The notes under the pieces: generated by a model
What the model was told of the DNA's origin: nothing
Database searches by the model: none
Seen by the model: the letters and a program-made list of their open reading frames with translations, nothing else
Translations under genes and position numbers: made by a program
Source of the DNA: Candidatus Kerfeldbacteria bacterium
GTDB lineage: Bacteria; Patescibacteriota; Patescibacteriia; SBBC01
DNA: 64,000 bases
NCBI GenBank assembly: GCA_043799405.1
Contig: JAZDNT010000002.1
Location: 107,320-171,319 of the forward strand
Direction of reading: 5' to 3'
Shown here: positions 1 through 64,000 of the stretch, in pieces
Layout: each line of letters opens with the position of its first letter
Position numbering within the stretch: position 1 is the stretch's first letter

Positions 1-41
1 GCCTAGTCGTCGTGCGTCGGGCCATGACCATTCCTCGTCGC

Positions 42-767
42 CTAGAGGAGTTTCGAGAACACGGGTCTCTGTTCGTTCGCCGTCAGCGCCCGGAGCCCTT
101 TGGCCGTCAAGAGCGCGTCGGCTGCTTCCCGCACCGCTGCGTCCGCCGTGCTCCTGAACATCATGGCCGTGTCGAGCTTCCAGTAGGTCTCAGGGGCGAA
201 GAATCGCTCGTAGACCCAGCCGAGGATCGGCACTGCAAGGATCGCTTCTTCGGGATCGTCCCACCCTCCGCGGGACAGCACGGTCAGGAGCCAACTTGCC
301 AGGATGAAAGCCAGGAGAACCTCGATGACCAAGGACACGATCGGGAAATAGCTACTGTTCGTGATGCTCCATAGGAGGGACATCTGCCGCTGATGACCGA
401 GCAGCGCCCACACCATCCTCTCAAGGACCAACTCCAGCGCGTACCACAGCGCGAGGAATCCAACGAGGAACAGCGGCACCCAGCGCGCCGGCCGCTTGAC
501 GAGCCACCACGAGAAGAAGAAGCCGGTGCCGAAGGGCGCGGCGCACACGTCGAACGTGAACCGTCCGCGGGAGATGCGGAGGTATTCCCGCTTCGCGGAG
601 GCGACGCCGCCCTCACTCCAGTCGATGCGTGATGTCGCGTAGCCGGGGATCTTGCGGCGTTTGAGGCCGGCTTCCACCGAGTCGTAGAAGTCCCTTGTCG
701 AGGTCTGGAAGTCCTCGACCAGATTCTGCCAGCTGTCCAGGACGTCCTTCAGAGCGAGTCGCGGCAT
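42..767 (-). CDS. hypothetical multi-pass membrane protein
   Basis: ORF 42..827. The ATG at 767 is preceded by a GAGGGA Shine-Dalgarno (SD) sequence. Several hydrophobic helices (FFFSWWLV, VPLFLVGFLALWYALELV, IVSLVIEVLLAFILASWLL). No family recognised. Confidence 0.5.
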   Translation of the reverse strand: MPRLALKDVLDSWQNLVEDFQTSTRDFYDSVEAGLKRRKIPGYATSRIDWSEGGVASAKREYLRISRGRFTFDVCAAPFGTGFFFSWWLVKRPARWVPLFLVGFLALWYALELVLERMVWALLGHQRQMSLLWSITNSSYFPIVSLVIEVLLAFILASWLLTVLSRGGWDDPEEAILAVPILGWVYERFFAPETYWKLDTAMMFRSTADAAVREAADALLTAKGLRALTANEQRPVFSKLL

Positions 768-980
768 GATTCCCTCGTGCTGGCGGCCCCCTGCCCGAGC
801 AGCCACCGCCAAAGAGCAGCTCCCCATTGAAGCCGAGCCATTCCTTCCCTCCCTATCGCATCGTTGTCGATTAGAGGTCGTCAGCGAACGCTCAATGCAG
901 CATCGACTGGAAGGGCCCCAATCGTTCTCTTCTTACCCAGCGTCTTAAGCAATGTGCCGCCGCTTACGAGCGCCTCTGGG

Positions 981-3080
981 TTAGGAGAAACGGGCGACCC
1001 TCGCGGCAAGTAAGGCTGCCGTTGCCCGTTCTGCTTCTCGGATATCCGTCAGCGCCAGTTCGATCAACTCACAGTCACGAACAAAGGACATCTGTTCGTC
1101 CACCGTCATCTCCGGAATCTCGATACCGAGAAAATCCTCGATTGACAAACGATTTCGGCTCGTACTGGTAGTGCCCGTCGATAACCGCTCGGCCGTCGCC
1201 CAAGTGGCCGGTGATTTCAGAAAGTACTTAATGTACGGCCCATATGCGGGCGCTCCATCCTTCAGACGAAACAGAGGAAACTCATTGCTCACGTAACAAC
1301 CGTCTAGTTCCGCAGGTACCACGCCAAACGACCCCTTCCAAGCGAAAAGGCGATTATAGATTATGTCCTCGGGCTGCACCTTGAAGACGTACTTCGCCTT
1401 AATCTCAGCGCCCAGAAGCTCCTCACGCAGGAACGGCCCCTCCCCGTACCACTTCACACCCAGAAGCCGGTAGCGCTCTTTCCGTTGAACGGCGAAGCGT
1501 CGTTCCTCTCGGGCAATCCAGTCACCCAAAGGCACTGCCCTCTTGAATGTCTTTTGGCTGCCAAACGCCACGGCGCTGAGGTGCGATGACGCTGTCGTGA
1601 GCCTCCCCACGGCAGTGTTGAGCATCTCGTGGGTCTTGTCGGCAGTCTTCGATGTCACCGCCGGCGCGCGGCTAGCAAGATACTTCCCTATCCGCAAGTC
1701 GACTTTGCCCTCTTCAGCGTCGTCGACTTCGACCACAACCGATTGCGCCGACTTCCCGCGTCCGCCAAACGTTGAAAGGACAGCGGGGATGTCGTTTGCC
1801 TCAATCGGGACGCGTCGGTCGTCTAAGCTGTACCCATCCGCCTGCAGATCAAAGAACCACACCTTCCGCGTCGGCGCACCCTTCTGGAACACGAGAATGC
1901 TCGTCTTCGCACGGGCATACGGGAGAAACACACCGGCGGGGAGCGAGATCACCGCCTCAAGCGCGCACTCGCTCAACAGGGATGCTCTTAGCCGTTGGTT
2001 CGCGCGCTGATTTCCGGTAATTACACCATCAGGAACTATGATGCCGGCTCTTCCCTCATCGCTGAGATGGTCGACGATCCACTTGACGAACAAGAGTTCC
2101 GTGTCTCGGGTCGGGAGGTCGATGTCGGCTAGGACGCTCTCCTTCTGGAGACTGCCTGCGAAGGGTGGATTAGCCAGGATGACGTCGTAGAGTTGTCCCG
2201 GGTACTGCCCCCCGTGGGTGGTGGTCAGTGGGTTGTGGTGCTCGATCCGGGCCCGCTCGAGCTGGTGGAGGTAGAGGTTGAGGACGGCAATCTTCACCAT
2301 GTTGGCGTCGTTGTCGAAGCCGGTGAAAGCGTGCTGCTCGAGGAACTCCCACTGCTTCGGCTTAAGCAGGCTCCCATCAACGGTGCCGCGCTTGAGGTCG
2401 GCCGGCTTCGTGTGCTTACGCAAGATGTGGGTGTAGGCCGCGATCAGGAAGCCAGCCGTGCCACAGGCCGGGTCACAGATCCGCTGACCTGGCTGCGGGT
2501 CAACGAGAGTGACGATCAGGTTGATGATGTGCCGCGGGGTTCGGAACTGGCCATTCGTGCCGGACTGAGAGAGCTTGCTGAGCAGGTACTCGTACATGTC
2601 CCCCTTGAGATCGTGGCCTTCGTGGGGGGCAAGGTCCATCTCCGCGATCCCCTGGACGACGGCCCGAAGCGTGGGGCGGTCGTAGATCTTGAGCGTGGCG
2701 TTGCGGAACAGTTCCTGACCGGTCCGCGTCAGGCTTGGCAGCTCGTGGAGTCTTTCGATCGCTCCCCGGAGTGCATCAAAGAGCTCGTTGCCGGTGAGGG
2801 GAACGAAGCTGCCCCAGGCGTACTGCGCCCACGCACCCGAGAAAACACGCTTGTAGCCTTTCTCGATGACGGCCAACTGCTCATCTCGCTCTGAAAGGAG
2901 TCGCAGGAAGACGAGATACGACAGCTGCTCGATGGCGTCCATCGGGTTGTTGACGCCACCGGCGTAGAGGACGTCCATCAACTGGTCGACACTCTGCCGC
3001 AGCCCGGACGAGAAGAAGTTTGAGCCGTTGCTCTGGCTCAGCTTCGTCACGGAATCGCTCTGGGTCTTGGGGGCGCGCAT
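981..3080 (-). CDS. hsdM: Type I restriction-modification N6-adenine DNA methyltransferase fused to a single target-recognition (HsdS-like) domain
   Basis: 699 aa. HsdM-like N-terminus, SAM-binding DPACGTAGFL and catalytic NPPF (ILANPPFAGS). The C-terminal ~200 aa resemble one HsdS target-recognition domain (VSNEFPLFRL). AAGGA SD; start lies 7 nt after the hsdR stop. Confidence 0.85.
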   Translation of the reverse strand: MRAPKTQSDSVTKLSQSNGSNFFSSGLRQSVDQLMDVLYAGGVNNPMDAIEQLSYLVFLRLLSERDEQLAVIEKGYKRVFSGAWAQYAWGSFVPLTGNELFDALRGAIERLHELPSLTRTGQELFRNATLKIYDRPTLRAVVQGIAEMDLAPHEGHDLKGDMYEYLLSKLSQSGTNGQFRTPRHIINLIVTLVDPQPGQRICDPACGTAGFLIAAYTHILRKHTKPADLKRGTVDGSLLKPKQWEFLEQHAFTGFDNDANMVKIAVLNLYLHQLERARIEHHNPLTTTHGGQYPGQLYDVILANPPFAGSLQKESVLADIDLPTRDTELLFVKWIVDHLSDEGRAGIIVPDGVITGNQRANQRLRASLLSECALEAVISLPAGVFLPYARAKTSILVFQKGAPTRKVWFFDLQADGYSLDDRRVPIEANDIPAVLSTFGGRGKSAQSVVVEVDDAEEGKVDLRIGKYLASRAPAVTSKTADKTHEMLNTAVGRLTTASSHLSAVAFGSQKTFKRAVPLGDWIAREERRFAVQRKERYRLLGVKWYGEGPFLREELLGAEIKAKYVFKVQPEDIIYNRLFAWKGSFGVVPAELDGCYVSNEFPLFRLKDGAPAYGPYIKYFLKSPATWATAERLSTGTTSTSRNRLSIEDFLGIEIPEMTVDEQMSFVRDCELIELALTDIREAERATAALLAARVARFS

Positions 3081-3087
3081 GATGTCC

Positions 3088-5499
3088 TTAGGATGCTGCC
3101 TTTAGGGCTTCGCGTGATCGTTGCACGAGGGCAGACTGCCGCAGGGCTTCGAAGACCAACTCGCGGTCCTGGAGGGCCGCCAGCGCGGCTATTCCGCCAA
3201 GCGTGCGGAACTGGCTCCGCGCGAACAGACGACTGTACTGCCCACCAAGAAAGTCTTCCATCGCCTCTTGATCTTCGCTCACAAGCTCCGCCACGGCGTT
3301 GAGCCACTTCTGATCGCCATAGCGAAGGTTGAATCGCGCGGCGATCGAGTCCACAGTATCCGCGACGATTGCGTCCTTCGTCGGAAGCGGGCGTTTACCT
3401 AGAGCGCTGTAGACGAAGGCGGGCGTTGAGGCCGGCACGCCGTAGGACACCACCAGCTTGCCCGCGGCATAGAACATCTCCGGGTGGTGGAAGAAGCGCT
3501 CCTGGAGAATCGTCTCGATGGCATCATCGTCTTCGGCATCGACAGCATCCTTCAAGTCGGTGTTCGCTGCGGTGAACGCCTTGACGTCCCGTTCGAACGA
3601 GCCCCGGAAGGTCATCACGTCCACCTTCTCGCCATTCGGCCCGACGATACGGACTTCTTGGCTCACGATGCGGTCGGTGCCTTCCCACACCGGGATCTCG
3701 CGCTGTCGAGTGTCGTCGGGCCCGGGAGGCGTAATCCCTGCCTCGGCGCCCCCAGGAGCGCCTCGTGTACCTCCCTTGTCGTCCGCCTCCTCGGGTTGCC
3801 GCTTCGGTTGGGGAAGGGCGAGGGCCGCCGTGTAGTCGTACTTCTCCTCGAAGTACTCGGCGACTGCGCAGAAATCAAGGAGGAAGAACGTCTTCTTCTC
3901 GTACTCCGTGTTCTTGACGACGAACGTGAACCGGCGCGTTCCGCGTCCTTTGATCTGGATGTATTCCGTCGGGGAGAACACGGGGCGCATGAGGACAACG
4001 TTGAGCAGGTCGCGGCAGTTATAACCCGTCGAGAGCATGTCCACGGAGACTGCCACCCGCTCCTTGCGCTTACCGTCACGGAACTCCTTGGCCAGCGACG
4101 ACGCCTCAGGGATCCTCGAGGTGATCGTCAGCGCGATGCCTGGTTGGATCTCGTTCAGCAACTTCGTCAGAGTCGTGGCGTGTGTCTGGTTGACCGCGAA
4201 GACGAGGGACTTGCCGATCGCGCCCGTCGGGTCGCGCTGCGCCTCCTGGAGAAACGCCTCGCACATGATCCGGTTCCGCTGCGGCGTGAAGATCTTGCGC
4301 TCGAGGTCCTGGATCTTGAAGTTCTCTTCCTGCTCGTTCACGACCACGCTCCAGCCGGCATCTTGGAGAGCCTGGGTCGTGATGTCCGAGCGGCAGTCGA
4401 TGATCTTCGGCAAGCAAAGGAAGGGTCCCTCTGGGTCCTTCACGGCGTCGATTATGTCGTAGCGGAACGTAGGCTCGCCGGGCTCGCACCCGAAGTAGTG
4501 GTAGGTGTCCCGGAGCTCACGAGCTTCGAGCACTTTCGGCTCTTCCGCGGCGAGCTGTTCGAGGTTGACGTTCTTCAGGTACGCCTTGGGCGTGGCGGTC
4601 AGGCCGATACGAGTGGCTTGGAAGAACTGCACCGCTTCCCGGGCGTCGCCGTAGATCGACCGATGTGCTTCGTCGTTGATCACGAGGTCGAAGTAGAAGG
4701 GCGTGAACTCCTCGCGGTATCGCCTGTCGGTCATGAGCGACTGGATCGTCGCCACCACTACCGAGGACCCGAGCAGCTCACCCGTCCGCCGGGCCGTCTT
4801 GTAGATGACCGGCTTGTACTCGCCAAGGACGATGTTGAAGTCCTCCATGGTCTGCTTTGCAAGCTCGATACGGTCCACGATGAACAAGACCCGTTCGGCG
4901 TTGCGGGTCTTGAGAAAGCGCCGAATGAGTGCAGCGCACAGAAGGGTCTTGCCGGTCCCGGTCGCCATCTCCAACAGGAACTTTCGCCGACCCGTGTCGT
5001 CAAAGCCTTTGGCGATCGCGTCCATTGCACGGATCTGGTAGCCGCGGAGGGTCAGATCGTGGCGGAGGCTCCGGAGGTAGTCCGGGTGCACGATCTCGGT
5101 CTGAAGCGGTCGCGGAGGCCGGAGATTCTTCAGACGCACCCGCTCGAGGTCGTCGCGGCTCGGCAGCCGTTCGATGCGATAGGCGTCGCGCTGGTCAGCC
5201 CGCTCGTAGTTCCAGAACCAGTGCTGGCGGCCATTGGAGAGAATGACGAAGGGCGCCTTCAAGTTCTCCGCGTAGCCGCGGGCTTGTTCCTTCGCGTCGT
5301 AGGGGTCGAGGTCTTCGCGCTTCGCCTCAAGGACGCAAAGCACGCGTCCAAGGGTATCCTTGAGCAGGTAATCCGCCCGACCGTTCGCTGTGTGATGCTC
5401 AAAGTGGACCTGCTGCGGGTCCAGCAAATCCCAGCCACCCGCCTCGAGCGCTTTGTCGATCAGAATCCGAGAGAATGCTTCAGGTTGGTGCATCGGCAT
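3088..5499 (-). CDS. hsdR: Type I restriction enzyme R subunit-like helicase-nuclease
   Basis: N-terminal PD-(D/E)xK-like motif (ADYLLKD...VLEAKRED). SF2 helicase motifs MATGTGKT, DEAH (VINDEAHRS), GLTATP, QIKGRGTR. Start at MPMHQPEAF chosen by typical HsdR N-terminus plus GAGG SD; the ORF extends to 5568. Confidence 0.8.
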   Translation of the reverse strand: MPMHQPEAFSRILIDKALEAGGWDLLDPQQVHFEHHTANGRADYLLKDTLGRVLCVLEAKREDLDPYDAKEQARGYAENLKAPFVILSNGRQHWFWNYERADQRDAYRIERLPSRDDLERVRLKNLRPPRPLQTEIVHPDYLRSLRHDLTLRGYQIRAMDAIAKGFDDTGRRKFLLEMATGTGKTLLCAALIRRFLKTRNAERVLFIVDRIELAKQTMEDFNIVLGEYKPVIYKTARRTGELLGSSVVVATIQSLMTDRRYREEFTPFYFDLVINDEAHRSIYGDAREAVQFFQATRIGLTATPKAYLKNVNLEQLAAEEPKVLEARELRDTYHYFGCEPGEPTFRYDIIDAVKDPEGPFLCLPKIIDCRSDITTQALQDAGWSVVVNEQEENFKIQDLERKIFTPQRNRIMCEAFLQEAQRDPTGAIGKSLVFAVNQTHATTLTKLLNEIQPGIALTITSRIPEASSLAKEFRDGKRKERVAVSVDMLSTGYNCRDLLNVVLMRPVFSPTEYIQIKGRGTRRFTFVVKNTEYEKKTFFLLDFCAVAEYFEEKYDYTAALALPQPKRQPEEADDKGGTRGAPGGAEAGITPPGPDDTRQREIPVWEGTDRIVSQEVRIVGPNGEKVDVMTFRGSFERDVKAFTAANTDLKDAVDAEDDDAIETILQERFFHHPEMFYAAGKLVVSYGVPASTPAFVYSALGKRPLPTKDAIVADTVDSIAARFNLRYGDQKWLNAVAELVSEDQEAMEDFLGGQYSRLFARSQFRTLGGIAALAALQDRELVFEALRQSALVQRSREALKAAS

Positions 5500-5673
5500 T
5501 GAGTAAGCCTCATGGTCCCGCAGGCTGCGACACAGGGGTGAGAACGGCACTAGTCGCTTGATAGCCAATGCGTTACGGCGTAGTGAGCATACTGAGACTG
5601 AATCTGTTCGTCAATCTCTTCGGCGTACAAGAAAGGACGGGGCCGTCGAAACGCCAACAGCCCCGTAACTACG

Positions 5674-6135
5674 TCAGTTGAGGGACAACTCCCTCCGAAA
5701 GAGCGATGCGAGTCTGAGACTCCCTTCCATCTGCAACCGCGGGCAGGCGTCCTTCTCCACCTCGGTGAAGGCGTTGAAGAGCGACCAGGCCGTGCGCGCC
5801 GCGAACTCCTCGTGCCGTGGCTCCTCCCACGCCTCGATCACCTTGGGAAGTCGCGACGCTGGGAGGACGTTCGCTTTGACCGCCTCAATCATCAGGTGGT
5901 GGGCCTGTGCTGACGGCAGCTCGCGCACCTTCATGGCCGCGATCTCTCCGTCGATCCGCGAGCGCATGGACGAGACCTGGGAGAGCATCCGGAAGATCAG
6001 GTCCGGCAGATCACGGAACACATGGACGGTGTGCTTGCGGTGCATGGTCACCTCACCCGAGAAGGCGAGGTTGTCGCACACGAAGGTTCTTGAGCCCGAG
6101 CACATCGAGACGGACAGGGAGCGATCGTAGGAGGA
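5674..6135 (-). pseudogene. DUF932-family protein, C-terminal fragment, severed from its N-terminus by the RIT insertion
   Basis: The frame reads ...SSYDRSLSVSMCSGSRTFVCDNLAFSGE..., the conserved DUF932 core, with no native start. The matching N-terminal half is at 12617..12889 on the same strand. Confidence 0.75.
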
Positions 6136-6315
6136 GCGCTTATGCCGTGCACGGCATAAGTCGTCCTATGCCGAGTCGATCCTTATGCAGAGTTGACGGG
6201 CTTCTGCCGTGGGAGCCGTGCACCCGCTGACGCCGTTGCTCCGCATAACCGTACCCTCCTCTCCCGCGCCCGCCGTCATACCGACGACAGGCAGCCCGGG
6301 GGAGGAGGTTTCTTC

Positions 6316-7563
6316 ATGCGACTGCAGGACGGTGACCGTCTCGTGCTCGAGTACGGCGGTCGAGCAGGGTGCGCCCAAGCGCATCTCGACGACTTCGCAA
6401 GCGAGCTCTGGGTGTCGGGCTTCACACCGCTCACCATCATTCAGCACACCGTGTCGGTCTGTCACTTCGGACGTTGGCTGCTCAGCCGTGGGCTCGAACT
6501 CGGCGGCGTCACTCAGGACGTATTGGACCAGTTCGCGGCCCACTTCCATCGCTGCCGATGCTCAGTCCACCATCGGCGTTCCTTCCCGCGCACTGTGGGG
6601 CATGTCAGACGGTTCGTGACCTACTTGCGCGGGAAAGGCATCGTGCCCCACCCACTCGTCGCGCCACCGCCTGCGCCACCCGAGGCGCTTCGAGGCTTTC
6701 GGGAGTGGATGCAGCAGCATCGTGGCGCGACCGCCGGCACGACGGTGCGGTTCGAGAAGCTGCTGCTGGGGATCCTGCCCCAGCTCGGCCCCGATCCCAG
6801 GATGTACGAGCCCGCTCGCCTGCGCAGCGTGATCCTGGACGAGGGTCGTCGTCGTGGCCGGCACCATGCCCGCTTCCTCGTGACCGCGTTGCGCGCCTGG
6901 CTGCGCTTCCTCACCACTGAAGGACGATGCCCAGTGCACCTCGACCAGGCGTTGCCAACGATCGTGAAGTGGCATCTGGCGAACGTGCCCCAGCATCTCG
7001 AACTCGACGAGATCGAGCGGGTGATTGCCTCTTGCGACGCGAAGACGCCCGTGGGCGTGCGCGATCGGGCGATCCTGCTGCTGCTCGCCCGCCTCGGCCT
7101 GCGTGCTTCCGACATCACCGGGATGCGACCGGGTGACATCGACTGGCAGCAGGGTTCCTTGCGCGTCCGCGGCAAAGGCCGTCGCGAGGTCTGCCTGCCG
7201 CTGCCACAGGACGCGGGCGAGGCGCTGCTCGAGTACCTGCGCCACGCGCGACCGCTGGCCGATATCGACCGGGTGTTTCTGTGCGTGCAGGCACCCTATC
7301 GGCCCTTCGCGACGTCGATGGTCGTTGCGGACGTCGTCCGCTTCGCGCTTCGCCGGGCGGGCATCACGCGTGTGCGCTCGCAAGGTGCGCACCTCCTTCG
7401 ACACTCCGCGGCCACCTCGATGCTCAGGGCAGGGGCGTCGCTCGAAGCGATCGCGGCGGTCCTGAGGCACCGTTCACCCGAGACCACCGTCCAGTACGCC
7501 AAGGTGGACCAGGCACTCCTGCTCGCGATTGCCCAGCCCTGGCCGGAGGGAGCACCATGCTGA
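6316..7563 (+). CDS. tyrosine recombinase, RIT gene 1
   Basis: GGAGGAGG SD upstream of ATG 6316. Catalytic-type motifs GLRASD, HLLRHSAAT, ...TTVQYA. N-terminal SAM-like domain. Confidence 0.85.
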   Translation: MRLQDGDRLVLEYGGRAGCAQAHLDDFASELWVSGFTPLTIIQHTVSVCHFGRWLLSRGLELGGVTQDVLDQFAAHFHRCRCSVHHRRSFPRTVGHVRRFVTYLRGKGIVPHPLVAPPPAPPEALRGFREWMQQHRGATAGTTVRFEKLLLGILPQLGPDPRMYEPARLRSVILDEGRRRGRHHARFLVTALRAWLRFLTTEGRCPVHLDQALPTIVKWHLANVPQHLELDEIERVIASCDAKTPVGVRDRAILLLLARLGLRASDITGMRPGDIDWQQGSLRVRGKGRREVCLPLPQDAGEALLEYLRHARPLADIDRVFLCVQAPYRPFATSMVVADVVRFALRRAGITRVRSQGAHLLRHSAATSMLRAGASLEAIAAVLRHRSPETTVQYAKVDQALLLAIAQPWPEGAPC

Positions 7564-8471
7564 GAGACGACATCGAACGCTACGTCGCGCTCTATCGTGC
7601 GACCGGTCTCAAGTTCAACAAGCAGGCCAACGACCTCCGCCGGTTCGCCGCGTTCGCTGCCACGCGCGACGAAGAGGTCGTCCGGATAGGCACCGCCCTC
7701 GACTGGGCCGCGCAGGCCCCGTCGCGGGCTCAGCGGGTGTGGCTGCTCGGCGTCCTCCGGCGCTTCGCGTCGACCATGAAGGCCGAAGAGCCCCAGCATG
7801 AGATCCCACCCGCGGCAGCCTTTGGGCGAGCGCGTCCACCACGGCGCAAGCCACACATCTTCACTAGCGAGGAGCTCCGCCAGTTGCTCACGGCTGCGGC
7901 CGCACTGCGCCCGGCCGGTTCGCTGCGGCCGTTGACGTACGCCACCCTGTTTGCCCTCCTGGCAGCCACGGGCTTGCGGATCGGCGAGGCCCTCGCCCTC
8001 AAGCTCGGCGATCTCACCCCGTCGGGGTTGCTGATCCGCGACGGCAAGTTCGGCAAGAGCCGCCTGGTTCCGCTCCATGAGAGCGTTCGCGACGGCCTGC
8101 GGCGCTACGTGGCCCAGCGCACGCGCCGGGAGTGCGGCCACGAGTCCTTCTTCGCGTCCTACTTCGGTACGCCGCTGAGCTATCCGACGGTCGTCTGGGT
8201 GTTCCTCCACCTCGTGCGGTCCCTCGGTCTACACCCCGGACCCGGATGTCCCGGTCCGCGGATTCACGACCTTCGCCACACCTTCGTGGTCCGCTCCCTT
8301 GAGCAGTGCGCGGCGGGACGGGCTGCGGTCGAGCGGCACATGCTGGCCCTGAGCACCTACATCGGCCACGCCCACGTCGAGGACACGTACTGGTATCTCG
8401 AGGCGACGCCGGTGCTGCTCGCCGACATCGCGACCGCGGGCGAGGCCCTGCACGTCGGAGGTACACCATGA
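7557..8471 (+). CDS. tyrosine recombinase, RIT gene 2
   Basis: ATG 7557 overlaps the upstream stop (ATGCTGA). GGAGGGAG SD. Motifs GLRIGEAL, HDLRHTF, GHAHVEDTYWYL. Confidence 0.85.
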   Translation: MLRDDIERYVALYRATGLKFNKQANDLRRFAAFAATRDEEVVRIGTALDWAAQAPSRAQRVWLLGVLRRFASTMKAEEPQHEIPPAAAFGRARPPRRKPHIFTSEELRQLLTAAAALRPAGSLRPLTYATLFALLAATGLRIGEALALKLGDLTPSGLLIRDGKFGKSRLVPLHESVRDGLRRYVAQRTRRECGHESFFASYFGTPLSYPTVVWVFLHLVRSLGLHPGPGCPGPRIHDLRHTFVVRSLEQCAAGRAAVERHMLALSTYIGHAHVEDTYWYLEATPVLLADIATAGEALHVGGTP

Positions 8472-9475
8472 CCGATCTGGCTCCGCACCTGAGCGCCTAC
8501 CTGCGCGAGCGTCTGCCGCTTGAACGCCAAGCGAGTCCGCACACCTGCGACACGTACGCCTACGCATTCCGACTGCTCGTCACCTTCGCTGCCCAGCGAC
8601 TTCACACTACGCCATCGGCCCTGGCGATCGAGCAACTCGACGCGCCGCTGATCCTCGCGTTCCTCGAACACCTAGAGACGGTGCGGCACAACCGCCCAAA
8701 GAGCCGCAACGCGCGGCTTGCGGCGATCAAGGCCTTCGCTCATTTCGTCGAGTACCGCGTGCCGTCCAGCCTCGAACAGGTCCGGCGGATCCTGGCCATC
8801 CCGTTCAAGAAGACCGACGAGCCGCTGGTGTGCTGTCTGGATCGCGCCGAAGTCCAGGCCCTGCTCGATGCGCCCGATCCGCGCACCCGCTGCGGCCTCC
8901 GCGATCGGGCCATGCTGCACCTTGCATTCGCCGCCGGACTGCGTGTCTCGGAGTTGGTCGGTTTGTCCGTGGACGATCTGGGCCTGCGGGCCGAGCCGTC
9001 GGTCCACGTCCTGGGCAAGGGTCGTCGGGAGCGCGTCCTGCCGCTGTGGAAGGAGACCGCACACGCGCTTCGTGCCTGGTATGCGGTGCGCGGCGCGGCC
9101 CTCTGCCCGGCGTTCTTCCTCAGCATGCGCAGCGTGCCGCTGACGCGCGCGGGATTCGAGTACATCCTCAAGCGTCACGTCACGGCCGCTGGCGCCAAGC
9201 AGCCGTCGTTGGCCGCTAAGCGGGTCTCCCCGCATGTGCTGCGCCACACCTGCGCCATGCACACGTTGCAAGCCACACACGACATCCGTAAGGTCGCGCT
9301 TTGGCTCGGCCATGCCAGCGTCCAGACGACTGAGATCTACCTGCGCGCAGACCCACATGAGAAGCTGGAGGCCATCGAGGCGATCGTTCCGCCTTCGTTG
9401 CGGCGCGGTCGTTTCAAGGCACCAGATCACCTCTTCGCGATGTTGCACACAAAGGCTTCTGTCCGTTCGCAGTAG
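8468..9475 (+). CDS. tyrosine recombinase, RIT gene 3 (XerC/D-like)
   Basis: ATGA overlap with gene 2. GGAGG SD. Motifs GLRVSELV, HVLRHTCA, LGHASVQTTEIYL. Confidence 0.85.
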   Translation: MTDLAPHLSAYLRERLPLERQASPHTCDTYAYAFRLLVTFAAQRLHTTPSALAIEQLDAPLILAFLEHLETVRHNRPKSRNARLAAIKAFAHFVEYRVPSSLEQVRRILAIPFKKTDEPLVCCLDRAEVQALLDAPDPRTRCGLRDRAMLHLAFAAGLRVSELVGLSVDDLGLRAEPSVHVLGKGRRERVLPLWKETAHALRAWYAVRGAALCPAFFLSMRSVPLTRAGFEYILKRHVTAAGAKQPSLAAKRVSPHVLRHTCAMHTLQATHDIRKVALWLGHASVQTTEIYLRADPHEKLEAIEAIVPPSLRRGRFKAPDHLFAMLHTKASVRSQ

Positions 9476-9492
9476 CAGAAGGGGCGCTTCAC

Positions 9493-9921
9493 ATGCTCAA
9501 GCGCCGCACTTCCGTCGCCGATCACGCTGGCATGTTCGTGCGATTCGTTTCGAGTGTTCCGGACCCAGAGAACTCGAACGAGCCGGCCGGCCTGTTGTTG
9601 GTGGCCTCCTGGATTCGTGACCGACAACAGGCGTCGGCCTCGGAGCTGGCCCAGCTTCAAGCGCTTCGCCAATGGTTCAACGACAACCTGGCCCGGCCAC
9701 GCAAGTTCAATCGATCTCGTCGGCCGCATCGTCGAGAGAAAGCAATCTCCTAGTTCAAGGATTCCGCGGTGGAACACCTTCGCCGGGCTCGAGTGATCGC
9801 TGCCATTGTGGGTGCGTGCGGGTACGTGATCCGCGAGGTGCGGACTCGAAGGCCCGGCTACGTGGTCTATGAGGACGAGTGGCAGGTGGTCGCAGAGCCG
9901 TTCGCGGAGACGGTGAGATAG
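9493..9921 (+). pseudogene. small conserved-looking ORF interrupted by an in-frame TAG
   Basis: The 86-codon ORF ends at TAG 9751-9753. The same frame continues for 55 more protein-like codons (FKDSAVEHLRRARVIAAIVGACGYVIREVRTRRPGYVVYEDEWQVVAEPFAETVR) to TAG 9919-9921. A Trp codon (TGG) is plausible at the interrupted position (AIS*FK). Confidence 0.5.
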
Positions 9922-9937
9922 GTCCAGCCTCTGAGTT

Positions 9938-10000
9938 CGCGACGTAGCGAAAGACGCACGCATCGTTATGGAAAGCGATGCGTGCGTTTGGTTCTAATGA
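9938..10000. repeat. about 60 bp repeat, copy 1, with a 12 bp perfect stem-loop
   Basis: cgaaagACGCACGCATCGttatggaaagCGATGCGTGCGTttggttcta. The second copy is at 12508-12568. Confidence 0.8.
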
Positions 10001-10122
10001 GCGGCGCCAACCCACGACCCGGTCAGCGTAACGAACGTCTGGGTGCTTTCTCCTTCCGCTGAACACGGTCGCGGCCCTCCGTCGAGCGGCGCGCAGCATG
10101 CGCGCGCGACGCCCGGCGCGAG

Positions 10123-11871
10123 TCACCGCTGGCCCCATCGGGCGCGAATCCCACCCCCGTAGATGGTTGTGACGTGCAGGCCCCGCAGGGCTCCCCATAC
10201 CCGGGCCGCATTCTCGAGGTCGGGTTGGCCCGAGTTGAGGTAGTCATACGCGAGGTCCCTGTCACCGTACCGGTCCAGCAGGTCGATCATGTCCGGGATC
10301 CACGACTCGTCACCCGCCCGGATCAGGTCGAGGCTCGCGCTCCTCGCCGCCGCGCGAGCCTCGTCCGGGACGGACGGGAACAGGGTCACGGCGGCCATCG
10401 CCTCGCCGATCCGATGCAGGTCCGCGGTGGGGTCGGCCCCTCGGCTGAAGACCTGCGCCCAGGTCAGCTCGCCGCACTTGAGTCGAGCCACCATCTTCGT
10501 GGCGGGGTCATGCGCCGCCGCAGCGACCCGCCGCAGCGAGGCGCCGTCCAGGAGTTTGCCGAGAGCAATCTTCGACACGTCTCGGTCGGTCGAGGCCGCC
10601 GCCACGCTCTCGAGGTCCGCCGGTGCACGCAGACGCCCAACCGCTGCGACGCGGACGACGTCAAACGGACCTTCCAGCGCCTGCTTGACCAGTTCCGTCG
10701 CCACCGCGTGCTGTTCGACATCCGCCGCCCGAAGTCGGATCCGCGCCTGCTCGGCCCGCGCCCGAGCAGCGGCGGCCGGTTCGCGAATCCGGGCGACCGC
10801 CGCGTCCCGCGTGGACTGGTAGAAGTCGGTCGCGGCGACCTCCTGCAGCGAGGACGGCTGGCGAAGCGCGCGCACGATCGCCAGCCTGACCTTTGCCGAG
10901 GATTCACCTCGGAGGAGCTTCAGCAGACAGCCGTCGTCTCCTATGCCTGACACGGCCGCTGCACGAACGGCCGCCCGCGGAGACGTCGCCAGACGCTTCG
11001 ACCCGCCCGGGTCCTCCAGCAGGAGCGTCGCCAGCACCCGCACCTCCGGATTCCTGTCTCCCCAGGCGAGCGCAGCCAGAAACGAGGGGTCGCCCAGCTT
11101 GAGCAGCGCGCATTCGCGAACGAACGGATCGGCCGCCTCGAGTGCGATATGGCCAAGGAGCTTCCGGTCGGTCATGCGGTGGACGGCGGACCTGCTCCAC
11201 ACTTCGCCGGGCCTACGCAGGACCTTATCGGCGAGGCTTCGTTCACGATCGAGCGCCTTCCGGGAGATCCTTCCGCCGGGCATCGCCCGGTGTTTGCCCA
11301 ACCCGAGAGCCACTGCCGAGATGTCGTCGTCGAAGGGAAGTCCTATCGGGTTTCCCTGGCGAAGACCCCATAATCGGAAGCTTGCCTCGGAAGCCACGGA
11401 CCGAGGGCTGCCTGTCCGGGCGAGCTCTTCCAGCAGGCGCTCGTCGGTGATTCCGTGGATGGCGATGTTGGCCACCTGCTCGAGAAGATCCTCGTCCAAC
11501 GTCCCCGCGCGAATGACATAGGGAATGCGATCGTCCTCGTCGTCGCACTCCACGGCGACCCTCGCCAAGAGCGGCTGGTCGACCAGTGTTCTCAGCGCCC
11601 ACCCGCGGATCCTCGGGTCATCGAATTCGATCACGACTCGCGCCAGGGACGACTGGGCGGGCGGGCTTCGGAGATCCAGTCTGTCCACTGCGGCCCGCCG
11701 CACCTCGGCGTCGGAGTCCCGCACGGCGACGCTGGCCAGAATGGCCTCGTCTCTCACCGCGCGGAGGGCCGCCTTGCGCTCCTGCGGGTCTGCGCTCTCG
11801 AGCCTGGGACTGCAACCGGCCATCACCGCGGCTAGGAGGATCCCAGCGACGAGGCTGCGGCCATGTCGCAT
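10123..11871 (-). CDS. HEAT-repeat lipoprotein (cargo of the RIT element)
   Basis: Start MRHGRSLVAGILLAAVMAGC (signal peptide plus lipobox-like MAGC) with GGGAGGGAG SD. Repeated HEAT-like units (DAEVRRAAVDRL, NPEVRVLATLLL, SAKVRLAIVRAL, FDVVRVAAVGRL). Confidence 0.7.
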   Translation of the reverse strand: MRHGRSLVAGILLAAVMAGCSPRLESADPQERKAALRAVRDEAILASVAVRDSDAEVRRAAVDRLDLRSPPAQSSLARVVIEFDDPRIRGWALRTLVDQPLLARVAVECDDEDDRIPYVIRAGTLDEDLLEQVANIAIHGITDERLLEELARTGSPRSVASEASFRLWGLRQGNPIGLPFDDDISAVALGLGKHRAMPGGRISRKALDRERSLADKVLRRPGEVWSRSAVHRMTDRKLLGHIALEAADPFVRECALLKLGDPSFLAALAWGDRNPEVRVLATLLLEDPGGSKRLATSPRAAVRAAAVSGIGDDGCLLKLLRGESSAKVRLAIVRALRQPSSLQEVAATDFYQSTRDAAVARIREPAAAARARAEQARIRLRAADVEQHAVATELVKQALEGPFDVVRVAAVGRLRAPADLESVAAASTDRDVSKIALGKLLDGASLRRVAAAAHDPATKMVARLKCGELTWAQVFSRGADPTADLHRIGEAMAAVTLFPSVPDEARAAARSASLDLIRAGDESWIPDMIDLLDRYGDRDLAYDYLNSGQPDLENAARVWGALRGLHVTTIYGGGIRARWGQR

Positions 11872-12507
11872 GTTCACTGCTCCCTCCCTTGCGAGGCCAC
11901 CCATCGCGCGATCGGACTCCTGGCTTGGCCAGACGTGTCCCCTCGAGCCCCCGTGGCCATGCATCACCTCCGACGCAAGGACCGAGAACGGCGCTTTCTC
12001 CGCATGGACTTGCTCTCGGGCTCAGGTGATTGGGCTGGCGGCAAGTGGCACTGAAGGAGCGACCCCATCCTGAGCAGGCCCCGTGCTGAGGTCAAGCGGT
12101 CAGCTAAGGCGCAAGACTGGTGGGCCGGAGGTGGCGGCCAGGCCGCCAAGTGGGGCTGCCAAGCTATGTGCCGGTGCGATGCGGGTGGGGCGGGTGCACG
12201 CGCCGCGCCAGCAACCCGACCTCCCCCGTCAGAAGAGCACGCAGCTCGGGCCCCCGCCACGAGGCCGCCCGGACATGCAACGGTGGCCCAATGTCCTACT
12301 TCTGGAAAAGTGGGACATTCCCGATTCGGCTGGGCAGGCGGGGGCCGGCCGGCGGCCGATCGGGTACCCGTCGCGCAAGAAAGACGCGGACCTGCACGGC
12401 CGCCCACAATGGAGTTGAAGTAGGTGACCGACCGGAGGTACATCTCTGCGGTCACCCCAGTCGCCTCGGGCCGGGGTCTCTGAGCGCAGCGTCCCACCTC
12501 TCCGTGC

Positions 12508-12568
12508 GCGTCGACACGAAAGACGCACGCACTGTTATGCGAAGCAGTGCGTGCGTTTCGTTCTAGAG
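12508..12568. repeat. about 60 bp repeat, copy 2, with a 12 bp perfect stem-loop
   Basis: cgaaagACGCACGCACTGttatgcgaagCAGTGCGTGCGTttcgttcta. The stem differs from copy 1 by paired compensatory changes (CATCG/CGATG versus CACTG/CAGTG). Confidence 0.8.
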
Positions 12569-12616
12569 AGCAAAGCGCGGTGGCCACTGACCGCGCATAA
12601 CCCATAGCCCAGCATA

Positions 12617-12889
12617 AGACCTCAGCCCGATGGCGAGGGCATAATCGGCGGCCGGCTTGCCGTTAACGCAGGTGAGGACCCCGAACATCTGGGCTCCATC
12701 TCGCGCGAGCGCGAAGGCCTCGGACTGGATCGTGAGGCCGAATCTCGGCACGTGGAGCTCTACCTCCTCGACGAAGCGGCCATACGGCACCGGGTGGTAG
12801 CTCTCCGTGGGTTCGGGCACGGGGATGGCGGCGAGATCGGCCTTGGTGGCCTCCCAGCCGCCGCGATGGACAACGAGCGTTCCGGACAT
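12617..12889 (-). pseudogene. DUF932-family protein, N-terminal fragment
   Basis: MSGTLVVHRGGWEATKADL...ADYALAIGLRS, then element-derived codons run on to a stop at 12563. The sequence continues logically into the fragment at 5674..6135 (GLRS | SYDRSLS...GSRTFVCDNL). Confidence 0.75.
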
Positions 12890-12919
12890 CGGTGGACTTC
12901 CTTCTTCGGGGGCGAGAAC

Positions 12920-13387
12920 TCAGAGCTGTTGCCGAGCGCGCAAGGACACGACCCCACGGCCGGCGACGATGACGTGGTCGAGGACGGAGATGCCGAGAAG
13001 CTCCCCGGCTCCGACCAAGCGTTTGGTGATCGAGAGGTCCTCATCGGAGGGCTCGGGGTCGCCCGACGGATGGTTGTGGACCAAGACCAGGGCCGCCGCA
13101 GCTTGCGTCACGGCCGGACGGAACACTTCGCGCGGATGAACGATCGAGGCGTTCAAGGACCCGATCGAGACCGTCTCCTGGCCCATGACCTCGTGCCGGG
13201 CATTGAGGAGCAGGACGAGGAAATGCTCCCGGCTCTCCTTCCGGAGCTTCGGCCCAACGAGCCGCACGACATCGTCGGGTCCGCGGATCTCGGGGAGCCT
13301 CCGGCCTCGGTAGCGGCGCCGTGTGAGTTCGCAGACGTACACGGGGAACTCCTGCAGGGGCGGGAATGAAGAGGGGCTCCGGATCAC
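12920..13387 (-). CDS. radC: RadC-like JAB/MPN domain protein
   Basis: Motif LVHNHPSGDPEPSDEDLSITKRL...LDHVIV is typical of the RadC/DUF2466 family. Confidence 0.85.
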   Translation of the reverse strand: MIRSPSSFPPLQEFPVYVCELTRRRYRGRRLPEIRGPDDVVRLVGPKLRKESREHFLVLLLNARHEVMGQETVSIGSLNASIVHPREVFRPAVTQAAAALVLVHNHPSGDPEPSDEDLSITKRLVGAGELLGISVLDHVIVAGRGVVSLRARQQL

Positions 13388-13589
13388 GTCGATCAGGAGC
13401 CCCGCGGGATGGAAGGAGCGAAGGAGCAGGAACAGGTAGGGGCGGCGGCCGTCAGGGGTGCGACTTCAGCGGGCCGCCTGCGTGGCCCCCGATAGCACGT
13501 CAGGCGTCCACGCTTGGGCGCCCTCCGTCGGGCCGCCGACACCCTCCCTGTCTACTCTGTTGGCATGTCTCCGGGAGGAGACGGGCTGC

Positions 13590-14360
13590 TTACTCCCCGC
13601 GCCAACGCTGGCAGTGGGCGAAGTACTCGCACTCGCTGCAACGCCACGATGGGTTGGGGTAGAAGTGCTCGGTCTGAATGGCCAGGGCGACTTGCTGGAT
13701 GAGCCGGGCGGTCCAGCCGAGGTCCTCGACCGTGCGGGTGGTCTCGTGCCGCTCCAGTCGAGGCTTGGTCGTCTTGAGCAGCATGTCGAGCCGGAGCTTC
13801 GGGATCGTCCCGTGGAGAAGGAAGAAGGCGAGGGCGTACGTGGACAGCTGCAGGTGCCGCTCGAGGCCCCCTTGCTCAAGGGTCCTTGCCGCCGTCTTCA
13901 GATCGACCAACGTCTCCCCCTCCTCCACGAGATCGACGACACCGCGGAGCCGCACGTCGAGCAGTTCGCCGGTCTCAGGATCGGCGAGGTCCAGCTCGAA
14001 GGGCTGCTCGACGGCGACGGGCTTCACTCCGTTCACGGACTCCATGTAGAGCTGGAGCATGGCGCGGCCCTTCTCGGCGAGAGAGTCCTTCGACTCGGCG
14101 CCAGTGAAGACCAACGGCTCCAGGTTCTGCGCGTACCAGTCCGCGTCGAAGATCTTGAGGACCTCGGTCAGGTCCGTCGTCCTGCCGGCGAGCCGTTCCT
14201 TGTGGAACCACTCGACTGCTGCATGGACAGACGAGCCGAAGGCGAGCGCGGAGGCCCGCCACGGCCGTGGAATCTGGTCCACGTACTGGAAGCGGTACTT
14301 GAGGGGGCAGCCGAGGTAAGCGTTGACCTGGCTGAGGCTAGAAGTCCGGGGTTGCTCCAC
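13590..14360 (-). CDS. PD-(D/E)XK nuclease, Cas4/RecB-like, with Cys cluster
   Basis: VVDLVEEGETLVDLKT (D...DxK), QLSTYALA (QxxxY). An N-terminal Cys (GCPLKY) plus C-terminal CSECEYFAHC fit a 4-Cys Fe-S site of Cas4/AddB-type nucleases. Confidence 0.75.
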   Translation of the reverse strand: MEQPRTSSLSQVNAYLGCPLKYRFQYVDQIPRPWRASALAFGSSVHAAVEWFHKERLAGRTTDLTEVLKIFDADWYAQNLEPLVFTGAESKDSLAEKGRAMLQLYMESVNGVKPVAVEQPFELDLADPETGELLDVRLRGVVDLVEEGETLVDLKTAARTLEQGGLERHLQLSTYALAFFLLHGTIPKLRLDMLLKTTKPRLERHETTRTVEDLGWTARLIQQVALAIQTEHFYPNPSWRCSECEYFAHCQRWRGE

Positions 14361-15030
14361 GGCCCGCTCCCTGGGGGGCAGGGTTCAGAAGCCGGTCAAT
14401 CATCGCCGTGGCCGCGGGCTTGGTGACCTCGGACAGCGAGCCCACTTGGAACAGGTCCTTGAGCCTCTCCTCGGCCGCTTCGCGCTGGTAGCCCTGGCCC
14501 GCCATGAGGCGGAAGAGGTACCGGCGCTGGGCCTCGGACATTGGCTCTGACCCGTTGCCGGATCGAGGCGCTGACTTCGGGGCTCCGTTCCCGTTCCCAC
14601 GCGGGCGCGCGGGAGTCGGGGTCTTGACGTGGCGTGGGGAGCGCGACGCAGGGGGTGCACCCGACCCGGGGCTTGAGTCCCGGTCCAGGCTGACGCCGTC
14701 CAACTCCTCGAAGGAGACGACGCCGACGTTGACGGCGTCACGGAGGGCGCGGGCCTTGGCCCGGGTCTCGGCCACGCGGATCAGGTGCGGGGCGAGGAAG
14801 TCCTCGACGCTGCCGGGATCGGCATCGCCGAGGCCCTCGAAATGGCCCCGCTCGACCTCGACGACCGCCTTGACGATCGCGAGGTGGCCGTTCTGATCGC
14901 TCGGGGTAGTGAGCAGCTCGGTCTGGATGGACTTAAGGCCCTCCTCGTGGGCCTTGGAGAGGAGTTCGGCATAGACGACGGCTTCCCGGGGCTCGGCAGG
15001 CGAGCCGGGGGCGATATTCTGGGCCTTCAT
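14338..15030 (-). CDS. hypothetical protein, possible DNA-binding/annealing partner of the adjacent nuclease
   Basis: 230 aa. Its stop overlaps the nuclease start by 23 nt. Conserved-looking core (RVAETRAKARALRDA), Pro/Ser/Gly-rich linker, helical C-terminus. Function not recognised. Confidence 0.45.
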   Translation of the reverse strand: MKAQNIAPGSPAEPREAVVYAELLSKAHEEGLKSIQTELLTTPSDQNGHLAIVKAVVEVERGHFEGLGDADPGSVEDFLAPHLIRVAETRAKARALRDAVNVGVVSFEELDGVSLDRDSSPGSGAPPASRSPRHVKTPTPARPRGNGNGAPKSAPRSGNGSEPMSEAQRRYLFRLMAGQGYQREAAEERLKDLFQVGSLSEVTKPAATAMIDRLLNPAPQGAGRGATPDF

Positions 15031-15182
15031 GGGAAGGCTCCTTGTCAGGGGGCGAGTGGGTCTGCCGAATCACGTGCAGCAGCGCTTTCTATAGGGTACG
15101 TTCGGAGCACTTACAGTCGTAGGAGGGCTAACGCGCTGGACGCGGCGCTCACTGTGGACGACTGCGCAAGGGACTAGGCTCC

Positions 15183-16583
15183 ATGAGAGACATGCTCTTT
15201 GTCAGCCATGCGAATCCTGAAGACAACGAGGCCGCGCGCTGGTTGGCCCTCCAACTCGCTCGCGAAGGCTATCCGGTCTGGTGCGACCTGACCAAACTTC
15301 TCGGGGGTGAAGACTTCTGGCGCGACGCTGAACAAGCTATCAGGGAGAGGACAGCTAAGTTCCTCTACGTTCTGACTCGCGTGTCGAACGACAAGCAGGG
15401 CGCGCTCGACGAGTTGCAGGTTGCCAAGAACGTCGCCCGCGAACACAAGTTCCACGACTTCATCATCCCGCTGCGGTACGACGATCTTCCGCCGCGTCAG
15501 GCCAACATTCGCTTGGCAAACCTCAATTCCGTCCCGTTTCACGGTGGCTGGGCTGCCGGTCTTGCTCAGCTCCTCCAGAAGCTCGCGGAAGAGGGCGTAG
15601 CGAAGGATCCCCGTTTCTCACCGACGTCAGTCGCGAAGTGGTGGCGTAGGTTCTATCGTAGGGAGCAACTACTTCGGCGGGAGCCCGAGAGACTCGTCTC
15701 GAACTGGTTTCCGGTTCTCGACCCACCGCCGTTGCAACTCCACGAGCTCCGCTCGCGCGATGCTGTCTCGGAACTGGAGCTTTCCAGAACGCTGCCATAC
15801 CCAGCCATCCAGCATGAGGAGTGCCTCGTCTCATTTGCCGACGCGCATGACTTCGCCGAGGCACTCCCAGCTGGCCTTTCGGTGGTGCGCTCGCGGCGCC
15901 TCATGCTAACCCGTGATGCTGAAGACGAGCGGCGCGAGTGGTGGACCTTCGACCAGGAGCACAACGCCCTGATCGCGCTCCTTCGCCAAGCCTGGGTGAA
16001 GCACCTGCGGGATCGGGCCATGCCGACCTACGTCTTTGCGAGCGGTGGCGAGTCGATGTACTTCACCTCGGGCCTAGCCTCGGAGGACCGGGTGTACCTT
16101 CCGTCGAAGAACGGCGGCCGTCAGCCCTACCGGCAGGTGCTCGGCTTTGCCACAACGCGAAAGGCCACGGCCGAGGCGCCAGCGAGGCTGCGGTACTGGC
16201 ACTTTGGCGTGGAAGCGCGGCCGACGCTTGATCCGCAGCTTGCCTACGCGATGCGGCCGCATGTCCTCTTCTCTGACGACGGGCAGACGATCTGGGACAA
16301 CAAAGACCTCCTGCACCGAGCGCGCCGCAACCAGTGTAAGCAGTGGTGGAACGACGTCTGGCGAGACCGCCTTCTCGGAACGGTCCTTTGGCTCGCGGAT
16401 GGCAAGGAGCATCTCGCCCTGTCTGCGGGGTCCAGTCAGACCTTGCTTCTTGCCACGCGGCCGCTCGAGTACACCTCGCCGCTGACCTACGACGATTCGG
16501 GCTTCGAGGGCCCACCGCTTGATGAGGGAGACGATGAGGACATCGAAGAAGAAGCCTCCGCGCCGGCGAGCGGGTCAGTCTAA
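15183..16583 (+). CDS. TIR-APAZ protein (SPARTA effector subunit)
   Basis: N-terminal TIR-like domain (LFVSHANPEDNEAARWLALQLAREGYPVWCD, ...GALDELQVA...). Long APAZ-type region (SNWFPV, YWHFGVEA, KQWWNDVWRDRLL). Acidic C-terminal tail (DEGDDEDIEEE). Sits directly upstream of a short pAgo. Confidence 0.85.
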   Translation: MRDMLFVSHANPEDNEAARWLALQLAREGYPVWCDLTKLLGGEDFWRDAEQAIRERTAKFLYVLTRVSNDKQGALDELQVAKNVAREHKFHDFIIPLRYDDLPPRQANIRLANLNSVPFHGGWAAGLAQLLQKLAEEGVAKDPRFSPTSVAKWWRRFYRREQLLRREPERLVSNWFPVLDPPPLQLHELRSRDAVSELELSRTLPYPAIQHEECLVSFADAHDFAEALPAGLSVVRSRRLMLTRDAEDERREWWTFDQEHNALIALLRQAWVKHLRDRAMPTYVFASGGESMYFTSGLASEDRVYLPSKNGGRQPYRQVLGFATTRKATAEAPARLRYWHFGVEARPTLDPQLAYAMRPHVLFSDDGQTIWDNKDLLHRARRNQCKQWWNDVWRDRLLGTVLWLADGKEHLALSAGSSQTLLLATRPLEYTSPLTYDDSGFEGPPLDEGDDEDIEEEASAPASGSV

Positions 16584-16638
16584 GCCAACGCTCAGGCCTC
16601 CTCACCGCCGGAGTCGACTCCAACGCGGATCGATCCTC

Positions 16639-18138
16639 GTGCTGCGGGAGCCAAGGGTCCTCTTTCACCACAGCCAAGCACTTGAGGACCCACGTGATGG
16701 CCTGACGCTCTTTGGCCCGCTCGAAGGCCCGTTCGGGCTCCGGATTGGGGTCATCGGCACGCTGTACGGCATTCGCCTATACCGCGCGTGGGCCGAGCGC
16801 ATCCGCGGGCCGCTCGCGAACGAGGTGGGGTCGTACCTCTCTGATCCACACTTTCCCGGGTTCGAGTCGGCGTTCCGCATCCCGTGGCAGCTTGAGCCTG
16901 CGCTCACGATCGAGGTTGACCCCGAAGAGCTCGATCGAGTTGTACACCACGGCGACCCTCACCAGCGCGTCTTTGCTACGGTCGCCCTATTTGCCGAGCC
17001 GATCGTCGCGGCGCTGCGGAATGAAGAGGTCAAGGTCGACGTCTGGTTCGTGGTCATCCCGGATGTCGTGCACGAGAACTGCCGCCCGCGGTCTCGCTTG
17101 CCGCTCGATGAACGCACCGAAGATGATGCACCGGCGCACATCCGCGCCAAGGAGGCGCGGGAGCTTTTCGATCAGCCCTCGCTTTTCGCGGAAGATCACG
17201 AGGCGGCCACTCCGTACTACTTCGAGGTTGACTTCCACAACCAGCTCAAGGCCCGGCTCCTCGGGAATCTGGCGCCCACCCAGATTGTTCGCGAAAGTAC
17301 GCTCGCCTTCCCACCGAAGGAGGTGCGCCTACCGCCGGGTCGCGACAAACGCAAGCTCCAAGCAGCGGTGGCCTGGAGTCTTTCAACCGCCGCCTTCTAC
17401 AAGGCCGGCGGGAAGCCCTGGAAGATCGCCGAGATCCGCAAGGGCGTGTGCTACGTCGGGCTCGTCTTCAAGCAGGACGTAACGCAGCGCGATCCTCGCA
17501 TGGCATGCTGTGCCGCGCAGATGTTTCTGGACTCCGGAGATGGGACGGTCTTCCGCGGAGCGGTTGGGCCATGGCATTCATCTGAGCGCCACGAGTTTCA
17601 CCTTAGCCACGCAGCGGCTCGCGAGCTCATCGCCGTGGCGGTGGCCTCGTACGTAGACAAGGCCGGGCATCCACCACGGGAGCTCTTCATCCACGGCAAA
17701 GCGTATTTCGAAGATGAAGAATGGGCAGGTTTCCAGGCAGGCGTCGACGCGCGAATGACCACGCTCGTCGGCGTGCGTATCCGAGACACAGCAGATCTGC
17801 GGTTGTACCGGCCTGGCACTCACCCGGTCTTGCGCGGCACAGCTCTCGTGCGTGGCCGCAACTCTGCGTACCTGTGGACTCGCGGATTCGCCCCGCTCCT
17901 GCGTACGTACGTCGGACGCGAGGTCCCGAAGCCGCTCCGGATCGATGTGCTCCGTGGCACGGCCGAACTGCGCAAGGTCCTTGCCGACATCTTGGCTCTG
18001 ACCAAGCTCAACTTCAACACCTGCATCTTTGCCGATGGCCTGCCAGTTACTTTGCGATTTGCGGATGCTGTCGGCGAGATCCTGACAGCTGGTCCCGTCG
18101 GGCAGAGCAACCCACTCGCGTTCAAGTACTACATCTGA
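16639..18138 (+). CDS. short prokaryotic Argonaute (MID-PIWI only; SPARTA sensor subunit)
   Basis: PIWI hallmarks AAFYKAGGKPWKI, CCAAQMFLDSGDGTVFRG, LTKLNFNTCIFADGLPVTLRFAD, C-terminal ...LAFKYYI. About 500 aa, so it lacks N/PAZ domains. Start is uncertain: GTG 16639 (chosen by expected length), or ATG 16522/16534, which overlap the upstream gene. Confidence 0.85.
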   Translation: MLREPRVLFHHSQALEDPRDGLTLFGPLEGPFGLRIGVIGTLYGIRLYRAWAERIRGPLANEVGSYLSDPHFPGFESAFRIPWQLEPALTIEVDPEELDRVVHHGDPHQRVFATVALFAEPIVAALRNEEVKVDVWFVVIPDVVHENCRPRSRLPLDERTEDDAPAHIRAKEARELFDQPSLFAEDHEAATPYYFEVDFHNQLKARLLGNLAPTQIVRESTLAFPPKEVRLPPGRDKRKLQAAVAWSLSTAAFYKAGGKPWKIAEIRKGVCYVGLVFKQDVTQRDPRMACCAAQMFLDSGDGTVFRGAVGPWHSSERHEFHLSHAAARELIAVAVASYVDKAGHPPRELFIHGKAYFEDEEWAGFQAGVDARMTTLVGVRIRDTADLRLYRPGTHPVLRGTALVRGRNSAYLWTRGFAPLLRTYVGREVPKPLRIDVLRGTAELRKVLADILALTKLNFNTCIFADGLPVTLRFADAVGEILTAGPVGQSNPLAFKYYI

Positions 18139-18218
18139 TGTTAGGCGCAGATTGGTAAACGCACGCAGCCTGCTGCATCGCTGTGGGACACGTACTCACG
18201 CACGAACGGGGCAGGGCC

Positions 18219-18974
18219 ATGCTTCCAAAGAGACCCACTGACATTCGCTCGGCAGTCGACCAGCTCTTCGACAAGGAACCACTCCCCCCTGACCTTGCCC
18301 GGCATCTTCTGAGTGCGTGGAGCTCCAATCTCAACGCCACGGAGCGCAGCGTGAGTCGTGGATTTCTTGCGATCGTCGCTACCTTTGCGGGGTTCATAAC
18401 CCTCGACACGAAGATCCTGACAAAGATCGCGTTTCAAGGTGCCGAAATTGGACGCACTGGAATCATCCTATGCTTTGCCACTGGCGCAATGTCCTATTTT
18501 TATTACAGATGCATTACACAGCTAGGATTTGCCCATGACCTGCGCACGGCGATTGCAGTGCTCTATCGGAGGCTCCATGAGCCTGTTTATATCGGCGGCC
18601 TTGATCTCCTGACCCACGTACCGAGCATAAGGAATCTAGAGGCATACGATTCATTCTATGCGCCCAAAAGCCTCCGCGTCTTTCACGAGCGAACAACGGA
18701 TGTGGTCACACTTGCCCTACTGCTTGGCCCTCTGGTCGTGGTCGTATACTGCACGATTCGGCTGTGGAGTTATCCCGATGTTAGACCTGTCCTCTGGACT
18801 GTCACTGTCTTGGCGGCGCTCGTGTTTGTCTTGCGCGCGTGGCTCTATGGTCTCAGGCAGAAGGGTGATGATGTCTTCGCCGATCGCCGCTTGGAGTCGC
18901 TGTCCGACTCCCCCAAGGGAGCGGGCGCCAACGCTGCGGAACACGATGACGAGGCAGTCGCGCCAAAGTCCTGA
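18219..18974 (+). CDS. hypothetical 4-TM membrane protein downstream of the SPARTA pair
   Basis: Same strand, about 80 nt after the pAgo stop. Hydrophobic helices (FLAIVATFAGFITL, GIILCFATGAMSYFYY, VVTLALLLGPLVVVVYCTI, VLWTVTVLAALVFVL). Locally more AT-rich than its neighbours. No family recognised. Confidence 0.55.
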   Translation: MLPKRPTDIRSAVDQLFDKEPLPPDLARHLLSAWSSNLNATERSVSRGFLAIVATFAGFITLDTKILTKIAFQGAEIGRTGIILCFATGAMSYFYYRCITQLGFAHDLRTAIAVLYRRLHEPVYIGGLDLLTHVPSIRNLEAYDSFYAPKSLRVFHERTTDVVTLALLLGPLVVVVYCTIRLWSYPDVRPVLWTVTVLAALVFVLRAWLYGLRQKGDDVFADRRLESLSDSPKGAGANAAEHDDEAVAPKS

Positions 18975-18994
18975 TGCACACGCAAGCCCTCGGG

Positions 18995-19230
18995 CCAGCT
19001 GCGATAGCTAGTGCGAGAGCATCAAACATGTGCAGCCAGTACTTGTCCCGCGGTCGCAGCCCCAGCGCCGCCCGTTTCGGGATCAACTCCTTCAGCTCAT
19101 CGAGACGCCTGCCTGACCAATGCCTCCGCGACATGGATCTTCGTCGCCTTCGGGTTCCCGACCACGGGGGGATCGCACTCTCCGGAGCGCGTCAAGGGGT
19201 TCTTTGCTTTGGTCTTGTCCGACGTCAGCT
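18995..19230 (-). pseudogene. 5'-truncated, frameshifted remnant of a RuvC-like gene
   Basis: Two minus-strand frames give ...GNPKATKIHVAEALVRQ... and ...IPKRAALGLRPRDKYWLHMFDALALAIAA, matching the C-terminal ~80 aa of CDS 20548..21066. A 26 nt core is identical (19025-19050 = 20594-20619). Confidence 0.7.
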
Positions 19231-19979
19231 TATACCGGCCATAGCCGATCAGCTCGTGCGCCGGGTTGCCACGGGTTGACGGCCCAGACTTCTCTGAAGT
19301 GCACCGTCTCGCGACGCAGCGCCGCGCGCATTTCTCCCAGCTCGGTGTCTCCGTACGGAGTAAGGTCGAAGAAGATCGCCAGGACGACCTCTGACGGCAC
19401 TGGTCCGAGGTGCAACTGCTTCTTGCGGAGAGCCTCGAGTCCGCGCGCGGCCACGACGTCGTGGTCGAAGTGAAATGGTGGTCCCTGAATCGAGATGTTT
19501 GACCGATCAGCGTCGATGCCTTCGAGTTCCATCTCGGCGATGCCCATGTCGTCCGCATGCGGCGCGAGAATCCTCTTCTCGCCGGGGGAGAGCGGCGAAA
19601 CCACACTCCTCAAGATCGTCTCGCGGAGTACCGCGCCCATTGCCTTGCGATCACGTCGGCTATCTGGGAGCCGGTGAACCCAGATCGTCAACTTGAAGCC
19701 CTTCAGAGCCCCGGACATGAGCGGTTCCTGAATTTCCGCGTAAGCCCACTGCCCCGCTATCGCCCGCTTCGCCCGCTCCTCCTTCTCATTGCTCGCAGCG
19801 CAGGTGTGCTGCACGAGGAGCGGCGGGGCGCCTCGGGCGGAGCTGGGCCAACGGTAGTCCCAGTCGGTGTGCGGAGCCTCGATGGGCTGGCCGGCGAACG
19901 CGGTGTGGTGAATGCGGTTGTACGCCGAGAGAAAGAGATCAAGGAATTTCTGTCGTGCCAAACCTTTCAGTTCAGCCAT
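19230..19979 (-). CDS. hypothetical protein (249 aa)
   Basis: Start MAELKG with GGAGGGAGAGG SD. Balanced, globular-looking composition. No family recognised. Confidence 0.55.
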   Translation of the reverse strand: MAELKGLARQKFLDLFLSAYNRIHHTAFAGQPIEAPHTDWDYRWPSSARGAPPLLVQHTCAASNEKEERAKRAIAGQWAYAEIQEPLMSGALKGFKLTIWVHRLPDSRRDRKAMGAVLRETILRSVVSPLSPGEKRILAPHADDMGIAEMELEGIDADRSNISIQGPPFHFDHDVVAARGLEALRKKQLHLGPVPSEVVLAIFFDLTPYGDTELGEMRAALRRETVHFREVWAVNPWQPGARADRLWPV

Positions 19980-20202
19980 TCGCCTCTCCCTCCATCCGCT
20001 ACAGACTAACAAGTCTCTAGCGCCACGGCCATCCCCAAGGCTCATGCCTGCGTCGCCATTTATCGCATTCGTCGTCCTAATCCTTTTGATTGTGGTCGGC
20101 TTGTGTTTGGACCGCTGGAAGCGCCTAGGCTCACGGCGCCCCATTGCCCTTCACTCAGGACCGTGCTTGAATAGAATGGTCCTATTACTAACGCATCACC
20201 TT

Positions 20203-20526
20203 ATGACTGAACGTAATCTAGGGATGGAGCACGGGGACAATGATCCCGAGAGAATCAAGGCGGCACTTACTGCAGAGCTTGCCGATCTCGCATCACGCAT
20301 GGCATCGGTCGACAGAAACGGCGTGACGTCGTTTCGTTTTGGCGACAAGCCACGCACAATGGATGAGGTCTATATTGAACTGGAAGTTGACGACGCCACA
20401 GGTGAAATCGAACTGATCGAGCCTGGGACCATCAAGGTGCACTCAAAAACGCATGATCCCGTCGAAGCCGCCCAGTGGGTTCGCGAACAGATTGCCCAAG
20501 AGGACGAGAAGCGGCGTGAGGCCTGA
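20203..20526 (+). CDS. hypothetical small acidic protein (107 aa)
   Basis: Divergent from 19230..19979 across an AT-richer spacer. MTERNLGMEHGDNDPERIKAAL... Start uncertain (ATG 20203 or 20224). Confidence 0.4.
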   Translation: MTERNLGMEHGDNDPERIKAALTAELADLASRMASVDRNGVTSFRFGDKPRTMDEVYIELEVDDATGEIELIEPGTIKVHSKTHDPVEAAQWVREQIAQEDEKRREA

Positions 20527-20547
20527 TCCACAAGCACCCGCTCCGGA

Positions 20548-21066
20548 TCAAGTCGCATTGACGCTTGCGGCGACCGCGATCGCCAGAGCGTCGAACATGT
20601 GCAGCCAGTACTTGTCCCGTGGTCGTAGCCCGAGCGCCGCACGCTTCGGTCGATTCGGGATGAGTGGCGTGAGTTGGTCAAACCCCTGCGCTACGAGCAC
20701 CTCGGCCACCTCGATCTTCGTCGTCCTTGGGTTCCCCGTGACGCGCTCGCGAATCGTCGCCGGCGACAGCTCGACGACCACAACCCCCAACTCTTCTGTC
20801 CTGCTCCGCAGTTCCTGCTCGATCACCGACATGAGCGCGGCCCGTTTGGTCGGGAGCATGAGGGGTTCCTCGATCGCCACGATGTCGGGCCCGTGCTTCT
20901 CGATTTCCGCGAGGACGATTCGCTTCGCCTGCCCGATCACGTCGTAGGGTCGGGTACCATTCCGAAGCGTCCGCACGCCGTAGGCGAGCAGCTCACGTCC
21001 GCGGAGGACAGCGAGACCCATCTCCTTCGTTCCGGGATCGATGCCGAGGATGGTCTTGTGTTGCAT
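20548..21066 (-). CDS. RuvC-like Holliday-junction resolvase fold nuclease, copy A
   Basis: ILGIDPGTKEMGLAVL (Asp 1), IVAIEEP (Glu), HMFDALAIAVAA (Asp), in the order expected for RuvC-family catalytic acidic residues. 172 aa. Confidence 0.7.
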   Translation of the reverse strand: MQHKTILGIDPGTKEMGLAVLRGRELLAYGVRTLRNGTRPYDVIGQAKRIVLAEIEKHGPDIVAIEEPLMLPTKRAALMSVIEQELRSRTEELGVVVVELSPATIRERVTGNPRTTKIEVAEVLVAQGFDQLTPLIPNRPKRAALGLRPRDKYWLHMFDALAIAVAASVNAT

Positions 21067-21186
21067 GGGTTGAGTCGTGAGTTGGTTTCAAATGCCCTCC
21101 CGAAGGTCTGCTCGTCGGAGGTCCCTTGCGGACCACCTCCGAGGCAGCGGCGCTCGACAAGGCGGAGGCGCCGAGAGACGGCCGGA

Positions 21187-21702
21187 TCACCGGCCGCGGG
21201 AGGGCGGTTGCGTCGCTGTCTGGTGGTGCATGGCGAGCGCGACGGCGTCGAACATGTTCTGCCAGAAGCGCTCCTTCCACTTCCGGTCCTGCGTGAGGTA
21301 GACGCGGAGCTGCGGGAAACGCACTGCGACAGCCACGGCTGCTTCAGCCTTCGTGGCTCGTCCGTTGCCGAGCACGCCCTGGCGGACCTGCTGCGGCGAG
21401 TAGGTCGCAAACGGGATGCCCTGCAACCGGGCGAGTCGACGCACCGTGAGGGTCAGGCGGTGGACATCGTCGAGCCAGGGCAGGGGGTGGTGGTACGTCT
21501 TCTCCATCACGATCGCGTGCGGGTGGTGCAGACGGAGCCAGCCCTTCACGTGCCGGCGGACTTCTTTGAGGCGCGCGCTGCGAGGCAAACGTCGAAGCGT
21601 CAGGGCTCCGGCGGCAGCGAGCCGGCGGCCGGAGAGCACGGCCATGCCGAGGTCGCGGAGACCGGGATCGATGGCGAGGATGGGTTCAGTTCGATGGTTC
21701 AT
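21187..21702 (-). CDS. RuvC-like nuclease, copy B (paralog of copy A)
   Basis: ILAIDPGLRDLGMAVL, AIVMEKT, NMFDAVALAMHH. 171 aa. Its start overlaps the upstream wHTH gene by 17 nt. Confidence 0.7.
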   Translation of the reverse strand: MNHRTEPILAIDPGLRDLGMAVLSGRRLAAAGALTLRRLPRSARLKEVRRHVKGWLRLHHPHAIVMEKTYHHPLPWLDDVHRLTLTVRRLARLQGIPFATYSPQQVRQGVLGNGRATKAEAAVAVAVRFPQLRVYLTQDRKWKERFWQNMFDAVALAMHHQTATQPPSRGR

Positions 21703-22222
21703 GGGCGTGTTGCTTTAGGAGATAAAGGAAGAGCGCGGTTCGGGACCGTCGGATTCGTGTCTCGGGCACGGCCAGCGTGCCGGCAAGGGCGCGTTTCACG
21801 ACCGAGTCAGGGTAGAGGCTGAGCGCCGCCTGGAATGCTTCCTCGTTCCCGGGCTCGCCGAGTGCCCGCTGGAGCTTCGCGACCGTGAAGAACCGCGTGG
21901 GCACTGGCGGTGGTTCGGCCTGCGCCTTCGGGGAATCAACGCGCTTCATCGTTACCCGGACCTTGCCGTTGAGCCGCACGGCGTCGAGGTAGCCAGCCTT
22001 CCGCAGGTGTCCGAGCCAAGAGCGGATCGTCCCTTCAGGCAGCCCCATGTCCCGCCCGATCGCCGCGGGCTCCGCCTCGAATGTCTCAGCGCCGGCCGGC
22101 AGCCGGGCCAGGAGGTCGAGGTAGAGCCAGAGTCCCGCGCGCATGCGTCGCAGGTGGTAGGCCCGCGGATGCTCGAGGATGCGGCGATCGAGGGCGAGCG
22201 TGATGGGTCGAGGGAAAGACAT
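21686..22222 (-). CDS. winged-helix DNA-binding protein, copy 1
   Basis: N-terminal LWLYLDLLARL...IGRDMGLPEGTIRSWLGHLRKAGYL (wHTH-like). The C-terminal ...RRSRTALFLYLLKQ motif is shared with the neighbouring gene. Confidence 0.55.
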   Translation of the reverse strand: MSFPRPITLALDRRILEHPRAYHLRRMRAGLWLYLDLLARLPAGAETFEAEPAAIGRDMGLPEGTIRSWLGHLRKAGYLDAVRLNGKVRVTMKRVDSPKAQAEPPPVPTRFFTVAKLQRALGEPGNEEAFQAALSLYPDSVVKRALAGTLAVPETRIRRSRTALFLYLLKQHAHEPSN

Positions 22223-22238
22223 GGAGTCTGGAGGATTA

Positions 22239-22838
22239 CTAGCTGAGCTTTCGAAGCAGGGAGCGGAAGAGCGCGGCGCGTGAGACGCGGATCGAGGTCG
22301 TCGCCTGGACGCGCTTCAAGGCGCGATGGACGAGCGAGGGATTGCGTCCGGAGAGGAGCGTTCGGAACTCGTCGCGGTCGGCGTCAGGCCCGAGGACTGC
22401 AAGCACTTCGTCGAGCAGCGCCTCTCCTTCCCCCTGCCCCCCATCCTCTTGCTGCTTAGCTGCTGCAGCAGCGCTGCTGACGGGTACTTCTCTATGCACC
22501 TCGCTGCTGGAGGCCGCGGAATCAGGGGAGGAAGGGTGCTCGACATGGTTGCTGTCAGACCATGCTTTGAGCTTGATGACAAGGTACGGCGTCGGCGTGT
22601 GGACCTCGATGAGGTCTGCGTTGCTCAGCCGCTCCAGCCACCCCGCGAGCTGTTCTTCTTCGAGGCCAAGATCCAGCGCGAGCCGATCCGCTGGCCGGCA
22701 GACGACACCGCGGTAGTTCGCACGTGCGGCGAGCATGACGTAAAGCCAGAGCGCATCGCCGACCAGAGCACGACCACCGGGGAGCTGGAGCGGCGCCTCG
22801 ATGATCCGCCGTGCGTGTTGTGGCAGGCATCCGCTCAT
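22239..22838 (-). CDS. winged-helix DNA-binding protein, copy 2 (paralog)
   Basis: LWLYVMLAARANY...LALDLGLEEEQLAGWLERLSNADLI and C-terminal ...RVSRAALFRSLLRKL. Same architecture as 21686..22222, with a low-complexity linker. Confidence 0.55.
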   Translation of the reverse strand: MSGCLPQHARRIIEAPLQLPGGRALVGDALWLYVMLAARANYRGVVCRPADRLALDLGLEEEQLAGWLERLSNADLIEVHTPTPYLVIKLKAWSDSNHVEHPSSPDSAASSSEVHREVPVSSAAAAAKQQEDGGQGEGEALLDEVLAVLGPDADRDEFRTLLSGRNPSLVHRALKRVQATTSIRVSRAALFRSLLRKLS

Positions 22839-23119
22839 GCGCTTGCGGCGTTGGCGGAGCCTCCGTCCTTCGGAAAGGTGGAGTAGAAGTCCATGTACAG
22901 CGACTCCGCGAGCGTGCCGAGGATCTTGGCCATCTTGAGCAGCCGGGGGACGCTGGGCAGCGTAAGTCCTCGTTCCCAGGAGGAGATCGCGTTGCGCTTG
23001 CGGCCGAGCATCTCGGCCAGCCTCCGCTGGGAAAGGCCAGCTTTGATCCGGTACTCCCGGATCTTGTTCGGGAATCTGGGCGCGTGGCGGGACGCGCGCG
23101 GGGTGTGCTGGACAGGCAT
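22835..23119 (-). CDS. XRE-family HTH transcriptional regulator (cI/Cro-like)
   Basis: IREYRIKAGLSQRRLAEMLGRKRNAISSWERGLTLPS. Its stop overlaps the next start (ATGA). Start uncertain (ATG 23119; the ORF extends to 23194). Confidence 0.75.
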   Translation of the reverse strand: MPVQHTPRASRHAPRFPNKIREYRIKAGLSQRRLAEMLGRKRNAISSWERGLTLPSVPRLLKMAKILGTLAESLYMDFYSTFPKDGGSANAASA

Positions 23120-23191
23120 GCCGTCAGGATAGCGACCCGAAGGAAAACCGAACAGGGGGGTAAAAGCGTGGAAATGCGGACATCCTGTGGA

Positions 23192-23219
23192 CAACCCGAT
23201 ATTGACAACTTACCCATAG
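23192..23219 (+). promoter_or_regulatory. near-consensus sigma70-type promoter in the divergent regulator region
   Basis: TTGACA (23192-23197), 16 nt spacer, TATACT (23214-23219), about 40 nt upstream of ATG 23259. The segment is AT-rich within the GC-rich island. Confidence 0.5.
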
Positions 23220-23258
23220 GTAATATACTGAAAGCAGAGATCACTAATCACTACACCT

Positions 23259-23477
23259 ATGGCAACACCACTCCCCATCGTCACCTACGAAGGCAAGCGC
23301 TGGTTCTTCGACGCCCGGCTGCAACAACTCCGCACCGTAGACCGCGACCGCCCACTCGAGTTCCGCGACCTCAACGATTTCGAGATGGAATACTTCAAGG
23401 GCCTCGTCGAAAAGGGCGAGGTTGACTACCTGGCCGTTGACACCCGGCGGCCCGTGAATACAGCGACTAAGTCTTGA
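23259..23477 (+). CDS. hypothetical small protein (72 aa)
   Basis: First gene transcribed divergently from the XRE regulator. No family recognised. Confidence 0.45.
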   Translation: MATPLPIVTYEGKRWFFDARLQQLRTVDRDRPLEFRDLNDFEMEYFKGLVEKGEVDYLAVDTRRPVNTATKS

Positions 23478-23734
23478 GCATTAGCAACACTTCCATGGCA
23501 CTTCCAACACACATCACCCACGAGCCCGCCGACCCCGACGCTTGGGTCTGTCTCTGCGGGAACACCCCGACCTTAGAGGGCTTCCTCCCCTGCGACGTAC
23601 AGGGACGCCCCGTCTCCCCAACCCCCCAGGACTGGACGACGAACGCCTACGTTTGCAATCGGTGCGGACGCATTATCGAGGATGGCAGCCTTGAGATCGT
23701 CGGGCAGGCCGAGAAGGACGCTGCAGCGCCATGA
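23474..23734 (+). CDS. hypothetical Cys-pair (zinc-ribbon-like) protein
   Basis: CLCG...CNRCG spacing. Start uncertain (TTG 23474 or ATG 23495). Confidence 0.4.
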   Translation: MSISNTSMALPTHITHEPADPDAWVCLCGNTPTLEGFLPCDVQGRPVSPTPQDWTTNAYVCNRCGRIIEDGSLEIVGQAEKDAAAP

Positions 23735-23877
23735 AGCACCTCAACGTTCCGGCGCTCGTCTGCCTCCGGTGCGGCCACGCGTGGATCGCTCGCGGCCCGA
23801 TCGTGAAGATCTGCCCGCGCTGCAAGTCCAAGCTGTGGGACGTGCCGAAGAAGAAGTCCCCGAGTTCTGACCGTTAG
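23731..23877 (+). CDS. small zinc-ribbon protein (48 aa, below the ORF-track cutoff)
   Basis: My own translation: MKHLNVPALVCLRCGHAWIARGPIVKICPRCKSKLWDVPKKKSPSSDR. Contains CxxC...CxxC. ATGA overlap with the upstream stop. Confidence 0.5.
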   Translation: MKHLNVPALVCLRCGHAWIARGPIVKICPRCKSKLWDVPKKKSPSSDR

Positions 23878-23926
23878 CGCCTCCGCCCCCCTACGCTCCC
23901 TTGACTTGGTCGGGCATGATGAAGAC

Positions 23927-24148
23927 ATGCTCGGACCAGGTGCGGCCAACGACAGGAGCTTCGCCTTCGGCCTCACGCCCGACGAGGTCGATCGCTTCCG
24001 CGACATCATGCGCCGGGAGTGCGGCGTCGAACTCACCCCCGAACAGGCGTGGGCCCGCGCTATTGAGTTGCTCTCGCTTTTCCGGATGCTACTCGGTCCG
24101 CTGCCGGAGGATCGACCTGCGCCCCAGTTCGAACATCGTCGCTCTTGA
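23927..24148 (+). CDS. hypothetical small helical protein upstream of the serine recombinase
   Basis: ORF 23906..24148, first ATG at 23927. No family recognised. Its position would suit an accessory or directionality factor, but this is speculative. Confidence 0.35.
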   Translation: MLGPGAANDRSFAFGLTPDEVDRFRDIMRRECGVELTPEQAWARAIELLSLFRMLLGPLPEDRPAPQFEHRRS

Positions 24149-24193
24149 CGGTTTCGGTGATTTCGGGAATTCCTATCAAGACAGCCTCGACCT

Positions 24194-25798
24194 ATGCCCT
24201 CCCACGTCATCTACGCTCGCAAATCCACCGAGTCCGACGACCGCCAGGTCCTCTCGATAGACTCCCAAATCCAAGAGCTGAAGACGCTCGCGCTGCGTCG
24301 TGGCATCACGGTCGCGGATGTGCTGACCGAGGCGCGTTCAGCCAAGGCACCAGGGCGCCCGGTCTTCGGCGAACTCATGCGGCGCGTACGTCGCGGCCAA
24401 ATCGGCGGCATCCTCTGCTGGAAGATGGACCGGCTTGCACGAAACCACCTCGATCATGGCGTAGTCCTTCAGGCACTCGCCGATCGGCAGCTGCGGGAGG
24501 TCATCACCTCGGACCGAACCTACACGGGCGACGGCAACGACCGCTTCCTCGGCAACTTCGAGCTCGGCATGGCCACGAAGTTCATTGATGACCTTCGCGC
24601 GAACGTGAAGCGCGGGAACCGCGCACGCTTCCAGCGCGGCTGGCCGAACTACCGTCCGCCCGCCGGCTACCTCGAGGACCACGCGACCAAGACGATCGTG
24701 AAGGACTCCGTGCGCTTCGACCTCATCCGCCGGGCATGGGACCTGCTGCTTACCGGCACGGTACGCCCGAGCCGGATCTTGGTCGCCCTAAACGACGAGT
24801 GGGGCTACCGCTCCCGGCAGACCAAACAGCGGGGTGGCAGCCCGATGTCGCTGTCCGGCCTTTACGGGATCTTCGAGAACCCGTTCTACGAGGGCCTGAT
24901 CCGTCTCTCCAGCGGCGAGACCTACAAGGGCGCGCACGAGCCGATGGTCGCGCCCGAGGAGTTCGAACGGGCCCAGGAGTTGCTCGGTCGTCCAAGTCGA
25001 GCCCGGCCGGTGCACCACGACTTCACTTTCTCGGGGCTTCTTCACTGCGCCTCGTGCGGCCGGGCGTTAGTCGCCGAGGCGCACATCAAGCCGAGCGGCA
25101 AGCGCTACGTCTACTACCGCTGCCACCGCAGGCGTATCGGCGAGACCTGCTCCGAGCCGGCGCTGCCTGAGGAGATCCTCCGCGAGCAGCTGGTCCAGGA
25201 CCTCAAGCGGATGCGCCTGACACCCGAAGCGGCCGGCTGGATCCGCGACAACCTCAAACACTCGCTCGAGGGCGAGGTCGGCCAACTTCGCACCGTCCGG
25301 GCATCACTGGAGAACGCCGTCCGGCAGGCAGGTGCCGAAGAAGAGACGCTCCTCACCCTGCGGCTCCGAGGCTCGATCGACGACGGGATCTACGAGCGTC
25401 GCAAAACGGCGCTTCAAGACCGCAGGGCGCAACTGCAGCTACGACTCGACCGGCCCGATCAATCGCCGGAGGAGCTGCTAGAGCGCGTGGAACAGGCTCT
25501 CGCCTTCTCGCTGCACGCCCCGCAAGTCTTCCGTGATGGCACGCGGGTTCAACAACGGCAGATCGTGGAGGTGGTCGGGTCGAACTATCGGGTCACCCGG
25601 AGAAAAGCGCTCTACACAGCGAACAAGCCGTTCTCCCTGTTCACGGAAGCAACGGCTTCTTCGCTCTGGTGGACCGTGGCGGATTCGAACCGCCGACCTC
25701 TGCAATGCGAATGCAGCGCTCTACCAGCTGAGCTAACGGCCCTTATTCTGGTTCCCCCACCAGGAATCCCCGCCTGCCTTAAGCTCTGCCCCCACTAG
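24194..25798 (+). CDS. large serine recombinase (integrase)
   Basis: N-terminal resolvase domain (VIYARKSTESDDRQVLSIDSQ, catalytic Ser context). Recombinase domain. Zinc ribbon (CASCGRALV...YYRCHRRRIGETC). Coiled-coil region. The ORF has no stop until 25798, so its last ~45 codons are tRNA-Ala, the spacer and part of tRNA-Arg. Confidence 0.9.
   Translation: MPSHVIYARKSTESDDRQVLSIDSQIQELKTLALRRGITVADVLTEARSAKAPGRPVFGELMRRVRRGQIGGILCWKMDRLARNHLDHGVVLQALADRQLREVITSDRTYTGDGNDRFLGNFELGMATKFIDDLRANVKRGNRARFQRGWPNYRPPAGYLEDHATKTIVKDSVRFDLIRRAWDLLLTGTVRPSRILVALNDEWGYRSRQTKQRGGSPMSLSGLYGIFENPFYEGLIRLSSGETYKGAHEPMVAPEEFERAQELLGRPSRARPVHHDFTFSGLLHCASCGRALVAEAHIKPSGKRYVYYRCHRRRIGETCSEPALPEEILREQLVQDLKRMRLTPEAAGWIRDNLKHSLEGEVGQLRTVRASLENAVRQAGAEEETLLTLRLRGSIDDGIYERRKTALQDRRAQLQLRLDRPDQSPEELLERVEQALAFSLHAPQVFRDGTRVQQRQIVEVVGSNYRVTRRKALYTANKPFSLFTEATASSLWWTVADSNRRPLQCECSALPAELTALILVPPPGIPACLKLCPH
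25667..25742 (-). tRNA. tRNA-Ala (anticodon CGC), CCA encoded
   Basis: Manual cloverleaf: GGGCCGT/ACGGTCC acceptor stem with G3:U70, D-stem GCTC/GAGC, anticodon stem CTGCA/TGCAG, loop TTCGCAT, T-stem GGCGG/CCGCC. 76 nt. Confidence 0.9.
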
Positions 25799-25858
25799 GA
25801 ATCGAACCTAGATCTATCCCTTAGGACGGGATTGTTCTATCCCTTGAACTATGGGGGC
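25787..25858 (-). tRNA. tRNA-Arg (anticodon CCU), no encoded CCA
   Basis: Manual cloverleaf: GCCCCCA/TGGGGGC acceptor stem, D-stem GTTC/GAAC, anticodon stem ATCCC/GGGAT, loop GTCCTAA, T-stem CTAGG/CCTAG. 72 nt. G at position 32 is unusual. Confidence 0.8.
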
Positions 25859-25982
25859 TCAGGCCGAGGCGGGCGGGTCTATCCATTGTCCCGCCATTCA
25901 GCGGGATCCCGCCGATATCTGAATACATCAATTATGGTGGCGGAAAACTACGGGGGTAAATGGCTAATTGTTAACGTTCTTA

Positions 25983-26004
25983 AAATGTTCCACGTGGAAC
26001 ATTT
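25983..26004. repeat. 22 bp perfect palindrome
   Basis: AAATGTTCCACGTGGAACATTT lies in the AT-rich spacer between the tRNAs and the first low-GC genes. Confidence 0.9.
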
Positions 26005-26071
26005 ATTTCGCAATAATGTGTTTTTAGTAGTAATTTTTGCTTAGTTTAAGCGATTTTATTGCGTCGTAAAA

Positions 26072-26353
26072 TCAATAGTTTCTTACAATTCTTGATAAAA
26101 TCGAATTTGATAGCGAGCTTATCCAGTTATTTCGTTTATTTGTTATTTCAAGAGTAACAAATAGGGCTCCAATAATTACGATTATGAAAAGAACGGAGAA
26201 TAATTCTTTTTTTACAATTTTTTGATACTGATCTGAATAAATATCCTCATTTTGAATTTCCTTATCAGGAATAAAATCATTACTTTGTGATTTATCCGCT
26301 GATATTTGCGGCTTTTCCAGTGCAAATAGCCGCTTTTTCTTGTTCTTGCTCAT
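26072..26353 (-). CDS. hypothetical small membrane protein (AT-rich gene)
   Basis: 93 aa. Lys/Asn-rich N-terminus and one TM helix (LFSVLFIIVIIGALFVTL). Confidence 0.45.
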   Translation of the reverse strand: MSKNKKKRLFALEKPQISADKSQSNDFIPDKEIQNEDIYSDQYQKIVKKELFSVLFIIVIIGALFVTLEITNKRNNWISSLSNSILSRIVRNY

Positions 26354-26425
26354 TGGTTGATATTAATTACTACGCATGAGTTTAGCATTATATATAAAAA
26401 AGATAAACGGAAATAATATCTGGTA

Positions 26426-26454
26426 TTGACAAAAATTGCTAATTATAATATAAT
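26426..26454 (+). promoter_or_regulatory. consensus sigma70-type promoter
   Basis: TTGACA (26426-26431), 17 nt spacer, TATAAT (26449-26454), about 60 nt upstream of ATG 26513. Confidence 0.55.
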
Positions 26455-26512
26455 GAATATAGACAAAATATTATAAAAGGAATATAAAATAACATTCAAA
26501 TACGATCTGGGT

Positions 26513-29500
26513 ATGGTTAAAACTTTGATCCATATCCGTAATTCATTAGGAAATCGACTGGTTGAGCTCGAAGAAGTCGAAAATTTTGTTATTGATCAAA
26601 TCTTTATTGTCCAACTGTTTGTCTTTATAATAACACTTTTCGCACGCGTTGGTCTTGAATTTCTATCATTCATCATTTCGATCCCGCTAAACCTTAAATG
26701 GACTCCACAGCAGGGGTTTCAGCAACTCGCACGAAGAAAAGATAATGGCGAATACATTGATTCGTATACCTCATTTATCCGTCGGCAACGGATGTCAGTT
26801 GCGACCTCGATTGTTACTTTGCTATTGCTCGCAAGCCAATTTTACGTCATTGGGTTAGGAATCGTTGGTATTGGAAAGCCATCTAAAACAGAGGCGTATA
26901 CAACGAGCGTTGAAATTAACCCGAGCTGGGATATAACCTCGCAGGATATAGTAACTTATGACCTTAGCTGCGAGCCGGCCGGCGATGCGTATTCCTGCCT
27001 TCTTGCTAGTCAAACAACTTTACGAAGTGGGAATAACGGTTTGCTTGATTGCGACTCGTCAGACACTTATTACATTGCTTTCATGAAATTTCCATTGACT
27101 GATTTATACGTACCGAGCGGCGCAACAATTACAAAAGTTGAATTAAAAGTCAATGTCACTACAAATTTTGCTGGTGATAGTATATCGATCTATACAACCA
27201 GTGACAATATTCAAACCGAGTCATGCAACACCGGTGCACTGTTTAATGATCTCGATCAAGGCGTGGGTAGCCCTTCCGATTGGAATACTACCGGTTTAAA
27301 AACCGTCGTACTTGACTCTAACGCCATCAATGCGGTGCAGGCAAAAATCACTACCAGTGAGGTTATTGGTTTGGCCGTCTCGGCTTCGGGGGGGGAGGTC
27401 GGTTATTTCACTTCGACTGACAGCAGTTCGAACAAACCGATCCTTAAAGTGACTTATACGATGCTACCGCAAGCGCCAACAGCGGCCACGCCTAACCACA
27501 GCGCCAATTCAACCAGCACGATCACCTGGAACTGGGTCGATCATGCAACCGAAGATAGCGCCGGGAGCAACAGCCAGCGGATCATGGATGGGACTAACGT
27601 TAAATGTTCAACCACCGGCGACATGGCGACAACCGGGGCGACCATGTCCTGCCAGGAAACAAGTCTTTCAGCTAACACTGCTTACACCCGAAAATCGAAC
27701 ACTGTTGATCCGCAAGGCAATACCGACGGTCCGAACATGACCGCTTACACCTCGATCGAGACGCCGTCTGGTATTTCCTTCAGTAACGTTACTACCACAG
27801 GTATTACGACTACCGCCACTGGCACAATTTCCAACCTTACCAGTGATTCCTCTGGTTTGTACTTTCAAGAGTCGGTGACGAGCACGAACTCCGATTGGAC
27901 ACAGACGAACTCCTGGGCAAAGTCAGGTCTCACCGCGAATACCCAGTACAGCTTCCAGGTCAAGGCACGGAACGGGAACTCTGACGAAACCTCGCTTACG
28001 GCCGCCACGACAAAATACACGCTTTCGGTTACGCCGAGTGCGGCCAGCACGCGGGTAACTTCCGCCTGGTACACGAGCGGTACCTTTCCCTTCACCAACC
28101 CGGTTGGGTGGGGGGCCGGCGGCATCCAATATTATCGTTACGCCTGGGATACAAGCCCAATCTATGCCTTTGCTGGTACGGAAAGTACTTGGAGCAGTCT
28201 TGACGCTAATTGCCCGGGCGGGACATGTACGGATGCGGGTACGACCCTGTCTAAGACTGCGACCACTAAAAGTGATTTATGGTATCTCCACCTCCAATCT
28301 TTCAATGCAGAAGGTATCGCTAATGGAAGCGGTAGTAGTTTCGGACCTTATTACTATGATGGCTCGGCACCGGTGTTTTCTAGTTTTTCCGCAACCCCAA
28401 CTACTAATGGCGCCACCCTGAGCTGGACAACTGACGAACCAACCACGACCCAACTTGAATATGGAACGACCATATCATACGGCACGAACACCGCGCTCGA
28501 TGCCACCTTGGCGACCTCTCACACCGTGACATTGTCAGGCCTGGCGGCGGGTACGGCTTTCCATGCCCGTGTTCTCGGCACTGATGAGGCTGGCAATACT
28601 GGTCAGTCCAGTGATTTGTCTTTTACCACCACGAGCGCGGCGCAAACTCTGATCACCAATGTTCAGGTGTCATCTATCAGCCCGACTTCCGTAGTTATCA
28701 CCTGGACCACTAACGAACCAGCGACCTCGAAGGTGCGTTATGGCACCAGTACCGATTACGGATTAGAGGTCAGCGATAACGCCTTGGTGACTAGCCATAG
28801 TCTGACCATAACTGGTTTAACTCCTGGTACGACCTACCACTACGAGGTCATTTCTGTCGGTAGCACGACCGACCACGACGCCGACGCGACGTTCACCACT
28901 TCCGCATCAGCCCCGATAACCACCCTGTCCGCGGTCCGCGCCGTTGTAGGAGAGACCATCGCCACGGTCTACTGGACAACGAACGAAGCAGCGACCTCGA
29001 TGGTCCACTACGGCACGACGACTGACTACACAGGAGCGAAGTCGAGCACGGAAAAGACCGCATCCCACAGGATCCAGCTCACTGGCCTCACCCCGGGAAC
29101 CCTCTACCACTACATGGTCGTGAGCGTTGGAAGTACGGCGGACTCATCGAGGGACTTCACCTTTACGACTGGTACTCCAGAATCTACTACGAACCGAGCG
29201 ATCGGGCCGACGATCTTCGGGACCGTACTGCATGACGGCGAATCGCCAACCATCGACCTCAATGGCATTGCCAAGGGAGACCAGACGCTCACGGTCTACG
29301 TTGACGGAAAGAAGGTCAAGACAATAAAAACAGCCGGTTCCTCCTCGAAGACTCAATCGTTCTCGGTCGCCGTTCCTCTCGGGAAGCTCTCGAAGGGCAA
29401 GCACACGCTCTATGTCCAGTCGACCGATGCAGAGGGCAGGACGAGCAGGGTCGTGCAGCGTATCACCTTTACGATCGGCGTATCCGAACACGGAGTGCTG

Positions 29501-29698
29501 CCGGTCAGGGTCAAGGGCGCCCCGACGAGTTACATCGTCGTGAAGGGGGACTCTCTCTGGAAGATCGCAGAGCGGTACCTCGGTAACGGCGCGCTGTACA
29601 CGACGCTCATCGAGGCGAACAAGAAGGCATACCCCAGCATCGTAACGAACCCCTCGGTCATCCAGCCGGGGTGGAAACTAATGATTCCATCAAAGTAA
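26513..29698 (+). CDS. giant secreted/surface protein with FN3-like repeats and a C-terminal LysM domain
   Basis: 1061 aa. TM/signal-anchor helices. Four ~90 aa repeats of the type xxWTTDEPATSxxxYGTTxxYG...HxxxLTGLxPGTxYHY. C-terminal LysM-like YIVVKGDSLWKIAERYLGNGALYTTLIEANK. An alternative start is ATG 26792. Confidence 0.75.
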   Translation: MVKTLIHIRNSLGNRLVELEEVENFVIDQIFIVQLFVFIITLFARVGLEFLSFIISIPLNLKWTPQQGFQQLARRKDNGEYIDSYTSFIRRQRMSVATSIVTLLLLASQFYVIGLGIVGIGKPSKTEAYTTSVEINPSWDITSQDIVTYDLSCEPAGDAYSCLLASQTTLRSGNNGLLDCDSSDTYYIAFMKFPLTDLYVPSGATITKVELKVNVTTNFAGDSISIYTTSDNIQTESCNTGALFNDLDQGVGSPSDWNTTGLKTVVLDSNAINAVQAKITTSEVIGLAVSASGGEVGYFTSTDSSSNKPILKVTYTMLPQAPTAATPNHSANSTSTITWNWVDHATEDSAGSNSQRIMDGTNVKCSTTGDMATTGATMSCQETSLSANTAYTRKSNTVDPQGNTDGPNMTAYTSIETPSGISFSNVTTTGITTTATGTISNLTSDSSGLYFQESVTSTNSDWTQTNSWAKSGLTANTQYSFQVKARNGNSDETSLTAATTKYTLSVTPSAASTRVTSAWYTSGTFPFTNPVGWGAGGIQYYRYAWDTSPIYAFAGTESTWSSLDANCPGGTCTDAGTTLSKTATTKSDLWYLHLQSFNAEGIANGSGSSFGPYYYDGSAPVFSSFSATPTTNGATLSWTTDEPTTTQLEYGTTISYGTNTALDATLATSHTVTLSGLAAGTAFHARVLGTDEAGNTGQSSDLSFTTTSAAQTLITNVQVSSISPTSVVITWTTNEPATSKVRYGTSTDYGLEVSDNALVTSHSLTITGLTPGTTYHYEVISVGSTTDHDADATFTTSASAPITTLSAVRAVVGETIATVYWTTNEAATSMVHYGTTTDYTGAKSSTEKTASHRIQLTGLTPGTLYHYMVVSVGSTADSSRDFTFTTGTPESTTNRAIGPTIFGTVLHDGESPTIDLNGIAKGDQTLTVYVDGKKVKTIKTAGSSSKTQSFSVAVPLGKLSKGKHTLYVQSTDAEGRTSRVVQRITFTIGVSEHGVLPVRVKGAPTSYIVVKGDSLWKIAERYLGNGALYTTLIEANKKAYPSIVTNPSVIQPGWKLMIPSK

Positions 29699-29705
29699 AA
29701 ACACC

Positions 29706-32700
29706 ATGAGACTTATTCAACGCGCCATCGCTCTCATGACGTCCGTTGCCCTGCTTGTGGGTTACGCAGCGCCTCTTGTGGTGCAGACAATAAAACCTGT
29801 TCAGGCGGTTGAGTACTTTCCTCTCAACGAAAACCGAGCGAAGGATTTCGCCATCGTCAAAAAGGACGGCGTTTGGCACGTCTTTGCGATTTACTGCAAA
29901 ATATATGAACCCTGCGCCAATTACCAGCGGGGATTGATGCACCTGACCTCAACCGATCTTACCAACTGGACCGAGGTGGGATACATTCTGACGCCGGACG
30001 GTGGCAGCGACTTCGACGACTTCGATATCTGGGCGCCGTCGATCGTGGAGAAGGACGGGACGTACTATATGTTTTACACCGGGGTATCCGTGAACGGCTA
30101 CAGTAAATGGGTCCAGATGATCGGGCTGGCCACCTCGACCGATCTCACTACCTGGACCAAGTACAGCACCAGCCCGGTATTTGACTGCTCTACCATCACC
30201 GGCGTTTACTCCGACCCCACCGATGACGTTGCCTGTCGCGATCCGTACGTATTCTGGGATGAAACAGAACACCAGTGGGTCATGAGCGTCAGTTCCCGCC
30301 GGACCGGCTCGACGCCGGCCAACCTGATGTCGATTGCCCTGGCCACCTCGGATGACCTGACCACCTGGAGCGGGTACGGTTTCATCACCGCCTCCGATGA
30401 CTATGCGGCCGAGTCGTCCCACGTTTTCCAGCATAACAACACGTATTACATGTTCTACACTAACGGTGGCGAACCGGCAGAAGCGTCGCTCGAATACCTC
30501 ACTTCTTCGGATCTGTATTCCGGTTGGACGCGGATCGGCGATCCGCCGTCCGTCGGCGTGTACGAATACGCCTCCGAATATTACAAAGACGGCGACCGCG
30601 AGTACTTCATGCGGGCCAGCAACAATAACGTCTCACTTGATTTCGATCAAATCACCTGGCCCTCGGACGTATTTACCGTGTCCGAGATCCCGTATGCCAC
30701 GATCGGCGATTATGTGTGGAATGATGTTGACGGCGACGGCGTGCCGGATGCCGGTGAAGCGGGAATCGATAGCGTCATCATGCGGCTGTACCTCGACAAC
30801 GGCGACGGCGTTTTCAATGTGAGTTCGGACGACGTGTATTCCACGGCAACCACCGGCGACGACCCGAATACAGTGGGCACGCAGCACGGCTACTATGCGT
30901 TCACGACCGCGCTACCGGGCAGTACGTACTGGCTGACCGTCGATCCAAGCAACTACAACAGCGGCGGTGCCTTAGCGAGCATGGCGAATACGACGGATAA
31001 TACCGTGGTTTCGCTCGCGCCAACGGACAGTCAGTCGCTTCTCACGCACGACATGGGGTTCCAGGCCAAGTCAGCGACATGGTCATTGTCGACAGCTGCG
31101 AATTTTACCGTCGGGAGTAACCTGACGCTCACCGGCGGTCGCGTAGCGCCGACGCCGCTTTCTGCCAGCGCCAGTCCGGCCTGGTGGAATACGGACTATC
31201 GATATCGTAAACAGGTCACTGTCAGTGCGGTCACCCAGAATCTCGATAACACTAAGACCGTTGTGTTGAATGAGAACTTAACCACGCTCATTTCGGCCGG
31301 TAAGCTCCAATCCGACTATGATGATTTGCGGCTGGTGTACTGGAATGGCGCCGCTAATACGGAAGTGGACCTCGATGTCATTGACGCGACCACCCAGCGT
31401 TTTAAAGTGCAGGCCAGCGTGACCGCCGGCAACAGCGACGGCGGATACTACCTCTACTATGGCGATCCGAAAGCCACATATAAACCAGCGCGGTTGGCGT
31501 CGGTTTACGACTATTACAGTTCGTTCAACGCTCCAAATGGAACGACGTATGGCTCGTGGCAGGAAGGCGGCGGTAACTGGCAAATTGTCGGCAACGCTTG
31601 GGAGCAACTCACCACATCAACAGGTGGTTTTATCAGTCGCGACACGTCGAAAGTGGTGAACCTCAGTCAGAACTGGGCGTCCGAGGTATCGCTAAAAATA
31701 AAAAGCACCGGCAATACGCGAATCGGCGGAATCGTTTTTCATTCATCACAGCAGGCCTTAGGCGGCGATTCGTACTTCGTAAATCTGCAAGCCACATCGC
31801 CGCAACGAATACGGTTTTTTCGCACGGTATCAGATCAGAATTTCTTCGATGCCACTAACCGGAACAAAGACACGACCATCAATCAGGATGTCGACTTCGT
31901 GACGCGGCTGGAATACGACTACAATTCCAGCAGTTTAATCCACTATCTTACGTCGTACATCAACAACACACTGATCGCCACCACAACGGAAACGATTGAA
32001 GACGGGCTCATTGGCTGCGATATCTGGTATGACGGCGGCTGTCCGACTACCGACAAGCAAGCGAACTTTGCATTGAGTACTTTTGAGGGTGACGTCGTGT
32101 TTAACGACCTCAAGGGCTGGCAGCTACACGACGGCACCTTTACTATCGGCAGCGAGACCGACCTCTACCCGGTCGTGACCAGCACCATTCAACCAAAAGC
32201 AACACAAGCAACCACCTTTTTCAAGCTCAATTCATTCTCCGCGTCATCATACGCCCAAGGCGGGTCAGTGCAATACGTTCTGTCGAATGACGGGGGGACG
32301 GCATGGCTGTACTGGAACGGAACGTCGTGGACAGCGTCGGACAGCAGTCTGACCCAGTCGAACACCGTCAGTCAGCTCAATACCAACGCCGCCAGCTTTC
32401 CGACCGGCAGCGGACTGTTGCTTTGGAAAGCGGTCATGGTTTCCAGCAGTAATTCCTACCCGGTGCTGCTCCATGCCGGGGTAACGGTCAATACCGTACC
32501 AGCAACGCCAACGCTCATCAGCCCGGCCGGCGGCGCTTCGGTGACAACCTTCACGCCAGCCTTCACGTTTTCCGCAACGGACGCGCAAGCCGACGCACTC
32601 CAGTACCAACTCCAGATTGATACCGTTAGTACATTCGACTCCGCCAGCCTCGTGACGTACCTACAAGCAAGTTCCCAGACCGGATGGAGCGGCCAGGATC

Positions 32701-33896
32701 AAGGAAGCGGCACTTCCTACAGCTCAGGCACCGCCGCTTCATTCACGCCGACGACAGCGCTTGGCAACGGCACGTACTACTGGCGAGCTCGGGCTTTCGA
32801 TCCGAACGGATCGAGCCAGTACGGCAGCTACTCCGTTTCTCGCTCGTTCACCACTCCCGCGGCTCTGACACTGACGACGCCGGTCGCTGCGGTTCACGGT
32901 TTGTATTCAATGCTCATCACCTGGACGTCGTCGAATGCTGGCAGTTCGACTGTGGAGTACGGTATCACGGCGAGCTATGGATCGACGGTGAATCAGGCCG
33001 ACAGCGCCACAAACCACGAGGTCGCGGTGACTGATGTGGTACCGGGGATAACCTACCACTATCGCGTAAAGACGACTGACGGTTACGGACAGACGGCTAC
33101 GTCAACTGATCAGGCATTCACCCTTTCTCCGACGATAATCCGCAATGTCTCTGTTACGAAGAATACGCCGAATTCTGTCACGATTACGTGGACGACGAAC
33201 GAATCCGCAACATCACGCATTCGATACGGAACGACCAGCGCGTACGGCACGGAGGCGTCTAACAGTGTCCCAGATGTGAACCACAGCTTCACACTGAATA
33301 ACCTCACTCCGAAGACGACGTACCACTACCAGCTCGTCTCTACCGGTTCAACAGTAACCACCGGGGAAGACTTAACGTTCACGTCGTTTCCAGAGTGGGT
33401 TGGTCGAGCAATCGGACCAACGCTTTTCACACCAATCCTTCGAAACGACGAAGAACAAAAGCTCATCATTCTCGGAATAGCCAAGGGAAAGCAAACGATC
33501 AGGATCTACGTTGACGGGAAGGTCGTGTCCTCGCTGCGAACACCCGGCCCGTCATCTGCGACCAAGCCCTTCTCAACGGAGCTATCGGTGAGACGGTTTG
33601 CGCCGGGGAAGCACACGCTCTATGCGCAATCGACCGATCATGTCGGGAGAACAAGCATTGTCCGTCAACGCTTCACCTTCACCGTTCGTTCTCGTGGTGG
33701 CAGCAAGACCGTTCTATTCCATGGAGCCGTACGGTATATGGTAAACGACGGCGACACGCTCTGGGCGATCGCCGAGCGGTACCTCGGTAACGGCGCGTTG
33801 TATACGAAGCTCATCGAGGCGAACAAGAAGGTATATTCCGGCATCATTGCAAATCCCTCGGTCATACAGCCGGGGTGGATCCTGATGATCCTATAG
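29706..33896 (+). CDS. giant secreted multi-domain protein (beta-propeller glycosidase-like, SdrD-B-like, DUF2341-like, FN3-like repeats, LysM)
   Basis: 1396 aa. Signal peptide. N-terminal WAPSIVEKDGTYYMFYTG-type propeller blades. GDYVWNDVDGDGVPDAGE (SD-repeat B-like). WWNTDYRYRKQVTV (DUF2341-like). Two FN3-like repeats. Its C-terminal module is paralogous to that of the upstream gene. Confidence 0.75.
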   Translation: MRLIQRAIALMTSVALLVGYAAPLVVQTIKPVQAVEYFPLNENRAKDFAIVKKDGVWHVFAIYCKIYEPCANYQRGLMHLTSTDLTNWTEVGYILTPDGGSDFDDFDIWAPSIVEKDGTYYMFYTGVSVNGYSKWVQMIGLATSTDLTTWTKYSTSPVFDCSTITGVYSDPTDDVACRDPYVFWDETEHQWVMSVSSRRTGSTPANLMSIALATSDDLTTWSGYGFITASDDYAAESSHVFQHNNTYYMFYTNGGEPAEASLEYLTSSDLYSGWTRIGDPPSVGVYEYASEYYKDGDREYFMRASNNNVSLDFDQITWPSDVFTVSEIPYATIGDYVWNDVDGDGVPDAGEAGIDSVIMRLYLDNGDGVFNVSSDDVYSTATTGDDPNTVGTQHGYYAFTTALPGSTYWLTVDPSNYNSGGALASMANTTDNTVVSLAPTDSQSLLTHDMGFQAKSATWSLSTAANFTVGSNLTLTGGRVAPTPLSASASPAWWNTDYRYRKQVTVSAVTQNLDNTKTVVLNENLTTLISAGKLQSDYDDLRLVYWNGAANTEVDLDVIDATTQRFKVQASVTAGNSDGGYYLYYGDPKATYKPARLASVYDYYSSFNAPNGTTYGSWQEGGGNWQIVGNAWEQLTTSTGGFISRDTSKVVNLSQNWASEVSLKIKSTGNTRIGGIVFHSSQQALGGDSYFVNLQATSPQRIRFFRTVSDQNFFDATNRNKDTTINQDVDFVTRLEYDYNSSSLIHYLTSYINNTLIATTTETIEDGLIGCDIWYDGGCPTTDKQANFALSTFEGDVVFNDLKGWQLHDGTFTIGSETDLYPVVTSTIQPKATQATTFFKLNSFSASSYAQGGSVQYVLSNDGGTAWLYWNGTSWTASDSSLTQSNTVSQLNTNAASFPTGSGLLLWKAVMVSSSNSYPVLLHAGVTVNTVPATPTLISPAGGASVTTFTPAFTFSATDAQADALQYQLQIDTVSTFDSASLVTYLQASSQTGWSGQDQGSGTSYSSGTAASFTPTTALGNGTYYWRARAFDPNGSSQYGSYSVSRSFTTPAALTLTTPVAAVHGLYSMLITWTSSNAGSSTVEYGITASYGSTVNQADSATNHEVAVTDVVPGITYHYRVKTTDGYGQTATSTDQAFTLSPTIIRNVSVTKNTPNSVTITWTTNESATSRIRYGTTSAYGTEASNSVPDVNHSFTLNNLTPKTTYHYQLVSTGSTVTTGEDLTFTSFPEWVGRAIGPTLFTPILRNDEEQKLIILGIAKGKQTIRIYVDGKVVSSLRTPGPSSATKPFSTELSVRRFAPGKHTLYAQSTDHVGRTSIVRQRFTFTVRSRGGSKTVLFHGAVRYMVNDGDTLWAIAERYLGNGALYTKLIEANKKVYSGIIANPSVIQPGWILMIL

Positions 33897-33963
33897 AATT
33901 GCTCCGCTCGAGTAATGAACACTAAAGGTGTTCATAGTGCTGTCGTAGTCGTTTTGGTATCAT

Positions 33964-33992
33964 TTGACACTAAGTGAAGCCAATCGTACAAT
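33964..33992 (+). promoter_or_regulatory. sigma70-type promoter for the bactofilin gene
   Basis: TTGACA (33964-33969), 17 nt spacer, TACAAT (33987-33992). Confidence 0.5.
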
Positions 33993-34032
33993 ACTGGCGC
34001 ACGTTTTTATTTATAGTAAGGAGGCCCATTGT

Positions 34033-34452
34033 ATGGCAATGTTCAATAGAGACGAGGGTGACGCGCACAGCGTTGAGACAATCATCGGCCCCTCGGTTAA
34101 GGTCGAGGGAAACTTCGTCGGATCAGGAAATGTCGCTGTCGAAGGCGTCGTTAACGGCTCGATCAAAACATCGAAGGACCTCCGTATCGGTGATCGGGCA
34201 AAGGTGAAGGCGGATATCGACGCTGCTAACGTCGTCATCGCGGGTGAGGTGCACGGTAACATTAAAGCCGGCGGGAGGCTTGAGCTCATGCCCTCAGCAA
34301 AGGTGTTCGGAAACGTGGAAACGGCGACACTGTCCGTTGCTCAGGGCGCGATCCTGAACGGGAAGTGTCTCATGGTAAAGAACGACATCGGATCGGTCGC
34401 ACCGCTTGTATCGGAAAAGAATGAAAAGATTGATAAGAAGCGCACAGCCTGA
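34033..34452 (+). CDS. bactofilin (polymer-forming cytoskeletal protein)
   Basis: AAGGAGG SD. Repetitive beta-helix signature (IGPSVKVEGNFVGSGNVAVEGVVNGSI...VIAGEVHGNIKAGGRLEL...KVFGNVE). Confidence 0.8.
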   Translation: MAMFNRDEGDAHSVETIIGPSVKVEGNFVGSGNVAVEGVVNGSIKTSKDLRIGDRAKVKADIDAANVVIAGEVHGNIKAGGRLELMPSAKVFGNVETATLSVAQGAILNGKCLMVKNDIGSVAPLVSEKNEKIDKKRTA

Positions 34453-34458
34453 CGGTAC

Positions 34459-35211
34459 ATGTACTACTACCTCTTCGACAGCCCGCTTTCCGATAAGAAG
34501 TACAATACAGTCGTGAACCGGATCGAGTTCCGGATCATTGAGTTAGGCATCAACGGGAGGATGGACAGGCTGTCGATACTGAAAAATATGCGGGAGCTCA
34601 TCGATACGGCGATCAAACGGGGGGCGGAAACGGTCGTTGTCGTTGGAGGCGACGATTTTATCGTAAAAGCCGTGTCAATTATCGCTTCGTACAACGTGAC
34701 GCTCGGTATCATCCCCGTCGGCGATCACACCAGTATTGCGCGAGTTCTCGGCATCCCAGAGGGCGAGGCCGCATGCGACGTGCTCTCACGGAGGATCGTT
34801 CGTACCATTGACCTTGGGAAGGTGAACGACCAATTCTTCCTCTTCTCGCTTGTCGTTCCGGCAAACGATGTAACCGTCGAGTGCGACGGTCACTACAGCG
34901 TGTCGTTACTCGGTGCGCCGAGGCCGTTTTCCATCTGCAATTTCAACCCGGAGCACAGAGCTAACCAGTGTTCAAACCCGGAGGACGGCGTTCTTGAAGC
35001 GATCATTCAGGAGGAACCAACAGGATGGATACCGTTTCGAAGGCAGCGAGCAGCGGAGAGCGTATTCCCGATCAGGAAAGCGCGTATCATGAGTCCGGCC
35101 GCGAGCGTTCCGCTCACGCTCGACGGGTCGACGATCGTAAAGACGCCTGCGGTCGTTGAGGTGGCGCCACACCGATTACGCGTCATTGTTGGAAAAGACC
35201 GCCTCTTTTAA
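34459..35211 (+). CDS. diacylglycerol-kinase-catalytic-domain family lipid kinase (YegS-like)
   Basis: VVVVGGDDFIVKAV...LGIIPVGDHTSIARVLG matches the DAGK_cat GGDG-type motif region. Confidence 0.6.
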   Translation: MYYYLFDSPLSDKKYNTVVNRIEFRIIELGINGRMDRLSILKNMRELIDTAIKRGAETVVVVGGDDFIVKAVSIIASYNVTLGIIPVGDHTSIARVLGIPEGEAACDVLSRRIVRTIDLGKVNDQFFLFSLVVPANDVTVECDGHYSVSLLGAPRPFSICNFNPEHRANQCSNPEDGVLEAIIQEEPTGWIPFRRQRAAESVFPIRKARIMSPAASVPLTLDGSTIVKTPAVVEVAPHRLRVIVGKDRLF

Positions 35212-35227
35212 ACGTACGGTATAGGCT

Positions 35228-35869
35228 ATGGCAGATACGACCCTTCGTGTTCCAGAATACCTGACGTGGTTCGGTCACGACAGCGTTAAGATCGTCGGCG
35301 GCGGTAAGGTAATTTTTATCGATCCCTTCCAGCTGAAACCGCCGCAGGAACCAGCAGATCTTGTACTGATAACCCACGAACACTTCGACCACTACTCAGA
35401 GAAAGACCTTGCGATGATCGTTAATCAAAAAACTACGATCGTTGCAGCATCGTCATGCAACGGGAAGCTTCCCATTGCGAAGATCATCAGCGTGCAGCCA
35501 GGTGAGCGCCACGAACTCGATGGCATCACGATCGAAACCGTGCCAGCCTATAACCTTGAAAAACCGTTCCACCCGAACGATGGACGGCGCGTCGGATTCA
35601 TCATTACCATTGAAGGGCAGCGCATTTACCACGCCGGAGATACCGACTTCATCCCTGAGATGAGGTTGTTAAGCGATATAGACGTTGCACTGGTGCCGGT
35701 TTCAGGTACCTACGTCATGGATGCCGAAGAAGCCGCGGAAGCAGTGAATTCGTTCATGCCGCGGCTTGCTATACCAATGCACTACGGAGCGATCGTCGGA
35801 AGCAGCGAAGACGCCGAGCGGTTCAAGCAGCTCGCTCGAGTTCCCGTTGTCATTCCCAAGCAGTCATAA
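35228..35869 (+). CDS. MBL-fold metallo-hydrolase
   Basis: LITHEHFDHY (HxHxDH), later HAGDT and a distal His. Confidence 0.8.
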   Translation: MADTTLRVPEYLTWFGHDSVKIVGGGKVIFIDPFQLKPPQEPADLVLITHEHFDHYSEKDLAMIVNQKTTIVAASSCNGKLPIAKIISVQPGERHELDGITIETVPAYNLEKPFHPNDGRRVGFIITIEGQRIYHAGDTDFIPEMRLLSDIDVALVPVSGTYVMDAEEAAEAVNSFMPRLAIPMHYGAIVGSSEDAERFKQLARVPVVIPKQS

Positions 35870-35908
35870 ATTCGCTCGTCGCATAAAACAAACGAACGTC
35901 GTATCCTT

Positions 35909-35926
35909 GACGCGAAGCGTCTTTTT
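35909..35926 (+). terminator. intrinsic terminator after the MBL-fold gene
   Basis: GACGC-GAA-GCGTC followed by TTTTT. Confidence 0.6.
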
Positions 35927-35937
35927 CGGTAACGTTC

Positions 35938-36014
35938 ACCCCGTTAGAAGGACGAAGGTTGTCAGTTTTTAGATTGAGTTTTTAGATCGACTGTTGACGA
36001 CCTTCTAACGGGGT
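35938..36014 (+). promoter_or_regulatory. long-range 14 bp stem in the infB leader
   Basis: ACCCCGTTAGAAGG (35938-35951) is perfectly complementary to CCTTCTAACGGGGT (36001-36014). The loop holds two copies of AGTTTTTAGAT. The 3' arm ends 11 nt before the infB ATG. Confidence 0.5.
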
Positions 36015-36025
36015 TCACACGTTCT

Positions 36026-37816
36026 ATGGCATTAGCAACCGCAATAAAGAAACCGGTTCAGCTGCCGCAGCGCATTTCAGTCAAGGCGCTTGCGGAACGG
36101 TTGTCGTTGCCGCTGACGCAAGTGATGACAGAGCTCGTAAAGAACGGCGTCATGGCAGCGATGAACGAAGAGATCGATTTCGATACAGCCGCGATCGTTG
36201 CAGACGACCTCGGGTTCACCGCTGAACTTGAAAAACAGACCGTCGTTGAAAGCGCTAGCAGGCAGAGCTTAAGCGAACTCATAAAAGAAACCGATGAATC
36301 AAAGCTCGTCGAGCGTTCCCCGGTCGTCGTCGTCATGGGACACGTAGATCACGGCAAGACGAAGCTCCTCGACGCGATCCGAAAAACGAACGTCACCGCT
36401 TCCGAGGCAGGCGGGATCACGCAGCACATCGGAGCGTACCAGGTCGTAGAGAAGGGGCAAACGGTCACGTTCATTGATACCCCGGGACACGAGGCGTTCA
36501 CGGCCATGCGATCGAGGGGAGCCAGGGTCGCGGATGTTGCGATCCTCGTTGTCGCGGCAGATGACGGCGTAAAGCCGCAGACCGAAGAAGCGATCCGCAT
36601 CATCAATGAGGCAAGGCTTCCGTTCGTCGTCGCGATTAATAAGGTGGATAAGCCAGAATCAAACCCTGCTCGCGTGAAACAGGAACTCGCTGCAAAGAAT
36701 GTCCTCGTAGAGGAATTTGGCGGGAAAACAGTGTGCGTTGAGGTGTCCGCAAAACAGGTACAGGGGATTAAGGACCTTCTCGATTCGGTACTCCTCGTCA
36801 CTCAAGTCGAAAAAGAGAACCTCAAGGCGAATCCTGACCGTCCAGCCATAGGAACCATCATCGAATCCCACGTCGATTCCGGGGAAGGTCCCGTTGCGAC
36901 AGTCCTCGTTCATACCGGTACGCTCAAGGTCGGAGATTTTGTAAGTACGGAGGATGCATGGGGACGTATCAAGGCGCTTCGCAACTACCGTGGCGACCTG
37001 ATCGACGAAGCAGGACCTTCCGTTCCAGCGAGAATTCTCGGCCTGAAGGGCGCTCCGAGCGTTGGAGATACCCTTAGGACACAGACAGATCCAAAAGTTA
37101 TTCGTGAACTGAAGTCAAAGAAGGTCGTAACGCGCCGAAGTCAATCTACCGAATCGGCGACCGTTGCGAAAAAGGAGGACGACGCAACGAAAGGGGTCCA
37201 AACCCTACCTCTCGTTATCAGGGCAGACACCCTCGGATCGCTCGAGGCAATCAAGGAGTCGCTCGCGAAACTCAGCCATCCAGAGGTGCGTGCAGAAATC
37301 GTTCAGGGCGGCCTCGGCAACATCACCGAAGCTGACGTTCTCCGAGCGGAAACGGCGCAGGCGAAACTCGTCGGTTTCAACGTTGTGTCGACGCCTGCCG
37401 CGGAATCTGTCGCGCGAGGGAAGAACATGACCATGACAACGTACGATGTGATCTACGATCTCGTTGATGCTGTTCGCGCTGCACTTGAAAAAATGCTTAA
37501 GCCAGAGATCATCGAGACCGAGCTCGGGAAGGTGAAGATCCTTGCAGTGTTCCGGACCGAATCGAAGAGTCAGATCATCGGCGGGAAAGTTATCTCAGGG
37601 AAGATCATCGCACGTTCGTTGCTCCGCGTGACGAGGGGAGAGCAGGCCGTTGCAGAAGGGAAGCTTACGCAGCTCCAGAGCCAGAAGAGCAACGTCGCTG
37701 AGGTGATAACGGGCCACGAGTGCGGGATGAAGTTCGAGGGCCCCCCGGTTGTTCAGATTGATGACGTGGTAACCGCATTTTCCCGCGAGATTAAGGCGCG
37801 GCATATCGGGGGCTAG
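36026..37816 (+). CDS. infB: translation initiation factor IF-2
   Basis: GTPase motifs GHVDHGKT, DTPGH, NKVD. 596 aa with the conserved C-terminal domains. Confidence 0.95.
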   Translation: MALATAIKKPVQLPQRISVKALAERLSLPLTQVMTELVKNGVMAAMNEEIDFDTAAIVADDLGFTAELEKQTVVESASRQSLSELIKETDESKLVERSPVVVVMGHVDHGKTKLLDAIRKTNVTASEAGGITQHIGAYQVVEKGQTVTFIDTPGHEAFTAMRSRGARVADVAILVVAADDGVKPQTEEAIRIINEARLPFVVAINKVDKPESNPARVKQELAAKNVLVEEFGGKTVCVEVSAKQVQGIKDLLDSVLLVTQVEKENLKANPDRPAIGTIIESHVDSGEGPVATVLVHTGTLKVGDFVSTEDAWGRIKALRNYRGDLIDEAGPSVPARILGLKGAPSVGDTLRTQTDPKVIRELKSKKVVTRRSQSTESATVAKKEDDATKGVQTLPLVIRADTLGSLEAIKESLAKLSHPEVRAEIVQGGLGNITEADVLRAETAQAKLVGFNVVSTPAAESVARGKNMTMTTYDVIYDLVDAVRAALEKMLKPEIIETELGKVKILAVFRTESKSQIIGGKVISGKIIARSLLRVTRGEQAVAEGKLTQLQSQKSNVAEVITGHECGMKFEGPPVVQIDDVVTAFSREIKARHIGG

Positions 37817-38164
37817 GTGCTCGGCGGCGATCGCATCGTACGGGTGAACGAACTCATCCAGCAAGAGCTGAGCGAGCTTATCCGTCGTGAGGTTGAGTTC
37901 GCTCCCGGCGTGCTCGTGACCATAACCTCGGTCCGGTCATCGCCCGATCACGAACATGCCAAGGTGTGGGTATCGGTACACCCTTCGTCATGTGCTGACG
38001 ACGTTTTTGCAATACTGTTGAAAGAGATAGGAAGGCTGCAGTATCTATTGAATAAACGATTAGTGATGAGCCCCCTGCCGAAAATCGCGTTTTTCCGCGA
38101 TACAAGCAGTGACCGCGCCCAACACCTCGAGCATCTCCTTGACACAATCAACGACAGGGGATAG
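37817..38164 (+). CDS. rbfA: ribosome-binding factor A
   Basis: Immediately follows infB (classical synteny). RVNELIQQELSELIRREV... GTG start. Confidence 0.85.
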   Translation: MLGGDRIVRVNELIQQELSELIRREVEFAPGVLVTITSVRSSPDHEHAKVWVSVHPSSCADDVFAILLKEIGRLQYLLNKRLVMSPLPKIAFFRDTSSDRAQHLEHLLDTINDRG

Positions 38165-38178
38165 GGTGGTTGGTTGCT

Positions 38179-39201
38179 ATGGGAAAGGCTCTACCGCAGC
38201 GCTATGCGCAGCTGCATGATACAATCCGAAAATCGAACGCTGTCCTGATCGCAACGCACGAGCAAGCGGATGGCGACGCAATGGGTTCTCTCATCGCTTT
38301 GGCAGAGAGCATACCGAAGAAGCCAGACGTGCGCGTTGTCATGCTCGCGCCGAAATCTTCCGTTGCCCAGTACTCATTTCTTGATCGCTCGGAAAAAGTG
38401 CTGACTGATGCGGGTCCGATCAGGGCTGATGAATTCGATTGCATCGTACTGCTTGACTGCGGGAATGTTCACCGGACGCACGTAGCTCAGAAATTGTACT
38501 TTCTAGAAGCGCATCGTCCCACCGTAGCTCTCATCGATCACCATCCTGTAGAGATATATGCTGACGGACGGACCATCGTCGACATTGAGATGGTAAGAAC
38601 GGGCGCGTCGTCGACCTGTGAGCTCGTGTATGAATACCTGATGCACAACGGTATACCGATCACGCCGCTGATCGCTAACGCGCTCCTTACAGGAATCGTA
38701 ACGGATACGGGAGGATTTCAGAATCACGGGACGACGTATGAATCAATGGAGATCGCAGGCGAGCTCTTAAAGCGAGGAGCAAATCTGCGCAGGATAGTAC
38801 GGGGTACGATGCGCAACAAGTCCGTTAGCGTCCTGCGTCTCTGGGGTAGGGCGTTGTCGCGCCTCGAGTACGATCCAACGACGCGGATCGTCAGCACCGC
38901 GTTGCGGACCGCTGATTTTGAAGAGTGCGGAGTCGCAAAGGACGGCGTAGAAGGAATTGCGAACTTTTTAAACGGCCTCGCAGACAGCGATGTTGTATTG
39001 GTGCTCCGTGAGGAAGCAGGGGGTTTCGTAAAAGGCAGCTATCGGACGAAAAAATCCGATGTCGATGTCGCTGTCCTTGCCAGGCGTTTCGGCGGAGGCG
39101 GACACGTGAAAGCGGCCGGGTTCACGGTCAGGGGTTCGATCGAACGGCATGAAAATGGCTGGGTAGTGCAGCCATTGGGTAGTGAAGAAAAACGGAAATA
39201 G
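38179..39201 (+). CDS. DHH-family phosphoesterase (NrnA-like)
   Basis: HEQADGDAMGS, DCG, DHHP and GGGGH motifs of DHH/DHHA1 proteins. Confidence 0.8.
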   Translation: MGKALPQRYAQLHDTIRKSNAVLIATHEQADGDAMGSLIALAESIPKKPDVRVVMLAPKSSVAQYSFLDRSEKVLTDAGPIRADEFDCIVLLDCGNVHRTHVAQKLYFLEAHRPTVALIDHHPVEIYADGRTIVDIEMVRTGASSTCELVYEYLMHNGIPITPLIANALLTGIVTDTGGFQNHGTTYESMEIAGELLKRGANLRRIVRGTMRNKSVSVLRLWGRALSRLEYDPTTRIVSTALRTADFEECGVAKDGVEGIANFLNGLADSDVVLVLREEAGGFVKGSYRTKKSDVDVAVLARRFGGGGHVKAAGFTVRGSIERHENGWVVQPLGSEEKRK

Positions 39202-39206
39202 AGCGC

Positions 39207-39821
39207 TTAGAACGTAAAGGAGAGCGCCAGTGCCGTGACGAGCGGGATCATGAAGTTATCGTTTACGGTAAAACTGAACGAAAACATTTCTGCAATAGTT
39301 GTTGCTGCTGCGCCGATGAATGCCGCAGCGAGAATGTCCCCGCCAGTGCCCATGAGACGGAAAAAGATCACGTACGCAATGAAGCTTACAATGAGACATC
39401 CGAACGTCCCTGCGAGCGATTTTTCATCATCGAAGAACTTCTTTGATGGGATGAGGCGCCCACATACCTCTGCAGCGGGGTCACCGAATGTCCAGCCCAC
39501 AAGAGAAGCGGAGAGCAGAAGTGGATCTTTGAACAGGAGGCCGAGGATCGACGCACTGAACGCGAACCACGTATTCCCGACGTACGTCCGGCGCTCATGG
39601 TGCCGGATGAACGGCGCGGAGAGCGTGAAGAACAGCTTGCCGAACCATGGCTCGCGGCGGCGAGCTGCTTCTATTGATGTCCATAAGAGCAGCGTTGCGA
39701 ACGCGACGTAGAACGGGTACGGCCACGGTAGGTACACGGCAACGCTGATCGCGAAGCAGCCACCGACGATGTGCCAGAGTTTCCGTGTCCAGTTGATCCG
39801 TGCTAACGCATGCATACTCAT
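39207..39821 (-). CDS. polyprenol/diacylglycerol kinase family membrane protein (CTP-dependent, SEC59/VTE5-like)
   Basis: Multi-TM protein with GDPAAEVCGRLIPSKKFFDDEKSLAGTFGC motif. Start uncertain (the ORF extends to 39926). Confidence 0.5.
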   Translation of the reverse strand: MSMHALARINWTRKLWHIVGGCFAISVAVYLPWPYPFYVAFATLLLWTSIEAARRREPWFGKLFFTLSAPFIRHHERRTYVGNTWFAFSASILGLLFKDPLLLSASLVGWTFGDPAAEVCGRLIPSKKFFDDEKSLAGTFGCLIVSFIAYVIFFRLMGTGGDILAAAFIGAAATTIAEMFSFSFTVNDNFMIPLVTALALSFTF

Positions 39822-39899
39822 AACCACAGTGTACCTGATTTCTTCTAATAGTACACGGAACTTGATAGAATTGTGGCTGTGGCTTATACTGTTGCTGCT

Positions 39900-40505
39900 A
39901 TGGTACATAAACCCACCACCGACCAAACCCTCATCCCGATGGTCGTCGAGAAGACGAGCTACGGCGAACGCGCGTACGATATCTACTCGCGCCTGCTAAA
40001 GGACCGCGTCGTATTCCTCGGGGACGTCATTCACGACCATCTCGCGAATATCGTCATTGCGCAGCTTCTCTTCCTTGAGAGCGAGGACAAGGAGAAAGAC
40101 ATCAAGCTGTATATCAATACGCCCGGCGGTTCCGTTACGGCTGGACTTGCGATCTACGATACTATGCAGTACGTAAAGCCGGACATTCAGACGATCTGTA
40201 TCGGGACAGCGGCATCGATGGGCGCGGTTCTGCTTGCCGCCGGTACGAAGGGTAAGCGGTTCACGCTTCCGAACAGCGATATCCTGCTCCACCAGGTCAT
40301 GGGCGGGGCGGAAGGGCAGGCGGCCGACATCAAGATCCGGGCTGAACACATTCTCAAGATCCGTGACCGGTTGAACGGTATCCTTGCGAAGCACACCGGG
40401 CAGACGCTGAAGACCATCGAGCACGATACTGACCGCGATAACTTCATGTCAGCCGAGGAAGCGCGGAAGTACGGAATTGTCGATAAGATAATCGTAAAAG
40501 GATAG
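39900..40505 (+). CDS. clpP: ATP-dependent Clp protease proteolytic subunit
   Basis: [41 protein letters not shown] (catalytic Ser), LLHQVMGG (catalytic His). Confidence 0.95.
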
Positions 40506-40634
40506 CACGCGTAATACGTTAGCGGGCTACTGAACAGCCCCTCGCTTGCGCAGTCGTCCGCTTTGTGTTATCGTGAAATCCTGCATTTTGCAGATCTCTT
40601 ATGCAACTAGCGCACACAGTGCACGTGAACTACT

Positions 40635-42161
40635 ATGGCAACATCAATTTGGATTATCCTTGCCGCAGTCGGCATACCCGGCGCGGCAATTGCGGGCTAC
40701 TTTCTTCGGAGGTCGTGGGCGACACACGAAGCGCAGTCCGTTGAAGCAAAAGCGCAAGCCCTCATAGCCGAGGCGCGCGCAAAACAGAAGAGCATACTCC
40801 TTGAAGCCCAGGAAAAGGCGCTCAAGGTTCTTGAGGATGCGAAACGCGACGACGAACAGCGCCGCCGCGAGATCCGGCAGGAACGCCAGCGACTCGAACA
40901 GCGCGAGTCGAAGTTCGACGAGAAGCTCCTCGAGCTCGAACGGCGCCAGGACGAACTCACAAAAAAGACCCAGCGGAACGATGAGATAAAAAAAGAGCTC
41001 GAGCGCATCCGTGAGGATCAGTTCCAGAAGCTCGAGAGGATCGGGGAGCTTACGCGGGATCAGGCTAAGCGTGTGCTTCTTGACAATACCGAGCACTCGA
41101 TGAAAGAGGAGCTCGTCTCGCGGATAAAGAAACTGCAGCAGACGAGCCAGGAGGAGCTCGAAAAGGAAGCGCGCGATCTCCTCTCCGTCGTACTGCAGCG
41201 CGTCGCGGCAAGCCATGCCGCAGAAACGACGACGACCGTGGTGCCGTTGCCTTCTGATGACCTGAAGGGGAGGATAATCGGCAAGGAAGGCCGTAACATC
41301 AAGACCATTGAACAGCTGACCGGCGTAGAGATCATCGTCGATGATACGCCGGAATCGATCGTCATATCAGGTTTTAATCCTATACGCCGGCACATCGCGA
41401 AACGCGCGCTCGAGAAGCTCATCGCAGACGGCCGCATTCATCCAGGCAGGATCGAAGAGGCGGTCGAAGCGGCGAAGAAGGATATGGCCGTCGACATTAA
41501 GAAAGCCGGTGAAGAGGCGGTCCATGAGGTCGGCGTCGCCGGCATTGATCCGAGGCTCGTGCAGATCCTCGGTCGGCTCAAGTACCGAACGAGCTACGGA
41601 CAGAACGTGCTACGGCACTCGATCGAGGTCGGCATACTATCCGGCATACTCGCGGCAGAGCTCGGAGCTAACGTTGCGGTCGCAAAGAAGGGCGGCTTAC
41701 TGCACGACATCGGAAAAGCCATCGATCATGAAGTTCAGGGAACGCATACCCAGCTCGGGTACGACATCATGAAGAAGTTCAACCTCCCGGAAGAGGTCGC
41801 CTACATCTCGATCGCGCACCACGAGGACACGCCGCGTACGCTCGAGGGGGTCATCGTGAAGGTCGCTGACGCGATGAGCGGCTCTCGGCCGGGCGCACGA
41901 AAAGACACGTACGAGCAGTACGTACAGCGCCTGGAAGAGCTCGAAGGCATTGCAAAGAACTTCGAGGGTGTCGAGAAATGTTACGCGATCCAGGCCGGTC
42001 GCGAGGTACGCGTCTTCGTGTTCCCCGAAAAGATCGATGACCTTGCCGCAGTGAAGCTCGCCCGGGACATCGCGAACCAGATCGAATCGCAACTGCAGTA
42101 CCCCGGTGAGATCAAGGTGACGCTCATCAGGGAAAAGCGGGTCATCGAGTACGCCAGGTAG
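40635..42161 (+). CDS. rny: ribonuclease Y
   Basis: N-terminal TM helix, long Glu/Lys/Arg coiled coil, KH domain (GRIIGKEGRNIK), HD domain (LLHDIGK...HH). Confidence 0.95.
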   Translation: MATSIWIILAAVGIPGAAIAGYFLRRSWATHEAQSVEAKAQALIAEARAKQKSILLEAQEKALKVLEDAKRDDEQRRREIRQERQRLEQRESKFDEKLLELERRQDELTKKTQRNDEIKKELERIREDQFQKLERIGELTRDQAKRVLLDNTEHSMKEELVSRIKKLQQTSQEELEKEARDLLSVVLQRVAASHAAETTTTVVPLPSDDLKGRIIGKEGRNIKTIEQLTGVEIIVDDTPESIVISGFNPIRRHIAKRALEKLIADGRIHPGRIEEAVEAAKKDMAVDIKKAGEEAVHEVGVAGIDPRLVQILGRLKYRTSYGQNVLRHSIEVGILSGILAAELGANVAVAKKGGLLHDIGKAIDHEVQGTHTQLGYDIMKKFNLPEEVAYISIAHHEDTPRTLEGVIVKVADAMSGSRPGARKDTYEQYVQRLEELEGIAKNFEGVEKCYAIQAGREVRVFVFPEKIDDLAAVKLARDIANQIESQLQYPGEIKVTLIREKRVIEYAR

Positions 42162-42307
42162 CGCCCGCGGGCAGTTCATACGCACCGTCGCCTCGAGCGA
42201 AGCGAGAGGTCCCGATGTCGCGGGACTCCTCGTTGCACTCGGAGTGACGGTATACATACGAAGCGCGGGCGCTTTTCCAGACGGCGTGATTGCCGTATAC
42301 TGAATCT

Positions 42308-43138
42308 ATGGTACGGAAACCGAATAACGCGAACAGGGCGCTGATCGTGCTGTACATCGGCGACGTCGTTGGAAGGATCGGTCGTCGCTGTGTTGCAAAG
42401 GTGCTTCCGGAGCTCATTGAAGAGTACCGTCCCGATCTTGTCGTTGCGAACGCCGAGAATCTCGCGCACGGTAAGGGAGTGACGAAAGACACGTTTAAGG
42501 AACTCCTTGATGCCGGGGTCACCTTCTGTACGAGCGGCAACCACATTTTCTCGAAGGAAGAAGCTCTCGGTATGCTCGATGAGAAGAAAACACCCCTCAT
42601 TCGTCCGGCCAACTATCCTCCAGGAACTCCCGGCAAGGGGAGCGTCATCATTGAAGTCGGGACTCGGAAGGTGCTTCTTGTGAACCTGCAGGGACGCGTA
42701 TTCATGAAAGAAGGCGCTGACGATCCGTTCAGGGCGTTCGATAGCATATACTCCTCGTATGAGGACAAAAAACTATCCGCCATCATTGTCGATTTCCACG
42801 CAGAGGCGACCAGCGAGAAAGTCGCGTTCGGATGGTACGTTGAGGGACGGGCGAGCGCGGTTGTCGGAACCCATACGCACGTCGCAACAGCAGACGAGTG
42901 GATCCTTCCCGGCGGTACGGCGTACGTCACTGATCTTGGTATGTGCGGCGGCCGCGATACGGTCATCGGTCGCTCAAAAGAAGAGGTTCTCCATAAGTTC
43001 CAGTCCCTCGTCGGTACGAAGTTCGAACTTCCGGAAGAAGGGCATTGCCGTTTCAACAGTGTGCTGATTGAGATCGATCCCGCGACCGGTAAGGCAACCG
43101 ATATCGAACGGATCGACCGGGAGGTTGAAATTCTTTAG
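42308..43138 (+). CDS. ymdB: YmdB-like metallophosphoesterase (2',3'-cyclic-nucleotide phosphodiesterase family)
   Basis: LYIGDVVGRIGRR...VVANAENLAHGKG, GNH, conserved His residues. rny-ymdB synteny. Confidence 0.85.
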   Translation: MVRKPNNANRALIVLYIGDVVGRIGRRCVAKVLPELIEEYRPDLVVANAENLAHGKGVTKDTFKELLDAGVTFCTSGNHIFSKEEALGMLDEKKTPLIRPANYPPGTPGKGSVIIEVGTRKVLLVNLQGRVFMKEGADDPFRAFDSIYSSYEDKKLSAIIVDFHAEATSEKVAFGWYVEGRASAVVGTHTHVATADEWILPGGTAYVTDLGMCGGRDTVIGRSKEEVLHKFQSLVGTKFELPEEGHCRFNSVLIEIDPATGKATDIERIDREVEIL

Positions 43139-43182
43139 CCCCTGGCGTACACTGGGGGCGCAGACGAAAGGAGGTGAGCACG

Positions 43183-43464
43183 ATGAACAAAGCAGAACTC
43201 ATCGATACCCTATCCGCGAAGGTGGGCCTCGCTAAGAAGCAGGTCGAAGATCTTCTCGATGCTTTTGAGAACACGGTCATAACGACCCTAAAAACCGGCG
43301 GTGAGGTTACGCTCACCGGATTCGGTACGTTCATGTCGAAGCGGCGCGAAGCCCGCATGGGCGTCAATCCGCAGAACCCGACGGAGAAGATTCAGGTACC
43401 GGCGGTCACTGTTCCGAAGTTCAAGGCAGGAAAGACCCTGAAGGATTCGTTGAAGAATCCTTAA
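43183..43464 (+). CDS. hup: DNA-binding protein HU
   Basis: MNKAELIDTLSAK...GFGTF...RMGVNPQNPTEKIQVPA. AAAGGAGGTG SD. Confidence 0.95.
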   Translation: MNKAELIDTLSAKVGLAKKQVEDLLDAFENTVITTLKTGGEVTLTGFGTFMSKRREARMGVNPQNPTEKIQVPAVTVPKFKAGKTLKDSLKNP

Positions 43465-43676
43465 GCTTGGATCGGGTATAATAATTCATTAGGGCTTGAC
43501 AAAGGTGGGCATCAATGATACCATTCTTTGTTTGTCGTTCGTTCAATGGTGAACGGTTTCGAGAGGTGGATCGTGTCGATATTTAATTTACTGTCGGCAG
43601 CATTCACCTCTCGAGGCGCGGGGTGGAAAGTTACGTCGGCGCCTAGGTCGCAACGGAATTCCGAAGGAGGGACCCC

Positions 43677-44114
43677 ATGTTCCGGAACAAGAGCGGTTTC
43701 ACCGTAGTCGAGACGCTGATCGTGATCGTCATCATCGGCATCCTCGCGGCAATCGCGATCCCCAACTTCATCGCGATGGACATTCGTTCCAAGGAAGGCC
43801 GCACCAAGGCCACGATGCACGACGTACAGCTCGTGTGCGAGGACTACGGCGTGCAGCACGACGGGGTCTACTCCACAAACCCCGACATCATCCTGCGGCA
43901 GATGATGAGCTGGAATCGCATCCCGACGAACGCCTTCACCGGCAAGCCGCTGGAGATCCTGGAGTTCAAGAGCAAGCCCACCGCCACGAACCTGCCGCCG
44001 GGCGATATCGTGCTCTACACGCCTGATGGCTGCGTGAAGGGGGAGTCGTATTGCGTCCAGGGGGTCATGCATGACGGCAGCCTGTCGTCGCTGATCCTGA
44101 CCGCCGGCCAGTAG
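43677..44114 (+). CDS. type IV pilin-like protein (prepilin with class III signal peptide)
   Basis: MFRNKSG|FTVVETLIVIVIIGILAAIAIPNF has a canonical G/F cleavage site and Glu5. GAAGGAGGGA SD. Locally GC-richer than flanking genes. Confidence 0.85.
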   Translation: MFRNKSGFTVVETLIVIVIIGILAAIAIPNFIAMDIRSKEGRTKATMHDVQLVCEDYGVQHDGVYSTNPDIILRQMMSWNRIPTNAFTGKPLEILEFKSKPTATNLPPGDIVLYTPDGCVKGESYCVQGVMHDGSLSSLILTAGQ

Positions 44115-44248
44115 CCAGCGCAGACCCGCTCTGTTCACTGTCGCGCTCAGCGCGACCGCCCAGAAACCGGCGTCCGGTTTCAAGGGGATCCCATTCTCGT
44201 CACGCGAGAACAGTCGGGATCCTTATTGTTTTATGCTAGAGTACCTGT

Positions 44249-45406
44249 ATGCAGAAGATCATCAACATCTCTTCGTTTTCACGGTCGCGGCTGAACCAGG
44301 ATCCGGTCAAGGGTAGTTTCTACGGCTGGCATAGCCAGTTCGCGCGCCACATTTCCGGGCACTGTAAAGCCGTAGTAGAGTCGTGGTCTATCGACGCTGC
44401 TTTGTCAAAACAGCAGGCGTATGAACGTGAGGGTGTAACGTATCGATTGTTCCCGTCCGGTTTTTTCCTATCGCCCGGGCGTGAAATTTCGACAGCGCTT
44501 CTGAAAGCTTTAAGGCAGGAAGCGCGCGACCACGAGATCATTGTCCATCTGCACGACTACCACAACTGGCAGTCGTATGCGATCGCGCTGACTATAAAAG
44601 CACCTGTTGTTGCGCACTACCACGGCGCAACGCGAAGACCAATTGAAAACCTTCGGTTCCCGAGGCGATGGCTATTCGCTCCGCTGTTCCTTATAGAGCA
44701 GCTGTTTGAGAACAGGGCTGTACGGCGCATCCGCCACTTCTTCCTTGCAAACACAAGGAGCAAAGACTACTTCGAGCGGCGGTCGCTTCCATATTCGTTC
44801 TGCCCGATGGCTCCGGAGCTTGACGTCTTTTCAGTGATGGATAAGGGTGAGGCGCGGCAGGTGGTCGGTGAACGTGAAAACAAAAAGATTGTGTTGCACG
44901 TTGGAGGATTTGCGCCGGTGAAGAATCTCGAGCTACTGATCACCGCGTTCGATCAAGTGAAGAAATTTGTCCCGTCGGTTCTGTACATCGTTGGACCAAC
45001 GTACCAGCCGATGTACAAGAGCGCGATCAAGCGCCAGATCGCTACGTTGGGACTGAACGAGAGTGTGAAAATTGTCGGTATGGTACCGAGGAAACAGATG
45101 AATGCTTACTACAACGCAGCAGACGTTCTCGCTGTAACGTCAAAGGCAGAAGAAGGGGGTCCGACAGCGACGCTCGAAGCGCTCGCAGTCGGATTGCCGG
45201 TCGTCTCGGTGCCTGCCGGATTCGCTCGGGATATTCAGCCGAGATCAGGCGGACTCCTGTCGATCGTTGAGGACGCTTCTCAATACGCGCTCTCGCTCCA
45301 AAAGGAACTATCATTAGTTAAGGACGAACGAAAGCCAATACAGGCGTGGACGTGGGATGATGTTTTGAAAATTGTCGGACCGGCGTACAGTCACCTGTTC
45401 GAGTAA
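44249..45406 (+). CDS. glycosyltransferase family 4
   Basis: C-terminal GT-B motif ...SKAEEGGPTATLEALAVGLPVVS. Confidence 0.8.
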   Translation: MQKIINISSFSRSRLNQDPVKGSFYGWHSQFARHISGHCKAVVESWSIDAALSKQQAYEREGVTYRLFPSGFFLSPGREISTALLKALRQEARDHEIIVHLHDYHNWQSYAIALTIKAPVVAHYHGATRRPIENLRFPRRWLFAPLFLIEQLFENRAVRRIRHFFLANTRSKDYFERRSLPYSFCPMAPELDVFSVMDKGEARQVVGERENKKIVLHVGGFAPVKNLELLITAFDQVKKFVPSVLYIVGPTYQPMYKSAIKRQIATLGLNESVKIVGMVPRKQMNAYYNAADVLAVTSKAEEGGPTATLEALAVGLPVVSVPAGFARDIQPRSGGLLSIVEDASQYALSLQKELSLVKDERKPIQAWTWDDVLKIVGPAYSHLFE

Positions 45407-45605
45407 TAGCTCGCTGTTGCTTGACGGTTAACGCGATAGGTGGTTAAAGTACCACGTTGCTTGTCTCGAGTTTTCCGCTGTTAAGGCAAGCAAACAGGGC
45501 TGTTTGTCCCTGATCGTTCATCGACAACTCGAGTACGTGAAATGCGTCTCGGATTGTCTTTATGCAGTGGACCCATCCAACCCGCACAAAGGGTGGAGGT
45601 ACGTC

Positions 45606-46094
45606 ATGCAGGCCATTACCAAACGGATCGTTTCCGGATCAAGCATGACGCTGGGCTACCAGCTCTGCTTGGCGCTGCTGGTCGTTCTGGTCGTCATCGC
45701 CTCCGCAGAGGTCGCGGCCTTCGTCTCGATCCAAAAGGAGCTCAAGATCCATCGCGCCAATGAACCCACGCTTCGGATCGCGATGACGATTCACCGCTGG
45801 GCTGGGGAGTATCGGGAGGACGAAGGCGTCTACCCGACGCTCCAGCGGCTCCTTGCCTGTCCGGCATTGCAGGGGGGATCGGTCGAACGAATCGCTCTGA
45901 TGAAGGGCGAAGGGTGTATCCCCGCGTCGAACTCCGTCGTCTACCAGAAGCTCGACTGTGGTAAGCGCTTCGTCATCTATCCGATCGGCGTAATGGGGGA
46001 CACTTTGGCAACGTTGACGCGCGAGAGCAGCGTGAATAACATTGTCGGTTGCAACGCCTACTGCCACGCCGAGTTCCTGCCGAAGCGCGAGTAG
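45606..46094 (+). CDS. N-terminally anchored pseudopilin-like protein lacking a prepilin cleavage motif
   Basis: GGTGGAGG SD. TM helix LCLALLVVLVVIASAEV, then ...WAGEYREDEGVYPTLQRLL (GspG-like GxYP motif). Four Cys in the distal domain. Confidence 0.5.
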   Translation: MQAITKRIVSGSSMTLGYQLCLALLVVLVVIASAEVAAFVSIQKELKIHRANEPTLRIAMTIHRWAGEYREDEGVYPTLQRLLACPALQGGSVERIALMKGEGCIPASNSVVYQKLDCGKRFVIYPIGVMGDTLATLTRESSVNNIVGCNAYCHAEFLPKRE

Positions 46095-46186
46095 CCGCGT
46101 GAGAAGCAATGCGGTAATCGCGGGAAGAAGTGATCGTCGTACGAGACGAACCCACAATCCAGCCCCAACGGGCACGGAGGTGAATC

Positions 46187-46558
46187 GTGAGCGGTTCTGC
46201 ACATCCACAGGCCTGGCGTTTCCTGAAAGGCAAGTTGGGAGAAACCGTGGTCGACCAAATTCGGATTTGCGTGGTCGACATCTCGACTCTCGTCGGCAAG
46301 CTTGGTACCAACCGCGAAGGAGAAGTTCGCGCGGTGTTTTTGGTGAAGATCATGATCACCACAGGCCGGGAGACGGCGTTCAACCTGATCGAGGAGTACG
46401 CGTCGGCCCATGGCGGAAGCGTCCTCCGCTTCGGAGAGCCGGAAACGCACAGCATGAAGATCCGGTTCCCGATCGGAAGCGGAGACCCCGACGCAGCGCA
46501 GTTGATGTTCAAGGAACACGGTAGTGCGATCATCCACATTGTCCCTATGGAACGGTGA
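46187..46558 (+). CDS. hypothetical soluble protein (123 aa)
   Basis: GTG start with GGAGGTG SD. Balanced composition. No family recognised. Confidence 0.45.
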   Translation: MSGSAHPQAWRFLKGKLGETVVDQIRICVVDISTLVGKLGTNREGEVRAVFLVKIMITTGRETAFNLIEEYASAHGGSVLRFGEPETHSMKIRFPIGSGDPDAAQLMFKEHGSAIIHIVPMER

Positions 46559-46622
46559 TCCTGTCAGATAATGGCAAGGGATCAATCACAACGACCTACC
46601 CATGACAGGAGGTGCACACTAC

Positions 46623-47114
46623 ATGAAAAACATGCAGCGTACAATCGGGCTGCCGACTGTGTTGTCCGCGTTGATTCTCGTGGTGGGCATCATCGGTTGC
46701 GCAGCAGCCGTGATCCATACGGTACGCGGCCGTACTTGGGAGATGCGGTCGGTCGGCTACAGCGCGACCCTGCAGGAGCGTTTGGATACGCATGCTCAAC
46801 GAAATGGCGGGCAGTATCCCTCGCACGAAGCACTGTTCGATTTTCTCGTGAAGGAAACGGGATTCTCGAACGGCATCTACAACCCGTTCATCGATGAGCA
46901 AAGCGAGCCCAGGGCGGGCACGCTTCCCGAGCCAGGCGCGATCTTCTACAGCGTCTCGATTGGCTACACCTCTGACACGCTGACCGTGATCGGCGCGCAG
47001 TGCGATACCGTTGCCCGGTTCATCGGCACGCGCGGCAAGTCTATGGAGCGCGTCTTCAAGAGGCGCACGCAGACGGTCGCTGGCGCGCACTACCGGACGT
47101 TTCCTCACGGATAG
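46623..47114 (+). CDS. N-terminally anchored pseudopilin-like protein
   Basis: AGGAGGTG SD. TM helix LPTVLSALILVVGIIGCAAAV, then ...HAQRNGGQYPSHEALFDFL. Confidence 0.5.
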   Translation: MKNMQRTIGLPTVLSALILVVGIIGCAAAVIHTVRGRTWEMRSVGYSATLQERLDTHAQRNGGQYPSHEALFDFLVKETGFSNGIYNPFIDEQSEPRAGTLPEPGAIFYSVSIGYTSDTLTVIGAQCDTVARFIGTRGKSMERVFKRRTQTVAGAHYRTFPHG

Positions 47115-47126
47115 GAGGGCGTTGTC

Positions 47127-47588
47127 ATGAGCAAGATAGCGTTGTGGGCTGTCGCATTGGTTGCGTTGGTTCTGGCACTCATCACTCTGCGCACGGCGAA
47201 CATTGCGAAGCAGCAGTCCGAGGTACTCCTGCGCGAACGGCAGATGGAACTCGCGATTGTCGCGAACTGCGACACGCTGGAGAAGGATCTCAAGGCCTAC
47301 GCGGACAAGCACGGCAAGTATCCGGAGCACTTGCTGGTTGAAATGGGTACATCCATCAGTTTCGGCGAACCGGTCTACGAATACGTGTTTCCGAGTTTGG
47401 TCAAGATTCCCGTGACTGAAGGGCTCACATCCGCGCTAACGCCGCACGAGATCAACTACTTGTGGAACGGCGACGGCAGCTGCGAAGTCATTGGGCACGG
47501 TTCGATAGGGCAGGAGCTCGTTCACGACCGCTTGCCGCCGCTGGAGGGTACGACGACCGGACCGAGTCCGCCCCAGGTACTCCAGTAG
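47127..47588 (+). CDS. N-terminally anchored pseudopilin-like protein
   Basis: AGGAGGG SD. TM helix IALWAVALVALVLALITL, then ...LEKDLKAYADKHGKYPEHLLVEM. Confidence 0.5.
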   Translation: MSKIALWAVALVALVLALITLRTANIAKQQSEVLLRERQMELAIVANCDTLEKDLKAYADKHGKYPEHLLVEMGTSISFGEPVYEYVFPSLVKIPVTEGLTSALTPHEINYLWNGDGSCEVIGHGSIGQELVHDRLPPLEGTTTGPSPPQVLQ

Positions 47589-47648
47589 GAATTCTGCACC
47601 TTTAACGCCGGAAACGGCCGCAGGAGACCGAGCGTATCGGTCCCAAAG

Positions 47649-47683
47649 AACCCCCACACCAGGTACAGAACGGTGTGGGGGTT
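47649..47683. terminator. bidirectional stem-loop between convergent genes
   Basis: AACCCCCACAC, 13 nt loop, GTGTGGGGGTT (11 bp perfect stem). Confidence 0.55.
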
Positions 47684-47705
47684 CAGGCTATATATCGATC
47701 GTATT

Positions 47706-48323
47706 CTACAGCACGAGCATTGCGCAGGCGACGATGCACGTCCACTGCCCGCTCTTATCGCCGAGCGCGGACTGGGTAATGTTGGTCGTCTGGACGATCT
47801 TACCGGACATCTTGTAGATCTTCTCGCGCTCATCCCAGTCAGTATCGACGTTGAACGAAATGCCGAGCGTTGATGCGAGCATCGATGCCGCAAGGTCCTC
47901 GGCGTATTCGCCTGCCTTATCTTCCGTCTGACCGTAGATATGGTGTTCTGAAAGGTAGCCGTACATGTTTTCCTTGTCCGTCGGTCGTGCGAGACCGATA
48001 GAAGCGGCCATGAGCCTGTTCGGTTCGTTCGTCTCGTTGCGCGCCATGACGCAGAAGACGACCTGTCCCGGCGACAGGTTTTTCAAGCCCTCTTCGCGGC
48101 TGATGCGCTTGCACTGCGGCGGAAAGATGCTCGAGACGTGCACAAGGTTGAACCGCTCTATGCCGGCGTCTCGAAGCGCAGCCTCGAATGCTGCGAGTTT
48201 CTCGCGATGCCGCCCGACGCCTTTCGTAAAGAACATCTTGCGCGGAACGAAAAAGCCGGGCTGCACATCGACCTGCTCGGCGGGAACGATGGGCTGAGGC
48301 ACAGAGTTGTTGTTTTGTGACAT
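47706..48323 (-). CDS. pdaD: pyruvoyl-dependent arginine decarboxylase
   Basis: [39 protein letters not shown] contains the self-cleavage VSS|I context typical of PvlArgDC. Confidence 0.85.
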
Positions 48324-48407
48324 GAGCGTGTGGATAATATATAGAACAGGAGTAGTATAGCAAACTGAGCGACAGCTACAATACTTTTTATTTAGGTACT
48401 TCGGTCT

Positions 48408-49004
48408 TCATGCCGCGAGGAGCTGTTCCTCGAGACGATGGTAGAGCCCGCGGTATTCCCATTTTCGTGCGATAGCCTGTAAAACCTGCCGGATTACATC
48501 CTGTATGATCATCTGGAGGTCACGCTTGTTATTGCGTTCGTACGCATCGAGAATGCGTTCAGCGGGCGGCAGAAGTACAAGAATCGTTTCTTGTGACAGC
48601 TGAGCAATTTTTCCACGTAAATGTTTCGGATCCGCGTCAGTCGTCACTTGGAGCGGCACCCGCTCATTCCCGCCTGAGAACTGTAGTACAAGGTCAATTT
48701 TATCCCTCTGGTCCTCTTCCGGAGTTCCATGGCGGGCAGTGATAAGGGGGTGATCCCTGAGCAGATCAACAATAATATCCTCGGCAATGTTGCCCGGCTG
48801 CTTTTCGTGTATGGTCTGCGGATGGAACCAGTCTTGAACGTGGCCAGGGTCAAAGAGTTTTTCAGCCATTCGGTCGAGTACCTCGGGATCAGCGGCTGCC
48901 GCCTGTTCCGGCGCTACCTTCTTTTCAGTAACGAGCGTATTGATCTTGTGCGCGAGACGAAGATCGTCATCGGACGCTTGCACTGGTTCTCCGCGTTCAT
49001 GCAT
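48408..49004 (-). CDS. hypothetical protein
   Basis: The ORF extends to 49109, but that part is tRNA-fragment/hairpin sequence. The first plausible start is MHERGEP at 49004. No family recognised. Confidence 0.45.
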   Translation of the reverse strand: MHERGEPVQASDDDLRLAHKINTLVTEKKVAPEQAAAADPEVLDRMAEKLFDPGHVQDWFHPQTIHEKQPGNIAEDIIVDLLRDHPLITARHGTPEEDQRDKIDLVLQFSGGNERVPLQVTTDADPKHLRGKIAQLSQETILVLLPPAERILDAYERNNKRDLQMIIQDVIRQVLQAIARKWEYRGLYHRLEEQLLAA

Positions 49005-49258
49005 ATATAAAATGATACCCGTTCTATTGCGGTACGACAAGATGTTAGGTAACGCATTGGTGGTGACCCGTGAAGCCTGCCTTCGCGCAGGCAGGGACTC
49101 GTCCCGCACCTTGTCATTTATTATTTATAGGAATGCGGGATCCCGCTTTGCGGGAAACCTCCAACCCACTGCTTAACCCCGCACCACTCGCGGAGTTTAT
49201 CCCGCCGAATGGCGGGGCTCGGGTACGGGGCGGAGGAGGCAGCTGTTCGTGATTCGCT

Positions 49259-49334
49259 TGGTGACCCGCGGAGGACTCGAACCTCCAACCCATTGCTTAA
49301 GAGGCAATTGCTCTACCAATTGAGCTAGCGGGCC
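49259..49334 (-). tRNA. tRNA-Lys (anticodon CUU), CCA encoded
   Basis: Manual cloverleaf: GGCCCGC/GCGGGTC acceptor stem, D-stem GCTC/GAGC, anticodon stem ATTGC/GCAAT, loop CTCTTAA, T-stem GGAGG/CCTCC. 76 nt. Confidence 0.9.
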
Positions 49335-49474
49335 AAGCGAATCACGAACTGGTGATGTAAAATTGCTCTACCGATTGCCTGCCCCGCCGAACCCCGGATC
49401 TAGCCCGGGGGAAGGCGGGGAGCTATCGGGCCACGATATGACGAATGCCAGTGTAGTCGATTCTTCCGAATTTA

Positions 49475-50113
49475 TCAAGCACGGGGCGTCCGACGTACGA
49501 TTCCAACGATGGATTGCCAAACGCCGTGCCTCCGTTCCGGCGTCTTGAGCATGTGCAATATTCCGGGGAGGATCGAGAGCAGGATAATGAGCGCAATGAT
49601 CGGTAGGAGGTAGCGGTCGACGTTCGTGACCTTTGTCCCGAGCCAGTACCCCGCAAGCGTCAACCCGGCAGCCCAGATAGCTCCGCCGATCACGTTAAAG
49701 GTAAGGAATTTTTTCCAGTCCATTTTCGCGATACCGGCAACGATGGGAGCGAACGTCCTGACGACCGGAACGAAACGCGCGAGTACGATGGTTTTCGTAC
49801 CGTGTTTTTCGTAGAATGCCTGTGCCTTATCCGCATTCTCTTTCTTGAAGAAGCGGGAGTTCGGTCTGTTGAACACGCGCGGGCCATAGAGGAATCCGAA
49901 GAAGTACCCGACCTGCGTGCCGACGACCGATGCGAGGAACAGGAGGATCGTCAGCGGAACGATGCTGAAGAAATGCTGTGATGCGAGGAAACCGGCGGTG
50001 AAGAGTAGCGAGTCCCCGGGGAGGAAGAAACCGATGAGCAGGCCGTTCTCAGCGAAGATAATTGCTATGACACCTGCGTACCCGATCGCACGGATGAGTG
50101 ATTCGAGGTTCAT
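49475..50113 (-). CDS. DedA-family (VTT domain) membrane protein
   Basis: FAENGLLIGFFLPGDSLLFTAG...GTKTIVLARFVPVVRTFAPIVAG are DedA signatures. Confidence 0.85.
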   Translation of the reverse strand: MNLESLIRAIGYAGVIAIIFAENGLLIGFFLPGDSLLFTAGFLASQHFFSIVPLTILLFLASVVGTQVGYFFGFLYGPRVFNRPNSRFFKKENADKAQAFYEKHGTKTIVLARFVPVVRTFAPIVAGIAKMDWKKFLTFNVIGGAIWAAGLTLAGYWLGTKVTNVDRYLLPIIALIILLSILPGILHMLKTPERRHGVWQSIVGIVRRTPRA

Positions 50114-50327
50114 AAAGTGCAGCCGGAAGGCTGTACAGCGGATTGTACCGTACTTTCGCTGGTTGGGCAATGATCCAGAACGAAGAACGGTCCTTTTGTG
50201 TAGACCGTTCCCCGTATTTTTGGTTTTTCACCCGTTACCGGATTCCAAAAAGAATGTATACCCAGTGTAGCACAGTATTCGAAGCACTTCCACACGTCGT
50301 TACCATCGTGGTACTATCAAACCGTAT

Positions 50328-51209
50328 ATGATAACTCGTAATTTTCTACCGACACGATATGCCGTAACGCTATTTACCCGCTGTGCCGGTGCTGCCGTCA
50401 TCTTTGCCGTCTTATTCGTTGCGTTTCCCTCGGAAGCAGCCGTACGCATTACGAAAAAGTACGATTCGTACGTAAAACGGACGATCACCGTAATGGGCAC
50501 AAAGTACGAGATCAACGTCGTCACGATCGATCTCGCGAACCCGAAGCTGAAAATACTGACGTACACCGGCACGAACAAGAATAGCTGCTATAACGTCTCA
50601 TGTAAGGTCAAGGAATTGAAGAGTTACCTCGATGAAGGTCAGGGATTCGCCGCGATCAACGGCGCCTACTTCTGCCCGAAGGACTATGCGTCGTGCAGAG
50701 GCATGGAAGGCGGGTACTACTGGATGATATACAACGCAAAGAACAAAACGCTCGTGAACGAGTACCAGAACCGGTTCAACACGGGGCCCCTCATTACGTT
50801 TAATGCAGCGAAGCAGTGGCACTTCTTCCGGATCGCGAAGACGTTCCCCGGTTTGGATGCACTGAAGCTCGTCGACGGTTCAGAGCTGACCGCCGCGATA
50901 TCAAACGGGCCGGCATTCATCGAAGGCGGAACGTATGTGTTAAATGATGAGCGGATCAATGCGCTTGACAACAAGTCGCGGTACACGAAAACCAACCGCG
51001 GCGGGTTCGGTATCAAGGATTCGAAAGTATACCTTATCATCGCGCGTAAGGCGACCGTTCCGGATCTTGGGTTGATCATGAAGGCGCTCGGCATGCAGTA
51101 TGCGATAAACCTTGACGGCGGCGGGTCATCCGCGCTCTGGTACCGCGGAAGCTACAAGGTCGGACCGGGACGGCAACTACCGAACGCGATCGTGTTCAGT
51201 GAAAGGTAA
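50328..51209 (+). CDS. phosphodiester glycosidase family protein (NAGPA-like)
   Basis: AINGAYF..., ...AINLDGGGSSALWY motifs. N-terminal signal anchor. Confidence 0.7.
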   Translation: MITRNFLPTRYAVTLFTRCAGAAVIFAVLFVAFPSEAAVRITKKYDSYVKRTITVMGTKYEINVVTIDLANPKLKILTYTGTNKNSCYNVSCKVKELKSYLDEGQGFAAINGAYFCPKDYASCRGMEGGYYWMIYNAKNKTLVNEYQNRFNTGPLITFNAAKQWHFFRIAKTFPGLDALKLVDGSELTAAISNGPAFIEGGTYVLNDERINALDNKSRYTKTNRGGFGIKDSKVYLIIARKATVPDLGLIMKALGMQYAINLDGGGSSALWYRGSYKVGPGRQLPNAIVFSER

Positions 51210-51211
51210 CT

Positions 51212-51550
51212 ATGGCGTTCCGTGAACAGCATCGTGAAAGTGAATTGGACCTGCAGCCGTGTCTCCTCGACCTCGTAAAGATCGACGGGCGTTGGGCGCA
51301 GGTGATTTCGGGACCCGAGACAAGTCAGGTGCTTTTCTTAGATAATGGTTCTGGCGATACTATCCGGTGGAGCGATTATACGCTTGCGCGACCGCTCCAT
51401 ACGCACGTACGGCTTATTCAGGAGCGCGGACGTGTGTTTACCGATGAGGAACTTTCGCGGATTCGCTGGGGTTCGGAACAAAAAGAGAAACCAGACCTCG
51501 TACAAGAGATCAGCGTGTTCGGGGAATTCACTCGTCGAGAAACGGAATAA
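51212..51550 (+). CDS. hypothetical protein whose 3' end lies in a 35 bp direct repeat
   Basis: 112 aa. The last 18 codons (KPDLVQEISVFGEFTRRETE) start inside repeat copy 1. Confidence 0.45.
   Translation: MAFREQHRESELDLQPCLLDLVKIDGRWAQVISGPETSQVLFLDNGSGDTIRWSDYTLARPLHTHVRLIQERGRVFTDEELSRIRWGSEQKEKPDLVQEISVFGEFTRRETE
51491..51525. repeat. 35 bp perfect direct repeat, copy 1
   Basis: CCAGACCTCGTACAAGAGATCAGCGTGTTCGGGGA is identical at 52357-52391. Confidence 0.9.
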
Positions 51551-51743
51551 AAAAAGTCTTTACCGGCGTTGCTGAGCGGAAAATCCACAAATCCAATTTC
51601 TCGAAGAGTGTGAATTTTACTTTCCAGATTTCGACCACCCACAAAACGATGATGCTGCACCAGAGATTCCAAACACCACCTAGCAGGGCGAATGTGCAGT
51701 ATCACGGCAGTTGCTATGTTATAGTATATGTATAACTATTACA

Positions 51744-52277
51744 ATGCACTTCTTACAGCAGCATCGGACGACGATCATTGTCTTCTCACTCGGCATACTT
51801 ATTGCTGTTGCGTTTATTGTCTTTCCCTTTCTGAAGACCGCTATTGGGGGGATTGGTGGGCTCGGTTATTTCGGCAGTTTCATTCTCGGGATTCTCTACT
51901 CAGGGACGCTGACGTCGGCAACTGCTACGGTAATACTGCTTGAGAAAGCGCCCTCCCTGCATCCATTTCTAATCGGCATCGTTGGTGGAATCGGCGCAAT
52001 GCTGTTTGATGCGATATTCTTCGTAATAGGGCGGAAGGAGTCAGAGCATGGGTGGCTTGCTCGTACTCTTGTTAAACTGCGTGAGCGTCGCCATGTTCCA
52101 AATTGGTTTTCGATGGTCGTTGGTGGCATTATACTAGCATCACCGTTACCAGATGAACTGGCAGCCGGATTGCTCGGGGTTACGCATACTAAGGTATTGC
52201 CGTTCTTAGCATTGTCGTTCTTCTGTAATGCTATTGGCATCTTCTTGGTTTCCTCCGTTGCAATAACGAGCGGGTAG
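51744..52277 (+). CDS. hypothetical multi-pass membrane protein (bracketed by the 35 bp repeats)
   Basis: Start MHFLQQHR. 5-6 hydrophobic helices. No family recognised. Confidence 0.5.
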   Translation: MHFLQQHRTTIIVFSLGILIAVAFIVFPFLKTAIGGIGGLGYFGSFILGILYSGTLTSATATVILLEKAPSLHPFLIGIVGGIGAMLFDAIFFVIGRKESEHGWLARTLVKLRERRHVPNWFSMVVGGIILASPLPDELAAGLLGVTHTKVLPFLALSFFCNAIGIFLVSSVAITSG

Positions 52278-52356
52278 TATACACGCCTCCTCCCAAACAT
52301 TACGTGTATATAGAGCACAGCGAGTTGCTAAAAATGGTGCACACACGCGGAATAGC

Positions 52357-52391
52357 CCAGACCTCGTACAAGAGATCAGCGTGTTCGGGGA
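52357..52391. repeat. 35 bp perfect direct repeat, copy 2
   Basis: Identical to 51491-51525. In the same frame it would continue ...SVFGEYKKRDNAGVSPE*. Confidence 0.9.
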
Positions 52392-52437
52392 GTATAAAAA
52401 ACGCGACAACGCGGGAGTATCGCCAGAATAGATTGCT

Positions 52438-53466
52438 TTATCGTACGATTAGTGCGAGTTTTCCGACGGTTTTCCCTGATTCGATGTCACGAAGTGCTTT
52501 CGCAACATCGGTGAAAGCGTATTCCGTAACCGGAAGCGGTTTGATGCTTCCATGGTGCAGCAATTCCATCAATGTTGCCATGCCTTCTGCGAGGAGGTCT
52601 TGGCGGTCGAACAGGAAGCTCAGATTGAATGCCATGACGCTCTTGTTTTCTTCTGCCATGCGGATCGGGTTGAAGCGGGGCGAGCGGAGATAATCGATCG
52701 CGAGCATAAACCAGTTTAATCTGCCGCTCTTTGGTAACATGGAGGCAAAACCATACGTGATCAGCTTCCCTGTTGGTGCGAGATGGCGGTAGCCTTCCTT
52801 CATGGTTTCCACTCCGGTGGAATCGAACACAAGGTCGTATCCCTTGGGCGCGTATTTTTTTGCCGTTTGCCAGAGCGGTTCTGTGCTCTTGTCGATGACC
52901 TCGCGGCAGCCCATGTTCTTTGCTGACGTAACTTTCTTCGAGGAGCCGACCACGCCGATGACCGTGCAGCCGTATGTGTTGAGAATCTGGGCAAGGGCGC
53001 TGCCGACGCCGCCTGCTGCGGAATGGACGAGCGCGGTCATGCCGGCTGTTGCCTGACCGAGCTTCATTGCTCCGTACCACGCTGTTAAGAACGCGGCTGG
53101 GAACGTTGCCGCCTGAACTGTCGAGAGCTCTTTTGGAATAGCAAAGAGCTGATGCGCAGGAACGCAGACCTGCGTTGCGTAGGCACCGAACCATGAAACA
53201 CCGAACACGTGCTGTCCTACAGTGAATCCTGATACTTCGCTGCCGATCTCGGATACGGTTCCGGCAAATTCAAATCCGGGCGTAATCGGATAGCCGTGTA
53301 GTTTCGCCGATTTATAGAGACCCATGCGGACGATGCATTCTCCATAGCTCATGCCCGCATATTCGACGTTCACGACGACCTGCCTTTTTGCTGGGTGAAG
53401 ATCCGGCGATTCCTGGATCGTGAGCCGGTCATACCCGCCGGGACGTGAGATGACGACGTGTTTCAT
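52438..53466 (-). CDS. zinc-type alcohol dehydrogenase / quinone oxidoreductase (MDR family)
   Basis: Start MKHVVISRPGG. GxGxxG-like HSAAGGVGSALAQI. MDR fold signatures. Confidence 0.8.
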   Translation of the reverse strand: MKHVVISRPGGYDRLTIQESPDLHPAKRQVVVNVEYAGMSYGECIVRMGLYKSAKLHGYPITPGFEFAGTVSEIGSEVSGFTVGQHVFGVSWFGAYATQVCVPAHQLFAIPKELSTVQAATFPAAFLTAWYGAMKLGQATAGMTALVHSAAGGVGSALAQILNTYGCTVIGVVGSSKKVTSAKNMGCREVIDKSTEPLWQTAKKYAPKGYDLVFDSTGVETMKEGYRHLAPTGKLITYGFASMLPKSGRLNWFMLAIDYLRSPRFNPIRMAEENKSVMAFNLSFLFDRQDLLAEGMATLMELLHHGSIKPLPVTEYAFTDVAKALRDIESGKTVGKLALIVR

Positions 53467-53574
53467 GTGTGATAGTGGCGCGCCCGGAGGCCGCAGCACT
53501 GCTCTCGGCCTTCTCGTAAGGTTTCGGCGGATTCGGGTGCAGGGCTCCGCCATTCAGGACGAAGTAACGAGTCG

Positions 53575-54225
53575 CTATTTCTTCAACTTGAAACTTCTGG
53601 CTACTTCGTAGAACTTGTCTTTATACCCGATCCACTTCTCGGTGGTGGTATTGAACGACACGACGTAGTATTTACCGTCACCGAAGTAGACAGCCGCTAA
53701 GACGGTATACGCAACGTCTTGCTGATTTAACTCCATAACCACGAACTTGGCCTGCAGCCCGTTGACGATTTCATTGCTGGCGGCAATGGTTTTAACCGAG
53801 GGAATCGACGAGGTGATGCCGTCGACCGTCGTCTGGTAGACCTGATCGAGCGTCTTGCCGTTTGTATTGTCGAACGATACCGCGATATAGGATTTGAAAT
53901 TTATTTTTGCGGCAGCGCTGTCGGTAGCGTGCGATTCTTTAATATTTTGGAATGAGGCCAACGTGCCGGGTATCTGACCCTGGACCCATCCCGCTGGCTG
54001 GATAATGGTAAAATCATCGCCGACGTACAAACCGTCAGCAGTAACGGTATTTGTGTTGACGTTCGCGTTCGTTGTTGCATTTGTCGTGTTAGTGGCATCA
54101 ACCGTTTTTGTGTCTATTGAATTTCGGGTGAACCAATAGATGCCGAACCCGATGATCATTACACTTATGGTAATAATGACTATCAGTATGACGGTGTTAG
54201 ATTTATTTCCTGCTGATTGGTTCAT
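53575..54225 (-). CDS. hypothetical N-terminally anchored secreted protein
   Basis: TM helix VILIVIITISVMIIGFGIYWF, an Asn/Thr-rich linker, and a ~150 aa beta-rich domain. Confidence 0.5.
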   Translation of the reverse strand: MNQSAGNKSNTVILIVIITISVMIIGFGIYWFTRNSIDTKTVDATNTTNATTNANVNTNTVTADGLYVGDDFTIIQPAGWVQGQIPGTLASFQNIKESHATDSAAAKINFKSYIAVSFDNTNGKTLDQVYQTTVDGITSSIPSVKTIAASNEIVNGLQAKFVVMELNQQDVAYTVLAAVYFGDGKYYVVSFNTTTEKWIGYKDKFYEVARSFKLKK

Positions 54226-54583
54226 ATATTTTTTCTTAATGATGTTGCGTGCCCGGATTCGTCTGCCCCAGGACTACGGCTCGGAGTTCGGTTGATAGGG
54301 TTGGGATATCAGATATTTCTGTGAAAATGCCCGATCGGAGCCTGATTTCAGGCACTATTCAAACTCTGCTGCGAGCGATCTATTAGTAAAGACATAGTAC
54401 CACAGGCACAAGCGGGCGATTTTCGCCCATTTACTGACTGGTGCACCGTGGTTGAGCGTCTGCGAACTTGGATCCTCAAACGGAAGTTGCAGATTCCCAC
54501 GTATTCGTTCGATGCGCTAGATACTGTGCCACGGAAGCGGCGGGCTGGCTAGAGGGGCGGACGCGACAGGTGCGTGGCAGGGT

Positions 54584-55618
54584 GTGGATATTGACACCAC
54601 CCGCCGGCTTGCTAGGGTGCTTCTGCCGCTCATTACAACCCATAAGCCACATCTTGAGACGAGCGCCTTGCCTGCTAGCATTCTGGCAACCAGGGCGCTC
54701 GTCTCACTTCACCCGGGAAGAGCCCGCGGAACCGACGGCTTCGGTCTGCTTTGGCCATCGGAGGTCGATCATGGTGCAGAACCCAGGTTTCAAGATCTTC
54801 ACGGTCACGGCGCCTTCATCGGCTCGCTCGTCGGCCTGCAGCTCGCCCCCATGTTCTGGTGGGTTGGGATGCTGGTCGGCGGAGTCGTGGGTTACTTCGC
54901 CTACAACGCTGGCGAGGTCCTGCGCGCTGTGCCGCGCGCGTGGCAGATGGCTCGCGCCGTCTGGTGGCAGATCCTGGGCGTGGATTACGCCGAAGCGTTC
55001 CGCCAGTTCGGCAGGACGTGTGTTCACGTCCTGCTCGCGCTAGGTTTGGGGGCGCTGATCATTCCGGCTGTCGTGCTGTGCGCCACCGCGGTCGGGATAG
55101 TGTGGGTGATGGAGGTCGTGGTGGCACTCACGCGCTTCCTGCCCGCCTCCCCATGGGTCTACGCTTTCGGGACCCCGCAGGATTTGATGGCGACGTTGTT
55201 CATTTCACTGATTGTCGGTGGCTTCATTGCCGCAGTCGCCTTGGTAGTGTGGTCGGACAGTCGAGACTGGGACGAGCTCAAGATCTTCCTGCGGCAGCGC
55301 AAGGGGTGGGTCGCGCTCCTGCTGCTGTACAAAGCCTCGCCTCTGGGGTGGCTCACCTGGTACCTGCCCAAACTCTTGTGGTTGGTACTGCCACTCCTCC
55401 CCGCCGCCGCTCAGGCCATCGTCGCGTTCTGGTGGACCCTGTTCAAGCTCATCCACTCGAATCAGCGCCTGCTGTGCGGCGTGGACGCAGCCATCGGGGC
55501 GGCTGTGGGCATCTTCGCCCACAACCCGCTCGTCGGGGCGCTGGTCGGTGGAGTGGTGGGAGTGCTGAACTTCGAGCTCATCTCGAAGCGCTGGCTGAAA
55601 CTCGTGCCCACCACCTGA
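54584..55618 (+). CDS. hypothetical multi-pass membrane protein (GC-rich patch)
   Basis: Many Gly/Ala/Val-rich TM helices (MFWWVGMLVGGVVGYFAY, VLLALGLGALIIPAVVLCATAV, GAAVGIFAHNPLVGALVGGVVGVL). The 5' end is unresolved (see findings). Confidence 0.5.
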   Translation: MDIDTTRRLARVLLPLITTHKPHLETSALPASILATRALVSLHPGRARGTDGFGLLWPSEVDHGAEPRFQDLHGHGAFIGSLVGLQLAPMFWWVGMLVGGVVGYFAYNAGEVLRAVPRAWQMARAVWWQILGVDYAEAFRQFGRTCVHVLLALGLGALIIPAVVLCATAVGIVWVMEVVVALTRFLPASPWVYAFGTPQDLMATLFISLIVGGFIAAVALVVWSDSRDWDELKIFLRQRKGWVALLLLYKASPLGWLTWYLPKLLWLVLPLLPAAAQAIVAFWWTLFKLIHSNQRLLCGVDAAIGAAVGIFAHNPLVGALVGGVVGVLNFELISKRWLKLVPTT

Positions 55619-55677
55619 TCGTCGCACTCCCTGTTCTTCTCGGTTACGCGTGCAGGTTTCCCCGAGGAGGAAGCACT

Positions 55678-55872
55678 ATGAAGCAAAGGCGGGCTCGTAG
55701 ACCGAAGCGCCCGGCCGAGGATCTGGCTAGCGTGCCGGTGCCGAAAGATCTCCAGCCACTCCCGAAGCTGTCCAAGAAAGACATCGAGAGGGCTCGCGCC
55801 TCCGATCCTAGCCGCCCGCTGTACGACGCGGTACGCAGAGGATTCAGGATCGCGCGACGCCGCCCCGACTGA
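55678..55872 (+). CDS. hypothetical small basic protein (64 aa)
   Basis: GAGGAGGAAG SD. MKQRRARRPKRPAEDL... Confidence 0.4.
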   Translation: MKQRRARRPKRPAEDLASVPVPKDLQPLPKLSKKDIERARASDPSRPLYDAVRRGFRIARRRPD

Positions 55873-56108
55873 GGCTTATCCCACGGCCTCATCGGCCCTG
55901 CTCTCTCTCAGGTAGATGCGCCCCCTGGGCGCCGTACGAACCCCCGTTCCTCTCCGGAGCGCGATAAGGGGTTCTTTGTTTTGACCAGTCGCACTCCACC
56001 CATCAGCGATTCGAACTCGCAGCTGTTTCGCGCTTCCTCCCTCCTGCTCAATTTACCCACTTCGAAGCACTGCGGTGCGTGCCTCCACCTCTCTATAGAG
56101 CACGACAA

Positions 56109-56135
56109 AGCCGCTTGTTCAGCGGCTCTTTCGTT
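56109..56135 (-). terminator. stem-loop about 50 nt downstream of tRNA-Arg(UCG)
   Basis: AGCCGCT-TGTTC-AGCGGCT with short T-runs on both strands. Confidence 0.45.
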
Positions 56136-56177
56136 GCTGTCCACAGCGTGTCTCGTGGCACCGTACTTAAACCCTCT

Positions 56178-56253
56178 TGGTGCGCCCGGAGGGAGTCGAA
56201 CCCCCGACCCTCTGGTCCGAAGCCAGATGCTCTATCCACTGAGCTACGGGCGC
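56178..56253 (-). tRNA. tRNA-Arg (anticodon UCG), CCA encoded
   Basis: Manual cloverleaf: GCGCCCG/CGGGCGC acceptor stem, D-stem GCTC/GAGC, anticodon stem TCTGG/CCAGA, loop CTTCGGA, T-stem GGGGG/CCCTC. 76 nt. Confidence 0.9.
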
Positions 56254-56489
56254 ATGATATAATGTTGGATTGAAATGCGACTTTTCTTCATTTTGATCGT
56301 TCGTTCTAGTCGCTTTGCCTCGCTGAGTGTAGCACAACGTTTTTCAAAAACAAGTTTCCAAGGAACATACGGTTTCGTATAACGGCTATAACCCGAATTG
56401 TGTTCATGGATTCGGCGATGTACGTCATTGGTACAACCGATGTAGAATCGACCGTCAACCGTACTTTGAATTATGTACGCGGAATACAT
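56244..56489 (-). CDS. GIY-YIG nuclease family protein (UPF0213-like)
   Basis: MYSAYIIQSTVDGRFYIGCTNDVHRRIHEHNSG. The stop overlaps the tRNA-Arg 5' end by 10 nt. Confidence 0.8.
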   Translation of the reverse strand: MYSAYIIQSTVDGRFYIGCTNDVHRRIHEHNSGYSRYTKPYVPWKLVFEKRCATLSEAKRLERTIKMKKSRISIQHYIMRP

Positions 56490-56787
56490 TGTTGTTCCAC
56501 TGAGTCCCGACATCCCGATGCACAATGCGGTCGGGAGTCGGGATCCCGATTCCGCCTACGGCGGACATCGGGGCTACGGGCGCACGGGGTTGCGTTGCGT
56601 GATATCCATTTCACTACGAGGGCACGTGCGAAAGGGTATCACTTTTTCTAATTAAAAACAATCTGTCATGTCTGCCAGAGCGCCGACCCCGACCACCCCT
56701 CCGCTTCGCGGTTTCCCCTCCTCAATTGAGGAGAGGAAAATGTCCCGAGCACTGTCGAGGGACATTGGGGAGGTCTTTCCACCCGAG

Positions 56788-57834
56788 CTATCGCAGCAGC
56801 GACTTCGGGTCGAGCATGTGCGTCTGCGCGACCTCTTTCGTGATCTGTTTCTCCTCGTAGAGGCGCCGGATGTCCTGGTCCATCGTGACCATGCCTATCT
56901 CTGCGCTCGTCTGCATCACCGTTTTGATCTGCGGTATCTTGTTCTCGCGGATGAGGTTCGAGATCGCGGGCGTGTTGATGAGCACCTCGCGCGAAGCGAG
57001 CCGGCCGCCGCCGGATTTCGGAAGGAGCTGCTGCGAGATGATCGCGCGGAGGAAGAGCGACACCTGGAGCCGGACCTGCGACTGCTGATACGGCGGGAAT
57101 ACGTCGATGATACGGTCGATCGACTGCGCTGCGTTCAATGTGTGCAGGGTCGCGAGGACAAGGTGACCGGTTTCTGCGAGCGTGATCGTTGACGAGATCG
57201 TCTCGAGGTCGCGCATCTCACCGACGAGGATGACGTTCGGGTCCTGCCTAAGGACGTGCTTTAGGGCTGCGGCGAACGAGAGCATGTCCGATCCCAGCTG
57301 CCGCTGACGGATGATCGACTTCTTCGGCGTATAGAGGAATTCGATCGGATCCTCAAGCGTGACGATGTGTTCTGTCCGTTCTTTATTGATGACCTCGATC
57401 ATCGCGGCGAGCGTCGTTGACTTTCCCATTCCAGTCGGGCCGGTTACGAGGATGAGCCCCTGGTGTTCCTGGATGAGGTCATAGGCGACCTTAGGTAGCC
57501 CTAAGCTTTCCATTGTCGGGATGTCGTTCGCGACGACGCGGGCGACGAGGCTCACGGAATCGAGCTCATACATGATGTTCACGCGGAACCTCGAAAGCCC
57601 CTTGATCTCGTAGGAGAGGTCAAGTTCCTTGTCGCGCTCGAACGCCTGCTGCTGCCGTTCGCTCAGGATCAAAAAGACAAGTTCATTGAGCTCCTCTGAC
57701 GCAAGCGCTTTTTTACCCGGGATCGGTTTTAGCACGCCATCGATGCGGACGATGGGAGGCTGGTCCTTCAGGAGGTGAAGGTCCGATGCCCGATGCTGAA
57801 CTGCGTATTGGAAAAACTCGTCTATTTTTTTCAT
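56788..57834 (-). CDS. pilT: type IV pilus retraction ATPase PilT
   Basis: ASDLHL, Walker A GPTGMGKST, Asp box, Walker B ILVGEMRD, His box TGHLVLATLHT. Confidence 0.9.
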   Translation of the reverse strand: MKKIDEFFQYAVQHRASDLHLLKDQPPIVRIDGVLKPIPGKKALASEELNELVFLILSERQQQAFERDKELDLSYEIKGLSRFRVNIMYELDSVSLVARVVANDIPTMESLGLPKVAYDLIQEHQGLILVTGPTGMGKSTTLAAMIEVINKERTEHIVTLEDPIEFLYTPKKSIIRQRQLGSDMLSFAAALKHVLRQDPNVILVGEMRDLETISSTITLAETGHLVLATLHTLNAAQSIDRIIDVFPPYQQSQVRLQVSLFLRAIISQQLLPKSGGGRLASREVLINTPAISNLIRENKIPQIKTVMQTSAEIGMVTMDQDIRRLYEEKQITKEVAQTHMLDPKSLLR

Positions 57835-57932
57835 ACGTTCATAGTGTTGCAGAGCTTTCGTGAATAGTCAACAGCGCATGGTGCATACTTGGGGATTCCT
57901 TTGAACGCGGCAGTATCGTATACTGGTAGAAC

Positions 57933-59300
57933 ATGGAAAAGAACAAGGTCCATATCGTCGGTATTGGCGGGTGCGGAGCATCAGGGGTCGCCCGCTACCT
58001 CAAAGCGCTCGGGATGGAGGTTACCGGTTCGGACTCTGACCGAGCTAGGACCGTCGGGTTGAAAACTGCGGGAATACCGGTAGAAGACGCCCATAGCGCG
58101 GGGAACATCGGAAATCCCGATGTTGTGCTGTTTAGCCCCGGTGTTTTTGCTGCTGCACGAGAGCTTTCTACAGCGCGGAGGAAGAAGATCCCTGTACTGA
58201 CGTGGCAGGAGTTCCTCGGAAAGTTCCTAAGCCGCAGAACCGGGGACAGCTTCATGGTGGCTGGCACGTTCGGAAAGGGCTCGACAGCTGCGATACTGGG
58301 GCACATCCTTGCCGCCGCATACCTCGATCCACTTGCGATACTCGGCGTCGATGATTTGTCCTGGGATTCGAATATTAGGATCGGCAGCGGACCGTGGCTC
58401 CTCGAGGCGGACGAGTACGACCGTCACTTCCACTTCTTCCATCCCTCGTACACGGTGCTCACGAGCCTCGAGCATGAGCACGTGTCGACGTACAAGACGT
58501 TCGAATCGTACGTCGATGCGTTCGCACGGTTCTTCCGGTCGATGAAGCAGCCCCATGCAGTCGTAGCAAAAAGGACGCCGTCGATCGATGCAAACACGAA
58601 GCGGCTGTTCCCGAATGGGGCGATTACGTACAGCATAAGCGATGATGCTGATGTTCGCGGAACGATATCGAGCGAGAGTGCGGAGGGCTCTCGGTTCATG
58701 CTCCATTCCCCGAAGTTCTCCGTAGAGCACCGGGAGTTCGAGATACGGGTACCGGGGAGGATTCACGTTGAGAACGCTGTCGGCGCGATCGCGCTCGCGC
58801 TCGCCGCGGGCATTGACATCAATGCAGCGAACGCAGGACTTGCGACGTTCAGGGGACTCAAGAGCCGGTACGAGGTGGTTCGGCACGGAGCGTTCACGAC
58901 GATCTTTGACTACGCGCACACTCCCGACCGTATTCGTCCTGTGATCGAGCACACAAAGAAGCTCTTTCCGGGAAAGAGGATCATCGTGCTGTTCGAGCCG
59001 CACCTCTACAGCAGAACAAAACAGTACCTTGGCGAGTTCACGGCGGTGCTGCGCGAGGCTAACCGTTCGTACGTAACCGATATTTTCCCGTCACGAGAAG
59101 CGAAGTCGCCGCTTCGAAAGAAGGTCCATGCGAAGGATCTTACGAAGGATGGTGGAGACAGGGTGCTCTACGTTGGTTCGCTCGAAAACGGCATTTCGAC
59201 CATCGAGCGGAACCGCACTGAACGGGACGTAGTTCTTGTGCTCGGGGCTGGCCCTGTGCAGTTCGCTTCTCGGAAACTTACTGATACGATCGCGCGTTGA
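57933..59300 (+). CDS. Mur ligase family protein (MurC/Mpl-like)
   Basis: VHIVGIGGCGASGVARYLKALGMEVTGSD N-terminal domain, P-loop-like AGTFGKGSTAA, Mur ligase middle and C-terminal domains. Confidence 0.7.
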   Translation: MEKNKVHIVGIGGCGASGVARYLKALGMEVTGSDSDRARTVGLKTAGIPVEDAHSAGNIGNPDVVLFSPGVFAAARELSTARRKKIPVLTWQEFLGKFLSRRTGDSFMVAGTFGKGSTAAILGHILAAAYLDPLAILGVDDLSWDSNIRIGSGPWLLEADEYDRHFHFFHPSYTVLTSLEHEHVSTYKTFESYVDAFARFFRSMKQPHAVVAKRTPSIDANTKRLFPNGAITYSISDDADVRGTISSESAEGSRFMLHSPKFSVEHREFEIRVPGRIHVENAVGAIALALAAGIDINAANAGLATFRGLKSRYEVVRHGAFTTIFDYAHTPDRIRPVIEHTKKLFPGKRIIVLFEPHLYSRTKQYLGEFTAVLREANRSYVTDIFPSREAKSPLRKKVHAKDLTKDGGDRVLYVGSLENGISTIERNRTERDVVLVLGAGPVQFASRKLTDTIAR

Positions 59301-59321
59301 CGGGGGAGAGAGCGGCCGTTG

Positions 59322-60365
59322 CTAACGCTCACGTACAAGGAGGTACCGGGCGAGCTCTTCAAGTTTCCGTTTTGCAGAAGGCGCAATCGGGCACTGGGAT
59401 ATCGCGATAAGACCGGCATCCGTAAGGTTTTTCGAAAGTTCGAGCGTCCGCTTGTACGCGTCGGTCTTTTTCATCAGCGCCCGGACATATGAAATATCGC
59501 GGGATGAGGCGTTCTGGTTTCCGAGGGTGTTCCAAAGCCTCTTTCGCTCCTTCGCAGTAGCCACCTGGTGCGTATAGTATACGAGGAGCGTTCGTTTCCC
59601 TTCTCTGATGTCCGAGTCGTGCGATTTGCCCGTTTCTTTAGGGTTTCCGAAGATCCCGAGGATATCGTCACGAAGCTGGAACGCAAGGCCGAGGGGTATG
59701 CTGAACGTCGAAAATCGCTTGAGCTCGGGGGTTTTCGCTCCGCCGAGTATCGCCCCAATCTTTAGAGGCCATTCGATAGAGTATCGCCCGCTCTTATAGA
59801 TCATCGCACGGACGATGTCGTCGAGCGAGACGCGTTTCTGCCTTGTGAGATCGAACTCAAGCTGCTGGCCGAGGATCGTCTCTTCTATCATCTGTTGGAA
59901 TGCTGTCCGGGCGTCCTCGCGATGCCGTTTCGGAACAGGAATACGGTCGATCCTGTCGGCTGTCGAAAGAAGAAGGTCACCGCTTAAGACCGCCGTGCCC
60001 AATCCGGCGTGAGCATCACCGCTCGATGTGCGTACTGCTTCATGGATCGTCGGCGATCCTCTCCGCGTGATCGCGCGGTCCATGATATCGTCATGGATGA
60101 GCGCGAACGAATGAAAGAGCTCGACCATGAGACCTGCCTGTATGACCACCGTTGGATTTCGTCCGCCGACCGCTTCATAGCCGAGACTCACGAGAAGGGG
60201 CCGTAAGCGTTTGCCGCCCTTGAGCGTTCTGAGCGTCAACGAAACAGGATGGTCAAGGCGCACGTCGAGCGCATGGCTCGATCGTTTCCTTTCCTGCATG
60301 TATGACGAGAGGGTTTTTTCAAACCTTCGTTGGAAAGCGATAATAAATCGCGGAACGGTTGGCAT
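59322..60365 (-). CDS. polyprenyl diphosphate synthase
   Basis: FARM motif LIHDDIMD and SARM motif FQLRDDILG. Start uncertain (the ORF extends to 60440). Confidence 0.85.
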   Translation of the reverse strand: MPTVPRFIIAFQRRFEKTLSSYMQERKRSSHALDVRLDHPVSLTLRTLKGGKRLRPLLVSLGYEAVGGRNPTVVIQAGLMVELFHSFALIHDDIMDRAITRRGSPTIHEAVRTSSGDAHAGLGTAVLSGDLLLSTADRIDRIPVPKRHREDARTAFQQMIEETILGQQLEFDLTRQKRVSLDDIVRAMIYKSGRYSIEWPLKIGAILGGAKTPELKRFSTFSIPLGLAFQLRDDILGIFGNPKETGKSHDSDIREGKRTLLVYYTHQVATAKERKRLWNTLGNQNASSRDISYVRALMKKTDAYKRTLELSKNLTDAGLIAISQCPIAPSAKRKLEELARYLLVRER

Positions 60366-60534
60366 TCTTGTAAACCGGATTAGCTTGTTTCGATGTTCAC
60401 TAGTATCAGTATACGGTTTTCGATTGAGGTGACAAGTCAACCTCGGTGAGCAAAGTGTAGGGATAATTGAAAAAACCCTTAAAGTATGCTACAATACATG
60501 TGGAGTGAAAATCGAAGTGTTAACGAAAGGACAT

Positions 60535-62490
60535 ATGAAAACATTTTTACGTTTAGCTTGCATTATCAGTGCCTGCATCGTTGGCATTGCGTCCTTTTCT
60601 GTTGCGGCAGAGGCGAGGGTCGGCGATGTATCAACGTGGCTCGGCCGCTTGTACGCAGGCGACGGTTCTCCTGCGCTATCCGCGTTCCTCGATAATCCCG
60701 AAGGTTTTACGGCCGATCAGTCCTGCAATCTGTACATCGCCGATACGAAGGATAACGTCGTGCGGAAGATCGACAACTCTTCGAAGATCATATCGACGAT
60801 CGCTGGAACCGGAGACTACGGCAGCACGGGCGGCGCAGCGCTGAAGTCGAAGTTCAGCGCTCCCTCAGATGTTGAGATAGGTCCCTCAGGCGAGCTCTAC
60901 GTTGTCGATACCGAAAGCAATGCAGTAAGGATCATCCGGAACAGGGCAGTAACTACGTGGGTTAAAAACCTGAACCGTCCGACCGGACTGCTCATCGACG
61001 GATCGACGCTGTACGTAAGCGATACCAACAACAACCGCATAATTAAAGCAACGGTCCCGAGCGGGTCCTTGAGTACCGTTGTGAACGTCACAAAACCGGG
61101 CAAACTAGCGATCCTCAACGGTTACCTGTACGTTACAACGCATACGAATTCCGTCATCACGCGGATTAATCTCGCAACCGGTGTCACGTCGATGGTAAAG
61201 GACGGACTTACAGACGTCGATGGGGTTGCTGCGTACAACGGTATGGTGTACTTCCTCGCAAGCGATCGTGGGATGTACAACGAAATATGGCGGTATGATC
61301 CCGGGACCGGAACATCGACCATGCTCGTCCACGTCGTTGAGGACGAGTGGTACAACCACGCATCGGATATCCTCTTCTGCAACAGTACGATGTACCTGCT
61401 GTTCTCGGTCGGTTCGAGCGTCTACACGGCCGCGCTCGACGGAACGAACCCCGTACGGATCGCTGGTGCACACCGCTACGGCGACCAAGATGGAAATAAG
61501 AACGTCCTGATGCTCGGCCGTCCGAAAGCCCTCGTACTGTCGAAGGACCAGAACAAGATATACATCCTCGAGAACCACCGGTTCGTTGTGTACGACCTGC
61601 GGGTCGGGGTACTGAGTTTCATGGCGGGAAGCCCGATGGACAACTGGCGCGACGGCGTCGGGAATAACGCGAGATTGAGCGGCGCGACGCAAATGGTGCT
61701 GTCTCCTGACGGTACGAAGCTCTATTTCGCGGACCGCAACAACAACCGCATCCGCGCGCTCGTCATCGACGAGAACATGCTAGAAACGCTCACTGGTGCG
61801 GGTGCGATCAATCAGTTCAGCAATGACCCCAACGGCTACGCCGAAGGAGCGGCATGTCCATTGACGCAGGAGCGGGGCGTTGCCGGCTGTGCGTACTTCA
61901 ACAAGCCGATGGGCATCGCGATAACGAAGGACGGCAGGACGCTCTATGTCGCCGATACGGATAACAACCGCATCCGGAGCGTCGACGTCGCGACCGGCGC
62001 AACAGCACTCGTTGCAGGCAGTGGCGCCGCTGGATTCAAGAACGCGACCGGCGCAAAAGCAACGTTCAGGACGCCCATAAGCCTGCTTTTGAGCAAGGAC
62101 GGAAAGAAGCTCTATGTCGTTGACCAGAAGAACCACGCGATCCGCGAAATTACGCTCTCGACGAAGAAAGTCATGACGCTCCTCGGAACCGGCAAGGCTG
62201 GATATCAGGACGGACCGTTCAAGTATGCGAGGCTGAGCTACCCTGATACGCTCGCGTACGGCTCGGGGAACACCCTGTACCTCTCTGATTCAGGAAGCCA
62301 GCGCATCCGGAAGATAGATCTAAAAAAGAAGACGATCATACACTTCGCAGGATCTGGCCAGCGCGGAAGCAAGAACGGGATTGCAACGAAAGCGACGTTC
62401 AACACCCCAAAGGGACTACTGATGTGGAGCAAGAGAGTGCTCGTTGCAGACCTCATGAACGACATGATCCGGGCCGTGAGTTTGAAGTAA
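60535..62490 (+). CDS. secreted NHL-repeat beta-propeller protein
   Basis: Signal peptide MKTFLRLACIISACIVGIASFSVAAEA. Repeated LYVxDxxNNRIRxx units (at least 8). Confidence 0.85.
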   Translation: MKTFLRLACIISACIVGIASFSVAAEARVGDVSTWLGRLYAGDGSPALSAFLDNPEGFTADQSCNLYIADTKDNVVRKIDNSSKIISTIAGTGDYGSTGGAALKSKFSAPSDVEIGPSGELYVVDTESNAVRIIRNRAVTTWVKNLNRPTGLLIDGSTLYVSDTNNNRIIKATVPSGSLSTVVNVTKPGKLAILNGYLYVTTHTNSVITRINLATGVTSMVKDGLTDVDGVAAYNGMVYFLASDRGMYNEIWRYDPGTGTSTMLVHVVEDEWYNHASDILFCNSTMYLLFSVGSSVYTAALDGTNPVRIAGAHRYGDQDGNKNVLMLGRPKALVLSKDQNKIYILENHRFVVYDLRVGVLSFMAGSPMDNWRDGVGNNARLSGATQMVLSPDGTKLYFADRNNNRIRALVIDENMLETLTGAGAINQFSNDPNGYAEGAACPLTQERGVAGCAYFNKPMGIAITKDGRTLYVADTDNNRIRSVDVATGATALVAGSGAAGFKNATGAKATFRTPISLLLSKDGKKLYVVDQKNHAIREITLSTKKVMTLLGTGKAGYQDGPFKYARLSYPDTLAYGSGNTLYLSDSGSQRIRKIDLKKKTIIHFAGSGQRGSKNGIATKATFNTPKGLLMWSKRVLVADLMNDMIRAVSLK

Positions 62491-62515
62491 GTACCGCATA
62501 CTGAATAAAGCACTT

Positions 62516-62559
62516 CGCCCCCGCGAGTCATTGACTTACGGGGGCGCTAGGGTTTTTTG
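62516..62559. terminator. stem-loop plus T-run between convergent genes
   Basis: CGCCCCCG, 15 nt loop, CGGGGGCG, then GGTTTTTTG. Confidence 0.6.
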
Positions 62560-62759
62560 TTGGTACGGAACATCATCTGCACGCCTTGCCACATGAGCTC
62601 GCACCACACCAGCACACCGCGGAAGACACACGTAAGGGCAATGGCAAGCGTGAACCATCCCACGCTCGGGAACGGGTACATGCTTCCGAACGAGAGCGTG
62701 ACCGTAATCGCTCCAGCGACTGCCGCGAGAACGAACAGGACAATATTCCACGTATCCAT
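62547..62759 (-). CDS. hypothetical small 2-TM membrane protein
   Basis: GGAGGG SD before ATG 62759. MDTWNIVLFVLAAVAGAITVTL...WFTLAIALTCVFRGVLVW. Confidence 0.5.
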   Translation of the reverse strand: MDTWNIVLFVLAAVAGAITVTLSFGSMYPFPSVGWFTLAIALTCVFRGVLVWCELMWQGVQMMFRTNKKP

Positions 62760-62854
62760 GTGTTCCCTCCATTGGGAAAGGGTGGCACGACAGCGAATGA
62801 CGGCATCCTGTCGCATCGATGCCGTTTCGTCAAGAGTCGTGTCGCTGCGGATTG

Positions 62855-64000
62855 TTACGTCGATTTTTTCAGACGTTTCCGTTCGAGCGCGTCAAGGATG
62901 CGCTTACGGATCCGAACACTTTTTGGCGTCACCTCAACAAGCTCGTCCTGCCCGATGTATTCGAGCGCAAGTTCGAGGATCATATCCCGCGGCGACGCGA
63001 GAATGACCGCGTCGTCCGAGGCCTTCGACCGCATGTTGGAGAGCTTCTTCTCTTTCGCCACGTTAATCTCGATATCCTCATCGCGGCTGCACTGGCCGAC
63101 GACCATACCCGCATAGACGGCGACGCCGGGCCCGATGAACAGTCTCCCGCGCTGCTGCGCGTTATCGAGCGCATAGCCCGTACTTGTCCCGTTCTCGAAC
63201 GCAACGAGCGAACCGTGCGAGTTCGCGTTGATGAGCTCCGGCTGATACGGTTCGTACTTATTAAAGAGGTGGTAGATGATCGCAGTGCCACGGCATTTCG
63301 TCATGAGCGCCGATTTGAGGCCGATGACTCCGCGTGTCGGCATGTCGTACTCGAGGTGCTGCTCACCCGCCACCGCCCCATGAGGAGTCCCGCCTTCGGC
63401 GGTGATCGGGGTTGTGTCCATGGAGAGGAGCGTTCCTTTGCGCTTCCCGCACTCTTCGATGACCGCGCCTTGGTGCTCGGTCGGCACGTCGATCGTGACG
63501 AGCTCATACGGTTCGAACTTCTTCCCGTCCTTCTCGTGAAGGATGACCTGCGGCTGGGAGACTTGCAGCTCGAACCCCTCACGCCGCATCTGCTCGATGA
63601 GAATGGCGAGGTGCAGTTCGCCCCTGCCGGACACGAGGAACGAGTTCTCGTTCTCGGTCGGCTGGACGCGGAGTGCGACGTTGGTCTCAAGTTCGCGGTC
63701 GAGGCGTTGTTTGATCTGCCGCGACGTTACGAACGTTCCTTCTTTGCCCGCGAACGGCGATGCGTTCACACCGAACGTCATCTGCACGGTCGGCTGGTCG
63801 ACCTCGACCGGTGGGAGTGGCACCGGGTGCTCGGGATCGGCGATGGTCTCGCCGATGGCGATGTCCGGCAGGCCTGCGACCGCGACGATCTCACCGGCAT
63901 CCGCGGTCTCGACCGCGACCTGCGAGAGTCCTTGGTACACGAGGATGTCGGTTGCCTTGCTCTTACGGACGGTACCGTCGACCGTGATTTCGGCGATCGG
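62855..64000 (-). CDS. typA: translational GTPase TypA/BipA (5' part runs off the window)
   Basis: The C-terminal two-thirds is visible (domains II-V: ...AGEIVAVAGLPDIAIGETI..., ...SGRGELHLAILIEQMRREGFEL...). The reading frame is still open at position 64000. Confidence 0.9.
   Translation of the reverse strand, partial: PIAEITVDGTVRKSKATDILVYQGLSQVAVETADAGEIVAVAGLPDIAIGETIADPEHPVPLPPVEVDQPTVQMTFGVNASPFAGKEGTFVTSRQIKQRLDRELETNVALRVQPTENENSFLVSGRGELHLAILIEQMRREGFELQVSQPQVILHEKDGKKFEPYELVTIDVPTEHQGAVIEECGKRKGTLLSMDTTPITAEGGTPHGAVAGEQHLEYDMPTRGVIGLKSALMTKCRGTAIIYHLFNKYEPYQPELINANSHGSLVAFENGTSTGYALDNAQQRGRLFIGPGVAVYAGMVVGQCSRDEDIEINVAKEKKLSNMRSKASDDAVILASPRDMILELALEYIGQDELVEVTPKSVRIRKRILDALERKRLKKST

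Follow-up and report, generated by a model that had tools for sequence, protein, structure and literature searches.

The three genes that follow the SPARTA pair in the window, by which we mean the whole 64,000-nucleotide stretch of DNA analysed here, are independently acquired passengers and not one system. We consider it likely that their locus is a cargo hotspot of an integrative element, part of which was filled by a later cassette. That the three genes, here called ORF A, ORF B and ORF C, do not form one module follows from their three different distributions and two different compositions, which are set out below together with the borders of the hotspot and the remnant that divides it.

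The window holds an integrative element with a large serine recombinase, adjoining tRNA-Ala. No att repeat of the tRNA-Ala end was found within the window, so the left end of the island is not placed. The island has 63-70% GC and appears to lie in a genome of ~55% GC that is labelled Kerfeldbacteria. The backbone runs in the order serine recombinase, HTH, two DnaD-like genes, RuvC2, RuvC1, hotspot, 230-aa gene, PD-(D/E)xK exonuclease, RadC and DUF932, and it is syntenic in locus L004 and in many of the 86 metagenome loci collected by anchoring on the exonuclease; more than 80 such loci share the element's backbone. RuvC1 shows 55-83% identity in related elements, the 230-aa gene at the other border has no Pfam match, and RuvC1, RuvC2 and both DnaD-like genes have a GC3 of 0.74-0.83. 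The features on which the following argument rests are:

14338..15030, minus strand: 230-aa backbone gene, left border of the hotspot (tblastn: 71 related loci, 47-74% identity)
15031..20547, no strand: variable cargo hotspot between the 230-aa backbone gene and RuvC1 (synteny with related elements)
15183..16583, plus strand: SPARTA TIR-APAZ gene (PADLOC Aga_TIR-PNTD1-PNTD2, E=4.3e-122; Pfam TIR_2, E=2.9e-18)
16519..18138, plus strand: SPARTA short pAgo gene (PADLOC pAgo_I, E=3.4e-189, aligned from residue 39)
18219..18974, plus strand: ORF A, 251 aa, four hydrophobic helices (hydropathy, 12 homologues, AF2)
18998..19200, minus strand: frameshifted pseudogene fragment of the RuvC1 3' third, residues ~104-172 (direct repeats; tblastn and blastx to RuvC1 proteins)
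19230..19979, minus strand: ORF B, 249 aa, soluble alpha/beta protein, slot 1 cargo co-oriented with the backbone (homologues, AF2)
20150..20177, plus strand: sigma-70-like promoter match upstream of ORF C (TTCACT-16-TAGAAT, 9/12 positions, consensus match only)
20203..20526, plus strand: ORF C, acidic 107-aa orphan ORF of uncertain reality (self-match only; codon-position GC)
20548..21066, minus strand: RuvC1, intact RuvC-like resolvase, right border of the hotspot (Pfam RuvC, E=5.4e-07; phrog_159, E=6e-13)
21187..21702, minus strand: RuvC2, second RuvC-like backbone gene (Pfam RuvC, E=7.6e-12), kept in related elements

The hotspot was delimited by synteny with L004/L036, L016, L028, L039, L043, L050, L053, L072 and L087. 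Across 13 mapped hotspots, each taken from RuvC1 to the 230-aa gene, the content is unrelated and its length varies between 0.7 kb in L043 and about 9 kb in L021; gene content thus varies at a fixed site between core genes. Known defence systems occupy this site repeatedly: SPARTA in the window, SPARDA in L028 (REase/DUF4365-APAZ, E=7e-151; pAgo, E=7e-165), Lamassu in L039 (LmuB, E=3e-87, with LmuC and a LmuA bearing a Cap4 nuclease domain) and Shedu in L053 (SduA, E=2e-85). In P4 hotspots, genes without known function often proved defensive, six of the eight tested (PMC13586616, PMC9122126). The systems found in sister elements agree with the earlier note, made from the sequence of the window, which took this for a plausible site of defence or accessory genes not yet described. 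However, PADLOC recognised a system in only four of the 13 hotspots, in a scan that covered part of the hotspot ORFs, and the cargo of several hotspots looks unrelated to defence (an M48 peptidase with SHOCT, UbiA and, judged without a family-library scan, proteins of ~1300 aa), so that position in the hotspot is by itself weak evidence for defence.

Within the hotspot, the stretch 18998-19200 repeats the 3' third of the bordering RuvC1 gene in direct orientation (18998-19080 against 20567-20649 at 83% identity, 19105-19159 against 20682-20736 at 73%) and also matches the 3' end of RuvC1 in many related elements. Two reading frames are needed to follow it and the N-terminal two thirds are missing, so the fragment lacks the full RNase H-like fold with its N-terminal catalytic acidic residues. 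Degenerate RuvC1 C-terminal fragments lie inside four of the 13 hotspots (window, L028, L044 and L053); all four begin at RuvC1 residue ~100-113, each downstream of a first cargo block. The remnant divides the hotspot into a slot 1 by the intact RuvC1, here holding ORF B and ORF C, and a slot 2 by the 230-aa gene, here holding SPARTA and ORF A; the equivalent of slot 1 in L053 is occupied by Shedu. The earlier reading of ORF B and ORF C as an insertion cassette between a 5'-truncated RuvC remnant and the intact copy is supported, and this architecture recurs in three other related elements.

Slot 2 would be the older of the two. Slot 1 was most likely filled through a recombination event inside the 3' third of RuvC1, by which that third came to be present twice. 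A single crossover of Campbell type, involving a circular intermediate, could have produced this, as could a homologous crossover combined with an illegitimate one, and the donor was probably a sister element that already carried ORF B downstream of RuvC1, as L004 and L015 do. An identity of no more than 73-83% between the window's two RuvC1 copies points to an old event or to a divergent donor. The shared starting point of the four remnants could also reflect a single ancestral duplication inherited by a sub-lineage, instead of repeated insertions.

None of the three proteins could be assigned to a family, as the earlier note had already found by inspection: ORF A, ORF B and ORF C are all without a match at E<=0.1 in Pfam, NCBIfam, PHROGs and PADLOC, and searches against PDB sequences returned noise only for ORF A (12-sequence profile) and ORF B (6- and 46-sequence profiles). 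The three likewise fall into no phage structural or metabolic family in PHROGs, Pfam or 50,697 phage records; in those records tblastn gave no match to any of them, nor to ORF A or ORF B in plasmids. Searches of IMG/VR found no relatives of ORF A or ORF B and no close relatives of the window pAgo, the broad family alignment of ORF B being too divergent to serve as a query.

A divergent acidic protein of 107 aa had been proposed at 20203..20526, of which the open reading frame, its position and its acidity (25 D/E against 14 K/R) stand, while the reality of this ORF C as a gene is doubtful. We give somewhat less than an even chance to the alternative that the ~570 nt between ORF B and RuvC1 are non-coding or decayed sequence containing the ORF B promoter, with an accidental open frame. 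This alternative draws on the homology searches, which recovered nothing except ORF C itself among 5.8 billion clusters and nothing in the phage records or in any fetched locus, on composition-matched simulations, in which a 107-aa ORF arises by chance in a 568-nt stretch in about 24% of cases (P ~0.24), on the lack of a recognisable Shine-Dalgarno sequence at 20203, and on L004 and L014, where a gene of 370-400 aa lies on the opposite strand at the position of ORF C. On the other side, the frame is open across the whole of 19980-20526, and an alternative in-frame ATG at 20044 gives 160 codons with a hydrophobic N-terminus, a length reached far more rarely in the simulations (P ~0.014). Throughout the frame, the second codon position has the lowest GC (0.67/0.40/0.58 for the three positions), the promoter-like site at 20150-20177 lies upstream, and no remnant of the 401-aa gene that partners ORF B elsewhere was detected in 19980-20547.

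ORF B, the 249 aa protein with a strong Shine-Dalgarno sequence that had been described at 19230..19979 on the minus strand, is borne out in its coordinates and in the GGAGGGAGAGG directly upstream of its start, and the MAEL... start is kept in its homologues. The family is without annotation and comprises six close homologues and 68 representative clusters; a Pfam scan of 46 members revealed no common family. D41 and K187 are invariant polar residues and Q57 is nearly so. The AF2 model is confident (pLDDT 85.5) and has no Foldseek match in PDB or BFVD at E<=0.001 (best E=0.05, TM ~0.2); TtAgo, which headed the PDB rows, is an insignificant match. ORF B is a soluble two-part alpha/beta protein that probably acts on nucleic acid. 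As for its surroundings, L004 has the order RuvC1, 401-aa gene, ORF B homologue, L014 is arranged like L004, and in L015 the homologue lies directly upstream of the 230-aa gene. On two contigs, a homologue of 30% identity is flanked by a UvrD/GajB-like helicase and a Cas4/PDDEXK-RNase_H_2-SF1 helicase and lies beside AbiE. The neighbours of ORF B were also considered as HEPN proteins, a proposal based on Rx4H motifs only and dropped after Pfam found nothing.

These contexts also bear on the view that ORF B is an optional backbone gene which serves recombination or replication together with the RuvC resolvases, the exonuclease and RadC, and is not defence cargo. Its orientation with the backbone, its place downstream of RuvC1, its element-like GC3 (0.74, unlike 0.62 in ORF A and 0.58 in ORF C), the confinement of close homologues to this element family and the embedding of the distant homologue among helicase and nuclease genes would all fit. 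Still, we regard it as unlikely, given that ORF B is missing from most hotspots (of the 13 mapped ones it occurs in the window and L004, and beyond these in L015, which has the 230-aa gene, and probably in L014) and that its neighbours vary between a 401-aa protein with an Rx4H motif, an AlbA_2/Schlafen protein, an IS transposase and ORF C. The nearly empty hotspot of L043 (0.7 kb) shows that the element can dispense with ORF B.

Very improbable is a pairing of ORF B and ORF C as a divergently transcribed two-gene module, for instance a toxin (or nuclease) paired with an acidic protein that inhibits it or mimics DNA. The two arrived together in slot 1 and diverge around a shared region of ~220 nt, and the strong acidity of ORF C would suit such a partner, but nothing resembling ORF C adjoins any ORF B homologue, the GC3 values differ (0.58 in ORF C against 0.74 in ORF B), and ORF C may be no gene.

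ORF A corresponds to the 4-TM protein that had been noticed after the pAgo gene on the same strand at 18219..18974, and both its coordinates and its hydrophobic helices hold up. Its longest frame is 18183-18974 with a GTG start; we place the start at ATG 18219, giving 251 aa, because 11 aligned homologues begin MSAKRP.... Hydropathy marks strong segments at residues 49-67, 162-180 and 191-209 and a weaker one at ~77-97, and the AF2 model is all-helical at low confidence (pLDDT 63); with this model Foldseek gave generic helical bundles only. A conserved loop of ~60 aa separates helices 2 and 3 and would be cytoplasmic if the N-terminus lies inside. No SLATT or other Pfam membrane effector domain was detected at E<=0.1. 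The family is rare and without annotation, with 12 homologues at 43-100% identity and no relatives in 185,579 GTDB species genomes. Family members stay 43-65% identical on contigs whose GC varies from 51 to 61%, which marks ORF A as a functional gene. In agreement with the local AT-richness noted earlier, ORF A has 56% GC and a GC3 of 0.62, against 63% GC in the SPARTA genes, and is AT-richer than its surroundings. Mrr_cat restriction-endonuclease genes lie 0-3 genes from ORF A homologues in L007 and L001, and weakly so in L006; the surroundings further include HNH and toxin-antitoxin genes. A conserved upstream partner was sought by BLAST, and the neighbours proved unrelated except for two Mrr_cat proteins.

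The position of ORF A had invited the idea of a functional link to the pAgo operon. In its explicit form, ORF A would be a third SPARTA component, a membrane effector or anchor triggered by activated TIR-APAZ/pAgo or by NAD-derived products, comparable to Aga2 of SiAgo-Aga1-Aga2, an Argonaute system with a membrane effector (PMC11370952, PMC11788926), or to BPAM, the membrane effector of a long-B Argonaute system (PMC13535254). ORF A is on the same strand as pAgo, begins 80 nt beyond the pAgo stop and shares slot 2 with SPARTA, and since no terminator-like site is predicted in this short gap, co-transcription with pAgo is possible. Against this stand the distribution and the composition of the gene, which leave the idea with hardly any probability. 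No pAgo or APAZ gene occurs in any of six independent genomic contexts of ORF A homologues. Conversely, in eight plasmid SPARTA loci, whose pAgo is 42-50% identical, no gene like ORF A follows the pair, and each locus has a different downstream gene; the one co-oriented gene has no TM segment by hydropathy, and the other seven, judged by annotation only, are six named soluble-type products and one convergent hypothetical protein. In the SPARDA locus of the same hotspot in L028, the pAgo stop lies ~50 nt from the remnant with no gene between. GC3 is 0.62 in ORF A against 0.74-0.75 in the SPARTA genes, PADLOC, which may hold no Aga2 model, does not match ORF A, and SPARTA already has its own TIR NADase effector. 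In SiAga2 a soluble domain precedes a TM region at the C-terminus (PMC11788926), whereas ORF A has a short N-terminus, four helices and a central loop. ORF A accordingly shows neither a conserved linkage with pAgo nor a likeness in sequence or architecture to a pAgo-associated membrane effector. The check for recurrence beside pAgo operons that the earlier note proposed thus came out negative in the loci inspected. ORF A appears to be an autonomous membrane protein that works independently of SPARTA, and the tempting idea of a membrane effector for SPARTA in this locus is set aside as unsupported.

Returning to the favoured account of hotspot and cassette, we infer that ORFs A, B and C are accessory cargo, most probably for anti-phage/anti-MGE defence or counter-defence, while for any one of them taken singly a defence role is tentative. 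A more far-reaching reading, which we think rather unlikely, is that ORF B founds a new stand-alone or loosely partnered anti-phage/anti-plasmid family, and that the ~200-bp RuvC1 3' end is a reusable docking sequence for stacking defence cassettes, integron-style and based on homology. If this were true, ORF A would be a second new single-gene factor, acting in membrane defence or exclusion and also travelling with Mrr-type nucleases. With this locus, a defence-cargo hotspot not described before comes to light in an integrative element that is widespread among uncultivated bacteria of soil and sediment; ORF A and ORF B represent two conserved unannotated families that are candidates for new immunity or counter-immunity functions, the more than 80 related loci provide a set for mining further cargo, and the recurring core-gene remnant may show how cassettes stack.

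Compared with known systems, the window's Argonaute pair is an ordinary two-gene SPARTA, with the TIR-APAZ gene directly upstream of the short pAgo gene (PADLOC, Pfam), frames that overlap as annotated (the true pAgo start is probably near 16630), strong PADLOC matches and, as in many plasmid examples, a location on a mobile element; the adjoining extra genes are separate cargo. With SiAgo-Aga1-Aga2 and the long-B BPAM system it shares a membrane protein gene that adjoins and is co-oriented with a catalytically inactive pAgo, but the linkage is not conserved here (none of six ORF A contexts, none of nine related Ago loci), the window pAgo is one half of a complete SPARTA pair that brings its own TIR effector, ORF A gave no sequence match in PADLOC, Pfam or PDB, and its architecture differs from that of SiAga2.

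For ORF B, the nearest comparison is with Shedu (SduA, DUF4263), which fills the equivalent slot in the sister locus L053, and with single-gene PD-(D/E)xK nucleases, to which it is similar in size and in standing alone. The invariant D41 is followed ~16 residues on, in the next strand, by a conserved Q57-x-T59, loosely like D...(E/Q)xK; ORF B differs in lacking the motif lysine and in having no nuclease match by sequence, profile or fold (hhalign against small Mrr_cat and PDDEXK_1 profiles gave probabilities <1%), so the likeness is a lead only and we find no support for ORF B as a nuclease.

The slot 1 cassette resembles Campbell-type, homology-driven capture in that the newer cargo is flanked by a direct, partial copy of the 3' end of the neighbouring gene. 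It differs in having no associated recombinase or att site and in copies that are 73-83% identical, and such a mechanism is suggested by the anatomy of the locus only. The closest parallel for the hotspot as a whole are the P2/P4 defence hotspots (PMC9122126, PMC13586616), likewise fixed sites between core genes with rapidly exchanged cargo, where known defence systems stand beside many genes without known function and core-gene pseudogenes are common within the locus. The present element family is distinguished by its large serine recombinase, two RuvC genes, exonuclease, RadC and DUF932, by the absence of capsid genes from its inspected parts, by its occurrence only in metagenomes of soil and sediment bacteria, and by a hotspot in which copies of one and the same 3' segment (~70 codons) of the flanking core gene recur as dividers.

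Comparison of related loci indicates that the region between RuvC1, an intact RuvC-like gene, and a 230-aa backbone gene is a hotspot at which an integrative element carries its cargo, and that ORFs A, B and C (locus tags V1907_01270, 01275 and 01280) are separate cargo with putative functions. The three ORFs and a RuvC fragment, as the earlier note had observed, lie in the following order.

14338-15030, minus strand: 230-aa backbone gene
15031-20547: variable hotspot
15183-16583: TIR-APAZ gene of a bona fide SPARTA pair, upstream of the three ORFs; its short pAgo gene ends at 18138
18219-18974, plus strand: ORF A, 251-aa membrane protein
~18998-19200: RuvC fragment
19230-19979, minus strand: ORF B, 249 aa
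20203-20526, plus strand: ORF C, 107 aa
20548-21066, minus strand: RuvC1
21187-21702, minus strand: RuvC2, second RuvC-like backbone gene
24194-25798: large serine recombinase gene
25667-25742: tRNA-Ala
25787-25858: tRNA-Arg

The ORF B homologue P0015 is encoded on contig WBZT01001520.1 (L004), which is gene-for-gene syntenic with the window, both sharing the order serine recombinase, HTH, two DnaD-like genes, RuvC2, RuvC1, variable part, 230/241-aa gene, PD-(D/E)xK exonuclease (82% identical between the two), RadC and DUF932. With the exonuclease as anchor, 86 related loci were fetched, only a few of which carry organism titles (MAGs labelled Eisenbacteria, Phycisphaeraceae and Chloroflexi). 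Across the 13 loci in which the variable part could be delimited on either side, the hotspot ranges from 0.7 kb (L043) to ~9 kb (L021), with unrelated content from element to element, and in four elements it holds a recognised defence system, namely SPARTA in the window and the following three.

L028, 6423-9208, minus strand: SPARDA (DUF4365/REase-APAZ and short pAgo)
L039, 5295-9012: Lamassu (LmuA with Cap4 nuclease domain, LmuC, LmuB)
L053, 2917-3831: Shedu (SduA)

Variable, unrelated content and known defence systems between fixed borders therefore define the cargo hotspot, and this strengthens the earlier reading of an accessory or defence locus. The SPARDA of L028 has the same orientation and position adjoining the 230-aa gene as the window SPARTA, which suggests that Argonaute modules are exchanged at this slot. 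Other hotspots contain an M48 peptidase with SHOCT, UbiA, proteins of ~1300 aa (family unscanned) or unknowns. The ~450-510-aa Peptidase_M48 protein with C-terminal SHOCT adjoins the 230-aa gene in two hotspots (L050 7666-9195, L087 7819-9162) and is recurrent cargo.

Two stretches of the RuvC fragment match the RuvC1 3' end at 83% and 73% identity; the fragment corresponds to RuvC1 residues ~104-172 and is frameshifted. A degenerate C-terminal third of RuvC1 was found inside four of the 13 hotspots, in each case starting near RuvC1 residue 100-113 and following the first cargo block after the intact RuvC1, and the hotspot is thus split into two slots.

Cargo of the two slots in the four remnant-bearing elements (slot 1 follows the intact RuvC1, slot 2 adjoins the 230-aa gene)
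Window: slot 1, ORF C and ORF B; slot 2, ORF A and SPARTA
L028: slot 1, 367-aa membrane protein and UbiA; slot 2, SPARDA
L044: slot 1, 410-aa protein; slot 2, ~1300-aa protein
L053: slot 1, Shedu; slot 2, ~1300-aa protein

Since four hotspots share this remnant-split layout, the proposal that an insertion cassette lies between fragment and intact copy proved right. The simplest route would be recombination inside the 3' third of RuvC1, bringing in new cargo and duplicating that segment; alternatively, the remnants may represent a single old duplication handed down in one sub-lineage. Under recombination within RuvC1, the donor of the ORF B cargo would probably be a sister element, because ORF B is located downstream of RuvC1 in L004 and L014, and in L015 it immediately precedes the 230-aa gene. 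Pseudogenes of core genes have been reported from P4 hotspots as well (PMC13586616).

Since SiAgo (Aga2; PMC11370952, PMC11788926) and long-B BPAM systems (PMC13535254) have membrane effectors, the idea of ORF A as a SPARTA effector was reasonable; the evidence speaks against the suggested functional link to the pAgo operon. No pAgo or APAZ gene occurs near ORF A homologues in six independent contexts (L001, L003, L006, L007, L008, L010), and the proposed survey downstream of SPARTA recovered no ORF A-like gene at eight plasmid loci (pAgo 42-50% identical), each of which has a different downstream gene. The single co-oriented one, checked by hydropathy, has no TM segment, and the other seven, judged by annotation, comprise six named soluble-type products and one convergent hypothetical protein. 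Furthermore, in L028 the pAgo gene of SPARDA is followed directly by the remnant, and the composition of ORF A differs from that of SPARTA. Co-transcription with pAgo is possible given the 80-nt gap without a terminator match; we read ORF A as an autonomous cargo gene.

With its start set at ATG 18219 by homologue alignment, ORF A has three strong and one weaker hydrophobic helix by hydropathy and is AT-richer than its surroundings (56% GC, GC3 0.62), in agreement with the described 4-TM protein. Only 12 relatives were found among 5.8 billion clusters; searches of 185,579 species genomes, of IMG/VR and of the plasmid and phage records yielded none. Helices 2 and 3 are joined by a strongly conserved loop of ~60 residues, with D129, H133, R138, N139, E141 and D144 invariant in the homologue alignment. 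ORF A homologues tend to have Mrr_cat nucleases and further genes of the island type in their vicinity (L007, L001, weakly L006). The Mrr_cat-domain proteins are adjacent or at most three genes away (L007 299-2093, L001 139-3390, L006 2212-5599), the two genes overlapping in L007 and the homologue closing a tight four-gene operon in L006; this may be a recurrent partnership.

No family could be assigned to any of the three ORFs, as noted before: Pfam, NCBIfam, PHROGs and PADLOC gave no match at E<=0.1, and PDB profile searches returned noise only. For ORF A, the model is of low quality (pLDDT 63) and matches generic helical bundles only. For ORF B, the AlphaFold model is confident (pLDDT 85.5), and Foldseek found nothing like it in PDB or BFVD (best E=0.05, TM ~0.2).

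ORF B starts at 19979 (MAEL..., kept in homologues), preceded by GGAGGGAGAGG. It has six close relatives, and an exhaustive profile search gave 68 clusters (50% identity). Most of these are stand-alone proteins ~250 aa long, with D41 and K187 invariant and Q57 near-invariant. In about twelve proteins that are shorter or of another build, the match is confined to the C-terminal ~75 residues, and by these alignments ORF B therefore seems to be built of two modules. In P0044 (813 aa), nine separate stretches match the ORF B profile, which may reflect repetition of the N-terminal module within one protein, or an artefact. The D41...Q57-x-T pattern bears a loose resemblance to PD-(D/E)xK nucleases; hhalign against Mrr_cat and PDDEXK_1 mini-profiles gave no match.

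The neighbours of ORF B vary, being a 401/369-aa protein upstream and a convergent 483-aa protein downstream (L004, L014), an AlbA_2/Schlafen protein (L015), or an IS transposase and a 324-aa protein (L013). By motif reading only, the 401-, 483- and 324-aa neighbours contain R-x4-H motifs typical of HEPN domains, with no Pfam match. R-N-x3-H near the C-termini (RNRVIH, RNGLAH, RNAFSH) of flanking proteins (L004 4201-5406 and 6341-7792, L013 2442-3416, L014 463-1572) possibly marks unannotated HEPN-type RNases. Two contigs encode a 30% identical relative, flanked by a UvrD/GajB-like helicase on one side and a Cas4/PDDEXK-RNase_H_2-SF1 helicase on the other, with AbiE close by. Such neighbours are suggestive of mobile-element biology or nucleic-acid conflict. 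The conserved cluster (L102 4133-13662, L103 744-10273) runs from the UvrD/GajB-like helicase through three small unknown proteins and the ORF B-like protein to the 1118-aa, MkoA-like helicase, adjoins AbiEi/AbiEii in L102, and may be an undescribed multi-gene system.

ORF C is acidic as described (25 D/E vs 14 K/R) and an orphan with no relatives anywhere searched. A 107-aa ORF at this site is not beyond chance (P ~0.24), and it is doubtful whether ORF C is a gene; for the longer frame of 160 codons that opens at 20044 and adds a hydrophobic N-terminus, P is ~0.014.

The island holding the three ORFs has 63-70% GC in the window and ends at the tRNA-Ala, adjoining the serine recombinase gene; past it, GC is ~55%, including a short stretch of 26-42%. 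The recombinase ORF runs through the tRNA-Ala, tRNA-Arg follows, and then come ~1.5 kb at 26-42% GC before values near 55%. The stretch 24194-27500 marks where the element integrated, or possibly where the assembly was joined. NCBI gives the source as a Candidatus Kerfeldbacteria MAG (CPR). Close relatives of the island (L016-L021) come from MAGs of similarly high GC assigned to Eisenbacteria, Phycisphaeraceae and Chloroflexi. The host assignment of the island, or the contig join, deserves a check. The left end of the island was not found within the window. The DUF932 gene (pieces 5722-6162 and 12617-12880, minus strand) is interrupted by a ~6.4-kb insertion, and type I restriction-modification genes at ~60-62% GC (981-5568, minus strand), to its left, may likewise belong to the island's cargo.

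981-3080, minus strand: HsdM-like (N6_Mtase, HsdM_N)
3088-5568, minus strand: HsdR-like (ResIII, HSDR_N)
6163-12616: insertion in DUF932
6193-7563, 7281-8471, 8306-9475: three tandem tyrosine-recombinase genes in the insertion ('recombinase in trio' arrangement)
10123-11967, minus strand: 614-aa HEAT-repeat protein in the insertion

Overall, this family of elements with its divided hotspot, and the protein families to which ORF A and ORF B belong, appear undescribed in the libraries searched, and the locus belongs to an already known kind, the mobile-element defence hotspot, comparable in logic to those of P2 and P4 (PMC9122126, PMC13586616).

Follow-up and report, generated by a model that had tools for sequence, protein, structure and literature searches.

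At the edge of a genomic island, the gene of a serine integrase runs into two tRNA genes on the opposite strand, which raises the question of where this enzyme naturally ends and how it came to share a reading frame with a tRNA. As the earlier note had stated, the gene has no stop codon of its own: ORF and ARAGORN coordinates confirm that the frame stays open across tRNA-Ala(CGC) and closes within tRNA-Arg(CCU), at 25798. Within the window, i.e. the whole stretch of 64,000 nucleotides that was analysed, the fused ORF encodes 534 aa from an ATG start to a TAG stop (25796-25798) that sits 12 nt inside tRNA-Arg(CCU). A large serine recombinase is intact through residue 491, after which antisense tRNA-Ala(CGC) and the 44-nt spacer follow (Table 1). 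The window very probably captures the right junction (attR) of an integrated non-viral island. The large serine recombinase that mobilises the island would have its attP within the final ~40 codons of its own coding sequence; because of this position, insertion beside a tRNA would replace the natural 40-residue tail of the enzyme with tRNA antisense. What can be read directly from the sequences are the fusion point, the homolog tail, the recurrence at 12 tRNA species, the in-frame restoration in three cases, a 5-bp offset between the sites and the codon conservation of a motif.

Table 1 Features of the integrase/tRNA junction and of a second, decayed element in the window
Feature	Coordinates	Strand	Description	Basis
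Genomic island	1..25672		Integrated; at least 25.7 kb, ~63% GC; left end beyond the window	Composition, Pfam, synteny
Fused ORF	24194..25798	+	Integrated state: integrase residues 1-491 plus 43 residues (antisense tRNA-Ala, spacer, start of tRNA-Arg)	
Int(N)	24194..25666	+	Element-derived integrase N-part: catalytic, recombinase, zinc ribbon with coiled-coil insertion; uninterrupted	Pfam, invariant residues, homology, AF2 of homolog
Putative element-side (P-left) arm	25601..25672	+	72 nt identical to L001, ending in TGGTGG	Nucleotide comparison
tRNA-Ala(CGC)	25667..25742	-	Intact, G3:U70 pair, encoded CCA; host-side right half of the proposed attR	ARAGORN, sequence reading
Probable crossover interval	25669..25672		GTGG = antisense tRNA positions 74, 73 (discriminator), 72, 71	Shared attL/attR cores; end of L001 identity
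T-loop	25684..25690		TTCGAAC, candidate zinc-ribbon-domain motif of the host half-site	Site comparison, spacing rule of PMC3783163
Spacer	25743..25786		44 nt between tRNA-Ala and tRNA-Arg, read through by the fused ORF	ARAGORN
tRNA-Arg(CCU)	25787..25858	-	Fused ORF stops inside its 3' end	ARAGORN
Orphan native integrase tail	54439..54551	+	WCTVVERLRTWILKRKLQIPTYSFDALDTVPRKRRAG*; attL of a second, decayed member of the family; homologous precisely from TGGTGC onwards	tblastn
Degenerate integrase N-part	56079..56177	+	3' remnant (...LYRARQ..GTVLKPSWC) reading into tRNA-Arg(TCG); attR of the decayed element	
tRNA-Arg(TCG)	56178..56253	-	Target of the decayed element; same species as targeted by the complete 8.6-kb element of L093	

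The enzyme has the features of a large serine recombinase, with the coiled coil modelled on a homolog. Pfam recognises a Resolvase domain (PF00239, residues 5-149, E = 1e-18), a Recombinase domain (PF07508, residues 178-264, E = 9e-5) and a zinc ribbon (Zn_ribbon_recom, PF13408, residues 279-337, E = 1e-11). In the family alignment of 36 integrase sequences including the window's, Y7-A8-R9-K10-S11 with the catalytic Ser11 and the four zinc cysteines C285, C288, C310 and C319 are invariant. The coiled-coil insertion was located in an AF2 model of the homolog P0001, not of the window protein, which places helices 344-391, 397-418 and 425-448 between zinc-ribbon strands 293-309 and 462-476; P0001 (locus L001) and the window integrase share 83% nucleotide and 86% protein identity. 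Domains, invariant residues and 491 uninterrupted codons bear out the previous description of the integrase domains as intact, and the window integrase itself probably catalysed the insertion.

An alignment of homologs, proposed earlier as a way to locate the native C-terminus, revealed a conserved tail (W-x6-VRT[WFY]...P.L) in about 107 of the 120 best homologs. This tail of ~40 residues (...SSLWW[AT]I[AV]EDVRTWLL..LPDL...) differs from that of the window protein, which matches it only to "SSLWWTVA" and departs exactly where the tRNA begins. Since the homologs carry no sequence like the window's tail, the objection that the native protein might really extend this far with similar sequence does not hold. 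The same break is visible at the nucleotide level: over 72 nt up to TGGTGG the window does not differ from L001, its closest relative, after which the two continue with GCGGA-TTCGAAC and GCGGAGGACGTTCGAAC, respectively. The near-identical integrases of L063 (native tail) and of L064 and L073 (both joined to tRNA-Asn) lose their similarity immediately after GTTGCTCCG. Over the whole gene the identity to L001 is 83%, and the longest perfect run after these 72 nt measures 34 nt. A perfect stretch of this length exceeds a serine-integrase half-site and could reflect recent exchange.

Fusion to a tRNA is not confined to the window. About 10 of the 120 best homologs end in tRNA antisense (e.g. ..ESNL or ..DSNP), and at ~20 of 79 related genomic loci the ORF enters an opposite-strand tRNA gene at the tRNA 3' end; the recurrence of this geometry argues against a chance overlap of ORF and tRNA. 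The tRNAs fused at these loci are Gly, Asp, Gln, Ile, Trp (6 loci), Leu, Asn (3 loci), His, Lys and Ser, to which L093 adds Arg(TCG), giving a total of 12 tRNA species including that of the window. In every read-through case the T-loop is translated in one frame, as x-[S/L]-N. To judge from these comparisons, the self-splitting fusion is a property of a large, phylum-spanning family and extends beyond the window island.

Four pairs of attL and attR share cores of 4-8 bp, namely GCGG in L081, TGGCTCCG in L074 and TGGTGC both in L093 and at the second site in the window (see below). They point to a crossover at tRNA positions 74-71, an interval that runs from the first C of CCA through the discriminator to positions 72 and 71; the identity of the central dinucleotide is something that we only infer. 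An attachment site at or in the 3' end of tRNA-Ala, overlapping the 3' end of the integrase gene, had been suggested before; the shared cores support this, with the qualification that the crossover would lie at the very 3' end of the tRNA and not in its body. A crossover inside the T-loop (TTCGAA) was considered and rejected, as it would leave a 5-nt GGACG insertion, yet none of the fused tRNAs is disrupted. The search for a direct repeat of the tRNA-Ala 3' region, suggested in the earlier note, was negative: a 25-nt probe from the tRNA-Ala 3' end had no second copy in the window with 3 mismatches allowed. With only 4-8 bp shared between the ends of related elements, as is usual for a serine integrase, a long repeat of this kind should not exist.

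The architecture of the two sites suggests how the enzyme may recognise them. Counting tRNA position 74 as base 1, the TTCGAAC-type motif occupies positions 21-27 in four attP sites and 16-22 in the four matching tRNAs, so that the motif is 5 bp nearer the crossover in the tRNA T-loop than in the VRT codons. The offset matches the published attB/attP spacing rule for serine integrases, in which the zinc-ribbon-domain motif of the LI integrase is found at 16-24 in attP and 11-19 in attB (PMC3783163), and the zinc-ribbon domain would accordingly be the part that reads the T-loop. The codons of the motif are biased as well: across loci of very different GC content, V is encoded by GTT in 33 of 49 loci, R by CGA in 31 and AGA in 15 of 49, and T by ACC in 34 and ACT in 11 of 49. 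Together, the 5-bp offset and the codon bias indicate a site that is maintained for the enzyme. By inspection, the left flanks on the host side showed no clear dyad partner of the T-loop motif, and attB therefore looks only weakly specified in its left half.

Both ends of an element are visible in three related loci, L081 (8.8 kb, tRNA-Ser), L074 (8.5 kb) and L093/L094 (8.6 kb, tRNA-Arg). Each carries an orphan tail on the same strand at its far end. When the left part of attR and the right part of attL were joined in silico, the native protein was restored in frame in all three, and the reciprocal joining of attL-left and attR-right yielded an uninterrupted tRNA 3' end. The reconstruction of the attP junction put forward in the earlier note, run on these related elements, thus returns the native tail to the ORF and supports the idea that integration swaps the last codons of the integrase and that excision restores a different C-terminus. 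The flanks of L093 are host genes, with an aminoacyl-tRNA synthetase and tRNA-Pro on one side and a sigma factor and an ABC transporter on the other. An attP within the integrase ORF and a partition of N- and C-part to the element ends were found in L081, L074, L093 and the second site of the window; at the first site of the window the N-part alone is visible.

We propose the following mechanism. In the free circular form the gene would end in the conserved tail W-[WC]-x5-V-R-T-[WFY]..., the first part of which is a predicted short helix. The DNA of this tail would imitate the antisense of a tRNA 3' end, with TGG standing for CCA and the V-R-T codons spelling GTTCGAAC, the T-loop sequence, placed 5 bp farther from the crossover than in a real tRNA. 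The enzyme would recombine its tail site with a tRNA 3' end, here that of tRNA-Ala(CGC), within four bases, which comprise the first C of CCA, the discriminator and positions 72 and 71. The body of the tRNA would remain host-derived and intact, the integrase would retain residues 1-491 and then continue into antisense tRNA, and the native tail would end up on the far (left) side of the island. Excision, for which large serine integrases need a directionality factor, would reunite both parts of the integrase, and the excised attP junction predicted for the window is ...GCTTCTTCGCTCTGGTGG joined to the native tail. The loss of the tail may have consequences for the function of the enzyme, and we hypothesise that the exchange could have a regulatory role.

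The island itself has a backbone of DUF932, RadC, a PD-(D/E)XK nuclease, two RuvC-like genes and an HTH gene, and its cargo comprises a type I R-M system, a TIR-domain gene and an inserted trio of tyrosine recombinases (Pfam). Upstream of their integrases, L001 and L003 are syntenic with the island, and this synteny ends at 25693-25702. GC content falls from 0.62 in 25001-26000 to 0.34 in 26001-27000, in line with the shift from GC-rich to AT-rich noted before; farther to the right it is ~0.55, against ~0.63 in the island, so the right side is not AT-rich throughout. A tblastn search of positions 1-24000 with 13 and then 123 tails found no native tail. Hence the left end of the island lies outside the window, as had been assumed, and presumably carries the native tail there. 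Exact look-ups of the HsdM protein and the fused integrase returned no match on record, and two metagenome scans that looked for an unoccupied site or for sister contigs, one using the host spacer and the other a degenerate T-E-A-T-A-S-S-L-W-W pattern, gave zero matches. The idea that the island family represents ordinary prophages was dropped because the viral collection contained a single true relative, at 33% identity.

The window contains a second, decayed element of the same family. Its orphan tail at 54439, the only tail match in the window, aligns with residues 493-523 of P0115 (tblastn, E = 2e-11) and is of the same type as the attL of L093. The order of parts is the predicted one: tail, integrase remnant and then tRNA-Arg(TCG). 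This tail is unrelated to the island at the left of the window.

Many family members are intact inside long chromosomal contigs; chromosomes with an intact integrase include OY970178.1, OZ244990.1 and CCZUAY010000008.1. Tandem integrase pairs occur in L036, L010 and L079, and in L036 the tRNA-proximal copy is the fused one; tandem accretion partly explains the intact internal copies. Downstream of intact integrases in L008, L034 and others, orphan tails form arrays at intervals of 1-5 kb and delimit defence genes. That these tails are leftovers of whole integrase genes was rejected, since the homology sets in precisely with the W/TGG codon, and what flanks the tails upstream does not resemble an integrase. 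Within 10 kb downstream, L001 and L003 lack a further tail, another integrase and any tRNA, and the gap after the cargo in L003 contains neither a tRNA remnant nor a T-loop motif. Either these elements are longer than the available flank or the site is not always used.

The latter observation bears on a different account of the family, according to which the tail is not the normal attP: the elements would integrate elsewhere with the gene intact, and the tRNA fusions would be secondary products of homologous or off-target recombination. The ~107 of 120 members with an intact gene, many of them inside chromosomes, fit this account, as do the two loci whose downstream 10 kb lack a tRNA or further tail. 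We nevertheless consider it quite unlikely. Homologous recombination needs more than the 4-8 bp of identity seen at the junctions, the tail and the N-part mark the precise limits of the fused elements, beyond which lie host genes (L093), the spacing offset and motif codons speak for a site under maintenance by the enzyme, and tandem arrays would yield intact internal copies in any case. About as improbable is an assembly chimera that joined a 63% GC and a 55% GC genome at a conserved tRNA and thereby created an artefactual island/host junction. tRNA genes are classic mis-assembly points in metagenomes, the composition changes sharply at the tRNA pair, and the window contig has no match in the collections. 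Against this stand the many independent assemblies, including long-read chromosomes, in which integrase and tRNA are fused in the same register, as well as the host side of the window, where a remnant of this element family at tRNA-Arg(TCG) marks the host as a natural target. Should a chimeric join exist inside the tRNA, the conclusion on the integrase end would be unaffected, since element sequence reaches up to TGGTGG.

Plain decay, finally, would assume that the gene once had its own stop and an att site elsewhere, and that a deletion placed the truncated gene beside the tRNA by accident. Decayed copies do exist, one of them in this window (56079-56177), and the inserted tyrosine recombinases indicate that the island has been rearranged. 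An accident of this kind is, however, hardly credible when the break falls at the same codon in many lineages and at 12 tRNA species, when in three complete elements the missing tail turns up at the other end and can be rejoined in frame, and when all 491 upstream codons are uninterrupted with every invariant residue kept. We thus retain the reading in which the island inserted through an attP in the integrase's own last codons.

In domain order, the window enzyme resembles the large serine integrases of phages and islands (Listeria A118/LI, phiC31, Bxb1, SPbeta SprA), which likewise leave short attL/attR cores and no long repeats; the LI integrase also has its motif 5 bp farther out in attP than in attB (PMC3783163). 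It differs from them in that attP appears to lie within the coding sequence of the enzyme, so that integration would change the protein, and in that the targets are tRNA 3' ends with the universal T-loop as the putative motif. The use of t(m)RNA genes by serine integrases was called previously unreported in 2020, when 14 of 297 cases were predicted and proof was said to be needed (PMC7192596), and the word "tRNA" does not occur in a large survey of these recombinases (PMC10083194).

A parallel in behaviour is offered by the archaeal SSV-type "suicidal" integrases (SSV1, pTN3, pT26-2), which likewise have attP within the integrase gene, target tRNAs, leave N- and C-part at opposite element ends and accumulate as related elements (PMC8371274). 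These are tyrosine recombinases (Phage_integr_3, PF16795), whereas Pfam finds only serine-recombinase domains in the window enzyme; they are reported only from archaea, and integration separates the catalytic part and inactivates the gene. Here, by contrast, the last ~40 residues after 491 would be exchanged and all recognised domains stay in one ORF. A 2021 review describes gene-splitting as exclusive to archaeal tyrosine integrases, and the searched literature yielded no serine integrase with attP in its own gene or "suicidal" serine integrase, which agrees with the novelty suggested earlier for large serine recombinases. In the integration-dependent immunity reported for the mycobacteriophages BPs and Brujita (PMC3694055, PMC4557955), attP is likewise in the 3' end of a phage gene whose product changes its C-terminus on integration, so that a protein records whether the phage is integrated or free. 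As described there, the gene that is cut encodes the repressor and the recombinase is a tyrosine integrase, whereas here the integrase itself would be cut.

Tandem accumulation, integrase-less decayed elements and defence cargo at tRNA targets are also known from tRNA islands of the Islander/TIGER type. Those islands have tyrosine integrases and displace a tRNA fragment that forms a direct repeat of tens of bases, in contrast to the serine integrase, the 4-8 bp common core and the displaced integrase tail found here. Integrons carry arrays of promoterless cassettes beside the integrase gene, each ending in a recombination site and with the newest closest to the integrase; the arrays of orphan tails may be comparable. 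Integron integrases belong to another class than the serine enzyme. We would suggest, tentatively, that a phylum-spanning clade of serine integrases uses the tRNA as a landing pad (CCA and discriminator as crossover, T-loop as zinc-ribbon motif) with attP in its own last codons, that the C-terminal helix, present only in the free form or when supplied by a neighbouring element, serves as a sensor of the integration state, and that successive insertions, each bringing a new tail and defence cargo, may build integron-like cassette arrays downstream of one integrase.

With an attP in its own last codons, the family would provide the first bacterial integrase, and the first among serine recombinases, to split its own gene on integration. 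The junctions lend sequence-level support to the targeting of tRNA genes by serine integrases. The att sites could be read from genomes, with attP as the integrase 3' end and attB as the tRNA 3' end; this and the near-universal T-loop as the putative motif would make the family convenient to test as a source of integrases whose targets are predictable, conserved and present in almost any organism. The family would also provide a natural test of the 5-bp attP/attB spacing model and a possible mechanism for the growth of defence islands beside tRNA genes in poorly studied phyla, e.g. Patescibacteria and Eisenbacteria. Most of the family is bacterial, and a few loci come from assemblies labelled archaeal.

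The window integrase has no stop codon of its own, as the earlier note had claimed: its frame runs into tRNA-Ala at the tRNA 3′ end and on through the 44-nt spacer, terminating only at a TAG (25796-25798) that lies 12 nt inside tRNA-Arg(cct). The recombinase itself was likewise confirmed to be intact, with the three hallmark large serine recombinase domains detected by Pfam and the catalytic serine and zinc cysteines falling into invariant columns of the family alignment. Membership tests placed the enzyme among the large serine recombinases.

A search of a large protein collection yielded 929 relatives, of which the ends of the best 120 were compared. Alignment to homologs, proposed earlier as the way to locate the native C-terminus, revealed that ~107 of these 120 end in another, conserved tail (native tail, e.g., ...SSLWWAIAEDVRTWLLNTRGVFLPDL..., pattern W-x6-V-R-T-[WFY]). 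The window protein matches this pattern just through SSLWWTVA and then departs into DSNRRPLQCECSALPAELTA..., the antisense of tRNA-Ala; ~10 further homologs also finish in tRNA antisense (..EESNL, ..RDSNPRP, ..GESNP). The integrase gene of the closest relative (locus L001, encoding protein P0001) is 83% identical overall, and its last 72 nt up to TGGTGG are identical (window 25601-25672, L001 11408-11479); beyond TGGTGG, the window reads ACCGTGGCGGA-TTCGAACC and L001 GCCATCGCGGAGGACGTTCGAACT. The two tryptophan codons of the integrase are the antisense of the tRNA ACCA end. The 72-nt perfect run exceeds a serine-integrase half-site of roughly 25 bp, which suggests a wider functional site or else a recent exchange of the 3′ end. 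Conservation of the native tail extends past any plausible half-site (..F.LP.L), and an AlphaFold model of P0001 predicts a helix at residues 492-505 (pLDDT ~75), with the remaining tail disordered. Because of this conservation and the modelled helix, the tail peptide probably has a function of its own besides that of the DNA site.

A genomic scan with one genome per species yielded 79 loci, all from metagenome-assembled genomes (Eisenbacteria, many Patescibacteria, Ignavibacteria, Zixibacteria, Aminicenantes, and a few labelled Pacearchaeota or Woesearchaeota). In ~20 of the 79 loci, the integrase ORF enters an opposite-strand tRNA gene (Gly, Asp, Gln, Ile, Trp (6 loci), Leu, Asn (3), His, Lys, or Ser), invariably at the tRNA 3′ end, and every read-through ORF carries the T-loop in one constant frame (D/E-S-N). 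Counting Ala and Arg of the window, 12 tRNA species are involved. Chance or random decay of integrase 3′ ends cannot be the source of fusions that recur at this frequency and in so many tRNA species with the same entry end and T-loop frame. The gene-spanning attachment site that the earlier note proposed for the window island is supported, and the behaviour is family-wide. Among near-identical integrases, the native L063 and the tRNA-Asn fusions L064 and L073 part directly after GTTGCTCCG.

Both element ends lie inside the fetched DNA in three related loci, L081, L074, and L093/L094 (see table). Joining the integrase end left of the core to the tail end right of the core in silico gave a native-tail protein in frame in 3/3 loci, while the reciprocal join made the tRNA 3′ end uninterrupted again. 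The in-frame rejoining supports the earlier proposal that integration swaps the last codons of the integrase for host sequence. A long direct repeat of the tRNA 3′ region, which had been expected, is not seen in these elements, which share just a short core. The stretch common to all cores is four bases long and runs from the first C of CCA through the discriminator to positions 72 and 71; the crossover would hence fall on 25669-25672 in the window. This agrees with an attachment site at the tRNA 3′ end, though at its extreme end and not in the tRNA body. The L093 element spans 8.6 kb between a host tRNA-Pro and host sigma-factor and ABC-transporter genes.

Coordinates of integrase, tail and tRNA features in the window and in three related loci. 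Orphan tail, native tail without the integrase N-part.
Locus	Feature	Position	Strand	Remarks
Window	Integrase ORF	24194..25798	+	534 aa, confirmed real
Window	tRNA-Ala(cgc)	25667-25742	-	ARAGORN
Window	tRNA-Arg(cct)	25787-25858	-	ARAGORN
Window	Orphan tail (WCTVVERLRTWILKRKLQIPTYSFDALDTVPRKRRAG, then stop)	54439-54551	+	Match to homologous protein P0115, residues 493-523, E = 2e-11
Window	Degenerate integrase 3′ remnant (...GTVLKPSWC)	56079-56177	+	~1.6 kb right of orphan tail
Window	tRNA-Arg(tcg)	56178-56253	-	Target of decayed element
L081	Orphan tail	2784-2849		Core GCGG
L081	Integrase fused to tRNA-Ser(gga)	11608
L074	Orphan tail	~3050		Core TGGCTCCG
L074	Integrase fused to tRNA-like 3′ half	~11590
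L093/L094	Orphan tail	2858-2962		Core TGGTGC; protein P0069, 58% identical to window enzyme
L093/L094	Integrase fused to tRNA-Arg(tcg)	11477

The encoded CCA of the L081 tRNA-Ser reads TGG at the tail end (attL, 2784) and CTG instead at the integrase-tRNA end (attR, 11608). Everything 3′ of the discriminator is therefore element-derived, and this tRNA, having lost its CCA upon integration, must depend on CCA addition. In the window, unlike in L081, TGG is supplied by the element itself. The L074 target (11590-11700) resembles the 3′ half of a tRNA, with acceptor and T-arm, but is not called as a tRNA by ARAGORN; an intron-containing tRNA gene, a kind recently described in Patescibacteria (PMC13011429), is one possible identity.

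Counting tRNA position 74 as base 1, a TTCGAAC-type motif occupies positions 21-27 in four element sites (attP; L001 and the reconstructed L081, L074, and L093) and positions 16-22 in the four matching tRNAs. For the Listeria integrase, the zinc-ribbon-domain motif lies at positions 16-24 of the attP half-site and 5 bp nearer the centre (11-19) in the host site attB, with an equal register of the recombinase domain in both (Rutherford et al., PMC3783163). The present sites obey the same 5-bp spacing rule, with the T-loop in place of that motif. From these sequences, we infer that the T-loop would be the binding motif of the zinc-ribbon domain; any assignment of the central dinucleotide or of a role for the tail is likewise putative. 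Across 49 loci whose GC content varies widely, the V-R-T codons are constrained at the DNA level (V: GTT in 33/49; R: CGA in 31 or AGA in 15; T: ACC in 34 or ACT in 11). In distant subfamilies, a second copy of GTTCGAACC, translated as R-F-E-P, R-L-E-P or V-R-T-S, occurs inside the integrase gene 60-90 nt upstream of the crossover (L032 at ~11480; L063, L064, and L073 ~85 nt before the junction; numerous Patescibacteria loci) and could be an accessory site or the fossil of an older attP.

GC content drops from 0.62 to 0.34 immediately right of the tRNA pair. The reported shift from GC-rich to AT-rich sequence holds for this drop, but only a 1-kb patch is AT-rich, followed by ~0.55 GC and housekeeping genes (IF-2, RNase Y, DHH phosphoesterase, Mur ligase). 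The left 25.7 kb (~0.63 GC) contain a type I restriction-modification system and a TIR-domain gene as well as DUF932, RadC, a PD-(D/E)XK nuclease, two RuvC-like genes, and an HTH gene. These differences in GC and gene content mark the left part as island and the right part as chromosome. That their join is an assembly accident is argued against by a second, decayed element of the same integrase family on the host side. Homology of its orphan tail begins precisely at TGGTGC, after a flank that is not integrase-like; the integrase remnant, separated from the tail by unrelated sequence including a 344-aa ORF without Pfam match, also runs into its tRNA via TGGTGC. Tail type and target tRNA are those of the complete L093 element. 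Members of this family have thus inserted into the window host on two or more occasions.

Mageeney et al. 2020 (PMC7192596) described t(m)RNA gene use by a serine integrase as previously unreported and their own 14/297 predicted cases as requiring experimental proof, and the Islander paper states that tRNA genes are not known as serine recombinase targets. The tycheposon preprint reports a large serine recombinase in a minority of elements (27/937), without site details; the word ‘tRNA’ is absent from a large survey of serine recombinases. Our literature searches found no serine counterpart of the gene-splitting SSV-type integrase. Like the latter, the window enzyme splits its own gene at a tRNA, but it differs in fold and its catalytic part stays unseparated, which places it outside that family. 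The split-gene interpretation of the window integrase is supported.

Most relatives are intact, certain ones in complete chromosomes. Two same-strand tandem integrases are present in each of L036, L010, and L079; in L036, an intact upstream copy is followed 5.3 kb downstream by one with a tRNA-Asn fusion. If an element inserted where a resident integrase N-part meets the tRNA, the resident gene would receive a new tail, and such tandem insertion partly accounts for the intact chromosomal copies. Downstream of many intact integrases, further same-strand orphan tails follow at spacings of 1-5 kb (three each in L008 and L034; one each in L005, L009, L010, L011, L015, L026, L029, and L032). The L008 tails (11560-21497) bound defence genes, namely a CBASS-like set (weak nucleotidyltransferase (SMODS) match, Cap15-type receptor domain, ThiF/E1-like gene), a LexA-like gene, and a patatin-like phospholipase, while each orphan tail in L034 (1800-8900) is preceded by one and the same hairpin-bearing non-coding flank of 75-167 nt. 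These arrays are either accreted, decayed elements or integron-like cassettes moving independently.

In L001 and L003, defence-like cargo immediately follows the native tail (11675-16537 and 11603-15967, respectively) and closes with an HTH gene and a Peptidase_M78 gene that form a conserved pair. The L001 cargo resembles the QatABCD system (KAP NTPase, QatB, QueC-like gene, TatD nuclease); that of L003 includes ThiF and multiubiquitin genes and is followed by host-like genes. No more tails, tRNA or second integrase were found within 10 kb downstream in either locus, an arrangement that, with its host-like genes, the split-gene model leaves unexplained for L003.

The 34% GC patch of the window (25900-27000), directly right of tRNA-Arg(CCU), separates the tRNA pair from a 1061-aa LysM/fn3 surface protein. 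It holds a small AT-rich ORF (26072-26353, -) without Pfam match and promoter-like sites, one of them (25960-25931, -) upstream of the tRNA pair. Within the island, three tyrosine recombinase genes in series on the + strand (6193-7563, ~7560-8471, and 8306-9475), all matching Phage_integrase, have the appearance of a recombinase-in-trio inserted between DUF932 and the remaining island backbone.

Follow-up and report, generated by a model that had tools for sequence, protein, structure and literature searches.

A live tRNA-Lys gene nested within an older, split tRNA-Lys gene and flanked by a long leader-trailer inverted repeat in Candidatus Kerfeldbacteria

The tRNA-Lys(CUU) locus described here, which lies in a 64,000-nt stretch of DNA (the whole of which we call the window), is a 'Russian doll' in which a complete live gene interrupts an older tRNA-Lys gene in its anticodon-stem region. 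The older gene was thereby split into a 5′ part (positions 1-29) and a 3′ part (positions 25-76), and along the minus strand from 49432 to 49061 the parts of the locus tile without a gap. In the dead halves, the D and T arms and the anticodon loop are interrupted by GC-rich palindromic inserts, and the live gene is bounded by two perfectly complementary arms. This anatomy, consisting of a nested dead copy, mobile palindromes and a conserved flanking helix, is well supported. The interpretation that we favour, with somewhat better than even confidence, is that the tRNA-Lys gene has been replaced repeatedly, each time by a whole copy inserted in the resident copy, and that the flanking helix serves as a processing stem.

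Anatomy of the tRNA-Lys(CUU) locus

The live tRNA-Lys(CUU), with an encoded CCA (49259-49334; all coordinates of the locus refer to the minus strand), was called by ARAGORN and scored 69.8 bits with the Rfam tRNA model. Upstream of it lies the 5′ part of the dead gene, fragment A. Positions 1-12 (GGCCCGATAGCT, 49421-49432) copy the 5′ acceptor strand and the D stem, in a match spanning 49420-49433, and positions 13-29 (CAATCGGTAGAGCAATT, 49361-49377) match at 94%; between them, in the D arm, stands ins1, a 43-nt GC-rich inverted repeat (49378-49420) that forms its own hairpin in the folded precursor. An 11-nt junction (TTACATCACCA, 49350-49360), whose ACATCAC motif is common to the junction of the related locus L085, then leads to the leader arm (GTTCGTGATTCGCTT, 49335-49349).

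On the other side of the live gene, the trailer arm (AGCGAATCACGAAC, 49245-49258) pairs, together with A76, with the leader arm. The 3′ part of the dead gene, fragment C, overlaps the end of the trailer arm by one base and opens with positions 25-34 (CAGCTGCCTC, 49236-49245), a piece that is the same in the relatives L002 and L086 and has a diverged copy in L092. Between positions 34 and 35, the dead anticodon loop is interrupted by a hairpin insert of 59 nt (49177-49235, with the stem CCCCGTACC/GGTGCGGGG), after which positions 35-55 resume (49156-49176, 95% match). The dead T loop is interrupted by ins2, a 54-nt double hairpin (49102-49155) in which TCCCGC..GCGGGA occurs twice and gives rise to CGGGATCCCG. 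The remainder of the T loop (positions 56-62, CGAGTCC, 49095-49101) is followed by ins3, an inverted repeat forming a GC hairpin in the dead T stem (CTGCCTGCGCGAAGGCAGGCT, 49074-49094), of which L002 has a longer version. The 3′ acceptor strand and ACCA (TCACGGGTCACCA, 49061-49073) complete the dead gene.

The first-pass annotation of this DNA had pointed out three tRNA fragments with GC-rich hairpins between them. The fragments were recovered at 49061-49075 (87% match to the tRNA 3′ end, the first 10 nt identical), 49156-49176 and 49361-49377, and the hairpins are present as inverted repeats. Added to these were the pieces at 49420-49433 and 49236-49245, with which a complete second tRNA-Lys could be assembled: when fragments A and C were joined and the inserts removed, ARAGORN at a relaxed threshold called the product tRNA-Lys(ctt); relaxed tRNA scans were among the checks that had been proposed. 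The T arm of this joined outer copy is disrupted, and the copy is one nucleotide short. The idea of a decayed second copy invaded by GC-rich repeats was thus essentially right, except that the copy is split around the live gene instead of lying beside it. Fragment A has a derived T28 in common with the live gene, where L002, L084 and L085 have C28, which suggests a local duplication or gene conversion, not a foreign origin, for this fragment.

The genes around the locus are ordinary and encode a DedA/VTT membrane protein, a pyruvoyl arginine decarboxylase, a glycosyltransferase, RNase Y, YmdB and a Mur ligase. The N-terminal extension of ORF 48408-49109, which had been called spurious from the start, is indeed so, as four homologues are all 198 aa long, corresponding to a start at ATG 49004. 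The host, Candidatus Kerfeldbacteria, belongs to the bacterial candidate phyla radiation. Debris of a like kind is also carried by the two other tRNA loci of the window.

Nested layers and palindromic inserts in related genomes

Related loci were reached through the two proteins encoded next to the locus; by the arginine decarboxylase route, the contigs of 4 of 9 relatives had no tRNA-Lys(CUU) locus or were cut within the tRNA. The neighbour protein of L002 is 90% identical to that of the window, and this genome has the tRNA, an identical trailer, the spacer and fragment C. It does not have ins2, the inner 25 nt of the anticodon-loop insert (CCCCGCCATTCGGCGGGATAAACTC), fragment A or the leader arm. 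L002 being the closest relative, at least ins2 and the inner stretch of the anticodon-loop insert, both missing from it, are recent. The leader of the tRNA in L002 can be aligned with the window sequence upstream of fragment A, which puts fragment A in the ancestral 5′ position; the identity of the trailers likewise puts the trailer of the live gene in the ancestral 3′ position. When metagenomes were scanned for the junction between spacer and fragment C, the L002 contig came up again and nothing further.

The same construction goes a layer deeper in L086, where two layers are wrapped around the live tRNA in onion order, with a spacer of 852 nt. The outer 5′ piece consists of GACCCGATAG, a 58-nt insert and CTCAATTATAGA, and the inner 5′ piece of GGGCACATAGCTCAGTTGG, an insert and GAAGAGCAGCTT; the live tRNA between its leader and trailer arms comes next, followed by an inner 3′ piece that ends in ..CCTGCTGTGCCCACCA and an outer one that ends in ..CTCGGGTCACCA. 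The acceptor strands are complementary layer by layer (outer GACCCGA/TCGGGTC, inner GGGCACA/TGTGCCC). This pairwise match means that each layer is one former gene that was split, and it rules out simple tandem copies. Other tRNAs are arranged in the same manner. In L042, positions 1-33 of tRNA-Phe are copied at 100% identity 156 nt upstream of the gene and positions 34-73, again at 100%, 124 nt downstream, and in L056, a Kerfeldbacteria contig, tRNA-Phe and tRNA-Gly are both nested and have a flanking helix. In L001, the tRNA, the spacer and the 3′ half are inverted together, as one module, with respect to the gene next to them.

In principle, the fragments could stem from two partial tandem duplications that arose independently, the first involving the leader with positions 1-29 and the second positions 25-76 with the trailer, neutral decay having followed and the inverted repeat being a functionless by-product of template switching. 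Quasi-palindrome template switching is an established mutational mechanism, T28 is common to fragment A and the live tRNA, and the junction and leader weakly resemble the outer leader, in the same segment in the window and in L085. That resemblance, however, is not significant (p ~0.11 in each), and the sequence following fragment C is unlike that following the live tRNA. Moreover, the inner layer of L086 differs as an allele from the outer layer and from the live gene alike, and the helix has been kept with compensated changes in three lineages. We therefore regard this explanation as improbable.

The fragments had also been read as scars of repeated integration and excision at tRNA-Lys, that is, as attL/attR remnants of phages or integrative elements whose bodies were later deleted. 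Several features speak for such scars: beyond the insert in the dead anticodon, the 3′ copies (positions 35-76 in the window) pick up at anticodon position 35, a usual crossover site, L086 has serial 3′ copies downstream, and many tRNAs of candidate phyla radiation bacteria have 17-20-nt repeats of their 3′ end 80-270 nt downstream. Yet no integrase, recombinase or transposase domain was detected among 20 large ORFs scanned between ~38 and 64 kb, which are housekeeping genes or genes of unassigned function, and spacers measure ~70-140 nt in every genome (window ~83 nt). The homology of fragment C begins at position 25, the hairpin being inserted at 34/35, the 5′ halves are displaced as well and pair with their own 3′ halves, and a scan of viral contigs found none with the junction. 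Layered insertions did take place, and to this extent the earlier wording holds loosely; in the integrase sense it fails, on the missing domain, the short spacers, the displaced 5′ halves and the pairwise acceptors, and we judge att scars very improbable. An artefact of metagenome assembly or binning is hardly credible as the source of the arrangement: there is a sharp G+C step at 26 kb of the window, and the L084 and L092 contigs end within the tRNA, which marks the region as hard to assemble, but the same architecture with orthologous junctions is present in independent assemblies (NCBI, JGI, ENA and Logan).

The palindromes that interrupt the dead halves have the form TCC(C)GNC..GNCGGGA, and an abutting pair gives GGGATCCC. 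The sequence CGGGATCCCG occurs in 3 copies in the 64-kb window against 0.16 expected, one per tRNA locus and each in tRNA debris. A generic scan for TCCSSN..GGA hairpins gave 18, barely above the 10.4 of shuffled sequences, and the statistic to be used for the inserts is accordingly the specific CGGGATCCCG count. A subfamily of 65-70-nt inserts (..ATCGGGATCCCGAC..GTCGGGA) was found after G10 in the window's tRNA-Arg(TCG), in tRNA-Phe of L042 and in tRNA-Lys(UUU) of L088, and a related insert follows G10 of the outer piece of L086. That one tRNA position was hit in different tRNAs and different genomes indicates targeted insertion. The inserts thus belong to a family whose copies, from three genomes, have their ends and core in common and which is polymorphic among relatives, as expected of a palindromic miniature element. 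The hairpin in the dead anticodon is conserved in five genomes; both sides have changed in 1 of its 11 stem pairs, two pairs are G-U, and RNAalifold gave it no covariation support (term +0.78), so that its conservation was treated as shared ancestry.

The leader-trailer helix and its possible roles

The first-pass annotation had reported a 15-bp inverted repeat at the two ends of tRNA-Lys(CUU). The arms (49245-49259 and 49335-49349) are perfectly complementary over these 15 nt, over 17 nt when G1G2/C74C75 are included, and at 91% over 22 nt; every other match to the arm pattern in the window has at least 3 mismatches. A survey covering the window and 82 related loci (~240 of 246 tRNA genes with enough flank to score) showed that the longest exact complement between leader and trailer usually measures 4-7 nt, the 17 nt of the window being the maximum. 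Exact complements of at least 11 nt were present at 6 of these ~240 tRNAs, 5 of them in the window, L056 or L074, and helices of this length occur almost exclusively at Kerfeldbacteria-like loci. The search for other tRNAs with such complementarity, which had been proposed as a check, was therefore fruitful: helices surround tRNA-Phe and tRNA-Gly in L056 and L074, with sequences that differ between these two genomes, and L085 and L086 contributed two further ones beyond the six of the survey.

In L085 the helix has 15 bp (CATCGGTCTGCCTGG/CCAGGCAGACCGATG; flanks CATCGGTCTGCCTGG, tRNA, (CCA)GGCAGACCGATG) and in L086 17 bp (CACCGGTCCGCCTGG/CCAGGCGGACCGGTG; flanks CACCGGTCCGCCTGG, tRNA, (CCA)GGCGGACCGGTG), or ~24 bp if a 2-nt bulge is allowed. 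In both genomes the arms adjoin the ends of the tRNA in the same position as in the window, with different sequences. The two helices differ from each other at two places, and both differences are compensated. When the 17 pairs of the window, L085 and L086 were aligned, both sides had changed in 9 of 17 and one side only in 0 of 17, a count that rests on three sequences, the only complete Lys examples, and that is weakened as strict covariation by the fact that the window arm may not be base-for-base homologous to the other two. In this alignment 98% of the cells were paired, compared with 31-48% in slid controls, and 0 of 500 shuffles reached as high a value. Predicted duplex energies were -25 kcal/mol in the window and -33 and -39 kcal/mol in the relatives L085 and L086, and -5.6 kcal/mol in L002, which lacks the leader arm. 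The tRNA and trailer being the same in L002, the helix can be dispensed with.

A putative sigma-70-like promoter, recognised as a consensus match (-35 TTGATA at 49478-49473, a 17-nt spacer, and -10 TACACT at 49455-49450, minus strand), is located upstream of the outermost dead tRNA piece and is the sole such site upstream on this strand. L002, L085 and L086 retain the same TTGAT..TA(C/T)ACT pair ahead of their outermost piece or of the tRNA, and a scan of the minus strand of the tRNA-Lys locus found no terminator-like site. The position of the promoter-like site upstream of the debris suggests that the live tRNA is probably made within a long precursor, by co-transcription. The 394-nt precursor was predicted to fold at -189.5 kcal/mol into a Russian-doll structure, in which the outer dead acceptor strands pair together, each insert forms its own hairpin, and the live tRNA with its helix constitutes a separate domain. 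Folding of the precursor, which had also been proposed, bore out the helix as part of a domain of its own but did not make the arms necessary for the cloverleaf: shuffling either arm left the cloverleaf probability at ~0.91, compared with 0.77 for the wild type, and the idea of a pure folding clamp, with the helix protecting the live tRNA from mispairing with the debris, was rejected as the main role.

From these data we infer both how the insertion came about and what the helix does. The driver of the replacements would be a tRNA-targeting mobile system, as opposed to integrase-type integration or simple tandem duplication; the dead halves have since acquired their small GC-rich palindromic insertions. 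Transcription would begin from the old promoter, which precedes the outermost dead piece, so that the live tRNA would be produced within a long, highly structured precursor. With the 15-17 bp of the helix stacked on the 7-bp acceptor stem, the double-stranded RNA would extend over about two turns and so match an RNase III substrate in size. Most likely, then, the leader-trailer helix acts as a processing stem, cut endonucleolytically by an RNase III-like activity, and this cleavage would release the 3′ end of the tRNA from a trailer rich in GC hairpins that exonucleases could not pass. The earlier proposal of a dedicated processing helix thus gains from comparison, through the perfect and compensated helices of L085 and L086 and the promoter-like site upstream; processing is the more probable function, a role at the DNA level the less probable one.

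In that second view, the inverted repeats act in DNA, as the terminal repeats or the cruciform or hairpin arms of a mobile arm-tRNA-arm cassette that a structure-specific nuclease, for instance of the GIY-YIG type, moves into cognate tRNA genes, the arms being kept perfect by copying one from the other. The helix cores are all perfectly Watson-Crick, with no G-U pair and no one-sided change, while the tRNA's own stem retains G2-U71; DNA-level copying or correction of the arms fits this at least as well as selection at the RNA level. Furthermore, the helix is invariably found together with nested debris (at Lys, Phe and Gly loci), and the arms occupy nearly the whole gap between debris and tRNA, the window's trailer arm ending exactly where fragment C starts. 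Against the cassette, an identical one was not seen at two places, L002 has a trailer arm and no leader arm, and the ACATCAC just outside the leader arm is conserved as well in the window and L085. In addition, there is one sense-orientation G-U in the extension of the Phe helix of L056 and there are two in the dead-anticodon hairpin. On balance we consider this alternative unlikely, if worth keeping in mind.

Candidate nuclease genes do exist at sister loci. At the window's tRNA-Arg(TCG) locus, a displaced 5′ fragment of the tRNA (56583-56496), split by a 69-nt insert, is followed by an ORF of 81 aa (56247-56489) with a GIY-YIG domain (Pfam E 6.5e-13), the stop codon of which falls within the live tRNA-Arg(TCG). 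GIY-YIG ORFs lie immediately upstream of, and co-oriented with, tRNAs at four loci (this one, L054, L026 and L074), which speaks for the cassette, and displaced 5′ fragments precede the ORF in the window and in L054. At the Lys locus itself, which counts against it, there is no GIY-YIG or other nuclease gene, and the 26-nt slot between fragment A and the live tRNA holds no nuclease ORF. The protein is a bare catalytic domain of 81-89 aa without a DNA-binding domain; it matched the group I intron endonuclease model weakly (17 bits, with a cut-off of 56), and a homologue search retrieved nothing beyond the query protein. The GIY-YIG protein is a possible agent of insertion.

Taken further, the cassette would be self-replacing: a tRNA with perfect inverted repeats would home into the anticodon-stem region of the resident cognate gene, destroying it and replacing its function, and successive invasions would leave onion layers of matched dead halves, with the small stand-alone GIY-YIG nucleases of sister loci as mobilisers and the TCCCG..CGGGA palindromes as non-autonomous riders aimed at tRNA loops. 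This scheme is offered as a doubtful one; if true, it would describe a mobile element of a new class, which carries as cargo the very gene that it targets.

In tiny, streamlined genomes one would look for clean single-copy tRNA genes; the tRNA genes of these genomes instead concentrate layered self-replacement and invasion by palindromes. A processing stem, as we favour, would mean that the tRNAs of this lineage mature on the same principle as rRNA precursors, and a DNA-level repeat would be the mark of a mobile element that brings along a spare of the very gene it disrupts. Assemblies also break at the repeats, inside tRNA genes, and the dead pieces can mislead the annotation of tRNAs and ORFs, as in the case of the spurious ORF extension.

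Comparison with known systems

Full-text literature searches returned no description of nested tRNA genes or of tRNA leader-trailer helices in these bacteria. The locus was compared with better known arrangements. Archaeal split, permuted and multi-intron tRNAs are likewise made of pieces separated by GC-rich helices, with a long helix near the tRNA ends. An archaeal intron or split tRNA was nevertheless rejected, as the host is bacterial (encoded CCA, RNase Y, best protein match in Kerfeldbacteria) and the pieces are dead; as read from the predicted folds, the precursor inserts are plain hairpins and not bulge-helix-bulge structures. With the att scars of integrases the locus shares partial direct copies of the 3′ part of the tRNA downstream of the gene and apparent breakpoints in the anticodon or T loop, the homology restarting, however, at position 25. 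It departs from them in having no element body and no integrase among the ORFs scanned, in its displaced 5′ halves and nested pairing halves, and in the inserted unit, which is a whole tRNA and not a 3′ part.

The inserts resemble REP/BIME sequences, Rickettsia palindromic elements and GC clusters in being short, multi-copy, GC-rich hairpins that are polymorphic and lie in or near RNA genes. GC-rich PstI palindromes flank tRNA genes in Neurospora mitochondria. Compared with palindromes of the REP/BIME type, the inserts of the window are distinguished by their TCC(C)GNC..GNCGGGA ends and by a subfamily placed after G10 of three tRNAs.

A precedent for a nuclease gene next to tRNAs is SegB of phage T4, a free-standing GIY-YIG homing endonuclease gene in a tRNA cluster (PMC2330249). 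As there, a small GIY-YIG gene stands beside a tRNA, in the window in the slot between the displaced 5′ fragment and the live tRNA-Arg(TCG); unlike SegB, the protein is a bare catalytic domain, and the Lys locus has no such ORF.

The closest parallel to the helix is provided by the rRNA precursors of bacteria and archaea, whose leader-trailer helices are cut by RNase III and need at least 17 bp (PMC11404451). The putative processing helix described here differs from these in that it flanks a single tRNA, takes in the encoded CCA (L085 and L086) or A76 (window), is perfectly Watson-Crick and is accompanied by nested tRNA debris. As in the rRNA helices, the complementary segments directly flank the mature RNA, with which they are probably co-transcribed, their length is ~17 bp or more, and changes are compensatory as the sequence drifts.

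Debris and base composition at the tRNA-Arg(CCT)/tRNA-Ala locus

Debris made of displaced tRNA fragments and GC-rich palindromic inserts was present too at the tRNA-Arg(CCT)/tRNA-Ala locus (window 25743-25920). A copy of the tRNA-Arg(CCT) 3′ end lies 19 nt downstream of the gene (25754-25768), and the upstream side of the locus (25860-25915) carries GC hairpins, including CGGGATCCCG at 25902, together with a GGATAGA remnant of the D-arm. The G+C content of the window drops sharply at 26 kb, from 57-71% in 1-26000 to 49-64% in 26000-64000. Right at the tRNA-Arg/Ala pair, the stretch at 26.0-26.5 kb has 34% G+C and is almost without genes; it is followed by two very large ORFs of 1061 and 1396 aa, the former of which reads as repeat-rich and is probably a surface protein. 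The G+C step may mark the edge of an island, or the genome assembly may have been mis-joined here.

The 198-aa protein encoded just downstream of the tRNA-Lys feature (48408-49004, minus strand) contains no Pfam domain, and a set of 5.8 billion sequences yielded just four relatives. At one related locus (L001, 1-952), the tRNA module has the reverse orientation with respect to the gene of this protein.

A second kind of tRNA-linked element

Another type of tRNA-linked element was found in the Kerfeldbacteria contig L056 (2875-3600), at the related locus L088 (3790-3920) and at many other loci. In L056, an identical 68-nt core, GAAGGGCGCGAG...GGAGCGAGGAG, is located downstream of both tRNA-Lys and tRNA-Pro; before each core stands an inverted T-loop copy of its respective tRNA, and after the core comes a 20-nt direct copy of the 3′ end of that same tRNA. 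Related cores lie behind tRNA-Arg in L056 and tRNA-Lys(UUU) in L088. Direct 3′-end copies of 17-20 nt, placed 80-270 nt downstream of the tRNA, were seen at ∼15 surveyed loci.

Inserts within tRNA copies and contig breaks

In L042 (300-400 and 520-960), a contig with a nested tRNA-Phe, a tRNA-Lys copy lacks the 3′ acceptor strand and carries a 24-nt insert in the T-loop. Such an insert recurs in the downstream tRNA-Lys 3′ fragment of L003, and AGCTTGTC is common to both. The 5′ debris of the neighbouring L042 tRNA-Phe is arranged in three layers with several hairpin inserts. Three independent contigs (L084, L092 and L003) end inside tRNA-Lys, each at position 1, with break points at TAGCTCA.. 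or GGTAGAGC... This points to the repeated tRNA 5′ pieces as a likely cause of breaks in short-read assemblies of these genomes.

A GIY-YIG ORF and a split 5′ fragment at tRNA-Arg(TCG)

Immediately upstream of tRNA-Arg(TCG), and in the same orientation, is an 81-aa GIY-YIG nuclease ORF (56247-56489, minus strand; 89 aa in the version called by NCBI). Its TAG stop codon coincides with positions 8-10 of the tRNA, so that RNase P cleavage would take off the stop codon. Similar ORFs directly precede tRNAs at three related loci (L054, L026 and L074). A 5′ fragment of tRNA-Arg(TCG), comprising positions 1-19, is found at 56496-56583 (minus strand). A GC-rich palindromic insert of 69 nt, homologous to the post-G10 inserts of tRNA-Phe in L042 and tRNA-Lys(UUU) in L088, separates the part of this fragment up to G10 from the remainder.
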